Source of the DNA: Bispira polyomma
Lineage: Eukaryota
Direction: 5' to 3'
Assembly (NCBI GenBank): GCA_965649765.1
Contig: OZ287754.1
Coordinates: 36,394,001-36,458,000 of the forward strand
Length of the DNA: 64,000 bases
Shown: positions 1-64,000 of the stretch, one piece after another
Layout: the number at the start of each line of letters is the position of its first letter
Position numbering within the stretch: the first letter of the stretch is position 1
Made by a program: the position numbers and the translations under genes
Notes under the pieces: model-generated
Seen by the model: the letters and a program-made list of their open reading frames with translations, nothing else
What the model was told of the DNA's origin: nothing
The model's database searches: none

Positions 1-830
1 CCACATCCTTGAAGCTCTTCATTTAAGGTCATCCACGTGAGGCCTACCTATAGGAAATCATGGGCTGGGAATCTACTAATGGGTCAGATTTGACCTTGGA
101 CAGACGTGACCTTGGGCCCCCTTTAACGTCAGATGAGGGTAGTTAAACTTAAAAGGGCTTATAATTCGCTTATTATTGGTCCTACATTTTTGAGATGTGA
201 AACCAACCTATAGGAAATCATGGGCACAGAGTCTTCTGATTGGTCAGATTTGACCTTCCCCCCCCCCCTTCAAGGTCAAACAGTGGATAGCCAAACTTAA
301 AAGTGCTTATCACTCGCTTATTATTGGCCCTATAGGTTTGTAATGTGAAACCAACTTATAGGTAATCATTGGCTGGGAATCTTCTGATGTGGTCAGATTT
401 GACCTTGGGCCCCTCCTTAAAGATTAGATGAGGGTAGCCAAACTTAAAAGTGCTTATAACTCGCTTATTATTGGTCCTACAGTTTTGGGATGTAAATCCA
501 ACCTATAGGAAATCATTGGCTGGAAGTCTTCTGATGTAGTCAGGTTTGATTTTGGGCCCCTCCTTAAAGGTCAAATAAGGGTAGCCAAATTTAAAAGTGC
601 TTATAACTCGCTTATTATTGGTCCTAGAGAATTGGAATGTCAAACTAACCTAAGGAAATCAGGATGGTAGAGGTTTGTGATGTGAAACCAACCTACAGGA
701 AACATGGCCTGCTAATCTTTTGGTCACATTTAATCTTGTGCAAGGTCAAACGGGTAGGCCAAACTTTAAAATCCCTATCACAGACTTATTATTGGTCCCA
801 CAGGTTTGCAATGTCAAACCCACTTGTGCC
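1..830. repeat. Degenerate ~147-bp tandem repeat/satellite (~5 copies, runs off the window start)
   Basis: 'taggaaatcat(g/t)ggctggga...ggtcagatttgaccttgggcccctcctt..aaggtcaaa...agccaaacttaaaagtgcttataactcgcttattattggtcc' recurs at ~51, 211, 359, 506, 652. Confidence 0.85.
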
Positions 831-1156
831 ATTTAAGGCTTTATCATAAATGCCCTATAGACAATCATAGGCTTCTAGCTTGGGTGCTTGCTACCAAGGG
901 TGCTTTGTCTTTCTGGTGGTTACAAATATGCATCGGTTCTCCAATGCTCTAGGTCTAGTTTGTGGCTATGATTGTATAATTCTTAAATACATGGATTGTG
1001 CATGTCTGTAGTATGTATTGATAAGTCATTGAGTTAAATTTATGGTAGGCAAATTCATGGTATTTGTGGGGTGTGCCAAATTAAATTGTCTAAGTCTTGT
1101 TTTAAGTTAATACAAAGAAAGTGCATAAGTAATAAAAGGTGTTGATGTTTTTCCAG

Positions 1157-4100
1157 ATCCAAAAGCAACACTGGAATCCTGCACCCAGAAGAATAAGAAA
1201 TGATGTGTCTAGGAAGATAGTACACCATCTTAGGGTAATCTGGATTTAAAGTAATGAAAAATCTAATACTTCAAGCAAGCTCATTATGTGAAAGAAAGAT
1301 AGTAAAATGTTAACATCATCTCCCCTGAGTTCCTCACTAAAACCTGCACTGTACAGGAGGTAATCTTCCTCAAATTGTGTGCTCATCAATTGGACATGTG
1401 TCAATACTGAGAAATACAAAGGTTTTGACATGTCAATCTCAACTCAATGTTGAGTCGCATTGTTTACAAATGGCCATATTTCCCAAAACTTTCAGGTTTA
1501 GCTCTGATTCAAGCTTAAATTGATGTCTTTATACCTTTGGTTAGAGTATGGTTAAATAGAAATTTAAATAAATGGTCACAAGTATGTGTTCTTTCCATAA
1601 ACAGAGATGTTTCAAGTAGTCCCTAGTTCAGTTCAGTCAAAGTTTGAACTGGAATTTTTTTTGGAAATTACGGGCCTAGATAATTCATGCTGAGAACCGT
1701 TAATTATATTGAACACAGCTTAGATATGTAGACAAATGCCTTTCTTTTGGTCATTTTAGATAATCAAGTTAAAATGTTTAAATTAATTGAAGGATTTAAT
1801 ATCACATTCGGTAGTTTTATTCATTAATATTTTAACAGAAGCAGTTTCTGAGAAGAATTGACAGACGCTTCCACGACTACTTTGATGAAGATGAAATGTA
1901 TGATGAGGTAGAACACATCAAAGATGAACTTCATCATACCCATCATCCACATCTCCACCACCATCCCAACTCACTGCATGACCAGGATCCAGTAAGTATT
2001 GTCATCTCATCTCACTGCATGACCAGGATCCAGTAAGTATTGTCATCTCATCTCACTTGCATAAACAGGATCTAGTGAGTATTGTACTATGTTGTTATCC
2101 CAACTCACTGCATAAACATAATCTAGTAAGTATTGTCATCTGAACTCACCACACGAACAGGATCCAGTAAGTATTGTCATCTCAACTTTTTATTCTATAT
2201 CTAATCTAATCTAGTCATACTTTTATAGCGCTTAATCTTCATATAATGAATTCTAAGGCGCGACAAACCTAACTGTTAATCAAAAGCGTATATCACCTTT
2301 GTATGAACTTAATAAAATATACACTAAAAAGTATTTATGGTGCCAGCATCTGTGTGAAAAGTTTCGCGACACCACAGTAGATTGAATTAGGTCTTTATAC
2401 GATGTTGTAAGTTATGTAATACAATACTTTTAAACTGTATCATCCAAACTCCATATCACAACATGATGTTGTATAACTGTTGTAGCCCCCTATTGGTATT
2501 TGTCAGGTGTCTAGTAGTTTTTGAGATATGAGACACAAACCTGACTAAGAGGGGACTATCATTCCACCACAACCAATAATAGATGTGGGGTAAAATTTAA
2601 ATAGTTCAGCTAAAGTTAGCTATCGGCTGTTATTCTGAACTAAGCCAGTATTTATTGATGTATTTTGAGTTTAACGTCACTTTCATTGAGTGTGTATTAC
2701 ATTGCAGTGAGCAGTTTATTTGTGAAGGAATGCAGAACAGGGTAGTTAGTCAGGATTTCTGAATTGTGCAAATCATCAGCCTATAGCAAGTCTACTGTCT
2801 GTTATCCCACATACATGCCGTGGAAATCACAACTTTAGAGCTTGGAGGCTAGGTGGCATTGGCACAAGATTAATATACTGTTGGAACATCTTTTTTCTGC
2901 ATTATATAATTGCGGTTAATTTTTTAGGAAAGAGGCCACTGGAGATATGATAAAGCGATCACTGAGGAGGACACTGTACCCACAGAGTTAGTGTCACCAA
3001 CCAGAAGGACGCCAATTCAGGTGACTACACGCAATGCTTCTTAAAGGCCAAAAGAGTCTGCACTGATACATATAAGCTATAAGCCTTGTCTTTGTATTAA
3101 TCCCACATGAGCTGTTCATTAACATTTAGTGTCTAAGACAAATCTAGAAATATAGTGTACGTAAATTACTGCAGATGGGTCCACTTTGTGTACAGATTTT
3201 AGATATCATTCTTGCACTTTAGAAGATGCCTAGCATTCTACATTACAAATAAATAGTACAAATAAAACACATCAAAAATGAGTAATAATTATCATAGGCT
3301 CTTACGACACCAGAATTTACTGGCATCCTTATTTCGTCCAACTACATTAATTCTAGGGTTATGTCCAAGGATACTTTGGAGGAAGGTGTGGGTACAGTTT
3401 TGAGTAAAGTCTTGCCCCATGTGGAAACCATTTATATGACACATTTAATTACATGTCACATATTGTTTATTTTGATTTATCTTGAAATACAATGTGATAA
3501 GAGTATAAATAAGCACTCTTATATATCATATTTTCATGTTATAGATGTATGGTAAATTTTCATTTATGTTTAAAAACCCCTTTTTTAATAAATATACACA
3601 TAACCACTCTCATGGGCTGTTAGCAAGGATAAGTTTCTATTTAACTGTTGTAATCAGATTTAGAATATTGGTATTTGTACATATGTGTATGGTTGACTAG
3701 TATAATATCAATGAAATATTTAAGTTAATAATAACTTGCAGTTACCTAGTATTAAGGGGGTAGTCACAGAAAATTCCAAATCTAACTTCAGTTATTCAAT
3801 TTAGTTATAGCTGAAAGCAGCAATATCGTTGCTACAAATAGGATAACATAAATACTTAACTATGAATTCTCATACAAGTATTTGTATTGTAGAATGCAAT
3901 CGATACTTAACATTCTTAATATCTGGTTTTGAATATCTTGGTACTATTTTTTAACACAATACACATGTCATATATCTTAGAATATTTAAATTTAGACTTT
4001 ACATTTTTAACATCTGTCTTTGAATACGCTGCTATATTTTGGCCACTTTACACGTCATATGTCTTAGAATATTTATTTACAAGGTACAATCAAGACCCGC

Positions 4101-7100
4101 TTCTAAGGGAGAAGTTCGGTTTTCTACCAGCACACCAACTGCTAAATCTGCGGCTGAAAAGCTTCTTGTCGCAGTAGTAAGACCCAGCTACGAATCTGAA
4201 AACTACTTTGCAGGGACTGAAAAATATTCCTACAGTAACAATGAAGAACCAGACAAAAGTCAGCGGCTAGACTCCCAGCAGGGCAGGAAGAGCAGAAACA
4301 CGGTCCTGCCTGGTATAACTGATGTCCCAGAAGAAACTCAAAGTGCAAAAAGTGGAACAAGTGAAGCCCCACCAAAAGAGGGAAGCATTGAAGGTACCGG
4401 AAACTTGATTACAAAAGGGGGCATTGCCTTTGGCAGTCAAAGTGCCAAGTCCAAAAGAGTGTTTGACCTGACTGGCTTAAAAACACGGGAACCAACAGAG
4501 ATCAAGAAAGAATTTGACTCCGGTGATGAAGACCTGTCTCTCTATATCAATAAGTTGCCTGAAGAAAAAGTGGACACAAGTTTTAACCACGTTGATGTGA
4601 GCCCTGTGCCGACCCCATATATATTTAGCCGACCACAGACAACAAGAACGGCAAGGAAGATGTCAAAAGCCGAAAAGTTGATGAAGGTCATTCAAGGTCA
4701 AGTCCATGTACGGGTCAATGAAACATCCAAACTGCTGACGATGTTCATTCATTCATGTGGAATAGGTGGGTTGATAGTCATTGTATAGCATTTCTTTGTT
4801 TATGTTAGTAAGTAAATGTTACATTAATTTGTTTTCTTGATGTCTTTAATTATATTTCTGACATATGTGTACACTTTGATGCCCTCATAATTGAGTAGGT
4901 GGGCTTGCTCTGGTCTGAACATTTAAGCTTTGCATGATCAGGCTGGTATATTTAAGCCTTTGAACATTTAATAACACAAATCTCTTTTGTCTAATTGTAT
5001 ACTAAATTTGATAAAGCAATCACTGGATAAAATGAGCTGAAGGAATACAAAATCTTTTACAATATACCATCTTAATATAACACACTGTATGCTAATTTAA
5101 CATGTATATACTGCTGACAGGCTATGAGTTTGGTAAACTAACTAAACATGGTGCTAACTAACCCAAATAATTAGTTGTATTTGTACAAAAAATGCTGCTC
5201 TCAACATCCAAGCAGTACATATGGCTAGGAAAGATCCTGTTACTTAGAAGAGTACTCTATTAAATAAAATAATTATACATGCTGATAAACTTGAACCTTA
5301 AAACAGGTGAGATGCTAATTCATTGTTTTTTTTTTTTGGAAAACAATCTTTTTTGTTAGTCACTCCAATTGATATCAGTGGTTAAAATTAACAACATTCA
5401 ACACTTTCTGTTTTGTCTTTTTACAGATACAGAAGTAGAAAGGAGTTACCTGATAGAAACTGTCTACCCTAAGCTGAGGCAGTACTATAAACTAAAGGGA
5501 TATGACATTGAAATTGTTGACCTTCTCTGGGGTACGAGTGATGTGGCACTGGATGACCATGGGCAGGTGATCCTTACTCAGTCAGCTCTGAAAGCTTGCC
5601 GGAGAAGTAACAAAGGAATCTCATTTTTGGTATGTTTACAGAAGCAATATAACCTCTGTCATATATACATTCTAGTAGCTATTCTATTATCTCAATATCT
5701 GACGTTATGAACACACTTTCACTCTCCTAATGATTGTTTTCCTATTGTTTTTTACAACAATGCCTTCTATTTTATAAACCTCATATATTATATTATATAT
5801 TATTAAAAATAAAATCTTGCTCTTGTAAAATGTTCAGATAATAGGGGTCTCATGTATATTATGTGGGATAGGTTTATGATGATTTGTATGTAGCTGATTA
5901 TAACCACTGTGGTTTGGTAGTCAAAGAGTTAGTGTGGTGAACACAAGGTCTTCTGTCCACTCATAGTAATGTCACACTGATCAATGGGGGATGTAAATAT
6001 GCAAATGTCTTCTGATTGCAACTAGTGATATGTTGTAGCAGCATGCTACTTCTGGCAAAGCAAGTATTAGATAGTTTATTGTCATCCATTTGGTGTTATA
6101 TATAAACATATATTATTAGAGCATAGTCTACCTACTTCCAAAACGATTAATACTATCCAGCCAAGTGAAGACTTGGTCTTTCTTTGTAAAGTAGTAGAGT
6201 GGACATAATTAAAAGGCTCAAATGAACAACATCTGAACCTGTCTGACTATTGTACATACTATCCTTTAAAGTTTTGTATAGAAAAGTTTTTCTGGGAAAA
6301 TTTTAACAAAAGATATTGTATCAAATTATTACAATGACAAATATGTTTAAGATGTATATATGCTGTACTTTTTGCAGACATTTGGACTGGTATAAAACCT
6401 GTGTTTCTGTTTTCCTACACTAGTCGTTCATGTCACAAAAGTACGGAGAAGCAGAATTACCAGTGTCAATTCCACAAGATGAAATGGAAGCCATACTTAA
6501 GGTCATAGCTGCGGACTACACCATCATCCTCCAGAATGTTGAAAGAAAGATCATGAAACCTCCAGACACCCCAAAGCCTACAGAGAGTGTAGCAAGTGAA
6601 GCCAGCAAGAAAACCCAATCTGAAAAGGTCAGAAGAGGCTCGGAAAGATCCGGAAAGACACTGTCAGTCGCCAAAAGTGGCCCAAAGAGCGTGACACCGA
6701 GTTCAGTGAAGTCTCCACCACTGGAAGAGGTAGATGAAATTGATAGTGAGGCAGAGGCTCAAGCAGCACTGGAAGCAGCTCAGAAAGACAAGCTGAAGAG
6801 GGTGAAAGAAGGCACATACTCCTTGAAGATTTTGGCAACAGAGTGTGAAGTGGTAGAGAGTGAGGATGTATTTCCAGATGACAAGTTACTGAACATGTGG
6901 TATGTTCTAGATAAGAACTCAGTGCCGTCTGAATATCAGCTAGAGCCTATCAGGTAATTTGGTTTAGTAGTTCCTGGCTGGGTGATGATAGTACGATACT
7001 ACAGTCAAACTTGAAAGAGAGACTATCTGTATAAGCAATCACCAGTCCATACAGAAACCCCTTTTTAAATTATGCTTTGCATGTGTTTTGTTAATCTTTT

Positions 7101-10100
7101 AAACAGACCACCCTTCTACAAAGGTCTTACATTGGTCTTCTAATAAGGGGTCCATACAAACAGGTTTGACTGTATGTTATACATATGTATATTTATTTAC
7201 TTGTTTAAAACTAAATACTATTAAAGAGGAGCATGTGTTATCAGGTCAGACTATATTTTTTAAAGCCATTTTTGGTAAAACTTTTAAAAATTAAACAGAT
7301 TCTAAAAATGTTTTACTCATTTCAAGTATCAGTATGTATGCAGATAAATGTAGCAATTTATTATAATCTTGAAGCAAGCTGTTTATCTGTGAAAATCTAA
7401 AAAATATAAATCAAAGCAAGAACTTTTCTTTCTTTGAGATATGTGGTACCATAATGAATACATATATTATGAAGAATATATCCATATATGTGTGTGTGTC
7501 TAGTGGCATCCTGCAAAGGCAATAAATTATCAATGTTTTGTTTGATAATTCCACAATGTATTCTTACATGGCATTATAGAGACTATAAGTGGTCATTATG
7601 AATGTAGTTCACAGTATACAGACATCAATGCCAAGGACAGACATCACAGACATGAAGCCACAGAAAGCTGGAGACACACCAAACAGAGACTGTTGACTAT
7701 GTTGAGTTACTACTCCAAGAAAGCTGGATTGCTGGGCTATGCTGTGGACAAGTATACTGCATCAGGTAATAGAAATTGCTTTGTTTTGGTGCTCTGTCAC
7801 TGGAGACCATATTCTGTGAGTGACGATACAAGTACTTGTGATTTGCATTAGCATAGTGTCAAAATGTTTCTAATTAATTTACTTAAAATTAAAAACACAT
7901 GCACAAAGTTGTATCTTTGGGCATAATGTTCATCTGGTTGATCACTAGAAAATAACTGACAATATTTAATACGTAATTTGTGAAAATGTTTTTATAAAGC
8001 AAGCCTTCAGAAAAAGATGCTCCCACAATAGATCAGGAACATACTAAAAGACGGAAACTGTAAAGTGGTGAATATATCATGATGAGCTTAACCCCAATCA
8101 ATTGTCCTGATAAATTTTCCACTATAAATGTTGTGATTTATGGTTAGGTATCATTTGACAAGCACAATATTTATGGAAAAGTATTGATGGATACATTTGA
8201 GTTTTCTAGCTGAATTTTACATGTGTTGGTTTCATCAGTCAATTTATAACACAAAGGAAAAAAAAAAAAAAAAATCTTTAGAATTAAAAAAACTAACATT
8301 GAAAAAAACCAAACTTAGAAAGTCCAATATTGATGTTTGAGGTGAGTAGTGTTAGTTATTGGATTGATGACGCAGGGCAAGACAAAGAGACACGGCCCTG
8401 GTTCAAAGGAAAACATCTGTCTGTTGTCAGCTTTTTATGACTCACTCGGGAGGTTGTTCTATTGCTTCTTTTTTTCAAATACAGAGAGCTTGAGTTAATT
8501 GTGTTCCAAAGGATTATTGTAATGTGGTCTTTTCTGGATATAGATTTTTCTTTATTATGTTCAAAAAGACTAATTTAAAATAAAATAAATGGTCTTCAGA
8601 AAGTGTTTTCAAGTCTCTGAAATTTTAATTTTCTATTTTTGTATGCTAAAATAACCTTTCTCTCACATAAACCAACTGTTGTCTGAAATCATGTGCAGAG
8701 TTTGTATAATAGAGGTTATACTGTTTTGGACTTATAATAGCTTCTCCTTTGGGTATAATTAACAGAATTTTATCATAAGCACAAATGATATGATTTAGCT
8801 TTAAGTAAATTTGCAGCAGTTTACTTTTTGGCTTTACAATTTTCTATATTTAATGTCTAAAGCATTAACTTGCTCTTTGGTATCAAACAAAGAAGTGTCC
8901 TTATGATGCAATTACAACCACGTCAATGCTTTCATCAGCTTGTGTGTGACTTTATTGATTTTTAATGAAAAAAAGCACAGCACTGCAGTTAAATCAAACA
9001 TGCTCAAATCTGTACTCTTTATTTATTGTGACAAACCCTTGTGTGCGTGTCAATAACCGGTTGCCATGGTGATAATACAATGCATTAACTCCTACACCTG
9101 TGTAGAAACGTTGTACCTTTTGGTTAAAAAATCAATTAAAACCTACGTTTGGCTTTCAAAATTATGAAATTAAAATAAGGGCTTTAAATTGAATTCAGTT
9201 TACACACGCCTTTGTGCAAGAAACCCCCAAAAATGCAGTTACATGACAAAGAAGTGGATTCACAATATCTTAAATAAAAACTTTCAAAGTGTAAATGGCC
9301 TGTTAATGTGAGATATATATATTAAGTATAAAGTGTTTTTATTTCAGAATGAAAAGACCCCCTAATAGTGTTATGCAATTATAATAATGTAACATAAGAT
9401 CTTAGCATCTCAAACTTTTAGAAATAAGGTGCTGTAAAACCTCTGTTGTATTATCTATTTTTCTAGAACTGGAGAAAACACTAGATGATGCTTTATCCAG
9501 CAGTCCTGTAGAACCCCCATTGTCCTGCTTATGGATAACCAGAGAGATACTGGAAATCATGCAGTCAGTAGATGATGGAAAGGTCAAGGACTATTTGGAC
9601 TTATTAGATGTCAGAAGAGGCCAAATCAATGTCAAGGCCCGGAAGAATCTGGCAGACATAACTGCAATGGCAAATAAAGTGGTGTGTAAGATTTATATAC
9701 GTAGTATACACATGTAACTAAAAGAACATATGTTTTATGTAAGGAAAGTGTGAAATATTCAACAAAACTCTTTATGTTACCTGCATTAATCCCATCACCT
9801 CTATTTTTCATAAAAATGAACCCTCTTATCTGGAAGTACTCTCTTCCTTTTGTGCAAAATGGTTTATGGAAGTAGAAAATATAGAACATTATCAGTAGTG
9901 TTTTCAAACTAAGTGTACAGCTTCAGAAAATATATTTGTATAAAATTATTCATTAGATATATGTGAATATCATATCTAATTCTTTAAAATAATTTGGAAG
10001 TGATATAATATTGACGGGGTTTATATCAGATATATGTGACATACTGTAAAACTTCCATTATCCAAACTTTTATTATCTGAATTCACTTTTACCCGATCGA

Positions 10101-13100
10101 GTGTGTTACCCAGAAGGCCACAGTCAGTGTGGGATGAGGTCCCCAGTGTTGTACAAGTGACACTCTTACCTCCCACAGTCAGTGTGGATGAGGTCCCCAG
10201 TGGTGTACAAGTGACACTCTTACCTCCTACAATTACAGTAATGGCTTGGAACCTCTGCCACAGTATGGATGTGATGTGGAAAAAGGAAAAAAAACTTTAA
10301 TCCTATCTTTTTAACCTTGCTTACCCACCCTAGTTCCCTCCTGTACACACCCCACATTTTTCCTTACACCCTTGATATGTATGTCCATGGACTACACGAT
10401 TGGCTGACTGATTCTATTGTTGCACTTTAGAAGATGCCTAGCATCAATAAAGCGCGTTAAAAATGCATAATAATAATAATAATATGTGTAACTGTTGTAG
10501 GTCAGTGGTTAGTAACTGCTCTGCTGGGATTTTTTCTACTAATCAACTCATCATTGTGTTGTATTGTAAACCATGTCAATCCCAAACTCCCCTAAACACA
10601 GTGGCAGGTGGTGTGTTTGTAGATACCACAACACAGGAAGATGAGGTACACCATCCAGTGGAACCGGCACGGGATCAACCCGGAGTTAGTGAGGACTCAT
10701 GCCACCTACATACACCACATGTGTAAGGATGTCTTTGACAAGATCGTCTCAACAAATGGGACCCTAGACGATGACATCACAGATCAGGTCAAGGTCAAGA
10801 AAGAACTGGCAAAGGAAGTCTTGGCACAAACGACATTCGCTCAGAAAAAGTGAGTGCTTGTTGATGGCTGAAAAGATCTTACAGACACTATGTGCCTTTA
10901 CATATTAATTAGATTTAAGTGCAAAGATAGAGTTAAAACTGTTGGATACATTGCCTTTTAGGCTAAAGCATCTGTTTATGTAGTATGATATAGCATGGAA
11001 ATAATTTCTAATACAGTAGCACCTTTATTATCTAAACTTATATAACATATATTTCATCTCCCAAATTTATGTTTTCCTGTTGTTTTATACTAAAATGGCT
11101 AATCTGTCTTATGAACCCTCTATTATGTGAACAAAATGTTGCTCACATGACATGTTTGAATCATAGAGGTTCAACTGTAGTGTAAAAACAGGACTGTATA
11201 TCGTCGCAAGCTTTTCAAATGCCCTTCCATCAATGAATCTCTGCCTGGCACATTCATTAGCACCTGAGAACATTCTATTATTCAAACCGACAGAGCAGTT
11301 TCTCTCTCTGTATGACATTGTTAAGTGTGTAAAGAACTATTATTTGACCGTGGTTTGACCAATCCTTTTCTACTAATTTGCCATGTTGTTGTTTCTTCAC
11401 TTGTAGAGCTTACAGTTTTTATGGCAGGAAAGATATCCTTAAGCAAATCAAGCAGTATGTCCGTTCTACCTGTAACAAACCATTGGTGGTACATGGAAAA
11501 CCAGGGAGTGGAATCACCTCACTGTTAGCTAAAGCAGCTATTGACACACACAACTGGCTGCCAGGGTATTAACATTTTTAGTTCAAAACACTGTGACTGT
11601 TATTCTCTAAAATATCTCAAGCTTAACTCAGAGTCAAGTATACATGTCACTATAATATAGATAAACACCAAGTGGCAAAAGGCCCTCGTACTCCATTAAG
11701 TTTACATAATGTAAGTGCGACAAGGTGTTTATCTATTATAAAACCCAACCCAACTAAAACAACAATTTAGAATGAAAATTGAAATTAAATTAAGAATGCG
11801 TCTTTAAATATTTAGTTTATTAAAGGTTAGAAAAAGGCTACCTCTACATTATTTTCTACCACTACATTATTAGAAAAGTAATGTAGTGACACTTTAATGG
11901 AAATGCATACTGCTTGGGTTTTATCACTGGTTAAAGTCAAGTTGTATTACAATCTGATTTTACATTTGAATGCATCACTCCTGACAGCTGAAGTGAATGG
12001 TTACAAGTACAGCTCTATTTACCAAGACTTCCAGATAGCTTTCAGTTCAGTATATGAGCTCTAGCCTGAGTTTTTTTGTGAGAATACAAGTCCTGGTATT
12101 AATTGATCCTTTTGATTTCCAATCCTTGATAGAGCAAAGTAAGATATTTCAAGGACTTAAAAAAGAAGCATGTAAATTATGATTTGTTGGTGGTGCACCA
12201 TTTACACAAAATTCCATATGTAGACAATATTATATTGATAAAACTGCAACTTGTTGAAAGAATATAACTGCAGTACCTATATTAACACCAATAAGATATT
12301 TGAGTTAAGACTAGTAACTTCTGTATCATTTGTGCAAGGAATCCCATTGTGTGTCATACACAATCAAACCCTGGGCCTTTCACATTTTGACCTTTAACAA
12401 GGTTTAACTGTATGCTTATCAGCCTAAATAGACTCTATCTGTCCCTTTTGTATATCAACACCTCAGATCTAATGTAGCAGTCATACAGAGAGTTGTAGGA
12501 GCTACCAGTAGTTCAACCAATGTCCGGCTGATTCTGAAGAGTCTGGCGCTGCAGTTGTCTGAGCTGTACAAGGAAGACCCAGCCTTAGTACCTTTAGTAA
12601 GCCACACTTCTATATTGACTAGCCCACTATTACATGTACTCAGTGACATTAAAGTACCTACAGCACATCTCTGGTTTATATACTGGAACATCCTATTTGC
12701 TGCTTTTTGTAACCAATCTGGACTGGTGGACTGGCTTTGCAGACTGGGTCTTTGTTTTTGAGGAGCAGACACTGAGCCAAACCGATTCTGTTATGCAGCT
12801 CTATTGATGAGTTTGCAGATCACAAAATGTTTTGTATTTTGAATTTTGCAAAAGCATATTTTGGTCTGTTCTTGTCCAGTACAATGTAAATGTTGCTGTT
12901 CTATGTTGTTCACACAACAAAGGTCATTAAATTAGTACTATAGCAAATATCATACAATATACAGTAAAGCTTGTCCTTTATTTTAGCGGTTGTATATACT
13001 TTGTTTACAGGATTTCAAGTCCCTATCCAACCAATTTTATGATAGACTGTCTTCAGCTTCAGATGAGAAACAGCTCATTATATTCATCGACTCTTTACAT

Positions 13101-16100
13101 CTTTTATCAGGTAAGACTTTTTTGTCTGGGAAAAATGATTTTATTGTACAGTAGCTCCAGTCATTATGGCCTATTTTATAACACAGAAATCTAGTCATTA
13201 TGACCCATGTTATAATACAGAAATCTACAGAAATCTAGACATTATGACCCATGTTATAATACAGATATTTAGAGAAATGCAGACATTATGACCTATGTTA
13301 TAATATAAAAATCCAGTCATTATGAACCATGTTATAATACAGAAATCCAGTCATTATGGCCTATGTTATAATACAGAAATCTACAGAAATCCAGTCATAA
13401 TGACCCATGTTATAATATAGAAATCCAGTCATTATGGCCTATGTTATAATACAGAAATCTACAAAAATTCAGTCATTATGAACCATGTTATAATACAGAA
13501 ATCCAGTCATAATGACCTATGTTATAATACAGAAATCCAGTCATTATGGCCCATGTTATGGTACAGAAATCCAGTCATTATGGCCTATGTTATAATACAG
13601 AAATCTATAGAATGCAGACATTATGACCTATGTTATAATACAAAAATCCAGTCATTATGAGCCATGTTATAATACAGAAATCCAGTCATTATGGCCCATG
13701 TTATAATACAGAAATCCAGTCATTATGACCCATGTTATAATACATAATGACTGGATATACAACATAGACAAATGACAGTTTAATCTATTAAACAAAAATT
13801 TTGACCATAAAGATGCTAAAAGGAATAATGAACACATTATGTCAAACAGAAATAGGATCATTTGGACTAACTAATACGTAACTGGCCCTACACTACCAAA
13901 ATGTGGTACACCACCTGGGTCAAAGCAGTACATCACCAAAACCAAGAAGTATCTGAGAGGATGAAATCCAAACAAAAGACATTGCCTCTGATGAGACTGC
14001 TAAACATATAGTCAAAGTACTATTTACATAGTAAAGAGTAATTATGTGTATTAGGCTTTAACCATGTCTTATACTTTAAGCTTTATATTAGTTTTAGGTT
14101 TGGCGCTACTAACCTACTAGAGCATGTGATTTGAATATTCCAAAGTGGGGTTTGTTATGTTTCATTGCAGCCTGCATCTTTACAAAGAAATTTGGTCCAA
14201 GTGTTATGCTTGCTTTAATGACCTTTTGTTTTATCTGTTCTATAGATGAGCACAACGCCAGGAAGCTGGCATGGATTCCCAAAGAACTGCCATCGTATGT
14301 CAAACTGATTGTGTCCACAGATCCCAGTGATGAGTATGAATGCCTGACCCATCTACAGAGAATGCTACCAAAGAGTAATGACTTCTTCATAGAGGTCAGT
14401 GAGGTCAGCCAGAAAGATGCTACAGTCATACTGGATGAATGGTACTCAAGAACAAATAGGGAACTGGGTGTAGAGCAACGGATTTACCTGCTGGAATGCT
14501 TTAAGAAGTGCCCTTTGCCACTCTATTTGAAAATGTTGTATCTGGAATCACTGAAGTGGAAATCCCACACAGATGTCACACTGATCAAGGTCCATCCAAC
14601 GATCAAAGGAATGGCTGCAATTATGCTGACAAATCTTGAGAAAAAACATGGCGAACCAATTGTTAGAAGAGCCATAGGATATCTGACAGCTTCACGAAAT
14701 GGTTTATCTAGTACGGAAATGGAAGATGTTCTGTCATTGGATGAGGTTGTTATGGCAGATGTAACCCTCCATACAAAACTACAAAGACGTCGATTGCCAC
14801 CATTGTTATGGGCAAGATTGCGCTATGATTTAGAAAGTTACACAGAAGAGTCCAATTGTGATGATACTGTAACAATTCGTTGGGCATACAGTCAATTCAA
14901 GGATACCGCAGTTGAGAGGTATTTGAAAAACAAAGACAAAGCACCTTCCTACCATAAGGCACTAGCGGAATATTTCATGAATGCGTGGTATGAGAAACCA
15001 AAAGCTCATCCAGGAAATGAGAGGGGCAGCCTACGGTTTGTAATGGAGCAACCATTGTATACAGAAATATCACTAACCGAAGAAACACCAAAAGAACCTA
15101 ATAACAGCAGTGATGAGAGTAGTATGGACGAAAAGCAAGATAACATTCCAAAAGCCAGACAGTTTAACCTCAGAAGGCTTTCTGAGCTCCCATTCCATTT
15201 GCTGAAATCTGCCCAAAGTGAGCAGCTAAAGACATTTTGCCTTTGCAACTTTGAATTTGTATTGGCAAAGATCACTGCCTTTTCACTACGTGTGTTCTTT
15301 GAAGACCTTGAAATGGCAATGTCTGTTGAGCCTAATGACAAAGACTTAAAATTGTTGTCAGATACATTATTTCTATCCTCAAAGGTGTTGACAAATGACA
15401 CAAAGCAGCTACCATCTCAAATTGTAGGCAGACTTTATGAGATAATCAGTAAAGACTTACCAGTTGCTCCACAAGACCCTGTGAATTATCCCTTTTTGAA
15501 GTCTTTCCTCAAAGGAGCAAGGCAGCCATCAGTTCCAGCCATTGTACCATCTTCAACATGCCTTACTAATCCAGGGGGGACGCTATATGATCTTCTTTCT
15601 GGACACACTGAGCCAATTACTGCAGTGCATATTAGTCAGGATAGTCAATATGTCTTCACAGCCTCGCTAGATAATTCATTGAAGATCTGGGAGATGAGAA
15701 CGGGCAGAGTACTGAAAACCCTTGTAGGAGTTGGGAAAACAGTCAAACAAATTAGGCTTGGTCTTGATGATCAATTGATTATAACCTCTGAGGAAAATTG
15801 TGTGCGTGTTTGGGATAGGAAGTCTGGATTATGTTTGAAGAAACTCAAATTAGATGATCCATCTTCTCTTTGCATGGCCATGGATGGTGCTTGCGTTGTA
15901 GCTTTCACTCATGGAACAAATATGATGATTTCACTGGATCTGAACGGTATGAATATATTGACTCATACAGATGTCAAGGAAAACATGGAAAGTCAGATAC
16001 ACCAAGATAAATCTGTGATAGCTGCCATGCATGGAGTGGGACTGGCAGTGTTGTATTCTTTTAGAAGTTATTTTGAGGCTGTTGTCAGAAACGCGAGAAA

Positions 16101-17862
16101 TGGAGATATTGTTAAACGTCTGAAATGCAGAGATGGTGCCTCCATCCAAGGTCTGGCTTGCACAAATCAGTATTATATTTGTGCAGCAAGGTACAGATAT
16201 ATGAAGGTGCAGGAAGTTTACTTCATGGAAGTATTTGATAATACCAATGGAAAGCTTGTCAGAAGTGTCCGAGGTTGCTCTGACGATGATATAACAGATA
16301 TCTTTGTGAATAACATTGGCTCTCATGCCATAGGTTTGTGTACATCAGAGACTGCTAATACTTCAAATATTGCTGTATGGAATGTGGAAACATCGGATCA
16401 TAAACATCTGGCATCACATACACAAATTGCTTGTGCTGGTGCTTGTGTGGATCTAAAACAATGTCTGACCACGTGTGAAAATGAAAACAATATTCGTGTG
16501 TGGAACTTACTGGGTCTTGTAAACAAACCTGTCCCAAAGCAGCAAAGTAAAGCAGGTATTTCTGAACTTGTGAGAATATCAAGCCAAAATGACAAAATTC
16601 TTGCCAAATCCACAACCTATGGAAATTTGGCCCTATGGGATGTTACCAGTGGACAGTGTGTGGATAAAAGTATTAAGATTGGTACGATTCAAGACAAAAC
16701 TGACATACTAAAAATCTTTGACACTACTGCTGTGATTCTGACGGATAAGTCAATCACTACTGAAGGAGGCAACCCAATTTACCAAACCTTACTAAGTTTT
16801 GATCTGATTGAAAAAGAATTCACCAATCAAGTTAAAGATTGCTTTATTTTTGACTGTCCAGAGCATGAGTTTGTCCTCTTGGACAAAAACCATATTATGG
16901 GTCTGTCCGATGCAAGATCACATTTTATTGTATGGAGTGTTCAAACAGGGCAGCTGGCTTATCGAATTAAACCTAACTTCAGAGGTAAACAGAAGGAGCA
17001 GATATCACCAGTGGTCGCACGGAAGAAGAGAAACCACACAGCTAAGATGCTACCCTGGGAAAGGAGGCTGGAAACCAAGAGTGCACGACAAAGAAGGCAT
17101 GATGTTGACATAGAAGAACATAAAGAACAGTTGGATAATCTGAGAAAAGAGAAAGAAAATGCCATAGACCAATTTATAATCAGTGAGGATCATAGTATTA
17201 TTGTTGCAACTTTCTTTGCACACCATATGTGTGTTTTAGATGTTAAAACTCAAGAACATATACAGACGCTAGAGAACTATGACTCCATGCTGTTACTCTA
17301 CATTGCTGCCCTCACACCTGATGGATCTCACCTGGTCCATGCAAACTATGATGAAGAAAGCAAGACCAGCTATCTCACCTTGTGGCATTGCCGTTCTGGT
17401 GACATTGTCCGAAGAATCCGAAACGAGAAAGGTATAGGCGCAGTGGCAGTTAATGATACTGCAACAAAGATTGTATTTGGCAAAGCTAATCAGGAGCTTA
17501 GAATATGGGAGCCTCATGTTAGGAGGAATCCTGTGCGAAGAATATATGGTTATAGCCAGCTTAGATTTGGCGTGGATAGCCAGATCCATATTACAGAAAA
17601 TGACACCAGGGCTGTTGTATTTGCGGGTGATGTGTCTCTGTGGGACCTGAACAAAGAGGTGTTGCTCTCTGTTTTTACACCTGAAGCAAAAATTCAGTGT
17701 TTTGATGTTGCTTTGAGTGGCAAGGTCATCATGTTTGGTCTGAAAGATTCTGCAGATTTAGTTTTCATGAAACTCCGATCTAAGGAGATATATGATGCAG
17801 ATATTTCTGAGGATGAGGATGAAGTTGAGGAAAACAGTGAAAATGAAACTGAGGAGAATTAA
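1157..17862 (+). CDS. NACHT and WD-repeat domain protein, NWD1/NWD2-like STAND protein (DUF4062-like N-domain + NACHT + WD40); 5' end lies upstream of the window
   Basis: Exons 1157-1234, 1839-1991, 2928-3020, 4084-4765, 5427-5629, 6424-6953, 7608-7765, 9467-9681, 10623-10849, 11407-11565, 12467-12596, 13011-13110, 14246-17862. All junctions are GT-AG and phase-compatible; total 6345 nt = 2114 aa + stop. Motifs: MFIHSCGIDTEVERSYLIETVYPKLRQ..IVDLLWG (DUF4062-like), SQKYG, WYVLDKNSVP..Y.LEPISS, FYGR...PLVVHGKPGSGITS (Walker A region), LIIFIDSLH (Walker B region), CPLPLYLK, GLS..EMEDVLSLDE, RRLPPLLWARLR, GH..PIT...TASLDNSLKIWE (WD40). The first three exons and the 9681 donor are less certain. 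Confidence 0.88.
1970..2185 (+). repeat. ~41-bp tandem repeat (5 copies) that includes the exon end and 5' splice site
   Basis: Unit 'ctcactgcatgaccaggatccagtaagtattgtcatctcat'. GT(A/G)AGT copies at 1992, 2033, 2075, 2126, 2167. Confidence 0.9.
2195..2265 (-). mobile_element. L2/CR1 LINE 3'-end remnant with (TTAGA)n tail
   Basis: Reverse complement 'gcgccttagaat...ttaagcgctataaaagt..tagattagattag' matches the LINE 3' end at 56250-56312. Confidence 0.65.
7002..7172. mobile_element. Tc1/mariner (pogo-like) MITE
   Basis: TIRs CAGTCAAAC(T/C)TG ... CAGGTTTGACTG, flanked by TA on both sides. Confidence 0.65.
10330..10485 (+). mobile_element. L2/CR1 LINE 3'-UTR remnant with (AAT)n tail
   Basis: 'tccatggactac..gattggctgact.attct.ttgttgc.ctttagaagat.cctagcat.aataaagcgcgttaaaaat..ataataataat' matches the reverse complement of 50340-50445. 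A shorter copy lies at ~3210-3255. Confidence 0.75.
11657..11924. mobile_element. Two abutting MITEs (TIRs ATAGATAAACACC and TATAAAACCCAA)
   Basis: 11657-11736 is bounded by atagataaacacc/ggtgtttatctat. 11737-11924 is bounded by tataaaacccaa/ttgggttttat. Both are homologous to 28406-28611. Confidence 0.6.
13157..13745. repeat. 34-bp intronic minisatellite (~16 copies, some with a 10-bp ctacagaaat insert)
   Basis: Unit 'ccagtcattatg(g/a)cc(c/t)atgttataatacagaaat'. Confidence 0.95.
14246..17862 (+). CDS. Large terminal exon of the NWD-like gene (NACHT helical/winged-helix region + WD40 propellers + acidic tail)
   Basis: Long ORF. Acceptor 'ttttatctgttctatag' ends at 14245 and matches the phase-1 donor at 13110. 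Multiple WD40 repeats; ends EDEDEVEENSENETEEN*. Confidence 0.93.
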
Positions 17863-18479
17863 TGAATAATTTAAATCTTGCCCTATTTAAATGAATTGTC
17901 TGTAACTATAAAGACTGTTGTTTTGGTATCTACATTTGTACAATGAAAAGGAAAAAAAATGTGCTATTGACTATTGCATTAGTCTGCTTCAGTATTACTA
18001 ATCCTTGGCTGTTTATTTTCTTAAAGTTTTCTATATTTTAATTATTGTGTATATTATTGTGTGTATGAAGCTTGTTTTTGTGTGATAGGTTTCATTTTTA
18101 AATGTTTGGACAGAAGGCTGTCTTTTAATTTCCAATGAAGTACAAGCTTGAGGACTTTATTTGTATTATAAAGACTGACAATCGTATATTTTAAGGCAAA
18201 TAATAAGATATTTTTCAACTTATTGTGAACTATATTTATACTTACTGACGGAATTATTTATCCATACTTTATTCTCCCAGATGAAATACGGCTACAAATT
18301 GTGCACTGATGGCTTTTGTGTTTGACTTGCGGTCTTTCCAATGTCTTGTTTTCCTCCACAAGTTGCGGTATCTTGCATTGCCATGATGTTTGCTTTAATG
18401 GTTCTGCTGTGTTACCTTCAAATTGTGCTCTTTATGATTGTACAGTTTAAGTTTTATTATATGAATCCCTATTATCCAC

Positions 18480-18680
18480 AGATTTACCTTCTGGAAGGAG
18501 TTTATGTTTTTATCCATGTCTAAGTTTGTTTGTTTACCACCAGGACAAGACAAAAACTACTGAACCAATTTTTATGAGATTTGATTGAGGAATGGGAAAT
18601 GAGCCAAGGAAAAGTTCACTAAATTGTAAACTATATCCGGGCAAAAAGTTGGATCTAGGATTTTTTCCATCTGCAAAGTT
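18480..18680. mobile_element. Probable Helentron-associated/MITE-type dispersed repeat remnant
   Basis: 'gtttgtttgtt..ccaggac..acaaaaactactgaaccaatttt' signature. Reverse-complement-like copies occur at ~28770-28880 and ~30810-30880. Confidence 0.35.
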
Positions 18681-20012
18681 TATATTATCAGATGATTGAA
18701 AAAATTAAGTTACATTTTCTGCGTTTTAAATATTCTATTATCAGAAGACATTATCATATTTCCAAGGTGTTTCCATAATATAGCTTCTGTTCTTCCATTT
18801 TTGCTGAAGTTTCAAGAAGAGGAAAAACAATATTTCAATATATTGCAAAGGTACTGATGTTAACAAATTAGAATTTTCTAATTAAAGTATTTCAAAACAT
18901 ATTGAATCAGTATGAAAAAAACCTTTTGGGATATAAGTCTTGTAACTTTTATGAATCAGCTGTTATTGACCAATTGTAATATAATGATTAGTTGTGTTTT
19001 ATATATTTATGATAGTTGTATATATCTTTGTTCAACTATAACAGACATAACATGTAAACACTAGTTTTTGCATGCGTGTTACTTAGAGTTATGGTTTTTG
19101 TATAACTTATATTGACACTATAGTGGTATCAGATGTTGGCAAACTATGGACACTGAAGGAGAGATTTCACCAGAACCAGGTTCTCCTGACATTTGTATCA
19201 GCACGGGTATTGTTGTTGTTGTTTTGTTATTATTAGGACTTTTGAAAATAAAAAAAAAATAAGAATAATATTAAGTATTCTTAATGTTATTAAATTACAA
19301 AACTTTTTTTTTTTTGGACAAATTATATAAAATTGATAACAACGTCCATATTTAGTAGGTTAGATTGCAATATTGTACAACTTTTGCGTTAGTTTTCAAC
19401 ACAATGCGCAAAAGTTTACCATATTGCTAAAAAAACTGTAATGACCTTGGAATTAGGGCCATTCAAATGAGTTTACAAACTCACATTCATTTGCATGTCT
19501 ACATTTGAATGTCACATGTCTTCACTGTTGTAGGGTATATACTCTACAGTTATATGAGTGAATCTCCCACTGTGGCTTAGTGGGTGACACAATCACTTTT
19601 AAAGACAGTGACCCTTTGTTTTATCCCAATCTGGATTTCCACGTATAAATAAGATGACCATAGTCCTCTGTGATTGAGTCTGTCCTCATTATGCCCAAGG
19701 CCCAAATTGATTCGGGAGGGGGCATAATGCTTTTAGTCCATCTGTCTATGAACAAAATGTAACAAAAACTGAACACTTAAGTGTCTTTAATGTTGTAGTA
19801 GGTCATTTATATTTGGCAAAAGGATAGATATGACCTTGACATTGTATGAGTTAGGTGGAATAATTGCACTATAAAGTTGATTTCGGGGTATTCTGACTTA
19901 AAACTTAGACTTTAAGATGTGACACTTTTTCGCCTTTAATATTGGTATAGTAAAATATATGACCCTTACATTGAAAATTTGTGTAATCTCATATTTGAAT
20001 TGATAAGTCTTA

Positions 20013-20240
20013 AGGCCTGTTCTCATTCAGACGGGCGTCAGTGACCCTTCGTTACAGGAGGTTACACCACATATATTGCCCGATCAGAAGCAAAGACATA
20101 AGAGGCAATAACAAAAACCCACTGATACATCACTAGTCGTGACAAAAGTACACTAACTGCTACAAATTGCAACTAACGCGAAATGAGCCACAACGAGCCA
20201 TAATGAGCCAACACAAACTGCTACTGATGAAAAACGATCC
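20013..20240. mobile_element. PIF/Harbinger-type MITE end (partial)
   Basis: TTA followed by AGGCCTGTTCTCATT, a Harbinger-like TIR, with short subterminal repeats (gagccac/gagccat/gagccaa). No partner TIR found. Confidence 0.3.
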
Positions 20241-23060
20241 AAAACTAACCAAGATGTATACCCCTCCGCCTACTCCCCCCCCAAAAAAAAAACAAAACAA
20301 AAAAACTTGATGGTCCCACTAATCTTTACTGATAACAATGAAAACTTCCGAATTGCTCCTAATGTAGACAAATCTGAAATGAAGTTGAAACCTACTGTCA
20401 CTGATCGTTTGCGGTGCGTATTACAACCTTCTTTTAAATATAAACCATTGTTACAGAAATACATTTACTGATCTCTATGATAGAGCATCTGCCGTGTTGA
20501 GGGACACATTTTTATTGTACTGGGAAACTCCTGTACAGGCAAAACCTTCTTGAGAGATCACCTATGAGTTCCTGTATAAAAAACTCATTTCATTTTCCAA
20601 GAGTAATTTCCAATAATAATAATAATTAACCTCTATGAAAAATATCACCTAGCAATAAAGACCGCTTTTTAGCTTCCCTTGGGTAGTCCCTTGCATATAT
20701 ATTCATAATCAGTGCTGCCTCTTTCTGCTTTCAAGAATTCAAAGCACTAATTTTACTCTTTCTCAACTGCACAGCTGCCGTCATCTAGCATCAGTAACTA
20801 CCAATCCCCTAAATGAAGTCCTCATTATTACAACATAATGTGGAAGCGTTTTCTTAAGTGCTTTTGAACTTTGGAATTATGCTATTGCACATTCAAGTTT
20901 TACTGGTAGTTTTCTATATTAATTAGGAATTAATGAAGATTATTACCATAACTTACTCCCTGGTAAAAATATAGTGGAACTCTAGATGTAGACCACCAAA
21001 AGAATCTGTATATGCTAACTAAAGGTTACTTCATCATTAATCAGTACAAGGCATACATGAGACATTTAAGTAGTTAACAAGACAATGATCATTAATTCAT
21101 TTTGAGGTGGCCTTAATCTGAATGTATACAATAAACTAGCGGAAACCATATTATAGATACTTGAAAATCATTACAATTGTTTGTTAACCTATGAACATAC
21201 ATGTTGTGGGATGAAGGTGCCCTCCCAATATCAGTGTGCGAGTTCTCATTAACAGTTGAACCCATTTAAGTCAAACCTAAAGAGATTTACTTAAACATGA
21301 TTTTTCCAGAAAATGTGTAACCATATATGTTTATACACATAAAATTGAAATTGAATGAACAGAGTTCTACTTTAATGGGTTTATGGGACTGTCAATTATT
21401 TCAGCACCAAGGAAATCAACAGCTTACATCCTTTGACTCAGATTTCTTTGAGGTAGTAAATAAAAAAGTAAACTGGACACATCTATAGAATATAAAAATA
21501 AGTCATCTGTTCTATAGAATTAGTGACGACTGTGTGTTGTTTTTCAGTATGACTAAATTATGAACATTTGGCATCCATTGATTGGGTTCTTTGTAAGTTT
21601 TTACAATAAAGATCCAAAATATTTCTTCAGAGCAGGTGTAGATTATCAATAACTTATATTATGTAAAAATGTGTTACCTAAATTTTGAGCATGGAAACTT
21701 GTTATATTTTGTATCTGTATTGCACTTAGTCTTTGTAATTTAAAAACGAAAACATATTTTTGGTTTTTCCGGAAAATCTAGGTAATTTATAGTAGTATTT
21801 TTATTCCAGTTAACGAAATGAACAATATTTTATTTTACACTTCACACGATACAGAGGGTGATCTTACATTAGTTCTTCCAATGGTATTTGTCAGGGGGGA
21901 AACAGAAATCAATAAAACATATGACTTTGGTCTTTCAAAGTCTTTAAAATATTTTGTCTTTTCTGCCTGCTGTCATTTGTGAAAGGAACAGCGCTGGCAA
22001 TCAGGTATTTAGTGCATACATTTCTAATCCTTGTCTAATTTTGTCATACACCTCCGGTACTCAAATTTATGATATTTAACTTAGATTATGGATAGACTGA
22101 GATTCTGGATAGACATTTAGGATCTGTGTTATGTTGTGGTATTTGCAATGGAGTGTAATTACTATTTTTCAGGAGATTAACTGACTTGGTGGCACAGCTC
22201 TTGTTAGTTTGCCAACATTAGGCAGAACAAATGGAGAACCAAGGAACCACTCCAATATGCAATACATACAAAACTTAAACAATTATAAACACCAGAAGAA
22301 GGTTCTAGAATACATTTTGACTATATTGTAGATAAAAAAAAGTAAAATCGCATCCAATTAAAATATAGTTAATACATATGAAAGCTTAAGTCGCACCGTT
22401 AATCTTGAAAGAAAGATTACAGTAAAGAAAACATATGTGTTTGTAGCTATAACATATCATGCTAGCTGTGCTATCTTGGCACAGAGTGACTACTGTATCA
22501 AATATTTCTATTCTTTGACCAGTATATTGGCCAAAAAGAGAAAAGAATTGGCAATCTAACAAAAGCTAAGTGAGATAACAGTTTTGTTGCTACAACTTAT
22601 GCAATAAAATTGTCTGTTTTTTAAACTCCACGTGTCGCCCTCAGAAAAAATATTATATCGCAGCATGCATACAAAATCTGTCTAATATATTATTACAATA
22701 AGGACAGTTTTGGAGTGGTAAAGTAACAATATTTGTGGTTTTTTTCTAATATATTAGTGGCATTTAGACAGTTTTAAAGTTGTGAGGCAAGCACGTCTAT
22801 GTTTTCTTCTAATAAATTAGTGCCATTGGACAGTTTCGAAGTAGGTAAAGTTAACACAGTATGTTCTATTCCAACATATAATTACCATTTGGACAGTTCT
22901 TAATCACTCATGTAAGCACATTTATGTTTTTGTGTTCATACTTTCAAAGCACTACTTTACCTGTGAAAGTGTCATGAATATATGCATTTCAAAATCATGA
23001 TCTTGTTCTTGTAGAAAACACTGAGGACACACCAATCAGAATTGTATTCAACTTGTTAAG

Positions 23061-26000
23061 ATGAAGACCGCTCTTTTTGCTACTCTGCTTCTCAGTGCGG
23101 CGGTGTGGTGGACAGGCATGGCCGATTTAACAGTACCCAGATGTGACCAGAAGGACTGTCAGTGTACACCCCCAAACATCGAGTCATTTGACGTGTATGA
23201 AACAAAAGAGGTCAACGGCAACTACTGCTATTGCTTATGTGGCAAGGTAAGTGTAAATGTGATGCAATATCAAATGTAGACACAACAAAAATGTTTGAAA
23301 CTTGCTTATTTTCATGTTCCAGTGTAAGGCTTGAAATGGTCTAGATTTATACTATCTCTGTTCTAACACAGTGGAGAGTGTGACACGAAAATAGAACTCA
23401 AATAACATCAAGGCCATCTATTCCAGTTTACACCAAACCTATTACATTTTTAATGGGACATTTACAATTGCGAGATTTTAGATATCTGAAAATTTTAGAC
23501 ATCTGAAAATCTCCACTAGGATATACATGTTAATGTATGTCATTGTCAGTTTAAAGTTCAGAGGCAAAGCACTTCAACCCCACGGAAATGTACATAATAT
23601 GAGATTCTCTTCTGCTGGACCATCACTATTTGACCTAGCATATATACATTTATATTAAAGTACACAAGAGTTTTTAAAATATATGGTGATGTACTTGGTA
23701 ATTAATAATACAGTGAGGTTTCTATCACACAAACACTTTTATAGACAAACGTATTGTTGTAAGTTGCTTTCTACCATTGAAATGGCATTTTTCATAAACT
23801 ACAACTGTGGAAAACTAAATTTAAAATTCACTTGTAGCATTTTCGGTGATCAGGATTTATTACACACCACTGGCCAAATGGCCGCAGTAGGGGATATAGA
23901 ATTGCACCACGTCTGTTTCACTATTTATCTGACATTTGACTAAAGCCTAAATGTTTAAAAAATGATAATCATATTTTGTATGGAGCTTTATTATGTTCAT
24001 ACAACACCAGTTCCAAGTTTTCCATCGTAACTGAAAAACAAGATGGCCGCCATTGTGATATTTTAAAACTATGGTCTATGCTTATTTAAAAGCAAAGAGG
24101 ATAATGTTGAGCGTAAAAAAGTGTGAATATTTTGAAAACGTAACGAAATAGGGCAATTTTGAACCAATTTTCGACCAACTAGGGTAGAAATTTTGTATTT
24201 TTTATTGAAAATTTCCAAATTCCTATTTCCCACAAAAACTCTTACATTACAAAATGAATTTGTTATAACTAAATAATGAAGTAGAGTAGAAGGACCATAA
24301 TAATTGGTTTGTGTGAATGAGATAATTATCTATCATTATGTCAGTATAACAAGACGTTCTGGTTTTATTGAGATAATTAAGTTGTTAGAATGGGCTTATC
24401 ATCTCATATCAGGTTGTGACCAGGTCATCTTGTTTTTCAAACTTAATTAAAACTTTATGACAAGGTCATCTCATTCCCACAACTTAATTCTTTTCTTCCT
24501 ATGACTTGCTTATCTCGTTATAACAGCGCTAGCATGGGAAATTGCGATTGTTATGTTTGTACAGAAGTTTGAGGTCTGGCATGTTCACAAATTGGACTAA
24601 CTGGTTAATATTTTCAGACACTGGGTAAAGAATGCAATACAGAGGGGACATGTGCAAAGTGTCTGATTTGTATGGCTGGCTGTGACAACCCATCAACAAG
24701 TATTGGTGTGTGCAAAGGTAAGACTGGCAAAACTTTAGTGTCAGAGTGAGTCAGTCACCACCCCCCCCCCCCTCCTTTTAATATACAGTTACCCCAGTTG
24801 ACAACCTACCTACTGATAAGGGGCCTATTGGGAAACACACTCACACTCGTGAAGTAACACAGAACTAATGTTGGCTCTATCACAGCCCTAATCTCCCACG
24901 AAAAGCAGATACATGGTGGCTCGGCTGATCACTTAAAATTATAGTTCACTGTCACTAGGTCCTATCCCCAGTGTCAGGATATAGAACCTTAAAGATATTG
25001 ATGTATCATGTCCTCCTAAGCCTCTATCATCAGTTAGTTTGGTGACAGTTATTGGTACTGATTGATTGTACAAAAGTATACTTATTTAAGCCTTGGCAAA
25101 GTCCCTTTGTTAATACTGCCCCTGTTTTATTTTCTTTCAAGAAAAAGTATCAGAGTACATAAATTGCACCCAGTACCAGGAACCCATTTGTAAGGAAGAA
25201 ACCAACTATGAGGTGCAGTGTGTGAACAGAGTCTTCCAGTGTTCTGACGAATACATCAATGGCTTCAGTGCCAAAAATAGTCAAGGGGACGTGGAGACAT
25301 TTCAGAATGAGTGAGTCAAGTTTTTACTATGATGTTTACCCACTACCCAGCACCACAGCCCCTCTGCTTACTGTGTATCTGTTAAAGCACACTAGCCAAC
25401 CCTTTACTGGGTGCCAAAGATTACAAGACAGGGCACACACGAACCCACTACTTCCACATCACCGGATTCACACTCTACAAACTAAGCTATAATAGAAATA
25501 TCTATCAGCCAAGTCAGTAGTACTTATTGTTTCATTTTATTGAAAGCATTTATATAGCACAACCTAATTGGTGACAGTATGCCATCCTTTTGTGTGATAT
25601 ATAGTTAGATATAACACAGCAATAGCTGTTACAGAGCACCTAATAGGTGACAGCATGCCATCCTCTTGTGTGATATATAGTTAGATGTAACACAGCAATA
25701 GCTGTTACAGAGGACCTAATAGGTGACAGTATGCCATTCTCTTGTGTGATATATAGTTAGATGTAACACAAAAATAGCTGTTACAGAGCACCTAATAGGT
25801 GACAGTATGCCATTCTCTTGTGTAATATATAGTTAGATATAACACAGCAATAACTGTTACAGAGCACCTAATAGGTGACAGCATGCCATCCTCTTGTGTG
25901 ATATATAGTTAGATATAACACAGCAATAGCTGTTACAGAGCACCTAATAGGTGACAGCATGCCATCCTCTTGTGTGATATATAGTTAGATGTAACACAGC

Positions 26001-27151
26001 AATAGCTGTTACAGAGCACCTAATAGGTGACAGTATGCCATTCTCTTGTGTGATATATAGTTAGATGTAACACAAAAATAGCTGTTACAGAGCACCTAAT
26101 AGGTGACAGTATGCCATTCTCTTGTGTGATATATAGTTAGATATAACACAGCAATAACTGTTACAGAGCACCTAATAGGTGACAGTATGCCATTCTCTTG
26201 TGTGATATATAGTCAGATGTAACACAGCAATAGCTGTTACAGAGCACCTAATAGGTGACAGCATGCCATCCTCTTGTGTGATATATAGTTAGATATAACA
26301 CAGCAATAGCTGTTACAGAGCACCTAATAGGTGACAGCATGCCATCCTCTTGTGTGATATATAGTTAGATGTAACACAGCAATAGCTGTTACAGAGCACC
26401 TAATAGGTGACAGTATGCCATTCTCTTGTGTGATATATAGTTAGATGTAACACAAAAATAGCTGTTACAGAGCACCTAATAGGTGACAGTATGCCATTCT
26501 CTTGTGTGATATATAGTTAGATATAACACAGCAATAACTGTTACAGAGCACCTAATAGGTGACAGTATGCCATTCTCTTGTGTGATATATAGTCAGATGT
26601 AACACAGCAATAGCTGTTACAGAGCACCTAATTGGTGACAGTGTGCTTAACTTTAGTTGATATTGGAGCATGTCTGGGTGAGATGTGAACAGACACACTT
26701 ATCTTCTTAGCGGTGCTATATAACAGCGCTATTGCTATGATATATATAACTTTTGGGTTGATATTGGTTTTAAACTCTTCAGTGTTATTGGTAGGAGTGT
26801 GTTATATTTATTTTTTTGGAAAGTTCAAAGCTTCAAGATACATTATAATGTAAACCATATGTATATATTTTGGTTTTTAGAATTTCAAATTTAAATAAAA
26901 ATTTCCTATAAAATATGCTTCACAAATACAATGTCAAAGTAAAGAACTTAAACTGTTTGTTCACTTTCAATCTACTTATTTGGCCTATAGCTAGATGTAC
27001 ACTACTATTGATGTAATATCTGCACAATGTACACTACTAGAGATGTAATGTCTGTACAATGTACACTATTTCTTTCTGCAGGTGTCAGTTCTACATGAGG
27101 AATCTTGAGGTTGATGACAAGTTCATTAAGATTACTAATGAACTGAGTTAG
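23061..27151 (+). CDS. Secreted cysteine-rich protein with a divergent IGFBP-like N-domain and a follistatin/Kazal-like C-domain (174 aa)
   Basis: Exons 23061-23246, 24618-24717, 25142-25310, 27082-27151 (intron phases 0,1,2; 525 nt). Signal peptide MKTALFATLLLSAAVWWTGMA. IGFBP-like ...YCYCLCGKTLGKECNTEGTCAKCLIC...GVC. Kazal-like ..CSDEYINGFSAKNSQGDVETFQNECQFY. 5'-UTR acceptor at 23014; AATAAA at 27384. Confidence 0.8.
25555..26642. repeat. 76-bp intronic minisatellite (~14 copies)
   Basis: Unit 'agagcacctaataggtgacag(c/t)atgccat(c/t)ctcttgtgtgatatatagttagat(a/g)taacacagcaatagctgttac'; period 76 (25861 to 25937). Confidence 0.97.
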
Positions 27152-27829
27152 ACAGCGATACTACAGTGTGGACATATCGAACCTAGCGAGATCGATCCTG
27201 CAAAATGACTATACAGATGATGGAGACATATATGTATATATATGTATATATATGTAGAGAGAGGTGGTTGGCTGTATGTAATCCAAGTACAAGTAAATAT
27301 TCATAAATCGTCATGAAAGTAGCCATAATATTATGACAACAATTGCATTTGTTTAAGTAATGTGATTATTTTTGGGAAGTTTAAATAAAATTGTTTACTG
27401 TACCAATTGTTATAGATTTCTTCTGTGCACTCATACAAGATATTATTGAATTTACCCGGTGCACACACAAACATACATAGTACATGTACAATTATATATA
27501 TAACATAGATTTTGAGCGGTCAGGTTGTGTTTGCTGGTGGAACAATAGTGTGCTTCAAAATATATTTAATATTAAGGATATTTATCTTTTAATATAACAA
27601 CATTCTTTTCTGCCAATACTGTATGCTGCTACACAGGTAATATATAATGATAATCATGATTACCAACCAGCTAATAACAAGGGCAAATGGACATGTAATT
27701 AGCTGACAGTAACATCACCTTGTAGGGTTATCATGTTGGAATGACCTCATTTCAATCATTATGGCTGTTGGTCTGACAGAATGACCTGATGTGACACTTC
27801 ACAAAGAGAAATGTATTTGTTCAGATTTA

Positions 27830-28020
27830 TACTAAGCGCATTTGTCTACCTTCATCTGGCAATCAGAGCGCTAAGTGACACTTTCCTGACTTGTAACAGG
27901 CAACTGCCTCAGTTACTGTAATCCATCTAAATAAAGAGAGAGGCTTGAGGATGACCATTTTATGAATGTCCCCATGGATGTTTATGCTGTCACTGGGGAT
28001 AGGACCCAGTTACAGAGGAC
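27830..28020 (-). mobile_element. Degenerate SINE remnant (Meta-domain-like)
   Basis: 'aactgcc...gagagaggc...tttatgaatgtccccatgga..ggggataggaccc' resembles the reverse strand of tRNA-derived metazoan SINEs; heavily decayed. Confidence 0.3.
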
Positions 28021-28049
28021 CGCCATTTTAAGTGGTCATCCCAGCCACT

Positions 28050-28170
28050 AGGCAAACGTGTGTATACATCTTGCCCAAGGATGTTATCCTACCAATGAAA
28101 GTAGCGACCGGTACCGGGAATAGAACCCAGGACCTTCTGATCATAAGACCAACACTAGGCTACATGGGAC
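28050..28170 (-). mobile_element. tRNA-derived SINE remnant
   Basis: Minus strand: gtagcctagtg (A-box-like)...aggtcctgggttctattcccgg (B-box-like), followed by 'tccttgggcaagat', typical of a SINE body. Confidence 0.55.
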
Positions 28171-28405
28171 CACAATTGTATGTGGGAAATACTTTGACTG
28201 TCACCTTGTCATTAGTGAAGTTACATTGGATTCAAATAGAACAAAATATTTAGTGAAAACCCCAACCCTTATTATTTATTACTATGAAGGGCATGGGGCC
28301 ATCTTATTCCAAACATATGCCAACACTTGACACCAGTCCGAATCCCACCATGGTTTTCTAGTATGTGTGTCAGGTAGGACCCACCATGAGTCACCGATTT
28401 ACTTT

Positions 28406-28611
28406 ATAGATAAACACCAAGTACCACTACATTATGTAAACTTAATGGAGTACGAGGGCCAACATTTTGAAATTAAATTAAGAATGTTTCTTAAAATATT
28501 CACTTTATATAATGGTAGAAAACGCTAACACTACATTATTATCTAATGCAACATTATTAGAAAATAATGTTGTTGCAGTTCAATGGCAATGCATATAGCT
28601 TGGGTTTTATA
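28406..28611. mobile_element. MITE of the same family as 11657-11924
   Basis: Ends atagataaacaccaag / cttgggttttata. It interrupts one copy of a local duplicated unit (ccaccatgagtcac...ttta|agtacaa) at a TA. Confidence 0.65.
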
Positions 28612-29156
28612 GTACAATATATGTCTATGTAATACTTGTTTCTAGAGTGTGTCAAGTATGGCCACCATGAGTCACAGCTTTAAAGTACAACATATGTGTA
28701 TGTAGTACTGGTTTCTAACCACCAATAATCTGGTCTGATCTGCCCTCCTACCTGGATCCATTACAAAATGCATATTACAATGGCATATGCTCTAAATGTT
28801 TTTGTAAATCAGTTCTGATCAGTAGTTTTCGTGTAATCCTGGTGACAAACGACAAAACATCCCAGACGAAAATCTTTGGCGAAAATGATAAACTCCAAAA
28901 ACAAATACCCACACTCTATTCTTCTACTGTTTCAAGCTACCCATTCGAATTTGTCATTTGACTATTGCCAACATTTAGTACAGACACTAAACACGATTTT
29001 ATGACCAACTGAAAACATAATGTTGTAGTGAAATATGTCTTATTTACCGTCGGTACAAACTGTTGATACAGTTCCCTCGGAATGCACGGTAGGTGAATAA
29101 TTATTACCCAGAATGCCTTGTTGTAAATAGAGATCACTATGTGGAAGTTATTAAAA

Positions 29157-29644
29157 TGGTGATTCCACATTGCCGATTTGGTTCCTGACCTTTCTGATTT
29201 TGAGGTCCGGGCCGAGTTTGTATAGGTTAGGGGGAGAAAACGGGGTGGTCTGGAAGGTCGGGAAGGATATCAAACATGTTTAATAGTCCCCCGACTTACC
29301 CCCGGACCTCTAAAAACAGGAAGGTTGGCATTGGCAAATAAGTTCGATCTTACGTTCTGTCTGATAGTTCGTATCTCACTCCAGGCTTGTCCGTTAAAAC
29401 ATATTGGTCAGGAGGCGACAACGGGACTATCATGGCTGTGGGCAAGAATATAAAGGTTATAAAGCCCATTTTGTCAGGTTTTTTTTGCATGATAGTCCCG
29501 ACTTTGATTTTAGACGTTCGATCCTTATGGTTGGAAATATGGATCTGTCAGATCGTATTGCTGATACATTCGATCCTAGGGCAATACGTGAGATCCTATC
29601 GCCAGTAATTTTTGCCGATCAAACTTGAATGTGTAACCACCACC
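29157..29644. mobile_element. Non-autonomous DNA transposon, probably PIF/Harbinger-type MITE
   Basis: Imperfect TIRs tggtgattccacatt / aatgtgtaaccacca around a GC/CpG-richer interior with cgat/ccga subterminal motifs. No clean TSD. Confidence 0.45.
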
Positions 29645-30109
29645 AGAACCAATGGTTCTCATGAACAACGTTATATCACAAACAGTATATTACATGATTA
29701 CATAATAATATGAATGAAATAAAACTACATTTTTCTGTAACTTTATTTTATTATTTTTTCTGTCCAATTGCAAGCTGTTCATCTTTTAGATGAAATGGAT
29801 TAGATAAAGCAGAGCTACTATATATATGCAGTCTTAATACAGTGTCAAATATAATGAATAAATTATGAGACCAAATGTTTTAACTGTAGAGCCATTTAAC
29901 TAAAATCTACTTGATGATGTCCACCACAAATCAGTCCACATCACTGAGAACTCAGACATCTTCTTGTTCCCTCTTTTCCTTTTCTGCTGCTTGCAAGAAG
30001 TTTTGTAAAGAATGGTATCCAACTGTTGTTAAACACGAAATACAAAAACTCATCAAACATATAAAAAATTAAATTTGTATGTGAATATATATATATATAC
30101 ATATAAGAA

Positions 30110-30630
30110 GTAGTGAGACCATCAGGAAAACAAACAAATCCCCTAACACTCGACCATGAAGTCAAACCTGAAACAATCAGGTAAACAAACAAATCCCCCA
30201 CCACTTGGCCATGGAGTCACACCTAGGACCATGGTTAAACAGACGAACACCCTACCACATGGAGTCAAACCTGGTACTATAAGGTAAACTGACAAACACC
30301 CTACCACTCTGCCATGGAGTCAAACTTGAGTCCATCAGGTAAACAGACAAATACCCTACCACTTGGCCAGAGTCAAACTTGGGACCATCAGGTAAACAAA
30401 CAAACACCCTACCACTCTGCCATGGAGTCATACCTGGGACCATAGTTAAACAGACAAAGACCCAACCACTCGACCATGGAGTCAAACCTAGGACCATCAG
30501 GTCAAGAGACAAAGACTCTACCACTCGAACGTACACCTGTGACCATAAGTAAACAAACACCCTATCACTCGGCCACGGAGTCAAACCTGAGGCCATCAGA
30601 TCAACAGATAAACACTCTACCACTCAGCCT
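30110..30630 (-). repeat. ~54-bp tandem array of a tRNA-like (A-box/B-box) unit, ~9-10 copies
   Basis: Minus-strand unit ~ 'tggcc(g/a)agtggtagggtgtttgtctgtttacctgatggtcccaggtttgactcca'. The plus-strand motif gagtca recurs at 30317, 30370, 30425, 30479. Confidence 0.8.
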
Positions 30631-32274
30631 TGGTAGACACAAACATTTATATAATATATGAATGTGTAAAAATTAACACGTACAATTATTAAAGCCAAAA
30701 TGGCCAGAAGCGAAGACAATGTATCTAGTGAAATTGTAAAACTAGAACAACACGGATCTAATCGGAAATATAATGGATTTTTTCTGAATCCATTCTTCAT
30801 TCCTCTACTAAAATTCATTTAATTGAGTTTAGTAGTTCCCATTTAATCCTGGTGACAAACCAATCAATCCAACTAACAAACAAAATTGATCGAAAATAAC
30901 ATCCATGTGTGCTGTAGGGGCATTGCTGGCAACTCGCCTCTCATGTCAAGAGTAGATTTGGTGAAGGCTGATAGTTTATTGTACAGAAACCTTTGACCAA
31001 CTACCCTGAACCTCTTTCCTCCACTGATAAACTGTCCATTACGATACAACACAGAGTTGTTGAAAGCGATATTAAACTGTAAATTAATTAAGCAACCCTT
31101 GGCAGAGGTAATAAATGACATTTGATTCCAGCTCATATCTCAAGTTTTCTACCTTTAAAATCCATGAAGTGTAGGAATGAGTTGAGGAGCCTCAACGTCT
31201 CCATTTTATCCCCCCATTTGGGATAGGCCTGAAAGGTGTCTGCTAATTCTGGATATTCTACACTCCTCTCATTTTGGACTTCTACGGATCTCTTGGAACC
31301 ATTGTGTCCCATGACTAAAGAATAAAATATAACTTGTAACACTAAATTGAAATATCAAGTCGGGTTTTACCAACTACACTTTAACCAGAGATACATAGTA
31401 CTTAGACTTGAGATTATTGGTGCATAATTAGAAACACTAAATCAATTTTGCTCAATTACTAGATAACACTTAATCTCCTTACATGTCTTGTTTAGCCAAA
31501 ACATTGTTGCTTGCCTATGACACGGCATGAGTAATGCTTGTGTGTTTAACATTCATCATGTGTGGACATAACTATTATGGATATCTTGTGAACATTTCGT
31601 ATTTTATTATTTAGTAAAACTATCAGCTATTACCAAATATTATCCAAATAATTAGCAATTGGTATCTGACCATTTATAACACGACTAATGTAAACCACAT
31701 TCAGAATGGCCAAAGTTGTTGGGCCACAACTATTGTGCCAGCAGTGTCACCAGTACAGATGCTATGAAATAAAGATGGAAGTGGAATTATTTTCTTAACT
31801 CTACATTCCCTGGCCATCGAGTTCAATTTGACATTCTACAGTCAGAAATATTTTTGGCTTTTTTATTTTAATATTTCATTACAATTCGATGCTTTCTTAT
31901 ATTTCACAACTGTCATTCAGAGATGTTGTGGTAATATGATACGTTTTACCCCTTCTTGGGATGTAAATCATGTTATGATTACCCCCTGTTAACAGTGACA
32001 AGGTTTGTTAATCTATTGATGCTATGTATTGAGCCATTTTTTGTTATCCATTTGTTTGTTTGGAGGTCGTGGCCTATCACATCACTTAATACGGTACTTT
32101 GTGGTATCAGTTTGAACTAGGTGTTGGTTAGCAATTGATCATTGGACCAATTTTACACAATCCGGTGGTTTTAGCTAATCCTCTGTTGATTTTATGATTT
32201 AAAATGTGTGCATTTATGACCAACTTCAACATTTTTGAGAGGTTTTCCAGGCTACGGTAGATTGACCCTTCGCC

Positions 32275-33305
32275 TTGGAGCAGTGTATCACCATATTGCT
32301 ACTTAATATAGAGCTATAATGCCTGTATACAGCTTTGTATCACCATATTGCTACTTACTTTAGAGCTTTGATCTCTGTATAGAGCTCTGTATTGCCATAT
32401 TGCTACTTACAGCAGAGCTATAACGTCTGTATAGAGCTCTGTATTACCGTATTAATACTTACAGTAGAGCTATGATCTCTGTATAGAGCTCTGTATTACC
32501 ATATTACTACTTACTTTATAACTATAATTTCTGTATAGAGGACAGTATTACCATATTACTACTTATTGTAAAGCTATAATGTCTGTATAGAGCTCTGTAT
32601 TACCATATTACTACCTAAAGTAGAGCTATAATTTCTGTCTGCATAGAGCAGTGTATCACCATATTGCTACTTACAGTAGAGCTATAATGTCTGTATAGAG
32701 CTCTATATTACCATATTGCTATTTACAGTAGAGCTATGATCTCTGTATAGAGCTCTGTATTACCATATTACTACTTACAGTAGAGCTATAATGTCTGTAT
32801 ACAGCTTGTATTACCATATTACTACTTACAGTAGAGCTATAATGTCTGTATAGAGCTTTGCATAAGCATATTACTACCTACTTTAGAGCTATAACGTCTG
32901 TGTAGAGCTTTGTATTACCATATTGCTACTTATTCTAGAGCTATAATGTCTGTATAGAGCTTTGCGTTAGCATATTACTACTTACTTTAGAGCTATAATG
33001 TCTGTATAGAGCTTTGTATTACCATATTGCTACTTACTGTAGAGCTATAATCTCTGTATAGAGCTCTGCATTAGCCTATTACTACTTACTGCAAAGCTAT
33101 AATGTCTGTATAGAGCTCTGCATTAGCATATTACTACTTACTGCATAGCTATAATGTCTGTATAGAGCTTTGCATTAGCAAATTACTACTTACTGTAGAG
33201 CTATAATGTCTGAAAAGAGCTCTGTATTATCGTATTACTACTTACTGTAGAGCTATAATGTCTGTATATAGCTTTGTATTACCATATTGCTACTTACTGT
33301 AGAGC
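32275..33305. repeat. 52-bp minisatellite (~19-20 copies)
   Basis: Unit 'agagctataatgtctgtatagagctctgtattaccatattactacttacagt'; period 52 (32678 to 32730). Confidence 0.95.
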
Positions 33306-36300
33306 CAGGCTCCTGGGCTAGGTCCAGACTTGGTCTTAATCCTGTGTTCTGGAGTTCTTCTTTCTGGCTCGGGCAGCATCCGATCTGTTAAATATTGGAT
33401 ATGTTAAATCTTTTAAAATAGAAAAAAACTGACACAGCATACATATTTATTTGGTCAGTTAATATAAGTTTTCGCAGATACCAAGTTTTAAAAATTAAAT
33501 TAAAATCTGCTGACATTAGCTTAAGCTTTAGAGACCTGTGTCCTGATACTGTTTGACACATATTCTAGTATCTAGAGGAGTATTTTACGGCAACTCAACT
33601 TGTTATACACATAAGGTGGGCATTTAAGACACATTAAAGCCTGTAAATCAATCCACAATGTCATAACTGTAGTGAATGAAAGTAAAGCTTAGAGTGGTCG
33701 AGAGGTGACCTTAGTGAACAAAAACATTAGTATTACATCAGATATATTTAGTAATCCTTATAATAAGACATTTTTGAATTTTTACTTTTAAAGTTTCCTA
33801 TTTTATTCCTATCCTAGTTTACATTTGACTAATCCATTTTGGAATAATAAATGAATCAGTGCCTGAAACATGTGATTTGAATGACATTCATTTTATAATT
33901 TTGCTAACTCCCATTTTGTAACAATCATTTGCTTACCAAGTTTTCCACCAAAATCCACGAGTCCACTATTCTGTAACAAAATGCAAACAAGAAGTGACAC
34001 AAATGTCAGAATGATCAATCAGATGAGTCTCACGTAAAACTGCAAGAATTTATAATATCTCACAGCATCTCCTTAAAGTTAAGGCTACTATAACATAAAG
34101 TTAACCTCATTGCAGAGACTAAGTACAAACAAATTATTAAAGTTTAACTTTATTTATAAAAACTTTCAAGCTTTTCTTTAAAAAAGGGTGGCTAGTAGTT
34201 GATACAAGTATTTACCCTTGTAATTGCAATGTATGTTATGGTGTCATTTGTTTTAAAAGATCCATTTGACTATATTAATGTTCAAGCATATGTAATTGCA
34301 TATCCTAATACCCATAAACAAGTTAACAAATACATCATATATATATATATAGTCGGTGTATGGAATATTGAGGACGTAAGAAAGTGCATAGTAGCTGACT
34401 AAAATTGACGATACCTTACAAAACATATGCATAATATGCCCATCGGTTTATATTGCTTTTGATTAATTATCGCAATACAATACTTTGTTTTACATATTTA
34501 AAACATATTTAGAACAAATGCTCTGACTTTACCTTTTATAAACATAACTAATAGAACTATATTTCTGGAAGAACATATAGGCATACGCATTGCCAATGCT
34601 TTAATAATCCTTTAAATAATAATGTACAAATGTTTGTATGATAAGAAGGATTTCAAATAGTAGAAAAGAGATATGTATCAGCCAGATTCAAGCACTTTAC
34701 ATCCCAGGCCCAACTGAACATATCACCCTTATATTATCGGGTTTTCAGGCACTTTATCCCAATATATTTTCAGATGCCAAAAACCCAATTGGATTTGTTG
34801 TTTGAATTTACAAGAATGAACAGGTTCTAACCGCCAACTCAATAAAGTCAATGAATGCTTGTCTTGCCTATTTACTTACCCAGCTTGGAGCGCAGCATCC
34901 TTTCCATATTTGATACATAAATATCATAAAAATGCTACCTAGGCATATTAATTTCATATTTGCAATATTTCTGTTTAAGTTTTATTTACTCTCTTTAGTG
35001 TTGATTTTCTAACCTCCAAAGAGAAATTTTATCAGATTGGAAGTCTGTCAACGTTCTACTGCCTTTAATCTCCGTTTGAGCTTAATCACAACTAATTATT
35101 CTCACTAGAAACCAGATTCCTTTATAGGCAGATGACACTACCCTTTTAGCTTCATTAAAAAGAGGGGAGACTATTGTGTGATACAAAAAAAATAGTGAAG
35201 CATTTTCGTCACTTTGCTTTGTGTACATTTGTATATATAGGGGGCGGGAACTGTGTAGATGACAAAACTACTGGGATAATTACATCCGGGCTTTCTATGG
35301 CAGTGCAGACAATCTGGGGGTTAAGAGAGGTAAATTAGTAGTCAATTGGCAAGTTTAGTTTTGATGATCTACTTGAGGGTGTTCCAAACTGTCTGTGCTC
35401 ACCTGATGCCCTTTTATTTAACCTCCATGACACAGACTCTATAAAACACCAGATCACTCATATGTATTATCACTGTAACTATTCATCGTCAACTGTATGA
35501 GTTAATACAATTGCTGATGAAACCTTAGTTATTCCTCATTTAACTACTTCATAATATAGTATTTACAAACAGGAGACATGGACACTCTATTGATGAGGAT
35601 ATTATTAGGGATACAAGTCTAGTTTGAGATTTACTTAACATCTTAAGCTTTACTTGCACCCAGAAAAAAAATCTTAAATTAGATTTTTCAATTTACGTGA
35701 TCACTTAACTCGCCCAGGCCTAGGCATTCAAGAGATAAGTGTCATTGACTGCAATGAGCGTCTTTTATCAGCAATAAAAGTGTCCACCCACACCCTTTGG
35801 ATTATTTTTTGTCATATATAAATAAATAAAACCATTTACTTCTGCGACTCTATATTTATCCACGCCCTGTAAGGTTGAGGTAATGTGTGCTCTGTGTATA
35901 ATAATTGTGGCTTTTTGACAGGAGATAAATTATACAGACACAAGCAAAATGCACGGGTTTGAGGAATAAGTCCGAGATTTGTTGGGTTTTAGTTGAATTT
36001 TTTTTTAATTTTGCTGTTAACATGGTAATTTTGGAATATCTACATGGTGGGTGTACACTTCACAATCAGTTCATGGATTTTTTTCAAATACAGTCAAACA
36101 CTACAACAATTTATCTTTAATAGCATGCAAGTATTTGATTTGTAAAAGCTATAGTTCTGAGAAATAAATCTTTGATGTCTTATATTTTCATGAATATCTT
36201 GCATTAACTTTTCCGGGTTTTGCATATGAAGAAGCCGATTATTTAGTAATAACTCAGCAATTACTGAAGCTAAAACAATAATGAAAATATGGTCAGAAAG

Positions 36301-36883
36301 CTTAGTGTGCTTTTGTTGCATGAAATTTGCATGAAGATATTTAAGTTTAAATTCGGGTATCCCTCTTTTTTGCTGGTTTGTGGACTGCAGCTGAAGTGGG
36401 AAATTTTACGTGGCATGGTGTGACTGGAAAACATTACTTGAATTAGAAATAAATATAACCGATACCATATATTTGTAATCTAAATTGAATGCGTGCATTA
36501 TGACAAGCATCAGGTGTCAGTTTCCCCAAGTTGGGTTCAATAAAACCACTCATTAAGCCACCTTTGGCAGTAAATTTCCCGCCAAGAATTATTTACCTGC
36601 CCAAGAATAAACAATCTTGTCCTCATTATGGGGAAAAGCATTGAAGGAACAACAACTGAAAAAGGAACTACACTCCTTTTTGGAAGCCATTTTAACTTTA
36701 CATACAATCACAGGATATTTACTTACAAGATTTTATATAACTACAACATTTTAAAAGGAAAGACGCTATAATAACTATAAGTGCTTTTAATAGAAAGGAC
36801 GTTATATAATAAGTGTAGTAAATAGTGAAGTGGTGTTCTGTTACAAGTGCAACATCGGCAGTCTCGGCCTTGTGTAAGTCAGC

Positions 36884-38110
36884 ATGGGGCCTAAACAGAC
36901 CAGTAAGCAGCACAATACCAGAAGTAGGAATAGGGAGGTGTGTTACAAATGCAAGGCCAGTCATCGGTGGCCAGTAGGAGATCTCTGTACCAGGGAAGGA
37001 CCTCCCGACCAGACCCTGTCTTCTTCTGGGTCGGACAACCCGGATCAGTCTAATGCACCGGGTACATCTAGCCAACCACAGGATCTACAGGTGACACACA
37101 ACTCTGCAGCTGCAGGGGGGGATGAGTCATGAAACCAGTCAGTCAAGGCGAAGAAGAAACGCGTCGGCAATGCAGAGGTAGTAGCAAAGTTAGATTTATT
37201 TATGAGCAAATTGGCAAACCTGGAAGAGCGTGTGGCTCGACAGGAAGAACGCCGGGACACTGAATTGTCCCTCTCGACCCGGCCGTCAGCTCACAGCTCG
37301 CCCAAACGGAAAAGCACTGGTGAGAGGTCCGAAGGACGAGGACAGTCGGGCAAGGCTACCAAGCTGCCTACACTGGACTTCCTGTGGGGAAATACCACTA
37401 TTCAGGACGAAGTTGACAGAAGGTTAAGACAATATCAGGACGTATTCAGGGAAGACCTCACAGGTATTTTCATTAATAAAAAAACACTTAAGTCAGGGAG
37501 ATTACGTGTAGGGGATCAGAAGGTCAAGATTTCTGTTCCCTGGCTACATGAGCACTGTATGCTCAACGAAAACATGAAAATGCCTACATATGAAGACCTA
37601 ACACTGTGTCAGTGGGTTCAGGGCTATGCTCGTTGCGTGTTAGAGGAATCCGATGAGGAAGTGAGAAAGAACATGCTGCAGTACCAGTATTTACTGATGC
37701 AGGACGCTATTGATCTGTCCTGGGCTACGGCCAAAAGAGCACATGCAGCAGTGCTGTCCGAAATAGAAAGAGGAAATGTTACGTGGGAGGACACTGGGGA
37801 AATTGATCGGATCCGTCAGCGCTTTACGCAGAGGACCCTGAAAGGGGCTAGCTCGTCCATCTACAGTGGCTCGACTAAGGACCAGTCTCAGAACAGTAAG
37901 GTAACTGTGTGTCAAAAGTATGCAAAAGGGGTTTGTAAATTTGTAGGAGATCACTTTGAGGGGGGTAAAATGTTAAAACATTCTTGTGGCTATTGCTACA
38001 AAGCTGTCCATAAGAACTACGACCACCCCGAGGTAAAATGCAACAGAAAAGTAAAAGAAAGTGGCTCAAAGAGCCGTGATAATGGGGACAGGGCTGAACT
38101 GCGGGTTTAG
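36884..38110 (+). pseudogene. ORF1 gag-like protein with one in-frame TGA (37130-37132)
   Basis: The 82-aa ORF and 302-aa ORF share a frame (37202-36884=318) and the intervening codons are open. N-terminal CYKCKASH...DLC knuckle, coiled coil, KSGR.R.G motif, C-terminal CQKY.KG.C...H / H.CGYC...H...C zinc fingers. Confidence 0.8.
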
Positions 38111-40598
38111 TATAAAAAGGGCTCACTCTCACAGTATCACCAGTACTCGCTTACAAAGCAATCATTCTCAAGTAAAGGGGGGTATTGTAACAAATAACGA
38201 CATCTGGAAAAGTGGTTTCTGGCAAAGCAAACATTTAGGCCTTTGTAACTGTCAGTGGTGTGAGAAAGATACAAAAAATTATATATTGCAAGGATTTGAT
38301 ACTGTGGGCAGTGGTTTCCCTATGATGAGCTCCGCTACAGTAGATAGGGTGGATGAATGTAAATGTGTAATGGCAAACGCCACTTTGTTAGACAGTAAAT
38401 GTACCAGTGTCAATTACAACAGTTCTGATGCTAATGTAAGCTTCCTAGTTGATATCAATATAAACTACAGTGATAGTTTTTGGTTACACGAGTATCACAA
38501 TGTAAATAAGGCCAACAGTATTGACAAACATAGTCAGGTTAAGGTAGAGGTTAAGGACGACTCAGGGCTAGATGGTGTAATAGTCCATAATGTAGGGCAT
38601 ATAGAGAGTCTCATGTTTAATGCAGGCTCTGACGTGTCAAATCTGAACAGTGAAACAGGACAAGCCCAGGAATATTCGAGTAGTAGTGAAATTGGTAACA
38701 AGTCGATTAATGTCAGCACGGCCATCAAGCAAGGGCAATTTGGGGATATCCTTAAAAACAACAACGTCTGTGCACCCCCAACAATCAATCAATTAAGCCA
38801 GGGTGAAAGCCTAGTGGAGGACATTTCCTTACAAATAAAAGGGGGGAACCTCCAAGAATGGCTGGGAGGTTTTATTCCCATTCAATTAGGCCCCTTTGTG
38901 CAAATAAACAATAACACAGAAGGGGGGGAATTACAGAGTAGTGACATGGTGCAATGGATTGGGGAGGCACACACGTTAGCAAAACAAAAAGGCATACCTA
39001 ATTATAAAGGTGCTAAAGTGACAGTTCCCTCCCAATTAAATATCTCTGCCTGGCGTGCTTATTTAAAAGACTACGACCTCTCCATTGTTTGTGAATATTT
39101 ACAGTATGGTTTCCCCTTAACACTAGATTATAGTACTTTCCAGTACAGCTCACAAGTAAATAACCACTCGTCCGCAGTGGCTTACCCAATGGACGTAGAC
39201 AAGTATTTCAAAACTGAGGTTAGTTATAAGGCCATGGTGGGGCCTTTGAAAACTAGTCCCTTTGAAAACTTATATGTATCACCCTTAATGTCCAGGCCCA
39301 AACCAAATGGTAATAGAAGAATTATTGTGGACCTCTCATGGCCACGTGGAAATAGTGTAAACTCGTGTATACCTCAGAATTTCTTTGACAACATTGAATA
39401 TCAGCTGAAATACCCAACCATTGACAACATAGTGGAAAAAATTGCCACTCTAGGCCCACAATGTTTACTTTATAAAATTGACTTGCAAAGAGCCTATAGG
39501 AACTTAAGGACGGACCCCTTTGATTATTCTGTATTAGGCCTCAGTTGGCAAGGTAAACTGTATGTAGACATATCTGTCCCCTTTGGCCTTTCCTCTGGTG
39601 CATGCGCGTGTCAGATGAGGACTGATGGTATAACTTACCTCATGCACACTAATAATTATTGGGTATGTTCGTACCTTGATGATTGCATTGGGATTGCGCC
39701 TCCTGGAAAGGCTAGGTTAGCTTTCAAAACACTCTATAATTTAATACAAACACTAGGCCTGCCAATTAACCAAGACAAGGTGGATACTCCCACTAGTGAA
39801 CTAGTATGCTTAGGCATACAAATAAATGCACACACAGGGCGGCTCACAATACCCACAGACAAGTTAATAGAGGTTAAACAATTGTGTATACAATGGAAAA
39901 CCAAAACAAAAGCCACTCGTAAGGGTTTACAAAAGCTGTTAGGAAAACTCCTCTACATTCACCGGTGTGTAAAACCGGCCAGACTCTTTCTTAATAGAAT
40001 ACTTGGGGTTCTGAGGGGGACTCCCCCTGGCACAGCTGTTTCACTGGGTAACGAGTTCTACAAGGATATCAATTGGTTTTGTGAATTCTTGGAAGAATTT
40101 AACAGGGTTACTGAAATACACCAGATTGATGGCATAATTAATCAAGTTTATGTAGATGCATCACTAAATGGCTTGGGGGCCTACTGGGATGAACAAGTTT
40201 ATTCAGTACACATACCTCAACACAATAAGGACAGCCTTACTATTGTACATTTTGAGATGGTAAATGTAATTGTGGCTTTTAGACTATGGGGGCCCACATG
40301 GGCCAACCAAAAAATATGTGTCCACTGTGACAACTTAGCTGTGGTTCACATACTTAACAGATGTAAATGTAGAGACCCTTTTCCAAATGCATGTGCACGC
40401 ACATTATGGCTGTTACAGGCAACTTATAACATTGATATTTCAGTACAACATGTAAGGGGTATTGATAATACTTACGCTGATTTGTTATCACGTTGGGAGC
40501 ACTTTAAGAATACAGACAAGTCTGATGTAGCTTATTTACATACCTGTACATGGCATGAAGTAGATCCAACATGGCTCGTACCTAATTTTAATATTTAA
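38061..40598 (+). CDS. ORF2 reverse transcriptase + RNase H of the YR retrotransposon (845 aa, long variable N-terminus)
   Basis: YGFPL, RRIIVDLSWP, KIDLQRAYRNL, VPFGL, SYLDD, LGL.IN.DK, LQKLLGKL. RNase H motifs VDAS, HFEM, CDN.AVV, G.DN..AD.LSR. Confidence 0.95.
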   Translation: MAQRAVIMGTGLNCGFSIKRAHSHSITSTRLQSNHSQVKGGIVTNNDIWKSGFWQSKHLGLCNCQWCEKDTKNYILQGFDTVGSGFPMMSSATVDRVDECKCVMANATLLDSKCTSVNYNSSDANVSFLVDININYSDSFWLHEYHNVNKANSIDKHSQVKVEVKDDSGLDGVIVHNVGHIESLMFNAGSDVSNLNSETGQAQEYSSSSEIGNKSINVSTAIKQGQFGDILKNNNVCAPPTINQLSQGESLVEDISLQIKGGNLQEWLGGFIPIQLGPFVQINNNTEGGELQSSDMVQWIGEAHTLAKQKGIPNYKGAKVTVPSQLNISAWRAYLKDYDLSIVCEYLQYGFPLTLDYSTFQYSSQVNNHSSAVAYPMDVDKYFKTEVSYKAMVGPLKTSPFENLYVSPLMSRPKPNGNRRIIVDLSWPRGNSVNSCIPQNFFDNIEYQLKYPTIDNIVEKIATLGPQCLLYKIDLQRAYRNLRTDPFDYSVLGLSWQGKLYVDISVPFGLSSGACACQMRTDGITYLMHTNNYWVCSYLDDCIGIAPPGKARLAFKTLYNLIQTLGLPINQDKVDTPTSELVCLGIQINAHTGRLTIPTDKLIEVKQLCIQWKTKTKATRKGLQKLLGKLLYIHRCVKPARLFLNRILGVLRGTPPGTAVSLGNEFYKDINWFCEFLEEFNRVTEIHQIDGIINQVYVDASLNGLGAYWDEQVYSVHIPQHNKDSLTIVHFEMVNVIVAFRLWGPTWANQKICVHCDNLAVVHILNRCKCRDPFPNACARTLWLLQATYNIDISVQHVRGIDNTYADLLSRWEHFKNTDKSDVAYLHTCTWHEVDPTWLVPNFNI

Positions 40599-40608
40599 TT
40601 ATTTGCAG

Positions 40609-41566
40609 GTCACCCTCTGATAACTGGGTTGCTTCGAGATGTCAATACAAGGGTGTCCAAAGGATTCAGACCCCGCACTTCCACAGCCTATCAGGCAATG
40701 TTCAGGCTGTACATAGCCTTTCTAGCATACTTAAAGGTTAAGTCTCACACTCACCTTAATTCAGTGCTCCTTTTTCTAGAGTTTTTGGCCCAACAGGGTC
40801 TCAAGTCATCCACTCTCACAGGCTACATTACAGTGTTAAAACATTTCTTCCAAATGTATGACCTCCCCACCGGGGCTCTGTACCACAAAAAAGTGACTCT
40901 AGTCATTAAGTCAGTAGCAAATAATGCCCCACTTACATACAAAATCAAAGGTATTTTCTCCCCGGCTACACTGCAGCAGTTAGTTGCCTTGGCAACAGGG
41001 TTTCCTGGGGCTAAACAGTATAGGGCAATCTTTTTACTAGGGTTCTTTGGGTTCTATAGGTTGGCCACATTAGTGCCAAATACTGCCTCCCAGTTTCAAC
41101 CATCCAGGTTTCCAACAGAGAGTGACGTCATTTGGGGTTCACCTGGGGCGCATATCCTCACTAAGTGTGCTAAAAACATGCAAAAGTCGGGTCAGTTGCA
41201 AGTGGTCCAGATTCCTGAGCTTCCCAACTCACCTATCTGTCCTGTTAAGGCCTTGAAACGCATTGTGCCCAGAGACACCTCCAACAAGATGCCTTTATTT
41301 AAATGTTCTCATAGGGATACAACTGTAATCATAACTGCTTACCAGGTCAGGAAGGTACTGGCTTCACTCCTCACCAGGCTTGGCCTCCCTCCAGCCGAAT
41401 TGGGGTTCCATGCACTCCGACGTTCGGGGGCCTCGTGGGCTTTTGACCATAATGTTGAATTAGATCATATAAAAGTCCATGGGGGCTGGCGCTCAGACAC
41501 TACCTTATCAAAACCCCATTGGCGGCAAGTAAGGTTGCAACCACATTCACACAACATCTTACATAA
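40609..41566 (+). pseudogene. ORF3 tyrosine recombinase with a frameshift just before the catalytic Tyr
   Basis: FFGFYRLATL (R), CPV.AL, FHALRRSGA (H-x-x-R), HGGWRSD (H/W). After 41500 the expected Y-L-I-K-T-P...TFTQHLT* continues in another frame (TAC at 41501, TAA at 41564-41566). Confidence 0.88.
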
Positions 41567-41659
41567 ACAAGCTCATATTCCTACCTGTTTGGGTTGGTAG
41601 ATAATTCTAAACCTACAACATTAGTGTAAATAGTTAAGTAGTACAGTAACTAACAAGTT

Positions 41660-41935
41660 AATAGGTTAACCTTAAAGCTCAACTTAAGCTTAAGATAACC
41701 TTAACTCATAAGGTCACCTTAAAGTCACAGTGTAGTGGCCCTCATGTGTTAACCTTACCTCAAGATAGGGACAGCGGTTTACCAGGTAAGGTCACCATAA
41801 AGTCACCAATAAAAGTGCAAGCTAATGAATTGCCACGATTAACCTCCCCTATAGTTAAGGACAACTTGTGTTAGCATTAAGGTCACCTTAAAGACAAGTT
41901 AAGGCCTCGGCCATGATTTAAGGTGACCTTATGTC
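41660..41935. repeat. Cluster of palindromic TAAGGT(C/G)ACCTTA / GTTAACCTTA motifs in the 3' non-coding region of the YR retrotransposon
   Basis: taaggtcacc(t/a)taaag at ~41709, 41787, 41878; taaggtgacctta at ~41919; gttaacctta at ~41665 and ~41748. Confidence 0.7.
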
Positions 41936-42284
41936 AGTAGAGTAGTGATTAACCCTGTATAATTTGTGTGTGTATGTAATAAAGCCCAAAAGATGTAATA
42001 AACTCGTTTTTACTCTCTGCCTTATGTTCCAAAATACACTTGTATCAACTTAGATCACCTCGATCTCTTACCTTACAGCTTGGGGAAACTGATACCACAG
42101 GTATGCCCTACTTTTTGACGACAGAATTTAATAAAAAATTAGATTCTGCAATAACGGTAGTTTAGTACAACACTGGTGAAATCAAGGGTTCCAAATATTT
42201 AAATGGTCTAAACAAATAACATAAAGCTTAAAGTGAGAAAATTGCATCAGAATATTTGTTTCAAGAGCTAAAACTTTCCATTAA

Positions 42285-43837
42285 TACCCGTGTTTCACTA
42301 CACCGATCATAGACTCTGACCGTTATGATTATGTGATCAGGGGATACTCGAATACATAATCAGGAAGGTTGAGGAGGTCGTAATACTTATCTTTGATTTT
42401 GGGGCCACTCAGGATCCTTTGGCAAAAAAACCTTTGCGAGTGGGTGATTATTGGCCAATAAGTCATGGTCACTTGGGGCCACTCATAACCTTTGTTACAA
42501 AGGCCCGAGTAAAAATATAACTCAGGGGAAACAAAAGATAACTTGGGGGTGACAAAAGATAACTCACGGAGGACGTTAGAGACAGTGAATGAGGAGGAGT
42601 ACAGGGAGTTTCATCGGGGAGAAGACACTTCTGGAAGAAAGCGTGCCAGAGACACAGCTGTCACAGATGGGTTTGTTGTCGCAGGATGAGACACAGGAGA
42701 CACAGGACACCGCTGGGGATATTGAAGTGGCTGGTATCATCAGGAGGCAGAAGGAGAAAATGAGGAAAGTTTACTTATGGATGGCCAGGAGGAGGCTGTG
42801 GTGGGATTGGTGGGTCATCTTCTGGATTTTGTGCTGTATTGCCTGATTTATAGTAGTGGTTCTCATCATATTGTGTAGGACGACACAGGCTAGGGCTACA
42901 GTGGCTACCACTGGTAGTTCTTGCTGCATGGTAGAGAGTAGAACCCTGAACCTCTGTACTAGGATGCTAAAGGAATTCTCTACCACCCTTCTCCCTTGGG
43001 AAATCTTGTAGTTGTAAATCCTCTCATTCGTGTCCATGCCTAATTTAGAGAAGGGTTTCATATGCCAGGTCTTCAGTACAAAGGCATCATCTGCAAGGAT
43101 AAAGTAGGGGATTGGGTGCCTAAAAGGGCTTATGGCTTCAGGAGAGGGGAAGTTGATGGACTAATCTGATATCGTCTCCTTAGTTCTGACCTATTGAAAT
43201 CTGGGAATCTGAGCAGGACCCACTAGATCCCAGGTCGACCCACAGGAACCTGTACTCTCTGTCTACCAAAGACCTTCACCTCCCCACTACCAAAGAGTAC
43301 TACAGTGATGTGTATGACTCCTTAGTCGCCAAATGTCTCAAAGTGATAGCTATCTTGAGTCCAGGTGACAGTGGTTTTCTAAACCAGGTGGTCTGGTCTG
43401 TATCCTGTGCCCCACCCTCCTCTCCATTTCCTGGAATAATTCTGGGGCATCCTCAAAATATTCATCAGAGACGTCTTCTTCTTCCTTCAATGTCTATATT
43501 AGCCATTACTTGTAGTTGCATGTAGGCAAGTAAACCTTGGAGGCCTCTTGCAATTTCTATTAATCTCTATGGAACCATCTCTTTCAGTTGACTGAACAGT
43601 TAAAACTGACTGGATACATGGTTCCACCCTCTTTATATATGTTTTTTGGGGGGGCAATCTGGAGGTTTCGAGGTTTGTATGACTTATCTTTTCAGTCGTT
43701 AACCACTACGAGTATAATCGAATGACACACATTTTCGCAAGCTTTATGCCACAGATCGGGGAACAATGGGGTAAAAATGACCACAATCAAATTATTGGGG
43801 CCTTGCCCCAATCGATCGGCTAAGTGGAACAGGGGCT
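42285..43837 (-). mobile_element. Internally deleted PIF/Harbinger DNA transposon with a decayed DDE (HARBI1-like) transposase
   Basis: TIRs TACCCGTGTTTCACTACACCGATC / rc AGCCCCTGTTCCACTTAGCCGATC (17/24). TAA TSD at 42282-42284 and 43838-43840. Minus-strand peptides: FRKPLSPGLKIAITLRHLAT, LVDREYRFLWVDLG, PYFILADDAF..KTWHMKPFS, YNYKISQGRRVVENSF, ACVVLHN. Confidence 0.88.
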
Positions 43838-44369
43838 TAATACCTTAACCAGTGTTATACAACTTGTGCAACCCCTTAAGGTCTTTACTAAATTGCCGTC
43901 AGTTCCAGTGTCTGAATCAATAACTACATCATTACATTCAAAAATGACATTGATAACCAATGGCAACTCCTTGAATAGTTCCTTGTGATTTTACAAATGT
44001 TTTAAAGCAAAATAGGAGCATGTATTTGTACGGACTGTGGTTATTCAAATCAGCCAATCCTATTCGATTGTGGTCCAGTACTTTACATTCACTTGTGTGT
44101 CATGACTTATAAGAACAGTAGATCAAACTTTTTCATGTGAAAAAGTACGCAAAAATTACTTTATAAATAAAGATTGCTACCCATAACTGATGTCCTTTAT
44201 CAATAAATACAATCATTGCAGTATAACATAACATACTGAAAGTTATGTATGAGCAAGTGTTCAGTAAGTCCAAATAAACTAAACTCCTGCGTAGTACTAG
44301 TTTTTACCATTAAAAGCTGGAATATACATTTCTCCAGAATAGTAATTTAAGAATTTTCTCCAAGTCATT

Positions 44370-44487
44370 ATGTCATTGTGAATTAGGTCATAAAGTCATT
44401 GTGAATTAGGTCAAAAGGTCATTGTGAATTAGGTCATAAAGTCATTGTGAATAAGGTCATAAAGTCAATGTGAATTAGGTCATAAAT
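44370..44487. repeat. 23-bp tandem repeat (~5 copies)
   Basis: Unit 'gtcattgtgaattaggtcataaa'. Confidence 0.9.
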
Positions 44488-44939
44488 TTTCAAACAGATA
44501 TATCAATTCAGGGCACTTCTGATTAGGCCTTTTCCACACATATTTACCAATTTAAGGCAGTTCTAATCAGGCTTTTTCCAAGCAGATATATCCATTCAGG
44601 GCAGTTGTAATCAGGCCTTTTCACACAGACATATCAGGGTGCATCTAAGCCATACATCAAACAATGATTTAAGAATATGGTTAACCACTTTTAATCTTGA
44701 TGGTTAACTTGTATAGGGTAGATTTGAAATGTAATTATGCATTTAATTGTATCTGTCACAGTCTGATATTGCCTTGATGCTTCCCAGATTACTACGTTAC
44801 AGTGAATACACATACATGAAGAAATGACAGGTTATGATACACTTTGATATCACAAATATCACCACTTGTTCCATATATCAGTAAAACACGGGTGATATGA
44901 TATCAATCATACAGTTCGCTTAATATAAAAGTTGACTAT

Positions 44940-47900
44940 TTATCCTTCACACTGGGGTGTAATGAAGCTTTTTGTAGTCATAGTAACTGCTCCATCATTG
45001 GTAGAAAACAAGAAGCAGATTCTCTGCTCCGCCTCGAATGTAAAGGAATATGTAGCAGATTCTGCAGAAGCTAAAGTTGCACAATGGATGTAACTCCTGG
45101 CAGGTAATGACAGAAAGTACCCACTGCTTGCACCTGGGCTCGAATTTTTGATGGCCTTGACATCTATGACGTCACATGGAAGATCAACTTCAACAGGAAG
45201 AAAAACATTCATGGAATGTAATAGTTCAGTTGTTATAAATGTATATCATTCGGACACAAAGTTTTTGGGTTGCATATCATTATTATTATTACTTACGATG
45301 TATAATTATATATATATTTAAATATTTTGAATTCCTAAATTGCATTAAACCTTAATAATCAAAATTGTCTTGCTTTTACTGCAAAAGCAATAATGCGACA
45401 GGGTATTAACAGAGATTATAATCCACTGTATGAAATCAATTAAATGCATATCAAATGTATATATTTCTGAGTACACTTTAAGAATTCTGACAAATAAAAA
45501 AGACAAAAAAAAAAATCTTGATTAATGATTTTAAAAATCCTGTGTTCTTACCTCCAAGAAACAGATCACTCGGTACAAATTCAATATTACAGAGACATAC
45601 CTCCTATTAACAGATCACTCGGTACAAATTTAATATTTTAGAGTCTTACCTTCTAGTAACAGATCACTCGGTACAAATTCAATGTTATAGGGACATCTGC
45701 TCAGCCATTTGATGTTACAAAGGCAGGGGATGGGGTTTGAAATTAGGTACAATTTAAAACCATCTGGGCTGATTGAATCGAACCTGGGTTTACAATATTC
45801 TGGGAATGTTTGTATGTCATTTGAGTAGAGACCAATTTCCTCCAACGACACCGCGTCCAGGTGGCCAAGTGGTAAAACTGTGCTAATAGAGTTTTCCCCA
45901 AGACATAAAGTTTGCAAGTTAACAAAACTTGCAAAGTGCTTAAGATCTAAGGTGATTAGTTCATTGTCAGTGAGACTCAGTTCTATGAGAGTGGCCTTCG
46001 TAAAGTCAAGGTCGGGTAGTTTAGTGAGTTTGTTAGTATTGGCATGGAAAACCTGCAGTGTCGAAACCTGGTCACTGATGATGCTCATATCTAACTCTTC
46101 ATCGGTCATAGATCGGTAGGAAAGACTGTAACGTAAAATAAACAACAGAACATTATAATATGTACAACCCCCTCAAAATAGGCTACCACCTCTTTATAAA
46201 TACCGCCTAATTCTGCTTGACTGCAGTCATATTCTGAAATGATACACAATGTATTGACGGTTGTACTGTTTTCATAGATCAATGACGATAGACGTAGATG
46301 TATAATTTATTTATTTCATACAGAATAGGTTGTTGTTAATACAGTTATACACCTGACATTGTTGAACGTCATTATAATAGTACTACCTTGGATAATAAAT
46401 TTATCAAAAGACAAGTGTTCCATGTGTTGGCCTTTTTTAGTGTTAAGCCCTGTTGCCATACAAGCAGAGACGGTGGTGGGAGTTGAACGGTGATGAACAG
46501 TGAACAGAATATAAAGTTTGCTTTGCTGTTTGGTTTCTGGTGACACTGAACAAATGAGAGGCAAAACATATTTTTTACCACTGGGTAAAGTATGCCATAA
46601 TACTTATTGGAAGAACTTACGACTTGTATTGGCCTACTTATGGTATGGTTACTTTTTTTCGATGAATAATTTCACATAGCAAAACGATAATGTACCTGTA
46701 CTGTAATTACACTCCTATAGTGGTATCATTGTTAAAAAGCAAATTTGTTTTACTTCAAATATTTAAAAACAATCAATTATGTCTAACTGTTGTAATTATT
46801 TTAATATACAGACCACAAGAAAAATATTTTAAAGGTAACAACGATTATTTGTTTTACACCAGTCTGAGGTCCTGGTTTAAAAGGACGAGGTGTGTTTGTG
46901 TTACTCAAAAATCCTTTAAAGTCAAAGGTGACTGTTAAATACTATGTACAAAGTACAATAATCTGTAGTCCAGACTAGAAGTCTGAAAAGCTTTGGGACT
47001 ATATCACATATAACACATGACCTTCTTATAACACAAGTATCTCATAGGGGTGACTAGAGATTTTTTTATGTCAGTACTACAGTAAATTCTATAATTTTCT
47101 GTTGTCGATTACATACTCTAACCATTGTGTATCCCACGGTATGTCCGTTGGTAGGTTTAGTTGATCACTGCCATAGCACTGATATGTTTTGTAAAGTGTA
47201 TTGTCATCGACAAAGCTCCTGCCAAAATAACCAACACCCGGATTGCAGGACGAATATACCTGGGTCCACTGTATGACGAAAATCAATGCTCCTAAATTTT
47301 TTGGGGAAAAAATTACAATTACAAAAGTATCATATACAAATGAAAAACTTTGCAGTGATTTAACAAAAGTAGCTGCTGTTGATTTTAAATGACTGATGTA
47401 TGCAAACAAAAGAATTGTTTAAAAATATTATATATATTATTGGGATGATCAAAGCATTGCATTGCACACTAAAATGTCAGTCAGCAGAATGCATTTTCAT
47501 CTCTCAGGTTGTCACATACACATAACCTCAACAAATGTTTTTTTACTATTCTGCCACGTTCCACCCTGGTGGAGATCTGCAATTCACTATAATGGCTTCC
47601 CACTGGACCCATGTCCTAGCCCTATACAGAGTGCCACCCTGGTGGAGATCTGCACTACACTATAATGGCTTCCCACTGGACCCATGTCCTAGCCCTATAC
47701 AGAGTGCCACCCTGGTGGAGATCTGCACTACACTATAATGGCTTCCTACTGGACCCATGTCCTAGCCCTATACAGAGTGCCACCCTGGTGGAGATCTGCA
47801 CTACACCATAATGCCTTCCTACTGGACCCATGTCCTAGCCCTATACAGAGTGCCACCCTGGTGGAGATCTGCACTACACTATAATGGCTTCCTACTGGAC

Positions 47901-48623
47901 CCATGTCCTAGCCCTATACAGAGTGCCACCCTGGTGGAGATCAGCACTACACTATAATGGCTTCCTACTGGACCCATGTCCTAGCCCTATACAGAGTGCC
48001 ACCCTGGTGGAGATCTGCACTACACTATAATGGTTTCCTACTGGACCCATGTTCTAGCCCTATACAGAGTGTCACCCTGGTGGAGATCTGCACTACACTA
48101 TAATGGCTTCCCACTGGACCCATGTCCTAGTCCTATACAGAGTGCCACCCTGGTGGAGATCGGCAATTCACTATAATGGCTTCCTACTGGACCCATGTCC
48201 GAGCCCTATACAAAGTTTGACTAGAATCGATTGAGTATTTTTTCAAAAATCCTGCTAAAACAAAGCAATGAACAGCCAGGTGTGAAAGCATAACTATCTG
48301 TCAGGGAATAAGGGGAGAGTGAACCTTGAACTCTGGTAGCTTCCACTACTCTGTACTTGTGTAGAGTTGGATAGTCTGAAAACTCATGTATGCATGTACA
48401 TCCAATTTTAATTACTAGTTTCTGAACACATAAATGGACCATTTATAAAACAATAGCAGCAGTTCACAAAAACCTAGACCATAACTTAGGAGTAACGTAG
48501 TCAAATATGGCAGTGCTAAATGTTACAAGTGACACGTCTGAACAGAAAATATTTATCTTCATCTGTGACATAAAAGTAACCTTAATATAATCAACTCATT
48601 ACTTTACCTGTTAAAATCATCAT
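44940..48623 (-). CDS. Secreted leucine-rich-repeat protein with a C-terminal PAN/apple-like domain (304 aa)
   Basis: Minus-strand exons 48623-48608, 47291-47117, 46125-45650, 45187-44940; phases 1,2,1; 915 nt. Signal peptide MMILTGALIFVIQWTQVYS. LRRNT (C...QCYGSDQLNLPTDIPWDTQWLDLS), ~5 LxxLxLxxN repeats, LRRCT (SNPIPCLCNIKWL). Then RSYIHCATLA....YSFTFEAEQRICFL (PAN-like). No TM helix. Confidence 0.82.
45545..45697 (-). repeat. 49-bp tandem repeat (3 copies) including the exon-3 end and donor of the LRR gene
   Basis: cagatcactcggtacaaatt at 45562, 45611, 45660. Each unit carries a minus-strand G|GTAAGA or G|GTATGT (45650, 45601, 45552). Confidence 0.88.
47553..48213. repeat. 73-bp intronic minisatellite (~9 copies)
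   Basis: Unit 'gtgccaccctggtggagatctgcactacactataatggcttcc(c/t)actggacccatgtcctagccctatacaga'; period 73. Confidence 0.97.
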
Positions 48624-49739
48624 CTTTGGACAAAGACAGAGCTTATTCCAAGTGGTATGAGGTACAACTATTATCACAGATATTTGAAACAAATTCCATA
48701 ACAACAAGGAGACGCATTTGTTGAGCAGTAAAACCTGATATTTGAGTTGGTAGCATTTGGCGTGACTGATAACACTACCGTTATTAAAGAATCAAAGGAG
48801 GTTTGTACATAATTGCAGGTTCTTCTTCTGAATGCCAAATTATATGAATTGCACGAACAACTGTTAAATACATGATATTTGCATAAAAATAGTGTAAATT
48901 ACTCGATCAATGATTTTCCTTGTTTGGAGAAGACCTGGTATATTAAACCCCAATTCTTAGTCTATTGATCGCTAAAAGGTCATATGCATCTTTAACTTCA
49001 CTGCAAATAAGTGTAATTGGATCATGTTTGTTCAATTAAACTCTCAATTCTCATTTCATATTGACCTCCATAAAAGCAGGAAGTTAATCATTTCCTTGTG
49101 CCCAACGCATAAAAGTTCTGAATGTAACTTCTAAAAAATCATGTGTGAATTTGAAATATCTAAAGCAAATACTGCTATAATTGCCAATCTGTAGAAGTGT
49201 AGTGTCGACTATTTTGTGACAGTCTTCTGGTGACTGACGGTTACTGCCTCTCTAATCTGCATCTTATCACTAACTAGAAGGGTACAATTTATATATCTCT
49301 GCCATTATACATATTTACCATGTGGTGAAGTTGAAATCCCCTAAGACGCAAGCGAGATCACAGGGGCAGAATTTAGTGTATTTTCAGTACTACATACATT
49401 GTATGAGCATAACAAGCAATTATGGAAATTTAGGATTTTTCGCTAGTTAAGGCCACAAAGAGGGACACACCCTACCGGTTTCACCAAAAATGGGCATATC
49501 AAACTAAATATGATTGGCGAGGTAATTATGTTACATAAAACATTCACTTCAATGGTATTGAACGTTTTGTCAAATAGCTTACAATTAATGGGTGATTTAT
49601 TGGGTTTTTGTTGTACTTTATAATCTGCTAGTACACAGTACACATTAAATTTTGGTATGAAATTAGCCCAACTAGCTTCATAAAACATCCAGACAAGAAT
49701 GCCTACAGCCTCAGTCTGCAATACAACCGTACCTTATCT

Positions 49740-49860
49740 TCAATCATTGACAGTCAAGCTCCAAAGTTTTCATGGTCCCTTCAACTTTCTGACCCTCATC
49801 CATGGACTAACCCAGACATCAAGGAAGTGAAACAATGTAAACATTAACTTGAGCGTCACC
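49740..49860 (+). mobile_element. Short L2/CR1 ORF2 linker fragment
   Basis: IDSQAP....PHPWTNPDIKEVKQCKH*LERH resembles the 'D.HAP...PW....I...K...R.LER' region between the EN and RT domains. Confidence 0.5.
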
Positions 49861-49869
49861 AAATCACCT

Positions 49870-50085
49870 TTGACAGAAAGCGCCAATATGCCTAGCAAAA
49901 GTACTGGGAATTGACATTGAAAAAGGTACTACTGTGGAAATAAATACACAGGTATTGGAGACCTCCGCGATGTGTTCCGGAGCACAAACTTGACCTTCTT
50001 CCAGTCGTCGGGGCGTGCGAGGAATTTTTGCTGGTACTCGTCGATGATGGCCTGGCAAACTTGTGGCACAAGCAGATTTTTTCCC
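49870..50085 (-). mobile_element. Decayed PIF/Harbinger transposase fragment
   Basis: Minus strand reads LLVPQVCQAIIDEYQQKFLARPDDWKKV, followed by frameshifted VNSQYF..IGA-like remnants. Confidence 0.55.
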
Positions 50086-50339
50086 GCCCTTTTTTCTAAA
50101 CATTGTGGGGAATTGCCAAGGATTGGTCACGATCATATAATCAAGCCCCATAACAGATTGCTCAGTGCATTCAACAACAATCCTCAAACCAAAAAATTCA
50201 AGGTTACACATGATAATAAGAAATTACCTAGCCTGGTTTCTGAGGTTTTTAAAATCATTCCTAAGATCACAGTTACATTTAGATGCTTGTTTAACAGGCC
50301 TTTGGCCATGTGGAGCAAACCAACTGATGCCCCTCCTTT

Positions 50340-51777
50340 GAATAATTATTATTATTATTATAGATTTTTAACGCGCTTTATTCATGCTAGGAATCTTCTA
50401 AAGCGCAACAGCAGAATCATTAGTCCAATCATTAAGTCCATGGAAATTGCATAGTCGTAAGGAAGGAAGTGGGAGCGTGCACGAGGAAAGCTAAGGTGGG
50501 TAGACAAGATTAAAAAGATAGGTATTAAGCTTTTTCCTAAAACCGATAAGTGTGTCAACTGATCTGAGGTCAACTGGGAGACTGTTCCATAACCGTGGAG
50601 CTGCGGTGGAGAACGCTCTGAAACCCGCCTTTCTGATTGGTCTGACCGAAGTGACAGAGAGTCTGTTGCCTCTCTTGCGGTTACTGAAGGAAAGAAGGGA
50701 GGTAAGGTAGGGTGGCTGTTGAGTGATTACAGCCTTAAAAGTGGTAACGTGAATTTTAAACAAAATTCGAGATTTAATGGGCAACCAGTGTAATTTTTTG
50801 AGGTAAGGAGTGATGTCTGTGCGACAACCCAGGCGAAAAATGACCCTACATAGGTAGTTTTGGATGGACTGGAGATTTTTAATGGTGAACTTATTTGCTT
50901 CGTACAAGAGAGAATTGCAGTAGTCTAGGCGGCTACTTACAAGGGCATTTGCCACAGTTATCGCTGTGTCCATGGACAAGTGGTTTCTGATTCTTGTGAT
51001 GTCGCGTATGTGGTAATAGCAGGAGCGACAGATGTTGGCAACATGAGTATCGAACGAAAAAGCTGAATTAAAAGTGACACCCAGGTTTTTAGCATTTTCG
51101 GAAGGTAGTATGTCTTTTCCCAGCAGGGAGATAGGAAACAAAGATTTTAGGAGTTCACTGTTTTTCTTGTTTCCTATGAGGATGAATTCTGTTTTGTCAG
51201 GGTTAAGCTTTAGTTTGGAGTAGTTCATCCACGCCTGGACATCAGACAGACAGTCTGCAAGTAGGTCTATGTTAGTATCTGCGTTTTGTGGATTGAGGGA
51301 GAAATAGATTTGAGTGTCGTCTGCATACATGTGGTGTTTTATATTGTGTTTATTGATGACAGTGCTGAGAGGATGTGTATAAAGGGTAAAAAGTAGAGGA
51401 CCAAGGACGGATCCATGGGGTACTCCATATGGAAGTTTTATGGAAGATGATAGGTGATCATCTAGTTTAATTCTTTGTGCCCTAAGAGTAAGGTAGGATC
51501 TGATCCATTTAAGGACACTGCCATTTATACCGAACCACTGCTTGAGAGTGTCGCAGAGCAGGACATGATCAATAGTGTCGAATGCAGCTGAGAGATCCAG
51601 AAGGGTGAGGGCCACTGTGTCGTTGCGGTCCAGTGCAAGATTGATATCATTGCTGATGAAAAAAAGGGCACTTTCTGTAGAGTGAAATTTTCTATAAGCA
51701 GACTGGTGGCGATTTTCAATGTTTTGTCTATTAAGGTGGTCAGAAATTTGTTTAGCTACAGCTTTCTCGATGACTTA
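50340..51777 (-). mobile_element. 5'-truncated L2/CR1-clade LINE (RT C-terminal half, 3'UTR, (AAT)n tail)
   Basis: ORF 51615-50491: LLDLSAAFDTIDH, GVPHGSVLGP, YADDTQ, LKLNPDKTE, SRLDYCNSLL, LHWLPI, APRLWNSLP. Upstream frameshifted KVIEKAVA..QSAYRKFHSTE. Tail at 50341-50360. Confidence 0.93.
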
Positions 51778-51779
51778 AT

Positions 51780-51960
51780 GTATACAATAGGAAATTAAGT
51801 ATTGTGCATCTAGAGATGATCAACATTGTCCTGGCCCTACGTTTTTGGGACAAATATTGGGACCAACAAAAAGTAGTAGTCCATTGTGACAACATGGCTG
51901 TATTCTTGGTCGTTGACACACAGAAAACTAAAGATGAATATTTAGCACTTTGCTTAGTAA
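51780..51960 (+). mobile_element. RNase H fragment of a second, decayed DIRS/Ngaro-like element
   Basis: SIVHLEMINIVLALRFWDKYWDQQKVVVHCDNMAV..KTKDEYL aligns with TIVHFEMVNVIVAFRLWGPTWANQKICVHCDNLAV..RDPF of ORF2 at ~40240-40390. Confidence 0.85.
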
Positions 51961-52514
51961 TGTTAAGGGATGGCAGGGTGGAATAGGAGCTCTAAATGAC
52001 TACATCTCCCTCTGCTAGGGCGTCTGGGATTCTAATACTAGCCATGCCGTCACGTCACCTCTTGCTCAACTTAGTGCTTGCAAACACGTTGGCTCACTGG
52101 TCAATAATTTATAGACTGTTTTAGATTGTCAAAATATATTGTCAGGGAGGATGGCCATAAAACTTGCCTTGTGTTAACATGGTTAACCCGTCATGTTACA
52201 CATGTGGACCACAACAGGTCAATTAATACTGTTTAGTGTCATAGCTAATTGCGAGGTGGAGCAGGTCACCGCACCAACCAGTTTAGTGCTTCCCAGTATT
52301 TTTGCCAACTAAACTCCATCTATTTAAATTGGCAAACATTTGAGAGTACTATTTAACTGTGGCCAAATTACCCCTTTCCTTCACTTTTGAAAGTCAAACT
52401 AAGGAGGCAGGACGCCATTTTATAAAAACAACAAAATATTTCACAAATCCCACCTCCTTCTCCATTATCATTTCATACTACTCCTCCCATATGTTTTCAC
52501 TACCGCCGTGCCGG

Positions 52515-53440
52515 TGTAAAGTGAATTCTGCCCCCCCCCCCCCATAAATCTTCCCCCTGGGGGGCAGATTTTCTTGTAAATATTACCCCCCCGTGGAAGA
52601 TTTTCTGGAAATTTGTCCCCCCCGGGGGGAAGATTTTCTAGAAAATAATACCCCCCACCTGAAAATTTGGGGGGTATAGGGGGTATTGTCTACTATTTTA
52701 AGTACAATATTTATTGTATTGATAAAAAGGGCAGCAGTATTAATACAAGGATCTTATCTAGCTTAAACATATATCTGGGACTCAAAAGGTTCATTGTCAC
52801 CATGGAGTATTGTTTGAACATAGATTGCCACGCTCATGCAGCCAAAAAAAGACATCATCAAGGTACTGATGCCTGAAGTGCAAAAGCAGAGCAATGGCTC
52901 AGACTGTGGGGTCTATGCGATTGCATTCTTCAATGCACTTGTTAATGGAATGGATTCAACCACCTTACAGTTGGATAGTAAAAAACTCCATCCATATCTA
53001 AAACAGTGTTTCCAAAAAGGACACACGTCACCCTTTCCAAACACTTTAGATAAAGTTTGCACTCTTGAAAAAAAGACATTTTGCAATAAAACCTTTCTGT
53101 GCATGTGAACAGCCAAACACAAGATAAATAAAGAACTGCAAAACCTGTGGTGCTAAAACTCATACTTCATGTTTGTGGCAGAATCTTCAATGTGGTAAAC
53201 GCAAATGGGTTCACTAGATCAGATTAGTTAAACTGTAAATAAATTAGCAATTGTATAAAATTGTTCATATTTGTGTGTGGAAATTGTTTTTAAAGTTAAA
53301 ATAAAAGAATTTTGAAACAATAAATGCTTGTCCATTGTTGATAGAGGTGGGGGGGAGATTTTCATGGTGGGGGGGGGATATTTTCTAGAAAATCTTCCCC
53401 CTGGGGGGAAGATTTAACGTGGGTAAGATTTATTTTTACA
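52515..53440 (+). mobile_element. Non-autonomous Ginger-like (or MULE-like) DNA transposon carrying Ulp1-protease and PHD remnants
   Basis: TGT...ACA termini with imperfect long TIRs built of aaatcttcccc/ggggaagattt and ttttctagaaaat motifs; left flank CCGG. Internal ORF 52836-53108 VQKQSNGSDCGVYAIAF...CF....PFP, then FLCMC..C...HTSC. The right-side TSD does not match. Confidence 0.6.
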
Positions 53441-54649
53441 AAGTGCCAGAGGGAGCAAAGTGCCAGAGAAAGGGTCTGTGATGGCTCACTTAATGCCTGT
53501 GATGCAGGGGTAGGCGAGGGGGTGCTGGGGTGGGGCTTTGAATGTACCTCTCTTGCACTTTGATATCTCATTGTGTGTCATGGTGGATTCTTCCCCCTTG
53601 TCTTCACAAATACTACTGCTACACCAGGCAGCCGGTTATGCTTTTGGGGTAATGGAAGAGTCAAAAACCCCCACATTCATACAAAATAAGATCACAATAG
53701 ACTAGGGTATATGCATTTCAGACTGTATGTTATTTAAATGTCATTAAAATTTTATTGATATACTCATTGACTGTATATTATGTAAAATGTTGTCAAAAAT
53801 TGTGTTTATGTGATGTGCATAAAACATTAACCAGAAAGCTAACAAAGTGTCTGCAGTTTCAGATCCGCCACAATGAAAATATCAGACGTTACACAGTCCT
53901 GCTAACTCAGTCAAAGGCAAAGAGCTGTCAACTGTAAACATGCATACAAATCATGCCAGTTGTAGTGGATCTACTATGCCAGCTCTCCACTGTGAATGTA
54001 ACTAAGGGGTGATATAATACTGACACCTAAAGCTCAGTCTCTGGGACACGTGGACTCTTATAATGAACTCCAGAATTGAGTGTCTCTTAAGCTAAGGTTT
54101 TAGTCTTTTAGCTAGAAGTGGAACTATTTTACATAAATTATACATTTTAGTGCTTTTTATTGCTATATTCATATAACTTTTACAAGCTTACCATGTTGTG
54201 TGAACTTAATGCCACGTGTATACCAAATTTAATTCAAAAATGTAAACTTGTTTGTGTCCCTTTTATTACAGTAACTCATATTCTAAACTCACAGTTAAGG
54301 TTACCTTAATGTTTAACCTTAACTTTAGTTTAGGGCAATCTTAAACTCATACCCTAACTCAAGGTGACCTTAAATATTTTATACTAATAATGTAAATGGC
54401 ATAGAATATCTAAACCTTTGAAAGTATTAAAATCAATATTCCCAAATGAAAGTGTTTTTACTAACTTCATGCACATGTCACTATCAGAGGCACTGTATCT
54501 AAATTTGTGTAAACAGGGGTTAACTCATGTTTAGCTCACTAATAATAGGAAGCTGGTTTCACAAACTATACATGTCATATAGAATAACCCGTGTTTAGCT
54601 TCTGTCAATAGGACAGTTGATTGTTCATTTCCTTGTTTTGAAAAAATAC

Positions 54650-54820
54650 ATACAACTGGGTGTCATCAGCATAGAAATGATAGTTTAGACAGTTTAGTTT
54701 CACAATGTCCCCAAGAGGTGTGGTGTATAAAGTAAATAACATAGGTCCCAGAACTGAACCTTGTGAAACCCCGAAAATTAAGGTGGCAGGATCAGATGTA
54801 GCATTTCCAATTTGTATAGA
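54650..54820 (-). mobile_element. L2/CR1 RT fragment
   Basis: Minus strand reads [39 protein letters not shown]...[11 protein letters not shown]. Confidence 0.85.
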
Positions 54821-54994
54821 CGATCACCGAGATACGATGCTGCCATCTCTGTTGCTAATTACCTTGTCTAAATACCTTGCCGCCTCAACTACTGCAGTTA
54901 CTATGAGTTAAAGTCGATTAAAAAAATATCTGTTAGGAGTCATTTTCCAGCTGGGGATTCGTACTGATGACTCTCCATACCTCAATAAATCATA

Positions 54995-56312
54995 GTGACA
55001 AAAGGTGAACCTACAGCACTAGTCCTCCTCGACCTGTCGGCAGCTTTTGATACTATTGATTATGCTACCTCCCCTTAATACTTATCGTCCTGGTTTGGCT
55101 TTCATGGTACAGTTCTCAAATGGTTTACTTCATATCTCTCAAATCGATTTCAGTCTGTCAAAATAGGCTCCACTCTGTCAGAGTTGTTTAAGCTTGAGTT
55201 TGGTGTTCCACAAGGGTCAGTTCTAGGTCCAATCTTGTTTTCTTTGTACACTACTCCGCTCAGCTATATCATCAGCAAACATAGCAATATCAAGTACCAC
55301 TTTTATGCTGATGACACACACCTGTATGCTCATCTCTCATATAAAAATGCCACAACTGTTCTTGACAGTCTAAAAAGTTGTCTCTGTGATGTTCAGAAAT
55401 GGATGTTTGCCAAAAAGCTTAAATTAAACCCGGATAAGACCGAGTTTATACTATTCAGATCAAGAGCACAGGCTGATAGATTGAAGAATTTTTTCCCAGT
55501 CAATATTTTAGGAAACAAGGTGTACCCTGCAAATGCTGTCAAGAACCTGGGTGTGTGGTTTGATTCTGTGGTTTTCCTTCTCCAAACAAGTTCATGAAGT
55601 TTGCAAGTCTTGCTTCATCCAAATGAGGGATCTAAAAAGGGTTGGGCGCTACTTGTCAGCCAGTACTGCTACTATAGTTGCAAATGCCCTGGTTAGAAGT
55701 CATCTTGACTACTGTAATTCTCTTTATAGAAGTTTATCCAAGGCTGACATCCGTAAGTTGCAATGCATCCAAAACTCGTTAGCCAGACTGGTGGCCAACC
55801 ATTCCAAGTACTCCCTTGTTACTCCTGTTTTAAGAAATCTCCACTGGTTACCCATTGAGTTTAGATGTATGCTCAAAACAGCTACCTTAGTCTACAAATT
55901 TTTAAATTATGGCCTTCCAGCATACTGGAATCCATACCTCACACTTTACACATGCAGTCATAATACTAGAAGGAGCAGACCGGAAAAAAGTTACCTGACC
56001 GTTCCAAGATTTATGTCAGCAGTACACAAATCTAAACGTCAGTTTAACAATAGCTTTGCCCATGATGCTCCAACACTTTGAAATGAATTACCTGTTGAAA
56101 TTCGTTGTGCAACCTCACTCACATCCTTTAGAAAAAAACTTGAAACCTACCTATTCGACAAGGCTTTTCCACCATAGCCCTAAATTCACCTGGAGTCTCC
56201 ATGGTGCTGACCCATGCTTGTCTAATGCAAATTGAATAATGATACTGTCCTGCGCCTTAGAATCCCCTTAGGAGATATTAAGCGCTATAAAAGTTAGATT
56301 AGATTAGATTAG
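54995..56312 (+). mobile_element. 5'-truncated, frameshifted L2/CR1-clade LINE with (TTAGA)n tail
   Basis: DKGEPTALVLLDLSAAFDTID, GVPQGSVLGP, YADD, KLNPDKTE, SHLDYCNSL, LHWLPI. Frameshift at ~55570, stop at ~56081, ORF end KAFPP* at ~56177, then a ttagattagattag tail. Confidence 0.92.
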
Positions 56313-56489
56313 TGACTTTCTATTTACTATCGAATTTTGTTTAAAATTCCTATAACCACTTTCAAAGCTGTTATCTCTCAACAACCCTCTTCAGTAGTTT
56401 TCACACTTATAACAGTTCTCTCTCGATCATTAGAACTTGGCTGGTTGGGAGATAAAGGCGGGAAAATGACCATTCGTATATATTTGTAT

Positions 56490-56855
56490 CCCCCGTTTAT
56501 GCCCTGTTTATGCCCAGTTTATGCCCGTTAATGGCCAGTTTTGACCAGATCTCACCCGTTTATGACAAATTTATGGACAGAATTGACCACATCTAAGCAG
56601 TTCATCGCACGTTCATGTAACATTTGCTCCAGTTTACTCCAGTTCAGACGAGATCACACAAGTTCTAAGCCCTGTTTACACCAGTTTTGACCAGTTCAAC
56701 CCCCGTCAGGCTGGCTTTGCTTCCTGTTCTTGCCGATCTCACCCATTTATGCCCTGTTTATGCCCTGTTTATTCCCAGTTTACTCCAGTTCACATACGTT
56801 CACAGATCTGGGCTCGAACGGTCCCGAGAACATGGACAGTGTGAATGGTACATTA
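56490..56855. mobile_element. Harbinger-like non-autonomous element end with gtttatgccc subterminal repeats
   Basis: Many (c)cgtttatgccc/ccagttt repeats ending in ggacagtgtgaatggtaca + tta. Only one end is recognisable. Confidence 0.4.
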
Positions 56856-59599
56856 CGTTGCTGCTCGCCTCTCCTTCAGCAACCTTAAAAGGGGAATAAG
56901 ACATTTCCGTTTCCCTTTGTAAGACGTACCTAGCTGGCTGGATCTAGAGCTTTCTCTGTTGCTGCCCCTATGTTATGAAATAGTATTCCAGTTGAGCTTA
57001 GCTCACATGATACACTTGAAGACATTTGAAGCCTCAACCCCAAAGTACGGAATCCACTTTTATTCTATTTTTTTGGTAAGATGCCTTAAAATTATGAAGA
57101 GCTTAACTTCAAGGACTTTGGATAACAATTTTTTCAACGTCCCTTGGGCTCTTTACCCTACCTTCAATCTAATGAAGGACCCATTGGTGGCCCACAAGTG
57201 AATATAATGGTACCTGCTAGCTATAGCATGTGTGTCTGTGCGTGGAACAAGTAATGTAATCTGGTTCACTCTCTTGGTTACAGTGACCACAAATGGTTCT
57301 GTTTTGATTATATTGCCAGACGAATTTACAGAACTGAAGTTTGGCACCATGTAAACATTTTATGTTGAGGTTATAACCTTGAAATCTTACTTGATATATT
57401 TATGCGGTACACATATTTACCTCATACAGCTACTCTCTCACTTGGCTTTTATATCACTTTCAAAGTGTCTTGTGTCATATCATGGCTCGTCAATCAGAAC
57501 AAGGTATTTGGTAAAGGTGTTCTGCTCTGAAAACTACCGACTTTCAGCAAATTTACTGCCAACATTTGCAGACACACAATGGGGCTGTTATTTGATATGA
57601 TAATGGTGTTACGCTTTGATTGTATAGTGGTTAGTAGATAGTAAGATAGTAAAAAAAGTGATCTAAACTTTACTAGGCTTACTGCTATTTATTCAAAATT
57701 GCAATGGTAAAACCAAAATAACATGTGGCTCACATTAAGTGTGTTCAATCTTAATTTTTAACTCTCTTTACACCATAGGTTCCAAACCAGATTATTAACA
57801 AATTACTCTCACAAAGGATACACCTTTAATTGTTTTACAATACCATAGTTGACAAAGTTCCGGACTATCGTCCTCCTGATGAAATATCTGCCAAGCTGTT
57901 AGCTTTATTACAGTAACGTTGTTGTCAGTTCAAATTCAACTAAAGTTGTTATGCAGTCATAACTCAAAGTCCCAGTGAAGAATTGTGCAGAGTCCATATA
58001 ACATGCTGAATCTTGCCTATATCATCATACACTGTTGCTCTGTGTACCAACAAGATGAATGATACCACCAGCCTCAATGATTCAGTCATAAAGGGCGTAC
58101 TGCCACCACAAGTGCTTGAAAAGTAAAGAATTAAGTGTCTTTACTATACTATTCATACAAGTGTTCCTTGTTCATGAAATATACACAATATTCACTATAA
58201 TATTTTTTACATATTTACCCTTGAAAGTTGCCCATTAATAATCGGTAATTTTACTTGTCGCCTATATGCATAAATTACATACAACTCTAAAGTTGTTCAG
58301 TATTCTATAATACAAGTATGACCCCAAACTAATCACACCTTTAATAAATGACATACATACTTACATAGGCTGTTCTAATAACATGAACTTTTAGTAACTA
58401 CATATTTGAAGTAACACATTACACATACATACTACCACAATGAAATATTCATCAAGTAAATTAACTTACAAACACTCCTGTAGTATAACAGTTAAATTTC
58501 TTTCCCCAGTACTACTACCACACTGGCTGCTAAAAATAAACTGTTTGCCATTCTACACCTTAGACAGCATTCCTGTGTCAAAACCACTCAACAGAATACC
58601 TAGACTCTGTTGAATCAAAGTTTCTGAACAGAGCACAGCTTAAGCTCAATGTACACTGTATAAAGTCATTTCCGAGTGATGAACAACAATGTTACACTAC
58701 TGAATTCTAAATTACATGTAATAGTAACACTCACAATTAAATACAACTGATGATTAACATGTTTTAAAGTCATAACTACTCCTCAACAACAAATTACCAA
58801 TAATGCATTGTGCATCTGAGTTTGTGTGATTGGAACTTAAACTTTTAGAACTGACAGTTCTTCAACAAAATTGTACCCAATACACATCAGCTGATACACC
58901 TAAAGTCTGTATACCAAATATGACACACATTTAAACACGTACGAACTACATCAGAATGTCCACATACAGAATACTTAACTAGTAACAAAGCATATAATTC
59001 AAATTGTAACAAAAGGGTGGCAGTAAGTATTAATTATGTCTAACATAAATAAAGGCACACATGTTTTTGACAATATGTGTCATCATGGGAACATGTAACT
59101 TGACATTTGCACTGCACGAGGACATTATACCCTTAGACTTGTAATAAATATAAAGCCAATTAATGCACTGAAATGCAATCTTTTGTTTGTATAACTTTGT
59201 AAGTTATGTTATTAATTGTTTCTGAGGTTAATTTAAATTTCAGAGATATTGGTGAATTCAGTCAAAGTCATAAAAATCAATCTTTGAGATTGCCTGAATT
59301 AGTTCCAGTTGGAGCTATCTCTACTGTCTCTAAACCCTGGCTGCAACAATTTCCCACTCTTACAAGTCGAAATTAATGGAGGCCTACTGATGCCAGAGTG
59401 CAAAAAAACATAGATGACAACGGGCATTCCCATATTAAATCGTTGGTTCTCCTCATCCTGCACCTCCACATGCTCGATCCTCCATTTCCTGGTCTTTCTT
59501 TTTGGTTTTGGTGTCATAATGCTTAAAATTTTCCATCTTAATATTTTACACAAAAAAAGTCCTGGATAGTTGTAAAGTCTCCGAGATGTAGCTGAATGA

Positions 59600-60202
59600 A
59601 TGAAGATCTTGGTCATGGCCCCCTTACCCTCAGGCTGCCTCCCGAAATGCACGCCGACCAATAAGATTTTGCGTTTGAGTTATCTTTTGACAGCTTAATC
59701 TATCATTTCACTTTTCCGAGTTCCCCCACTTATCTTTTCGATCGGTTGGCGCCAATGACTTATCGTTTGTATTGCCCGACCTATCTTTTTGATGGGGGCT
59801 TCCCCAACGACTTGTCTTTTGTTTTCCTGGAGTTATCTTTTCAATCGGGGAAAAGCTAAGGATCTATCTTTGGCCCATAACACGATAACACTGCAGGGGT
59901 AGGTAAAAATAACTCGTAATGGCCCCCGACCTATCTTGGTGATGGAAAGATAAGTCGGGATGAATTTTTAAATAATTTAGGGGACGATTGAAAATATAGG
60001 TCTTTAGAAGGTCGTTAGTGGTCAATTGGCCCCGATTTTCACGACTTATCGGCCGTGCCACCCATATTCCCTCCTGTGAAACCTCTACGACCTTCCCTAT
60101 TGGAAAAGATAAGTTGTTGGAGGCCTCAACCTCCCCAATAATCACCCCAATCTTATAATAATAACGATTGGCGGCTATTATCGGCATAGTGGAACAGGAG
60201 TA
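59600..60202. mobile_element. PIF/Harbinger element end related to 42285-43837
   Basis: Right end rc TACTCCTGTTCCACTATGCCGAT followed by TTA, similar to the TIRs of the 42285 element. Interior is rich in ttatc/gataag motifs. Confidence 0.6.
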
Positions 60203-62037
60203 TTAGCTGTCAAAGTTTACATACATAGAAAAGAAAAAAGAACCCCATGACAGTTATTAAAAAAAGAGGAAAAGTTGAGAGTTTGTCATTTTAGAGGTAG
60301 ACTTTTTGGCGTCTTGGATTGGTTCATCATTTTTTTATCATCATAGTGAGACAAATGGCCAAGCTGTCTATGCACATGCACTGTGATTGCTTATGTGAGT
60401 TACAAGTTTTTAGTTAAATTATATTTAATAATACCACACAGCAGGTCCCTTTTAAAAAAAATATTCTGCCATTTAATTATTTTCGGTGCTTGTAAAATAA
60501 ACATCCATAAAAGCTTTGTCATGCTTTGGTGACATTTTATAACACAAATGCATAATAAGTATGAAAAAAATCATATCATCAAAATATCCCATGTTATCAG
60601 ATACCATACAGACATTTCGTGTCAAGTATGTTTGGCTGAAGATCATTTGACAACTATGGCCATCAGAGAATAAACTTTTCAATCGGTGTACATGGGCCTC
60701 AAATAGAAATACAACAGTTGGCATTATTGAGTAGAGTGCGGCTGTTACGCCACCAAGTCAGTTACTTTAAGGATTTTTGTTTTAAAAGCTTATTCTTGTG
60801 CACACTGACACGTTAAGCTTATTTATTAAACACCAAATAAAAAAAGTTAAAGAGACCAGACGGTAACAATTGAGTTTATACAAGAAACAAATTGTTTACG
60901 ATTTCAGTTTCAAGTAGGTGGATCAACTCCTCCATAAACTGTATATCTCAATTTGACTAAATGTATGTATGCCTATTATTGGTTTGCTTGGTCCAAATAC
61001 TAACCGAGAAGTCGTTTTTATAAGTATACATCAGAGCTGTGAAGTGATAACGACTAGGTTACTTGGAAAGGCTCACATTCTGAATTCAAAAGGCTTCCTC
61101 ATTTGTCTCTCCTAGTATCTTAGTTTCCTACTTTAAATAAGCTAAACATTATTTCTTCATTTTTTAAACACGAAATAAATCTTTCAGCTTAAGCAGTTCA
61201 TCTAAATTGAGCACCACATGTATTTGTTATTACTACTAGTGCAGACTTGTGGAAAGGCTAGTAAAGTATAGAAGATCATGTAAAACTAGCCAGGATAGGT
61301 TTTCATGAACCATAAAACCTATAGATACATTTGTTTATATGGACATACACATTATTCTTCATGTGTCAGTTTAGAAAAAAAACACTGGCACTCAGTATGG
61401 TGCATACCTCCGCCAAGGAGCACCAGTTCAATTTTTTTGTAAAACCGTTGGTAACCTGTTCGGGTGCTAATTAGGCTGTATTCAGTTAGTATTCTGTACA
61501 AAGGTAGCATTTATTGTCTCCTTTTATTTAGCTATTCAGTACCCACGTAAGCAGGTGAACGATCCAGTGAAGAAAGCAAATGCTCATTCAGTGTTAGCTT
61601 TGTCTGTAAGGGCGTGTATATCATAGTAATGTTTCCATAGTTTGTACAGTATATGTGTAATATTCATGACAGCCATTTCAGTGTTTTATTACACACTACC
61701 CAATTATCCCACTATACTTCTGTGGTATCTGGACACCATTGTATAAATTATTTTTATCACCTGAACATAGATATATAACATGTAGGGGTACCGATATTTT
61801 AACCTAAATTTCAAGTTACTGATTACAATAATGTCAATTAGTTGTAATATTGGTAAAGATGCAGATATTAAAGTACGTTTTGTTGCAAAAATCTTGACTT
61901 TTGAAAAGTTGTAAATATGAAATTAAGATTTTGTAATGCGTTGTCTTTCTTTTTGTCTTTATATCATTTCATCATACACGCCACTCCTGTAGTTTTACTA
62001 TTAAACCAGCAAGTGTCCGGGTGTAGAGTCAACAGCT

Positions 62038-62870
62038 AGACAGTTGTGCCTTTGATGTCATGTGTTGCTAGTTCTTCACTGCTACAGCCTGTTATAGTTA
62101 TCCAGGAGGCCAGCGTTATACCAGCATCTGACATAGTGACAGTTGTGCCTATGATGTCATGTGTTGCTAGTTCTTCACTGCTACAGCCTGTTATAGTTAT
62201 CCAGGAGGCCAGTGTTATACCAGCATCGGACAGTGTGACAGTTGTGCCTGTGATGTCATGTGTTGCTAGTTCTTCACTGCTACAGCCTGTTTTAGTTATC
62301 CAGGAGGCCAGTGTTATACCAGCATCGGACAGTGTGACAGTTGTGCCTGTGATGTCATGTGTTGCTAGTTCTTCACTGCTACAGCCTGTTATAGTTATCC
62401 AGGAGGCCAGTGTTATACCAGCATCGGACAGTGTGACAGTTGTGCCTGTGATGTCATGTGTTGCTAGTTCTTCACTACGGTAGCCTGTTATGGTTATCCA
62501 TAAGGCCAGTGTTATACCAGCATCTGACATAGTGACAGTTGTGCCTGTGATGTCATGTGTTGCTTGTTCCGTACTGCTACAGTCTAGTATGGTTATCCAT
62601 AAGACTAGTGTTATACCAGCATCTGACAGTGTGACAGTTGTGCCTGTGATGCCATGTGTTGCTTGTTCCTTACTGCTACAGTCTAGTATGGTTATCCATA
62701 AGACTAGTGTTATACCAGCATCTGACAGTGTGACAGTTGTGCCTGTGATGCCATGTGTTGCTTGTTCCTTACTGCTACAGTCAAGTATGGTTATCTATAA
62801 GACCAGTGTTATACCAGTATCTGGCAGTGTGACAGTTGTGCCTATGATGTCATGTATTGCTATTTCTTCA
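62038..62870. repeat. 99-bp tandem repeat (~8 copies), open reading frames on both strands
   Basis: Period 99 (gacagttgtgcct at 62138 and 62237). The minus strand encodes TVTLSDAGITLASWITITGCSSEELATHDITGT repeats. Confidence 0.95.
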
Positions 62871-64000
62871 GTTTCGGGATGGGTTGACTGAAGCAATGGA
62901 GTGATGAGGCAATCTTGTGGTGTCATTACCTAGTCAAGTGGACATATTGTCACATGTAATTGTAGCTGTGTATCAGTTTGCTCGGATTTTAAAAGGTAAG
63001 GTTAATGAAGGTTAGTATATGTAGTGTGTGAAGAGATGTAGTAAAACGAATGGTTTGAGCATTTATTCCGTACATTTGAAGACATTAGTTCACAGGGTAA
63101 AAGGGGTTAAAATTATTTTTTTTAAATTGTAAAGATAAAGTTAAAACACCCACAACGATGGTGTTTTTCTTTGGCAGGGCCTTTATTATACTGAAAAGCC
63201 TTGTTGGACAAGATATATAAATGTTTAAACATGTTCTTTTAACAAGGTTCTCTTTTTATACATAAGTGTTATATAACTATATGCTGTACTAGGTATGTTT
63301 TATGTATTAACAGCACAGCACAATTAATACATTTCAGATAATGTTTAGACATGCAAAACAGCACATATTTTGGGTGAGTTCGAATAAGAGGTAATATTTT
63401 TGATATGGGTTTCTTATTCATGGTTTAAGTAGTTGCTTCTAAATAATTTGAATTTAGTCAGAATTGACATCGCTTTCAACAGCTTTGGTCATATCATGCT
63501 GGCCAGATTTATTAACATTTGAGCCATTCTGATGTCGGCCGATGCAGTGCTTTTTTCATCCGATATGTAATAAATATTTGTGGGATGTTGATGGTCAAGA
63601 AAGCTTATTGTATTACAATTGCTTTTTTTGCATCAAAAACAACGGATAATAATAATATGAAGACTGAATTTCCCCATTTTTTTTGGAAAGTTGGACCGAC
63701 CTCCCAATTTTTGTACTCCCAGAGTAACATCTGAAGGTACAGACATATGCTGACATCAGATCAGATCTCACAAAAATCTGATCAAAGGAAGTACTTCATA
63801 ACATATAATAGTGACCGATAAATTTGGTCGTCTTCACCGACATTGGCCAGCAAAAATCAGCTAAAAAGAAAGCATTGGCTTAGCCGATCAACCGGTGCGA
63901 GGCCCAGATAATTTGCTCATGGTCATTTGGAGGCATTTTACCTTATTGTGCCCTGATCTGTGTCAAAAAGACTAAAAAAATAAGTCCCTTCAGCTTATAC

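Follow-up and report, generated by a model that had tools for sequence, protein, structure and literature searches.

The window analysed here, a 64,000-nucleotide stretch of the Bispira polyomma genome, contains a mobile element whose termini raise two questions: by what kind of recombination it enters its target, and how its ends are rebuilt. The stretch from ∼ 36477 to 42096 or 42097 is a tyrosine-recombinase retrotransposon (order DIRS) of ∼ 5.6 kb in an animal genome; it belongs to a known class that copies via RNA and inserts by means of a recombinase, and the copy at this locus is broken. The original prediction had placed the ends at short terminal inverted repeats, next to a duplicated CAGGT core, and had proposed lox/att-style integration of a circle with a 39-bp palindromic junction, together with an end-regeneration route different from the described ones. 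All features with a strand assignment below lie on the plus strand.

Gene content and copies of the element

The open reading frames (ORFs) of the element encode a gag-like protein, a reverse transcriptase with RNase H and a tyrosine recombinase, all in one orientation, and no DDE integrase was found among them, as expected for the order DIRS. Pfam scores fall just below the cut-offs and the assignment of the element is carried by alignments with homologues. The gag-like ORF (36884–38110) has Cys/His clusters at both ends and, in this copy, an in-frame stop at 37130–37132; it gives tblastn matches upstream of pol in many related loci, and its label rests on this position because no Pfam family passes for it. 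The pol ORF (38055–40598), open for 847 codons, combines reverse transcriptase and RNase H; its RVT_1 match (E=3e-06, 27.5 bits) is slightly short of the curated cut-off of 29.6. Pol ends after the RNase H and carries no methyltransferase. We found 327 homologues of pol; among those listed, 103 cover its C-terminal part, and not one of these extends more than seven residues past its end, where a methyltransferase would follow the RNase H. The recombinase gene (40599–41600) matches Phage_integrase and Phage_int_SAM_1, both below the cut-off, and the invariant residues R154, H271, R274 and H294/W297 are present in the homologue alignment. A frameshift near 41497–41499 immediately precedes the conserved tyrosine column, so that this copy lacks the tyrosine found in all 14 homologues; contigs from other copies differ from the window at this site.

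The genes are bracketed by a putative A region (36477–36670, right limit approximate), which contains AATAAA at 36539 and 36606 and has ∼ 2 times the depth of the sequence directly behind it, and by a 3′ non-coding region, the putative B region (41588–42097), which forms a long fold-back with repeated modules and contains AATAAA at 41978 and 41997. By-eye comparison showed that the order of motifs in the latter (a GGGTT-type motif, AATAAA, a T/G-rich tract) matches that in relatives. Strong hairpins behind the recombinase gene were seen in L004, L008 and L009 (z -5.0, -7.5 and -7.7), out of five loci scanned on the side of the tree where the window falls. A 3′ hairpin conserved in all relatives is not borne out, as an unbiased scan with 15 shuffles per window gave z ≤ -4 in nine of 20 loci versus five of 20 coding controls, which leaves a hint for these three loci only; in hand-picked regions of relatives, folding was not significant in four of eight. 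No Rfam family was found in 35500–43000.

This copy is about 98–99.8% identical to the main contigs. Sequencing depth is ∼ 140–205 inside the element versus ∼ 17 in the flanks (run X1), a rough tenfold ratio that is not a copy count and that suggests about ten close copies. Together with single-copy contigs that break at both ends, it marks a dispersed multi-copy element with defined ends. The nearest Atlas clusters are mostly from Mollusca, and no relatives were found among viral contigs.

Positions of the ends

The contig evidence comes from three runs (X1–X3), representing at most two samples of a single study. The contigs were built with 31-mers, as indicated by PMC12424806 and by the 30-nt overlap between records 18 and 19. 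In all three runs, 36506 is the last position of the single-copy contig on the left and 42068 the first position of the one on the right; with 31-mers, these breaks place the start of the sequence shared with other copies at 36477 and its end at 42097. The ends as originally placed predict a left stop at ∼ 36540 or later and a right start at 42073. On the left, the shared sequence thus probably extends some 35 nt beyond the inverted repeat, to 36477, and the segment 36477–36512, previously regarded as flank, is the probable outer left end, as judged from the contig stop. The left arm of the repeat is therefore likely to be internal, and the junction is likely not to be a 39-bp lox-like palindrome. 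A single junction, with 42097 and 36477 being one and the same A, would account for both breaks. A diverged contig in run X2 (record 15) stops at 42091.

The only joint that skips the whole element connects 36479 to 42135, at single-copy depth and in all three runs. Neither a joint of the reconstructed empty-site form nor a circular end-to-start joint was present among the 15 joints listed of 57, in contigs that drop rare molecules.

The inverted repeat and the candidate core

The junction letters and coordinates that had been read from the sequence proved correct, and the inverted repeat is real, although somewhat longer than the 18 bp given originally; it is the role of its arms as the element's ends that the contigs do not confirm. 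The left (36513–36533) and right (42076–42096) arms, 21 nt each, pair at 19 of 21 positions (90% complementary) with an exact run of 14 nt. When 100-mers of the window were paired at random, two of 19,868 pairs had an exact inverted match of this length (p about 1e-4), and the 14-nt pattern occurs at just two sites in the window, even when two mismatches are allowed. Both mismatches between the arms are G-T on the plus strand, which lends weak support to folding. The 39-bp palindromic circle junction is a construction that was never observed as sequence, and its strong predicted folding (z -9.2) follows from the arms alone. An inner hairpin in 36477–36512 was no better than shuffled or random spacers (69% of shuffles fold as low), and a palindrome at 92–114 of L021, considered as a junction, sits in foreign sequence upstream of a 5′-truncated copy.

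CAGGT is not a family core, because the shared sequence in the contigs of three runs stops at 42097, ahead of the right CAGGT (42098–42102), which is flank of this copy and is missing from the others. The last three letters of the left CAGGT (36511–36515) fall within the left arm. Three letters of CAGGT are forced at either junction: at the left one by the arm, at the right one by the palindrome of the target itself.

The right flank (42098–42240, approximate limits) is continuous with the left flank, ending at ∼ 36480, in an element-free contig. Two empty-like contigs read differently from the reconstructed empty site, which one of them resembles over its last ten or so letters. Both carry ATACC, the last five letters of the element, right where homology to the left flank stops. 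One leaves the left flank at 36479; one is similar to 36503–36512 over roughly its final ten letters and diverges from the window at 36507, which would allow the left break to reflect branching towards an unseen empty allele. ATACC(A) (42092–42097), the last letters that other copies share, is native to the target as well and is the best candidate for the recombination core. In relatives the junction overlaps are exclusively short, A/T-rich and variable. Since a recombinase is encoded, a long target duplication is absent and the last 5–6 letters of the element match the target, recombination at a short shared core is likely. In this sense the lox/att-style proposal was right in kind but wrong or doubtful in its CAGGT core, 39-bp junction and empty site. 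Insertion via a short shared core is the standard published model for the class and is not new (PMC3266345; PMC7192593).

Split direct repeats and regeneration of the ends

As originally noted, this copy has neither an internal complementary region (ICR) nor split direct repeats: self-BLAST of the region (word size 7) revealed none, and comparing the 25-mers of both end regions with 35001–45000 likewise found no repeats. No short internal copies of the ends were found in the 3′ region, and a miniature ICR or junction copy there was discarded, the longest matches being 6–7 nt, i.e. at chance level. The further proposal of a novel end-regeneration route is unproven, because four of 32 relatives have split direct repeats and the depth hints that the left end occurs twice in this family. 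These four are L041, which is complete, L004, L008 and L051, all with a C-rich spacer; most of the 32, which were examined at the DNA level and are 32–44% identical (against 50–58% for the closest relatives), do not reach both ends. Both sides of the RT/RNase H tree include relatives with split repeats; the tree, a quick, midpoint-rooted one of 66 rows, was used solely for this placement.

Depth at 36658 exceeds that of the main contig by 0.7–1.0 times (336 vs 173, 3246 vs 1938 and 413 vs 206), and the excess nearly vanishes in the bin 36664–36904. We used this position-level figure, as repeated flanks and overlapping contigs confound the bin-level excesses at both ends. The doubling of depth across the left 190 nt is a hint of split direct repeats in the family; no spacer joint is present among the 15 joints listed of 57. 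Short derivatives or a sister subfamily might also account for the extra depth.

Interpretation and alternatives

The best explanation, to which we assign a probability of about 0.5, is that the locus holds a young, broken copy of a Ngaro-type (methyltransferase-less) element, extending from ∼ 36477 to 42096 or 42097, which has lost its split repeats and has a hairpin junction with an ATACC core. The Ngaro-type label rests on gene content and the missing methyltransferase, the tree including no named reference Ngaro. Intact members would have the layout A1-genes-B1-A2-spacer-B2 and would use the internal B1|A2 junction to restore their ends. Here, recombination between B1 and B2 (or assembly collapse) may have removed A2 and the spacer, which would leave a repeat-free A-genes-B unit. 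The inverted repeat would bracket the B|A junction asymmetrically, with the right arm at the end of B and the left arm ∼ 35 nt inside A, so that the joined ends could fold into a long hairpin. The recombinase would then cross over within the short ATACC core, at the inner end of the right arm, the target carrying ATACC as well. Absence of the core from the left junction could reflect a 9-nt slip, or resolution at a 4-letter match (AATC) between the target and the element start. The missing left core demands an extra event, and AATC would occur at that place by chance with a probability of ∼ 0.006.

That this copy lost split repeats once present in its family has an even chance of being correct. 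Split-repeat loss and solo AB units of Ngaro copies are reported in PMC9210276 and PMC8547959. Such a loss is awkward here because the near identity to the main contigs marks the copy as young. No A2, spacer or B2 of this family was seen in the contigs, nor was an A-end to B-start joint among the 15 listed of 57, where contigs with no more than 30-nt anchors may be missed. We regard it as possible, while leaning against it, that the family has neither ICR nor split repeats and only the 21-nt inverted repeat folding across the end-to-start junction; with similar reserve, the ends of such a family would be restored on tandem or circular templates, and the folded junction would pick targets that match its stem. 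Along these lines, with the same ends and core, the whole family could be unit-length and its ends rebuilt by end-to-start transcription of a tandem or excised circular copy into a terminally redundant RNA. We consider this unlikely, although the youth of this repeat-free copy favours it, as do L016 and L020, which are single units with unique flanks and no internal repeats, L012 and L024, which continue from B via A into gag, L009, L018, L026 and L028, whose assemblies are loops lacking a spacer, the AATAAA sites just inside the left end and the lack of a spacer joint among those listed. All of these relatives are metagenome assemblies, in which collapse of B1/B2 and A1/A2 would look identical, and the split repeats of four relatives and the doubled left-end depth argue against it.

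The remaining alternatives place the ends elsewhere. If the ends were at the arms (36513 and 42096), a near-palindromic circle with a short spacer would insert in lox/att style into palindromic targets that mimic the arms, the spacer letters varying among insertions. The reality of the arms, the folding of the constructed junction (given by the arms alone) and the similarity of one empty-like contig to 36503–36512 are in keeping with this; so are the resemblance of the target's right half to the arm, the native palindrome that the target forms in the empty-like contigs, and the right break, which an end at 42096 followed by free flanks would allow with a probability of 0.30–0.55. It is nevertheless rather improbable: the single-copy left contig ends 34–36 nt too early in all three runs, its stop lies within 4 nt of the homology stop for both empty-like contigs, ATACC would have to be replaced by 22 unrelated letters in this allele, and no joint from ∼ 36506–36515 to ∼ 42099–42103 is among the 15 listed of 57. 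Moreover, the palindromic junction could exist nowhere else in the genome, or else the shared sequence would reach 42102. The strict form of the original prediction, in which each copy has the conserved CAGGT at either end and the empty site reads as reconstructed, draws on the presence of CAGGT at both junctions and on the 4-bp palindrome around it in the reconstruction. It is contradicted by the right contig start, 42068 instead of 42073, unless that break is an artefact. The forced letters and the variable junction overlaps of relatives also speak against it, and it is very improbable indeed. An element proper spanning 36481–42091 has a low but less negligible probability. AATC and ATACC would then belong to a preferred target, or linear cDNA would be captured by short end matches; the target's ATACC would complete the stem by pairing with 36513–36517, and no core would be duplicated. 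This would explain the missing left core without a deletion and agrees with the stop of record 15 and with DIRS-1 cDNA being single-stranded and mostly linear (PMC7192593). It requires other copies to share four and six flank letters (6–11% and <1% without target preference), is at odds with the published model of a short core on either side of the element, and the record-15 stop could equally reflect a merge with the last 30 letters of the main family.

Significance

The recombinase of these retrotransposons had no experimental characterization as of 2020, and an internal copy of the junction has been shown to be needed to restore the ends of DIRS-1 (PMC7192593). The junction-spanning inverted repeat with its target-matching short core provides a concrete candidate substrate for the recombinase, with which duplex and folded single-strand models can be distinguished. 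If the family truly lacks both ICR and split repeats, it would break the rule of the internal junction copy and represent a third end architecture for the order; if split repeats are present in the family, the copy is an unremarkable decayed Ngaro-type element of which one structural detail is useful.

Comparison with known systems

Ngaro-like elements, abundant in molluscs and cnidarians (PMC4157794), share with this element the gag, RT/RNase H and recombinase genes in one orientation, the lack of a methyltransferase and a size of ∼ 6 kb, and relatives of the element have the A1-genes-B1-A2-B2 repeats. This copy differs in having no split direct repeats and in the 21-nt inverted repeat around the end-to-start junction, which we did not find described in the available parts of the literature. 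DIRS1-like elements likewise have inverted repeats near both ends and, in the published model, insert via a short junction core that matches the target, without target duplication; their inverted terminal repeats of 66–316 bp, ICRs of 85–130 bp and methyltransferase (PMC3266345) contrast with a 21-nt repeat, no ICR and no methyltransferase here. PAT-like elements and VIPER are also recombinase retroelements with split direct repeats; PAT has a methyltransferase, which the pol of this element does not, whereas VIPER lacks it (PMC4157794) but occurs only in kinetoplastids (PMC9210276). In Cryptons, 4–6 bp terminal direct repeats are the presumed recombination substrates and a circular intermediate has been proposed (PMC3212892), but these are DNA transposons with neither reverse transcriptase nor terminal inverted repeats.

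Inverted arms and a short core are common to this junction, to lox/att duplex sites and to folded single-strand sites (attC, CTX phage attP). CAGGT does not behave as a lox/att core, which would be conserved and duplicated at the junctions of different copies. Typical duplex sites have arms of 11–13 bp and a spacer of 6–8 bp (PMC3212892), compared with a 3-bp spacer in the originally proposed junction and, in the contig-derived one, ∼ 35 nt between the arms and a core within the right arm. A core located in the stem, not between the arms, would fit a folded single-stranded substrate better than a lox-like duplex. Recombination sites that act as folded single strands are familiar from attC and CTX phage.

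Gene content of the element

The element carries three forward-strand open reading frames, a gag-like one (36884–38110, with an in-frame stop at 37130–37132), pol (38055–40598) and a tyrosine recombinase (40599–41600). In Pfam, RVT_1 (E 3e-06) and two families of phage integrase matched narrowly below the cut-offs, and homologue searches yielded 327 relatives of pol and 48 of the recombinase. Residues R154, H271, R274 and H294/W297 are invariant in the recombinase alignment; the tyrosine, present in 14 of 14 homologues, is lost from the window copy through a frameshift near 41497–41499. The nearest Atlas clusters are eukaryotic, mostly from Mollusca. Pol of the window copy terminates after RNase H and none of the 103 homologues reaching that part (of 120 listed) extends more than 7 residues further, so that the element has no methyltransferase. 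Its gene content is of the Ngaro type as defined in PMC4157794 and PMC9210276.

At its 5' end (40599–40612) the recombinase frame lacks a start codon, and the pyrimidine-rich tract ahead of it ends in AG, suggesting that it is expressed from a spliced transcript. The 3' region at 41586–41991 folds back, a GGGTT-type motif immediately downstream of the recombinase gene facing sequence after AATAAA, and encloses a 17–20 nt module in three direct copies and one inverted. The motif and its AATAAA-side partner sit much nearer each other in relatives than in the window.

Termini of the element

The junction letters and coordinates of the original prediction are correct and its terminal inverted repeat is real (arms 36513–36533 and 42076–42096, 21 nt, 19 paired); the 100 nt at either end of the element share an exact inverted match of 14 nt, a length reached in only 2 of 19,868 random pairs. 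Its palindromic circle junction and empty site are constructions. The observation is partly confirmed and its interpretation partly supported. A 14-nt exact reverse-complement match to 42086–42099, lacking the G-run, lies at 32100–32113 and is probably due to chance.

Contigs containing the stretch came from three runs, drawn from a single study and no more than two of its samples. They were built from a 31-mer graph (PMC12424806), and the overlap of contig records 18 and 19 is exactly 30 nt; it follows that a single-copy contig runs 29 nt into a repeat before it ends. In all three runs the start of the right single-copy contig is 42068, which places the end of shared sequence at 42097, before CAGGT (42098–42102; left copy at 36511–36515). 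This is our firmest result against the first reading, as a conserved CAGGT core would put that start at 42073. Ends at the arm or core likewise predict a left break at 36540–36542, whereas the left contig ends at 36506 in all three runs; on the simplest reading, shared sequence begins at 36477, and we extend the element outward to that position with a probability of about three in four. Both 42097 and 36477 are A. In run X1, depth was about 140–205 for element contigs and about 17 for the flanks, and long element contigs differ from the window by about 0.2–2%; the family appears to be young, with roughly ten copies, depth being no copy number.

Empty-like sites and a proposed junction

Two contigs join the left and right flanks without the element. 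The first, at single-copy depth in all three runs, joins 36479 to 42135, its 37 intervening letters aligning by eye to 42091–42127 and not to 36480–36510. The second meets the right flank at 42099 and has loose letters matching 36466–36480, then ATACC, the last five letters of the element. In both, ATACC stands directly where left-flank homology stops, and it may be that these contigs represent paralogous sites, not alleles. The empty site reconstructed earlier is echoed by the final ~10 letters of the second contig, which resemble 36503–36512, but it conflicts with ATACC in both. Because the second contig parts from the window at 36507, the left break might instead be where an unseen empty allele close to that reconstruction branches off; no such joint occurs among the 15 listed of 57.

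We propose that in this family the right arm is linked through ATACC to 36477 at the end-to-start junction; both contig breaks would then follow exactly. Since target and element end have ATACC(A) in common, crossover there would account for the right junction as observed. On the left, AATC would be expected twice, 9 nt apart, and loss of that interval would leave the junction actually seen (chance of the AATC coincidence about 0.006 from letter frequencies). This crossover and loss are inferred, and capture through two short matches yields identical letters.

Folded single strands are recombination substrates in attC and CTX phage, and a substrate of this style would be our preferred one for the recombinase. 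The preference stems from the proposed geometry, with some 35 nt between the arms and a core that lies in the stem, as against arms of 11–13 bp and spacers of 6–8 bp typical of duplex sites (PMC3212892), from the single-stranded, mostly linear DIRS-1 cDNA (PMC7192593) and from the arm mismatches, both G-T on the plus strand.

Split repeats in relatives and possibly in the family

DNA of relatives comprised 51 loci with 32–44% pol identity, as against 50–58% for the closest relatives; the 32 loci of at least 3.3 kb were self-compared. L041 has the complete split-repeat layout, A1-genes-B1-A2-spacer-B2 (A, left end; B, 3' region), and L004, L008 and L051 have the A1/B1/A2/B2 repeats along with a spacer rich in C, although assembly has tangled them in part; these four loci fall on both sides of a quick tree. 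Long terminal inverted repeats with an internal complementary region (ICR) were found in none of them. Repeat collapse can produce several other forms seen: repeat-free single units between unique flanks (L016, L020), B continuing through A into gag (L012, L024) and loops (L009, L018, L026, L028). In these relatives the overlaps at the junctions vary and are short and A/T-rich. Strong hairpins lie behind the recombinase gene, after an AATAAA-type signal, in L004, L008 and L009; a 3' hairpin signal was seen in 9 of 20 loci scanned, compared with 5 coding controls, and 4 of 8 hand-picked regions were not significant.

The spacer start is C-rich in all four relatives with a resolved A2 end (L004 5499–5520, L008 711–730, L041 9583–9605, L051 1510–1530), and by eye the tract of L004, L008 and L051 looks complementary to the G-rich motif with which B begins. 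In a sub-clade (L012, L015, L016, L020, L021, L024, L039, L041) the 3' end consists of a G-run and then a short A/T tract, with a C-rich tract at the start and an upstream arm able to pair with the AATAAA region; L041 has this arm ahead of B2, not B1. L051 is a eukaryote-type retrotransposon contig within a genome labelled Planctomycetota MAG, probably host contamination.

Three scans of the window copy found neither ICR nor split repeats, in agreement with the original prediction, and short internal copies of the end junction, sought in its 3' region, were likewise not found. At 36658, depth in each of the three runs is higher than that of the main contig by 0.7–1.0 times, and by the next bin little of this excess remains. 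Such a pattern would be expected from a second A copy, solo AB units or short derivatives, and solo AB units and copies without their repeats are on record (PMC8547959, PMC9210276). We somewhat favour split repeats in the family, although no spacer joint occurs among the 15 listed of 57, the corresponding depth signal at the right end is ambiguous and the window copy is young; that the family lacks both ICR and split repeats is less likely than not.

Other features of the window

An RNase H fragment of a second related recombinase retroelement lies at 51774–51965 on the plus strand (41% identity, profile E 7e-20), and its remnant at 54265–54412 weakly resembles the 3' region 41598–41770; LINE-type RT ORFs, named by eye (50494–51774 and 55079–56078), adjoin these remnants. 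A decayed DDE_Tnp_4 transposase (42771–43160, minus strand), presumably Harbinger-type, lies within about 42280–43840, and 43742–43824 matches 63879–63970 inverted (73%). Other features are a host exon of 1249 codons (14113–17859), a leucine-rich-repeat exon (45630–46172, minus strand), a tandem-repeat ORF region (62039–62888) and tandem arrays with units of 23, 44 and 49 nt near 44341–45696 (44341–44622 listed).

Comparison with known elements

Insertion via a short core matching the target, as originally predicted, fits our data but is not new, being the standing model for the order (PMC3266345). No description of a short inverted repeat that brackets the junction appears in the literature searched, which took in parts of PMC6681497, PMC13465315 and PMC3783388 and did not extend to the main reviews and Repbase. 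The element departs from DIRS1-like elements in ITR length, ICR and methyltransferase. It works like a Ngaro element, but the window copy has no split repeats, and we therefore place it in the order only, not in Ngaro.

Follow-up and report, generated by a model that had tools for sequence, protein, structure and literature searches.

This study suggests that a Ngaro-like tyrosine-recombinase (YR) retrotransposon produces its recombinase by splicing, as an in-frame fusion of the N-terminal part of Gag to the YR. The copy examined, which is dead, lies in a window of 64,000 nt of Bispira polyomma DNA (contig OZ287754.1); all coordinates below are those of the window and refer to its + strand. 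Judging from sequence comparison, it is very probable that one transcript exists in two forms, a spliced one encoding Gag(1-193)-YR and an unspliced one encoding Gag and Gag-Pol. That splicing takes place is a point on which we are highly confident, given the signals, their phase, their conservation and the absence of an ATG or reading frame common to the families.

The element has the order gag, RT/RNase H, YR on one strand, as in Ngaro. A2 of locus L002 maps at 97% to its 5' terminal repeat A1 (36481..36665), and the flanks of the copies diverge upstream of this repeat. Its 3' repeat B (41597..42091) matches B2 of L002 at 98%. The window copy stops after repeat B and lacks A2-B2, as do the majority of the 18 loci examined; in seven of the 18 (L002, L009, L011, L018, L021, L026 and L030), B1-A2...B2 is visible, which indicates split direct repeats of the form A1-ORFs-B1-A2-B2. 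In full copies, A2 and B2 are separated by 480-540 additional nt, and an Rfam search of this region in L002 gave no matches. Three read runs, apparently of DNA, contain an empty-site joint at 36479-42135; the splice junction was not among the 15 of 37 read joints listed from these apparent DNA runs. By its ORF order, its split direct repeats and its lack of a methyltransferase, the element is Ngaro-like and not DIRS1-like. A first reading as a DIRS1-like element with inverted ends was dropped, as the terminal repeats are direct; the search for inverted terminal repeats or an internal complementary region turned up just one inverted match, of 21 nt, between the ends. A methyltransferase domain in pol, a feature of DIRS1-like and PAT-like elements as PMC4157794 defines them, was not found either: ORF2 ends about 37 residues past the last RNase H motif, and Pfam gave no Dam match.

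ORF1 (36884..38110, ATG at 36884) is named gag from its position and its Cys/His motifs, with no Pfam family matched. It is interrupted by a TGA at 37130-37132, which the original prediction had regarded as a defect of this copy; the codon is indeed a sense codon in all 24 covering loci, and ORF1 runs unbroken for about 390-460 codons in other elements. ORF2 (38055..40598) comprises a variable N-terminal part, an RT (Pfam RVT_1, E=3e-06, below the Pfam cut-off) and an end without a Pfam match that we take, from its motifs, to be RNase H-like. ORF3 (40609..41600), the proposed exon 2, was assigned to the YRs from Pfam (Phage_int_SAM_1, E=0.0012; Phage_integrase, E=0.0026; both below cut-off) and from the R, H-x-x-R and H-G-x-W motifs, which align with 19 homologues. 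A 10-nt deletion near 41498 shifts its frame ahead of the catalytic Tyr in the window copy.

The proposed 5' splice site (CAG/GTATTT, 37461..37469, the slash marking the cut) lies in the middle of gag. The proposed 3' splice site (CAG/G) is found immediately behind the RT stop, in a stretch that comprises the TAA (40596-40598), a T-rich spacer and the acceptor TTTGCAG/G at 40608/40609 (40596..40608 in total). A branch-point-like CTAAT (40582..40586) is located within the last RT codons. Both sites are in phase 1, and removal of the proposed intron (37464..40608, 3145 nt), which contains the remainder of gag and the entire RT/RNase H region, would join the coding part of exon 1 (36884..37463; Gag codons 1-193 plus 1 nt, 580 nt) in frame to the YR. 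Every position in the original prediction, from ACAG/GTATTT at 37463/37464 to the acceptor, was re-derived, as were the shared phase, the in-frame join and the common reading frame of ORF2 and ORF3 in this copy. The intron has the features of the U2-type consensus used here as a yardstick, namely GT...AG ends, a branch-like YTRAY and a pyrimidine-rich 3' end, the latter being T/A-rich rather than a C/T-rich tract.

Within the window family, 29 other loci were compared, a few of which overlap. The donor is retained in 25/25 covering loci and the acceptor YAG/G in 22/24, the exceptions being one point change and one deletion. The other copies have no upstream ATG and retain the TAA. The claim that ORF3 lacks an ATG until 40698 holds for the window copy; that ATG is itself private to this copy and missing in 24/24 other loci, so the family is without even that start.

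The wider comparison covered 92 elements in 47 families, with YRs 24-100% identical, and included five contigs from other organisms (L141-L145) and a distant set of 20 of 122 hits; as the families share ancestry, the counts given below are not independent. Four metagenome loci (L147, L154, L158 and L160; 19-27% identity, without RT or gag match) were dropped. They belong to the nine loci examined of 26 found. A metagenome scan with the single protein returned 0/163, and prokaryote genomes yielded one weak match.

A phase-1 G/GTA at most 17 codons before the Gly of the gag KSG motif is present in 39/40 families, and none was found in phases 0 and 2; the exception, L098, is a single copy in which the donor G is missing. 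In six control windows of gag, G/GTA occurs in at most 8/40 families. GGT followed by A is found at 31/231 other gag Gly codons and at 7/40 KSG Gly codons. Although the residue preceding the donor can be any of P, Q, T, S, A and K, the base at -2 is A in 36/39 families; the residue following the donor is one of K, I, T, M and N, and its codon begins with A in every case. Because these residues vary while the bases stay fixed, the constraint on the donor, as read from the alignments, is on DNA and not on protein. Distant families carry GTAAG, the canonical donor consensus. In the near clade, positions +4 to +6 of the donor are weak.

The acceptor region is non-coding, and the first AG past the RT stop is in phase 1 in 37/37 families. 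A YAG lies within -25..+10 nt in 36/37, with C or T at -3 in 36. The acceptor moves among families (-2, -5, -17, -23, +7) and its phase is unchanged. T makes up 55% (220/396) of the spacer between RT stop and acceptor, and C 6% (22/396). YTRAY occurs at -40..-16 in 30/36 families, versus 10.9 expected from shuffles, with the branch-like A mainly at -22..-26. Under a looser positional rule the acceptor was found in 44/47 families, with noisy controls reaching up to 26/47. The homologous AG is absent in L104, L113 and L123, and L112 has foreign sequence there; all are single copies. A phase-1 YAG marks the start of the YR in L141-L145, two of which (L141 and L143) also carry the donor. YR homologues whose N-termini reach the site read V/A/S then G/D/E/S in 6/7 cases, a hint at the protein level only, which fits a phase-1 YAG. 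The distance from donor to acceptor is 2600-4597 nt in 39 family representatives. A donor-acceptor phase match alone has a prior chance of 1 in 3; taken together, the pattern of donor and acceptor in these sequences is not one of chance. Conservation of the donor, branch-like site, acceptor and phase, which the original prediction had proposed as its comparative test, thus extends across 40-47 families.

The least improbable alternative, which we still consider very unlikely, is a Pol-YR fusion arising at the RT stop from ribosomal frameshifting or readthrough. Frameshifting has been assumed for Ngaro (Poulter and Butler 2015, quoted in PMC13003380), and several features agree with it: the -1 arrangement is the commonest, the RT ends with ATT plus stop in 22/24 near families, resembling the GTT plus stop of gag, and a +1 shift is open in 8/9 families of the +1 class. 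However, the RT-to-YR frame is -1 in 23, +1 in 9 and 0 in 5 of 37 families, each of these offsets is supported by multi-copy families, and the frame has changed at least 7 times on the tree. Because of this variation, neither readthrough nor a single frameshift can serve as a shared mechanism; readthrough of the TAA, which had been named as a formal alternative, would suit only the five families in which RT and YR share a frame. Furthermore, the overlap is at most 12 nt in 17/23 of the -1 families, with a slippery heptamer in 3/23, and in the largest +1 family a stop blocks the shift. A Pol-YR fusion would also leave the invariant non-coding YAG, the donor and the 342 nt that separate the RT stop from the YR in L141 unexplained.

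Slightly less probable still is that both signals are real and unpaired, the donor serving in U1 protection of the long RNA or joining another acceptor, and the acceptor being joined to a different donor. The pairing is deduced from sequence, and U1-dependent control of termination is reported for Copia EVD in PMC5580714. Against this, the phases match, no other gag window tested has a conserved G/GTA, and the YR needs an upstream AUG, which this join provides. Expression of the YR from its own mRNA or start, whether by an internal promoter, reinitiation, an IRES at a downstream AUG or near-cognate codon, or spliced-leader trans-splicing, is the remotest of the explanations, for although an in-frame ATG occurs by +60 nt in 9/37 families and an acceptor alone would suit trans-splicing, there is none before +60 nt in 28/37, the position of the first ATG, anywhere between -150 and +678, is not conserved (some families have none until +567 to +678, downstream of the first catalytic Arg), a leader without AUG would leave the YR startless, and the conserved, phase-matched gag donor would be unexplained.

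Under the splicing model, the unspliced RNA would serve both as genome and as mRNA, translated into Gag and, with recoding where gag stops, into Gag-Pol. In a fraction of the RNA, the host spliceosome would join the mid-gag donor to the acceptor that closely follows the stop of RT; the product would be a Gag(N)-YR fusion of ~518 residues (193 + 1 + 324 in unbroken relatives). It is very likely that this fusion is the working recombinase of the element. The weak donor probably limits its dose, and the Gag part may perhaps bring the YR to the particle or cDNA, although we hold this last suggestion only tentatively. Gag 1-193 contains a C-x2-C-x3-H-x7-C motif and predicted helices at 96-127 and 164-193. 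In a structural model of a relative's Gag, the donor would fall where helix 171-193 ends, within a linker of low confidence that precedes the helical core. A fold search of Gag gave nothing clear (top Z 4.9), an ESM Atlas search returned unnamed clusters only, and the predicted complex of Gag 90-193 with Gag 90-330 scored 0.02.

No second acceptor ahead of the RT was seen by eye. Among 5469 candidates, no YR homologue of 519-2000 aa was found, a weak result as the predicted fusion is at the lower limit of this range. The junction motif had no genome matches in the four nearest families, and neither the window family (40+41 matches) nor the largest family (40+40) showed adjacent exon ends among its best matches (each retrocopy DNA search scored 40 candidates). 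Absence of spliced retrocopies is to be expected if packaging needs intron sequence, and is not counted as support.

With regard to the gag-pol boundary, gag ends in GTT plus stop (38105..38110), with pol in +1, in 25/26 near families, making it a candidate +1 frameshift site; where unbroken, ORF2 in the +1 frame opens 17-98 nt before the gag stop. In four distant families, pol is in frame 0 behind the gag stop. A similar arrangement is found in closterovirus, where GUU and a stop end ORF1 and the polymerase ORF is in +1 (PMC3542737). The closterovirus motif is GUU_stop_C, whereas among the 25 families here the stop is followed by T in 22 and by C in 3, and the likeness, which is by analogy, is limited to the near clade. 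We lean slightly towards mid-gag-to-YR splicing being ancestral and general in a large Ngaro branch; on that view, pol would come from recoding where gag stops, through a +1 shift on GUU-stop in one clade and through readthrough elsewhere.

If the splicing model is correct, the integrase of these YR retrotransposons would be a Gag fusion missed by ORF-based annotation, and the recombinase protein would have to be redefined, gaining ~190 residues that include a Cys/His motif and helices. The elements would be under host splicing control, as are gypsy and Copia, and a plan like that of retroviruses, with gag, a recoded gag-pol and a third gene expressed by splicing, would occur in an order that integrates by a different chemistry.

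Compared with known systems, the element shares with Ngaro its ORF order, its split direct repeats and its lack of a methyltransferase, and differs in the extra 480-540 nt of full copies. In fungal Ngaro of all groups, the YR can likewise be in frame or frameshifted relative to RT-RH (PMC3783388); this shuffled frame could be a footprint of splicing. Expression of the three ORFs has been reviewed as a guess at frameshifting (PMC13003380), to which splicing, deduced here from sequence, would be a precise alternative and which it appears to contradict: here the YR comes after the RT stop, the two ORFs overlap little if at all, and splice signals are present at the YR. Our literature search found no paper on a gag-to-YR splice. 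In LTR elements, the integrase is part of Pol. In Drosophila gypsy (an errantivirus) and retroviruses, pol is expressed by frameshift from gag and the third ORF through a spliced subgenomic RNA (PMC4276936), a layout like the one proposed here. Their spliced product is Env, from an mRNA without gag and pol, whereas here it would be the integrating enzyme, fused to ~190 Gag residues. In the Arabidopsis Ty1/Copia element EVD, alternative splicing likewise sets the ratio of structural to catalytic protein (PMC5580714); there, splicing yields Gag alone in excess, whereas the splice proposed here would take out pol and produce a fusion of Gag with the enzyme.

The original prediction, in which the tyrosine recombinase (YR) of this element is made by splicing from a donor in the middle of gag to an acceptor behind the reverse transcriptase (RT) stop, was re-read against the window sequence, and all of its coordinates were borne out. 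On the forward strand, the proposed exon 1 comprises 580 nt from the ATG at 36884 and ends at the donor ACAG/GTATTT (37463/37464). A branch-like CTAAT at 40582 precedes the RT stop (40596-40598) and the acceptor TTTGCAG/G (40608/40609), which lies 3145 nt from the donor; both splice sites are in phase 1. The window copy (36481-42091) lacks A2-B2 and carries a private stop in gag as well as a 10-nt deletion ahead of the catalytic Tyr of YR. Judged from its sequence, this copy is dead, and the splice proposal must therefore be tested on relatives. A contig joining the flanks (36479-42135) without the element was present in 3/3 sequencing runs, so that the insertion is missing from some chromosomes. 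The window also contains a DDE_Tnp_4 transposase fragment (42771-43160, minus strand, E=1.9e-13) and tandem arrays at 33000-33357, 44341-44622 and 45546-45696, with periods of 52, 23, 44 and 49 nt.

Besides the window copy, the source genome (1.04 Gb) has 11 that are nearly full-length and match at 97-98%; subfamilies match at about 82% and 75%. Because split direct repeats (A1-ORFs-B1-A2...B2) were found in 7 of 18 loci examined and pol terminates without a methyltransferase, the element is Ngaro-like in its organization. Many copies in this genome stop after a single B repeat. In full copies, A2 and B2 are separated by 480-540 nt (seen in L009, L011 and L018 and, on the minus strand at 778-1315, in L002). 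This stretch is not in the window copy, shows 81% identity between subfamilies and, for L002, had no match in an Rfam search. The start of A (36513-36533) and the end of B (42076-42096) share a 21-nt inverted match, which could form a hairpin at the B1/A2 junction, since B1 and A2 adjoin in full copies. The YR search of this genome gave 12,578 first-look candidates, which is not a copy count, and the 87 elements sampled from it fall into 42 families, which amounts to a very large radiation.

Close copies were compared at 29 other loci, a few of them overlapping. The TGA that the window copy has at 37130 is a sense codon in 24/24 loci. The ATG at 40698 is missing from 24/24 loci and is thus private to the window copy, so that the family does not have this start either. 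The donor is kept in 25/25 loci and the acceptor in 22/24, the sole frequent change being CAG to TAG. For the wider comparison, 60 of the 132 scored hits of the YR search were hand-picked so as to be well spread and to contain few stops; a further 20 elements came from 122 distant hits, 7 from 30 near loci and 5 from 26 metagenome loci. Grouping of the resulting 92 elements, whose YR identities to the window go from 100% down to 24%, at 85% nucleotide identity over YR gave 47 families; as the families share ancestry, their counts are non-independent trials. The donor test covers 40 families, the gag of the other seven not being mappable. The RT-stop test excludes ten families in which no member's RT end comes to within 40 nt of where YR starts, this end being broken, missing or, in L141 from another organism, 342 nt away.

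Both proposed splice sites proved conserved in phase, in line with the original prediction. G/GTA occurs in phase 1 ahead of the KSG motif in 39/40 families and in no family in another phase, compared with at most 8/40 in six shifted control windows and 31/231 for GGT followed by A at other gag Gly codons. The flanking residues vary (P, Q, T, S, A or K before; K, I, T, M or N after) while the bases are constant. Distant families have GTAAG, and the near clade has GTA followed by T or C. An AlphaFold model (mean pLDDT 62.6) of the Gag of a relative places the donor where helix 171-193 ends, in a region of low confidence ahead of the helical core. Behind the RT stop, the first AG is in phase 1 to YR in 37/37 families, and a YAG lies within -25 to +10 nt in 36/37; L123 fails, and L113 passes solely via a downstream AG. 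The spacer from stop to acceptor is non-coding, T-rich and 6 to 45 nt long, and YTRAY occurs upstream of the acceptor in 30/36 families, versus 10.9 from shuffles. The acceptor shifts relative to YR (-2 in 28, -5 in 11, -17 in 2, +7 in 2, -23 in 1), and its phase is unchanged. A looser positional rule applied to all 47 families gave 5/44/5 for phases 0/1/2, which is weaker evidence because controls inside coding sequence reach 26/47.

The main alternative is a Pol-YR fusion made by readthrough or ribosomal frameshifting at the RT stop. Poulter and Butler 2015, as quoted in PMC13003380, consider Ngaro YR probably made by programmed frameshifts, and according to PMC3783388, YR can be either in frame or frameshifted in every group of fungal Ngaro elements. 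Readthrough requires a single RT-YR frame and frameshifting a single offset, but offsets of -1, +1 and 0 were found in 23, 9 and 5 families, respectively, so that neither readthrough, raised in the original prediction, nor a single frameshift holds as a common mechanism. Well supported branches force at least 7 offset changes. Single dead copies could mimic some of these, but all three offsets occur in multi-copy families. Among the -1 families, the RT/YR overlap is at most 12 nt in 17/23 and a slippery heptamer occurs in 3/23. Recoding is favoured a little by the RT end, which is ATT plus TAA or TGA in 22/24 near families whatever the YR frame (40593-40598 and homologous sites). This ending may belong to the splice signal or mark a second stop that is prone to shifting, and it makes a minor recoded Pol-YR product possible in some families; as the general route to YR, recoding is very improbable. 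A start of YR's own fits poorly with a first in-frame ATG found anywhere from -150 to +678 and beyond +60 in 28/37 families.

Splicing onto the N-terminal part of Gag is thus the reading we regard as very probably correct, in support of the original interpretation. Unspliced RNA would serve as genome and as the source of Gag and recoded Gag-Pol, and spliced RNA would encode a Gag(1-193)-YR fusion of about 518 residues; 324 YR codons are open in the copies L018 and L020. From the observed signals and their conservation, we infer splicing; it may well also limit the dose of YR, and the Gag part may have a role in delivery. Against this reading, no spliced retrocopy was found by junction motif, nor by pairing exon ends for two families among the matches listed.

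In the near families, pol itself lies in +1 to gag. It lacks a fixed ATG and, if unbroken, opens shortly ahead of the gag stop. Its N-terminal part (38055-38950) comprises 300-460 poorly conserved residues ahead of a conserved WLRGF(I/V)P motif. Gag ends in GTT plus stop (38105-38110 and homologous sites) in 25/26 near families, with a variable stop (TGA 12, TAA 7, TAG 6) and any of seven Arg/Lys codons preceding. This site, a likely candidate for +1 frameshifting into pol, agrees except in its last base with the closterovirus GUU_stop_C motif described in PMC3542737. In four distant families, pol follows the gag stop in frame 0, often behind TAG-G, which suggests readthrough.

Literature searches yielded no description of spliced YR expression, but it may have been mentioned before; the notes on Ectocarpus families in PMC12477816, for example, may be relevant. 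Spliced subgenomic RNA is known, and what would be new here is its use for the integrating enzyme.
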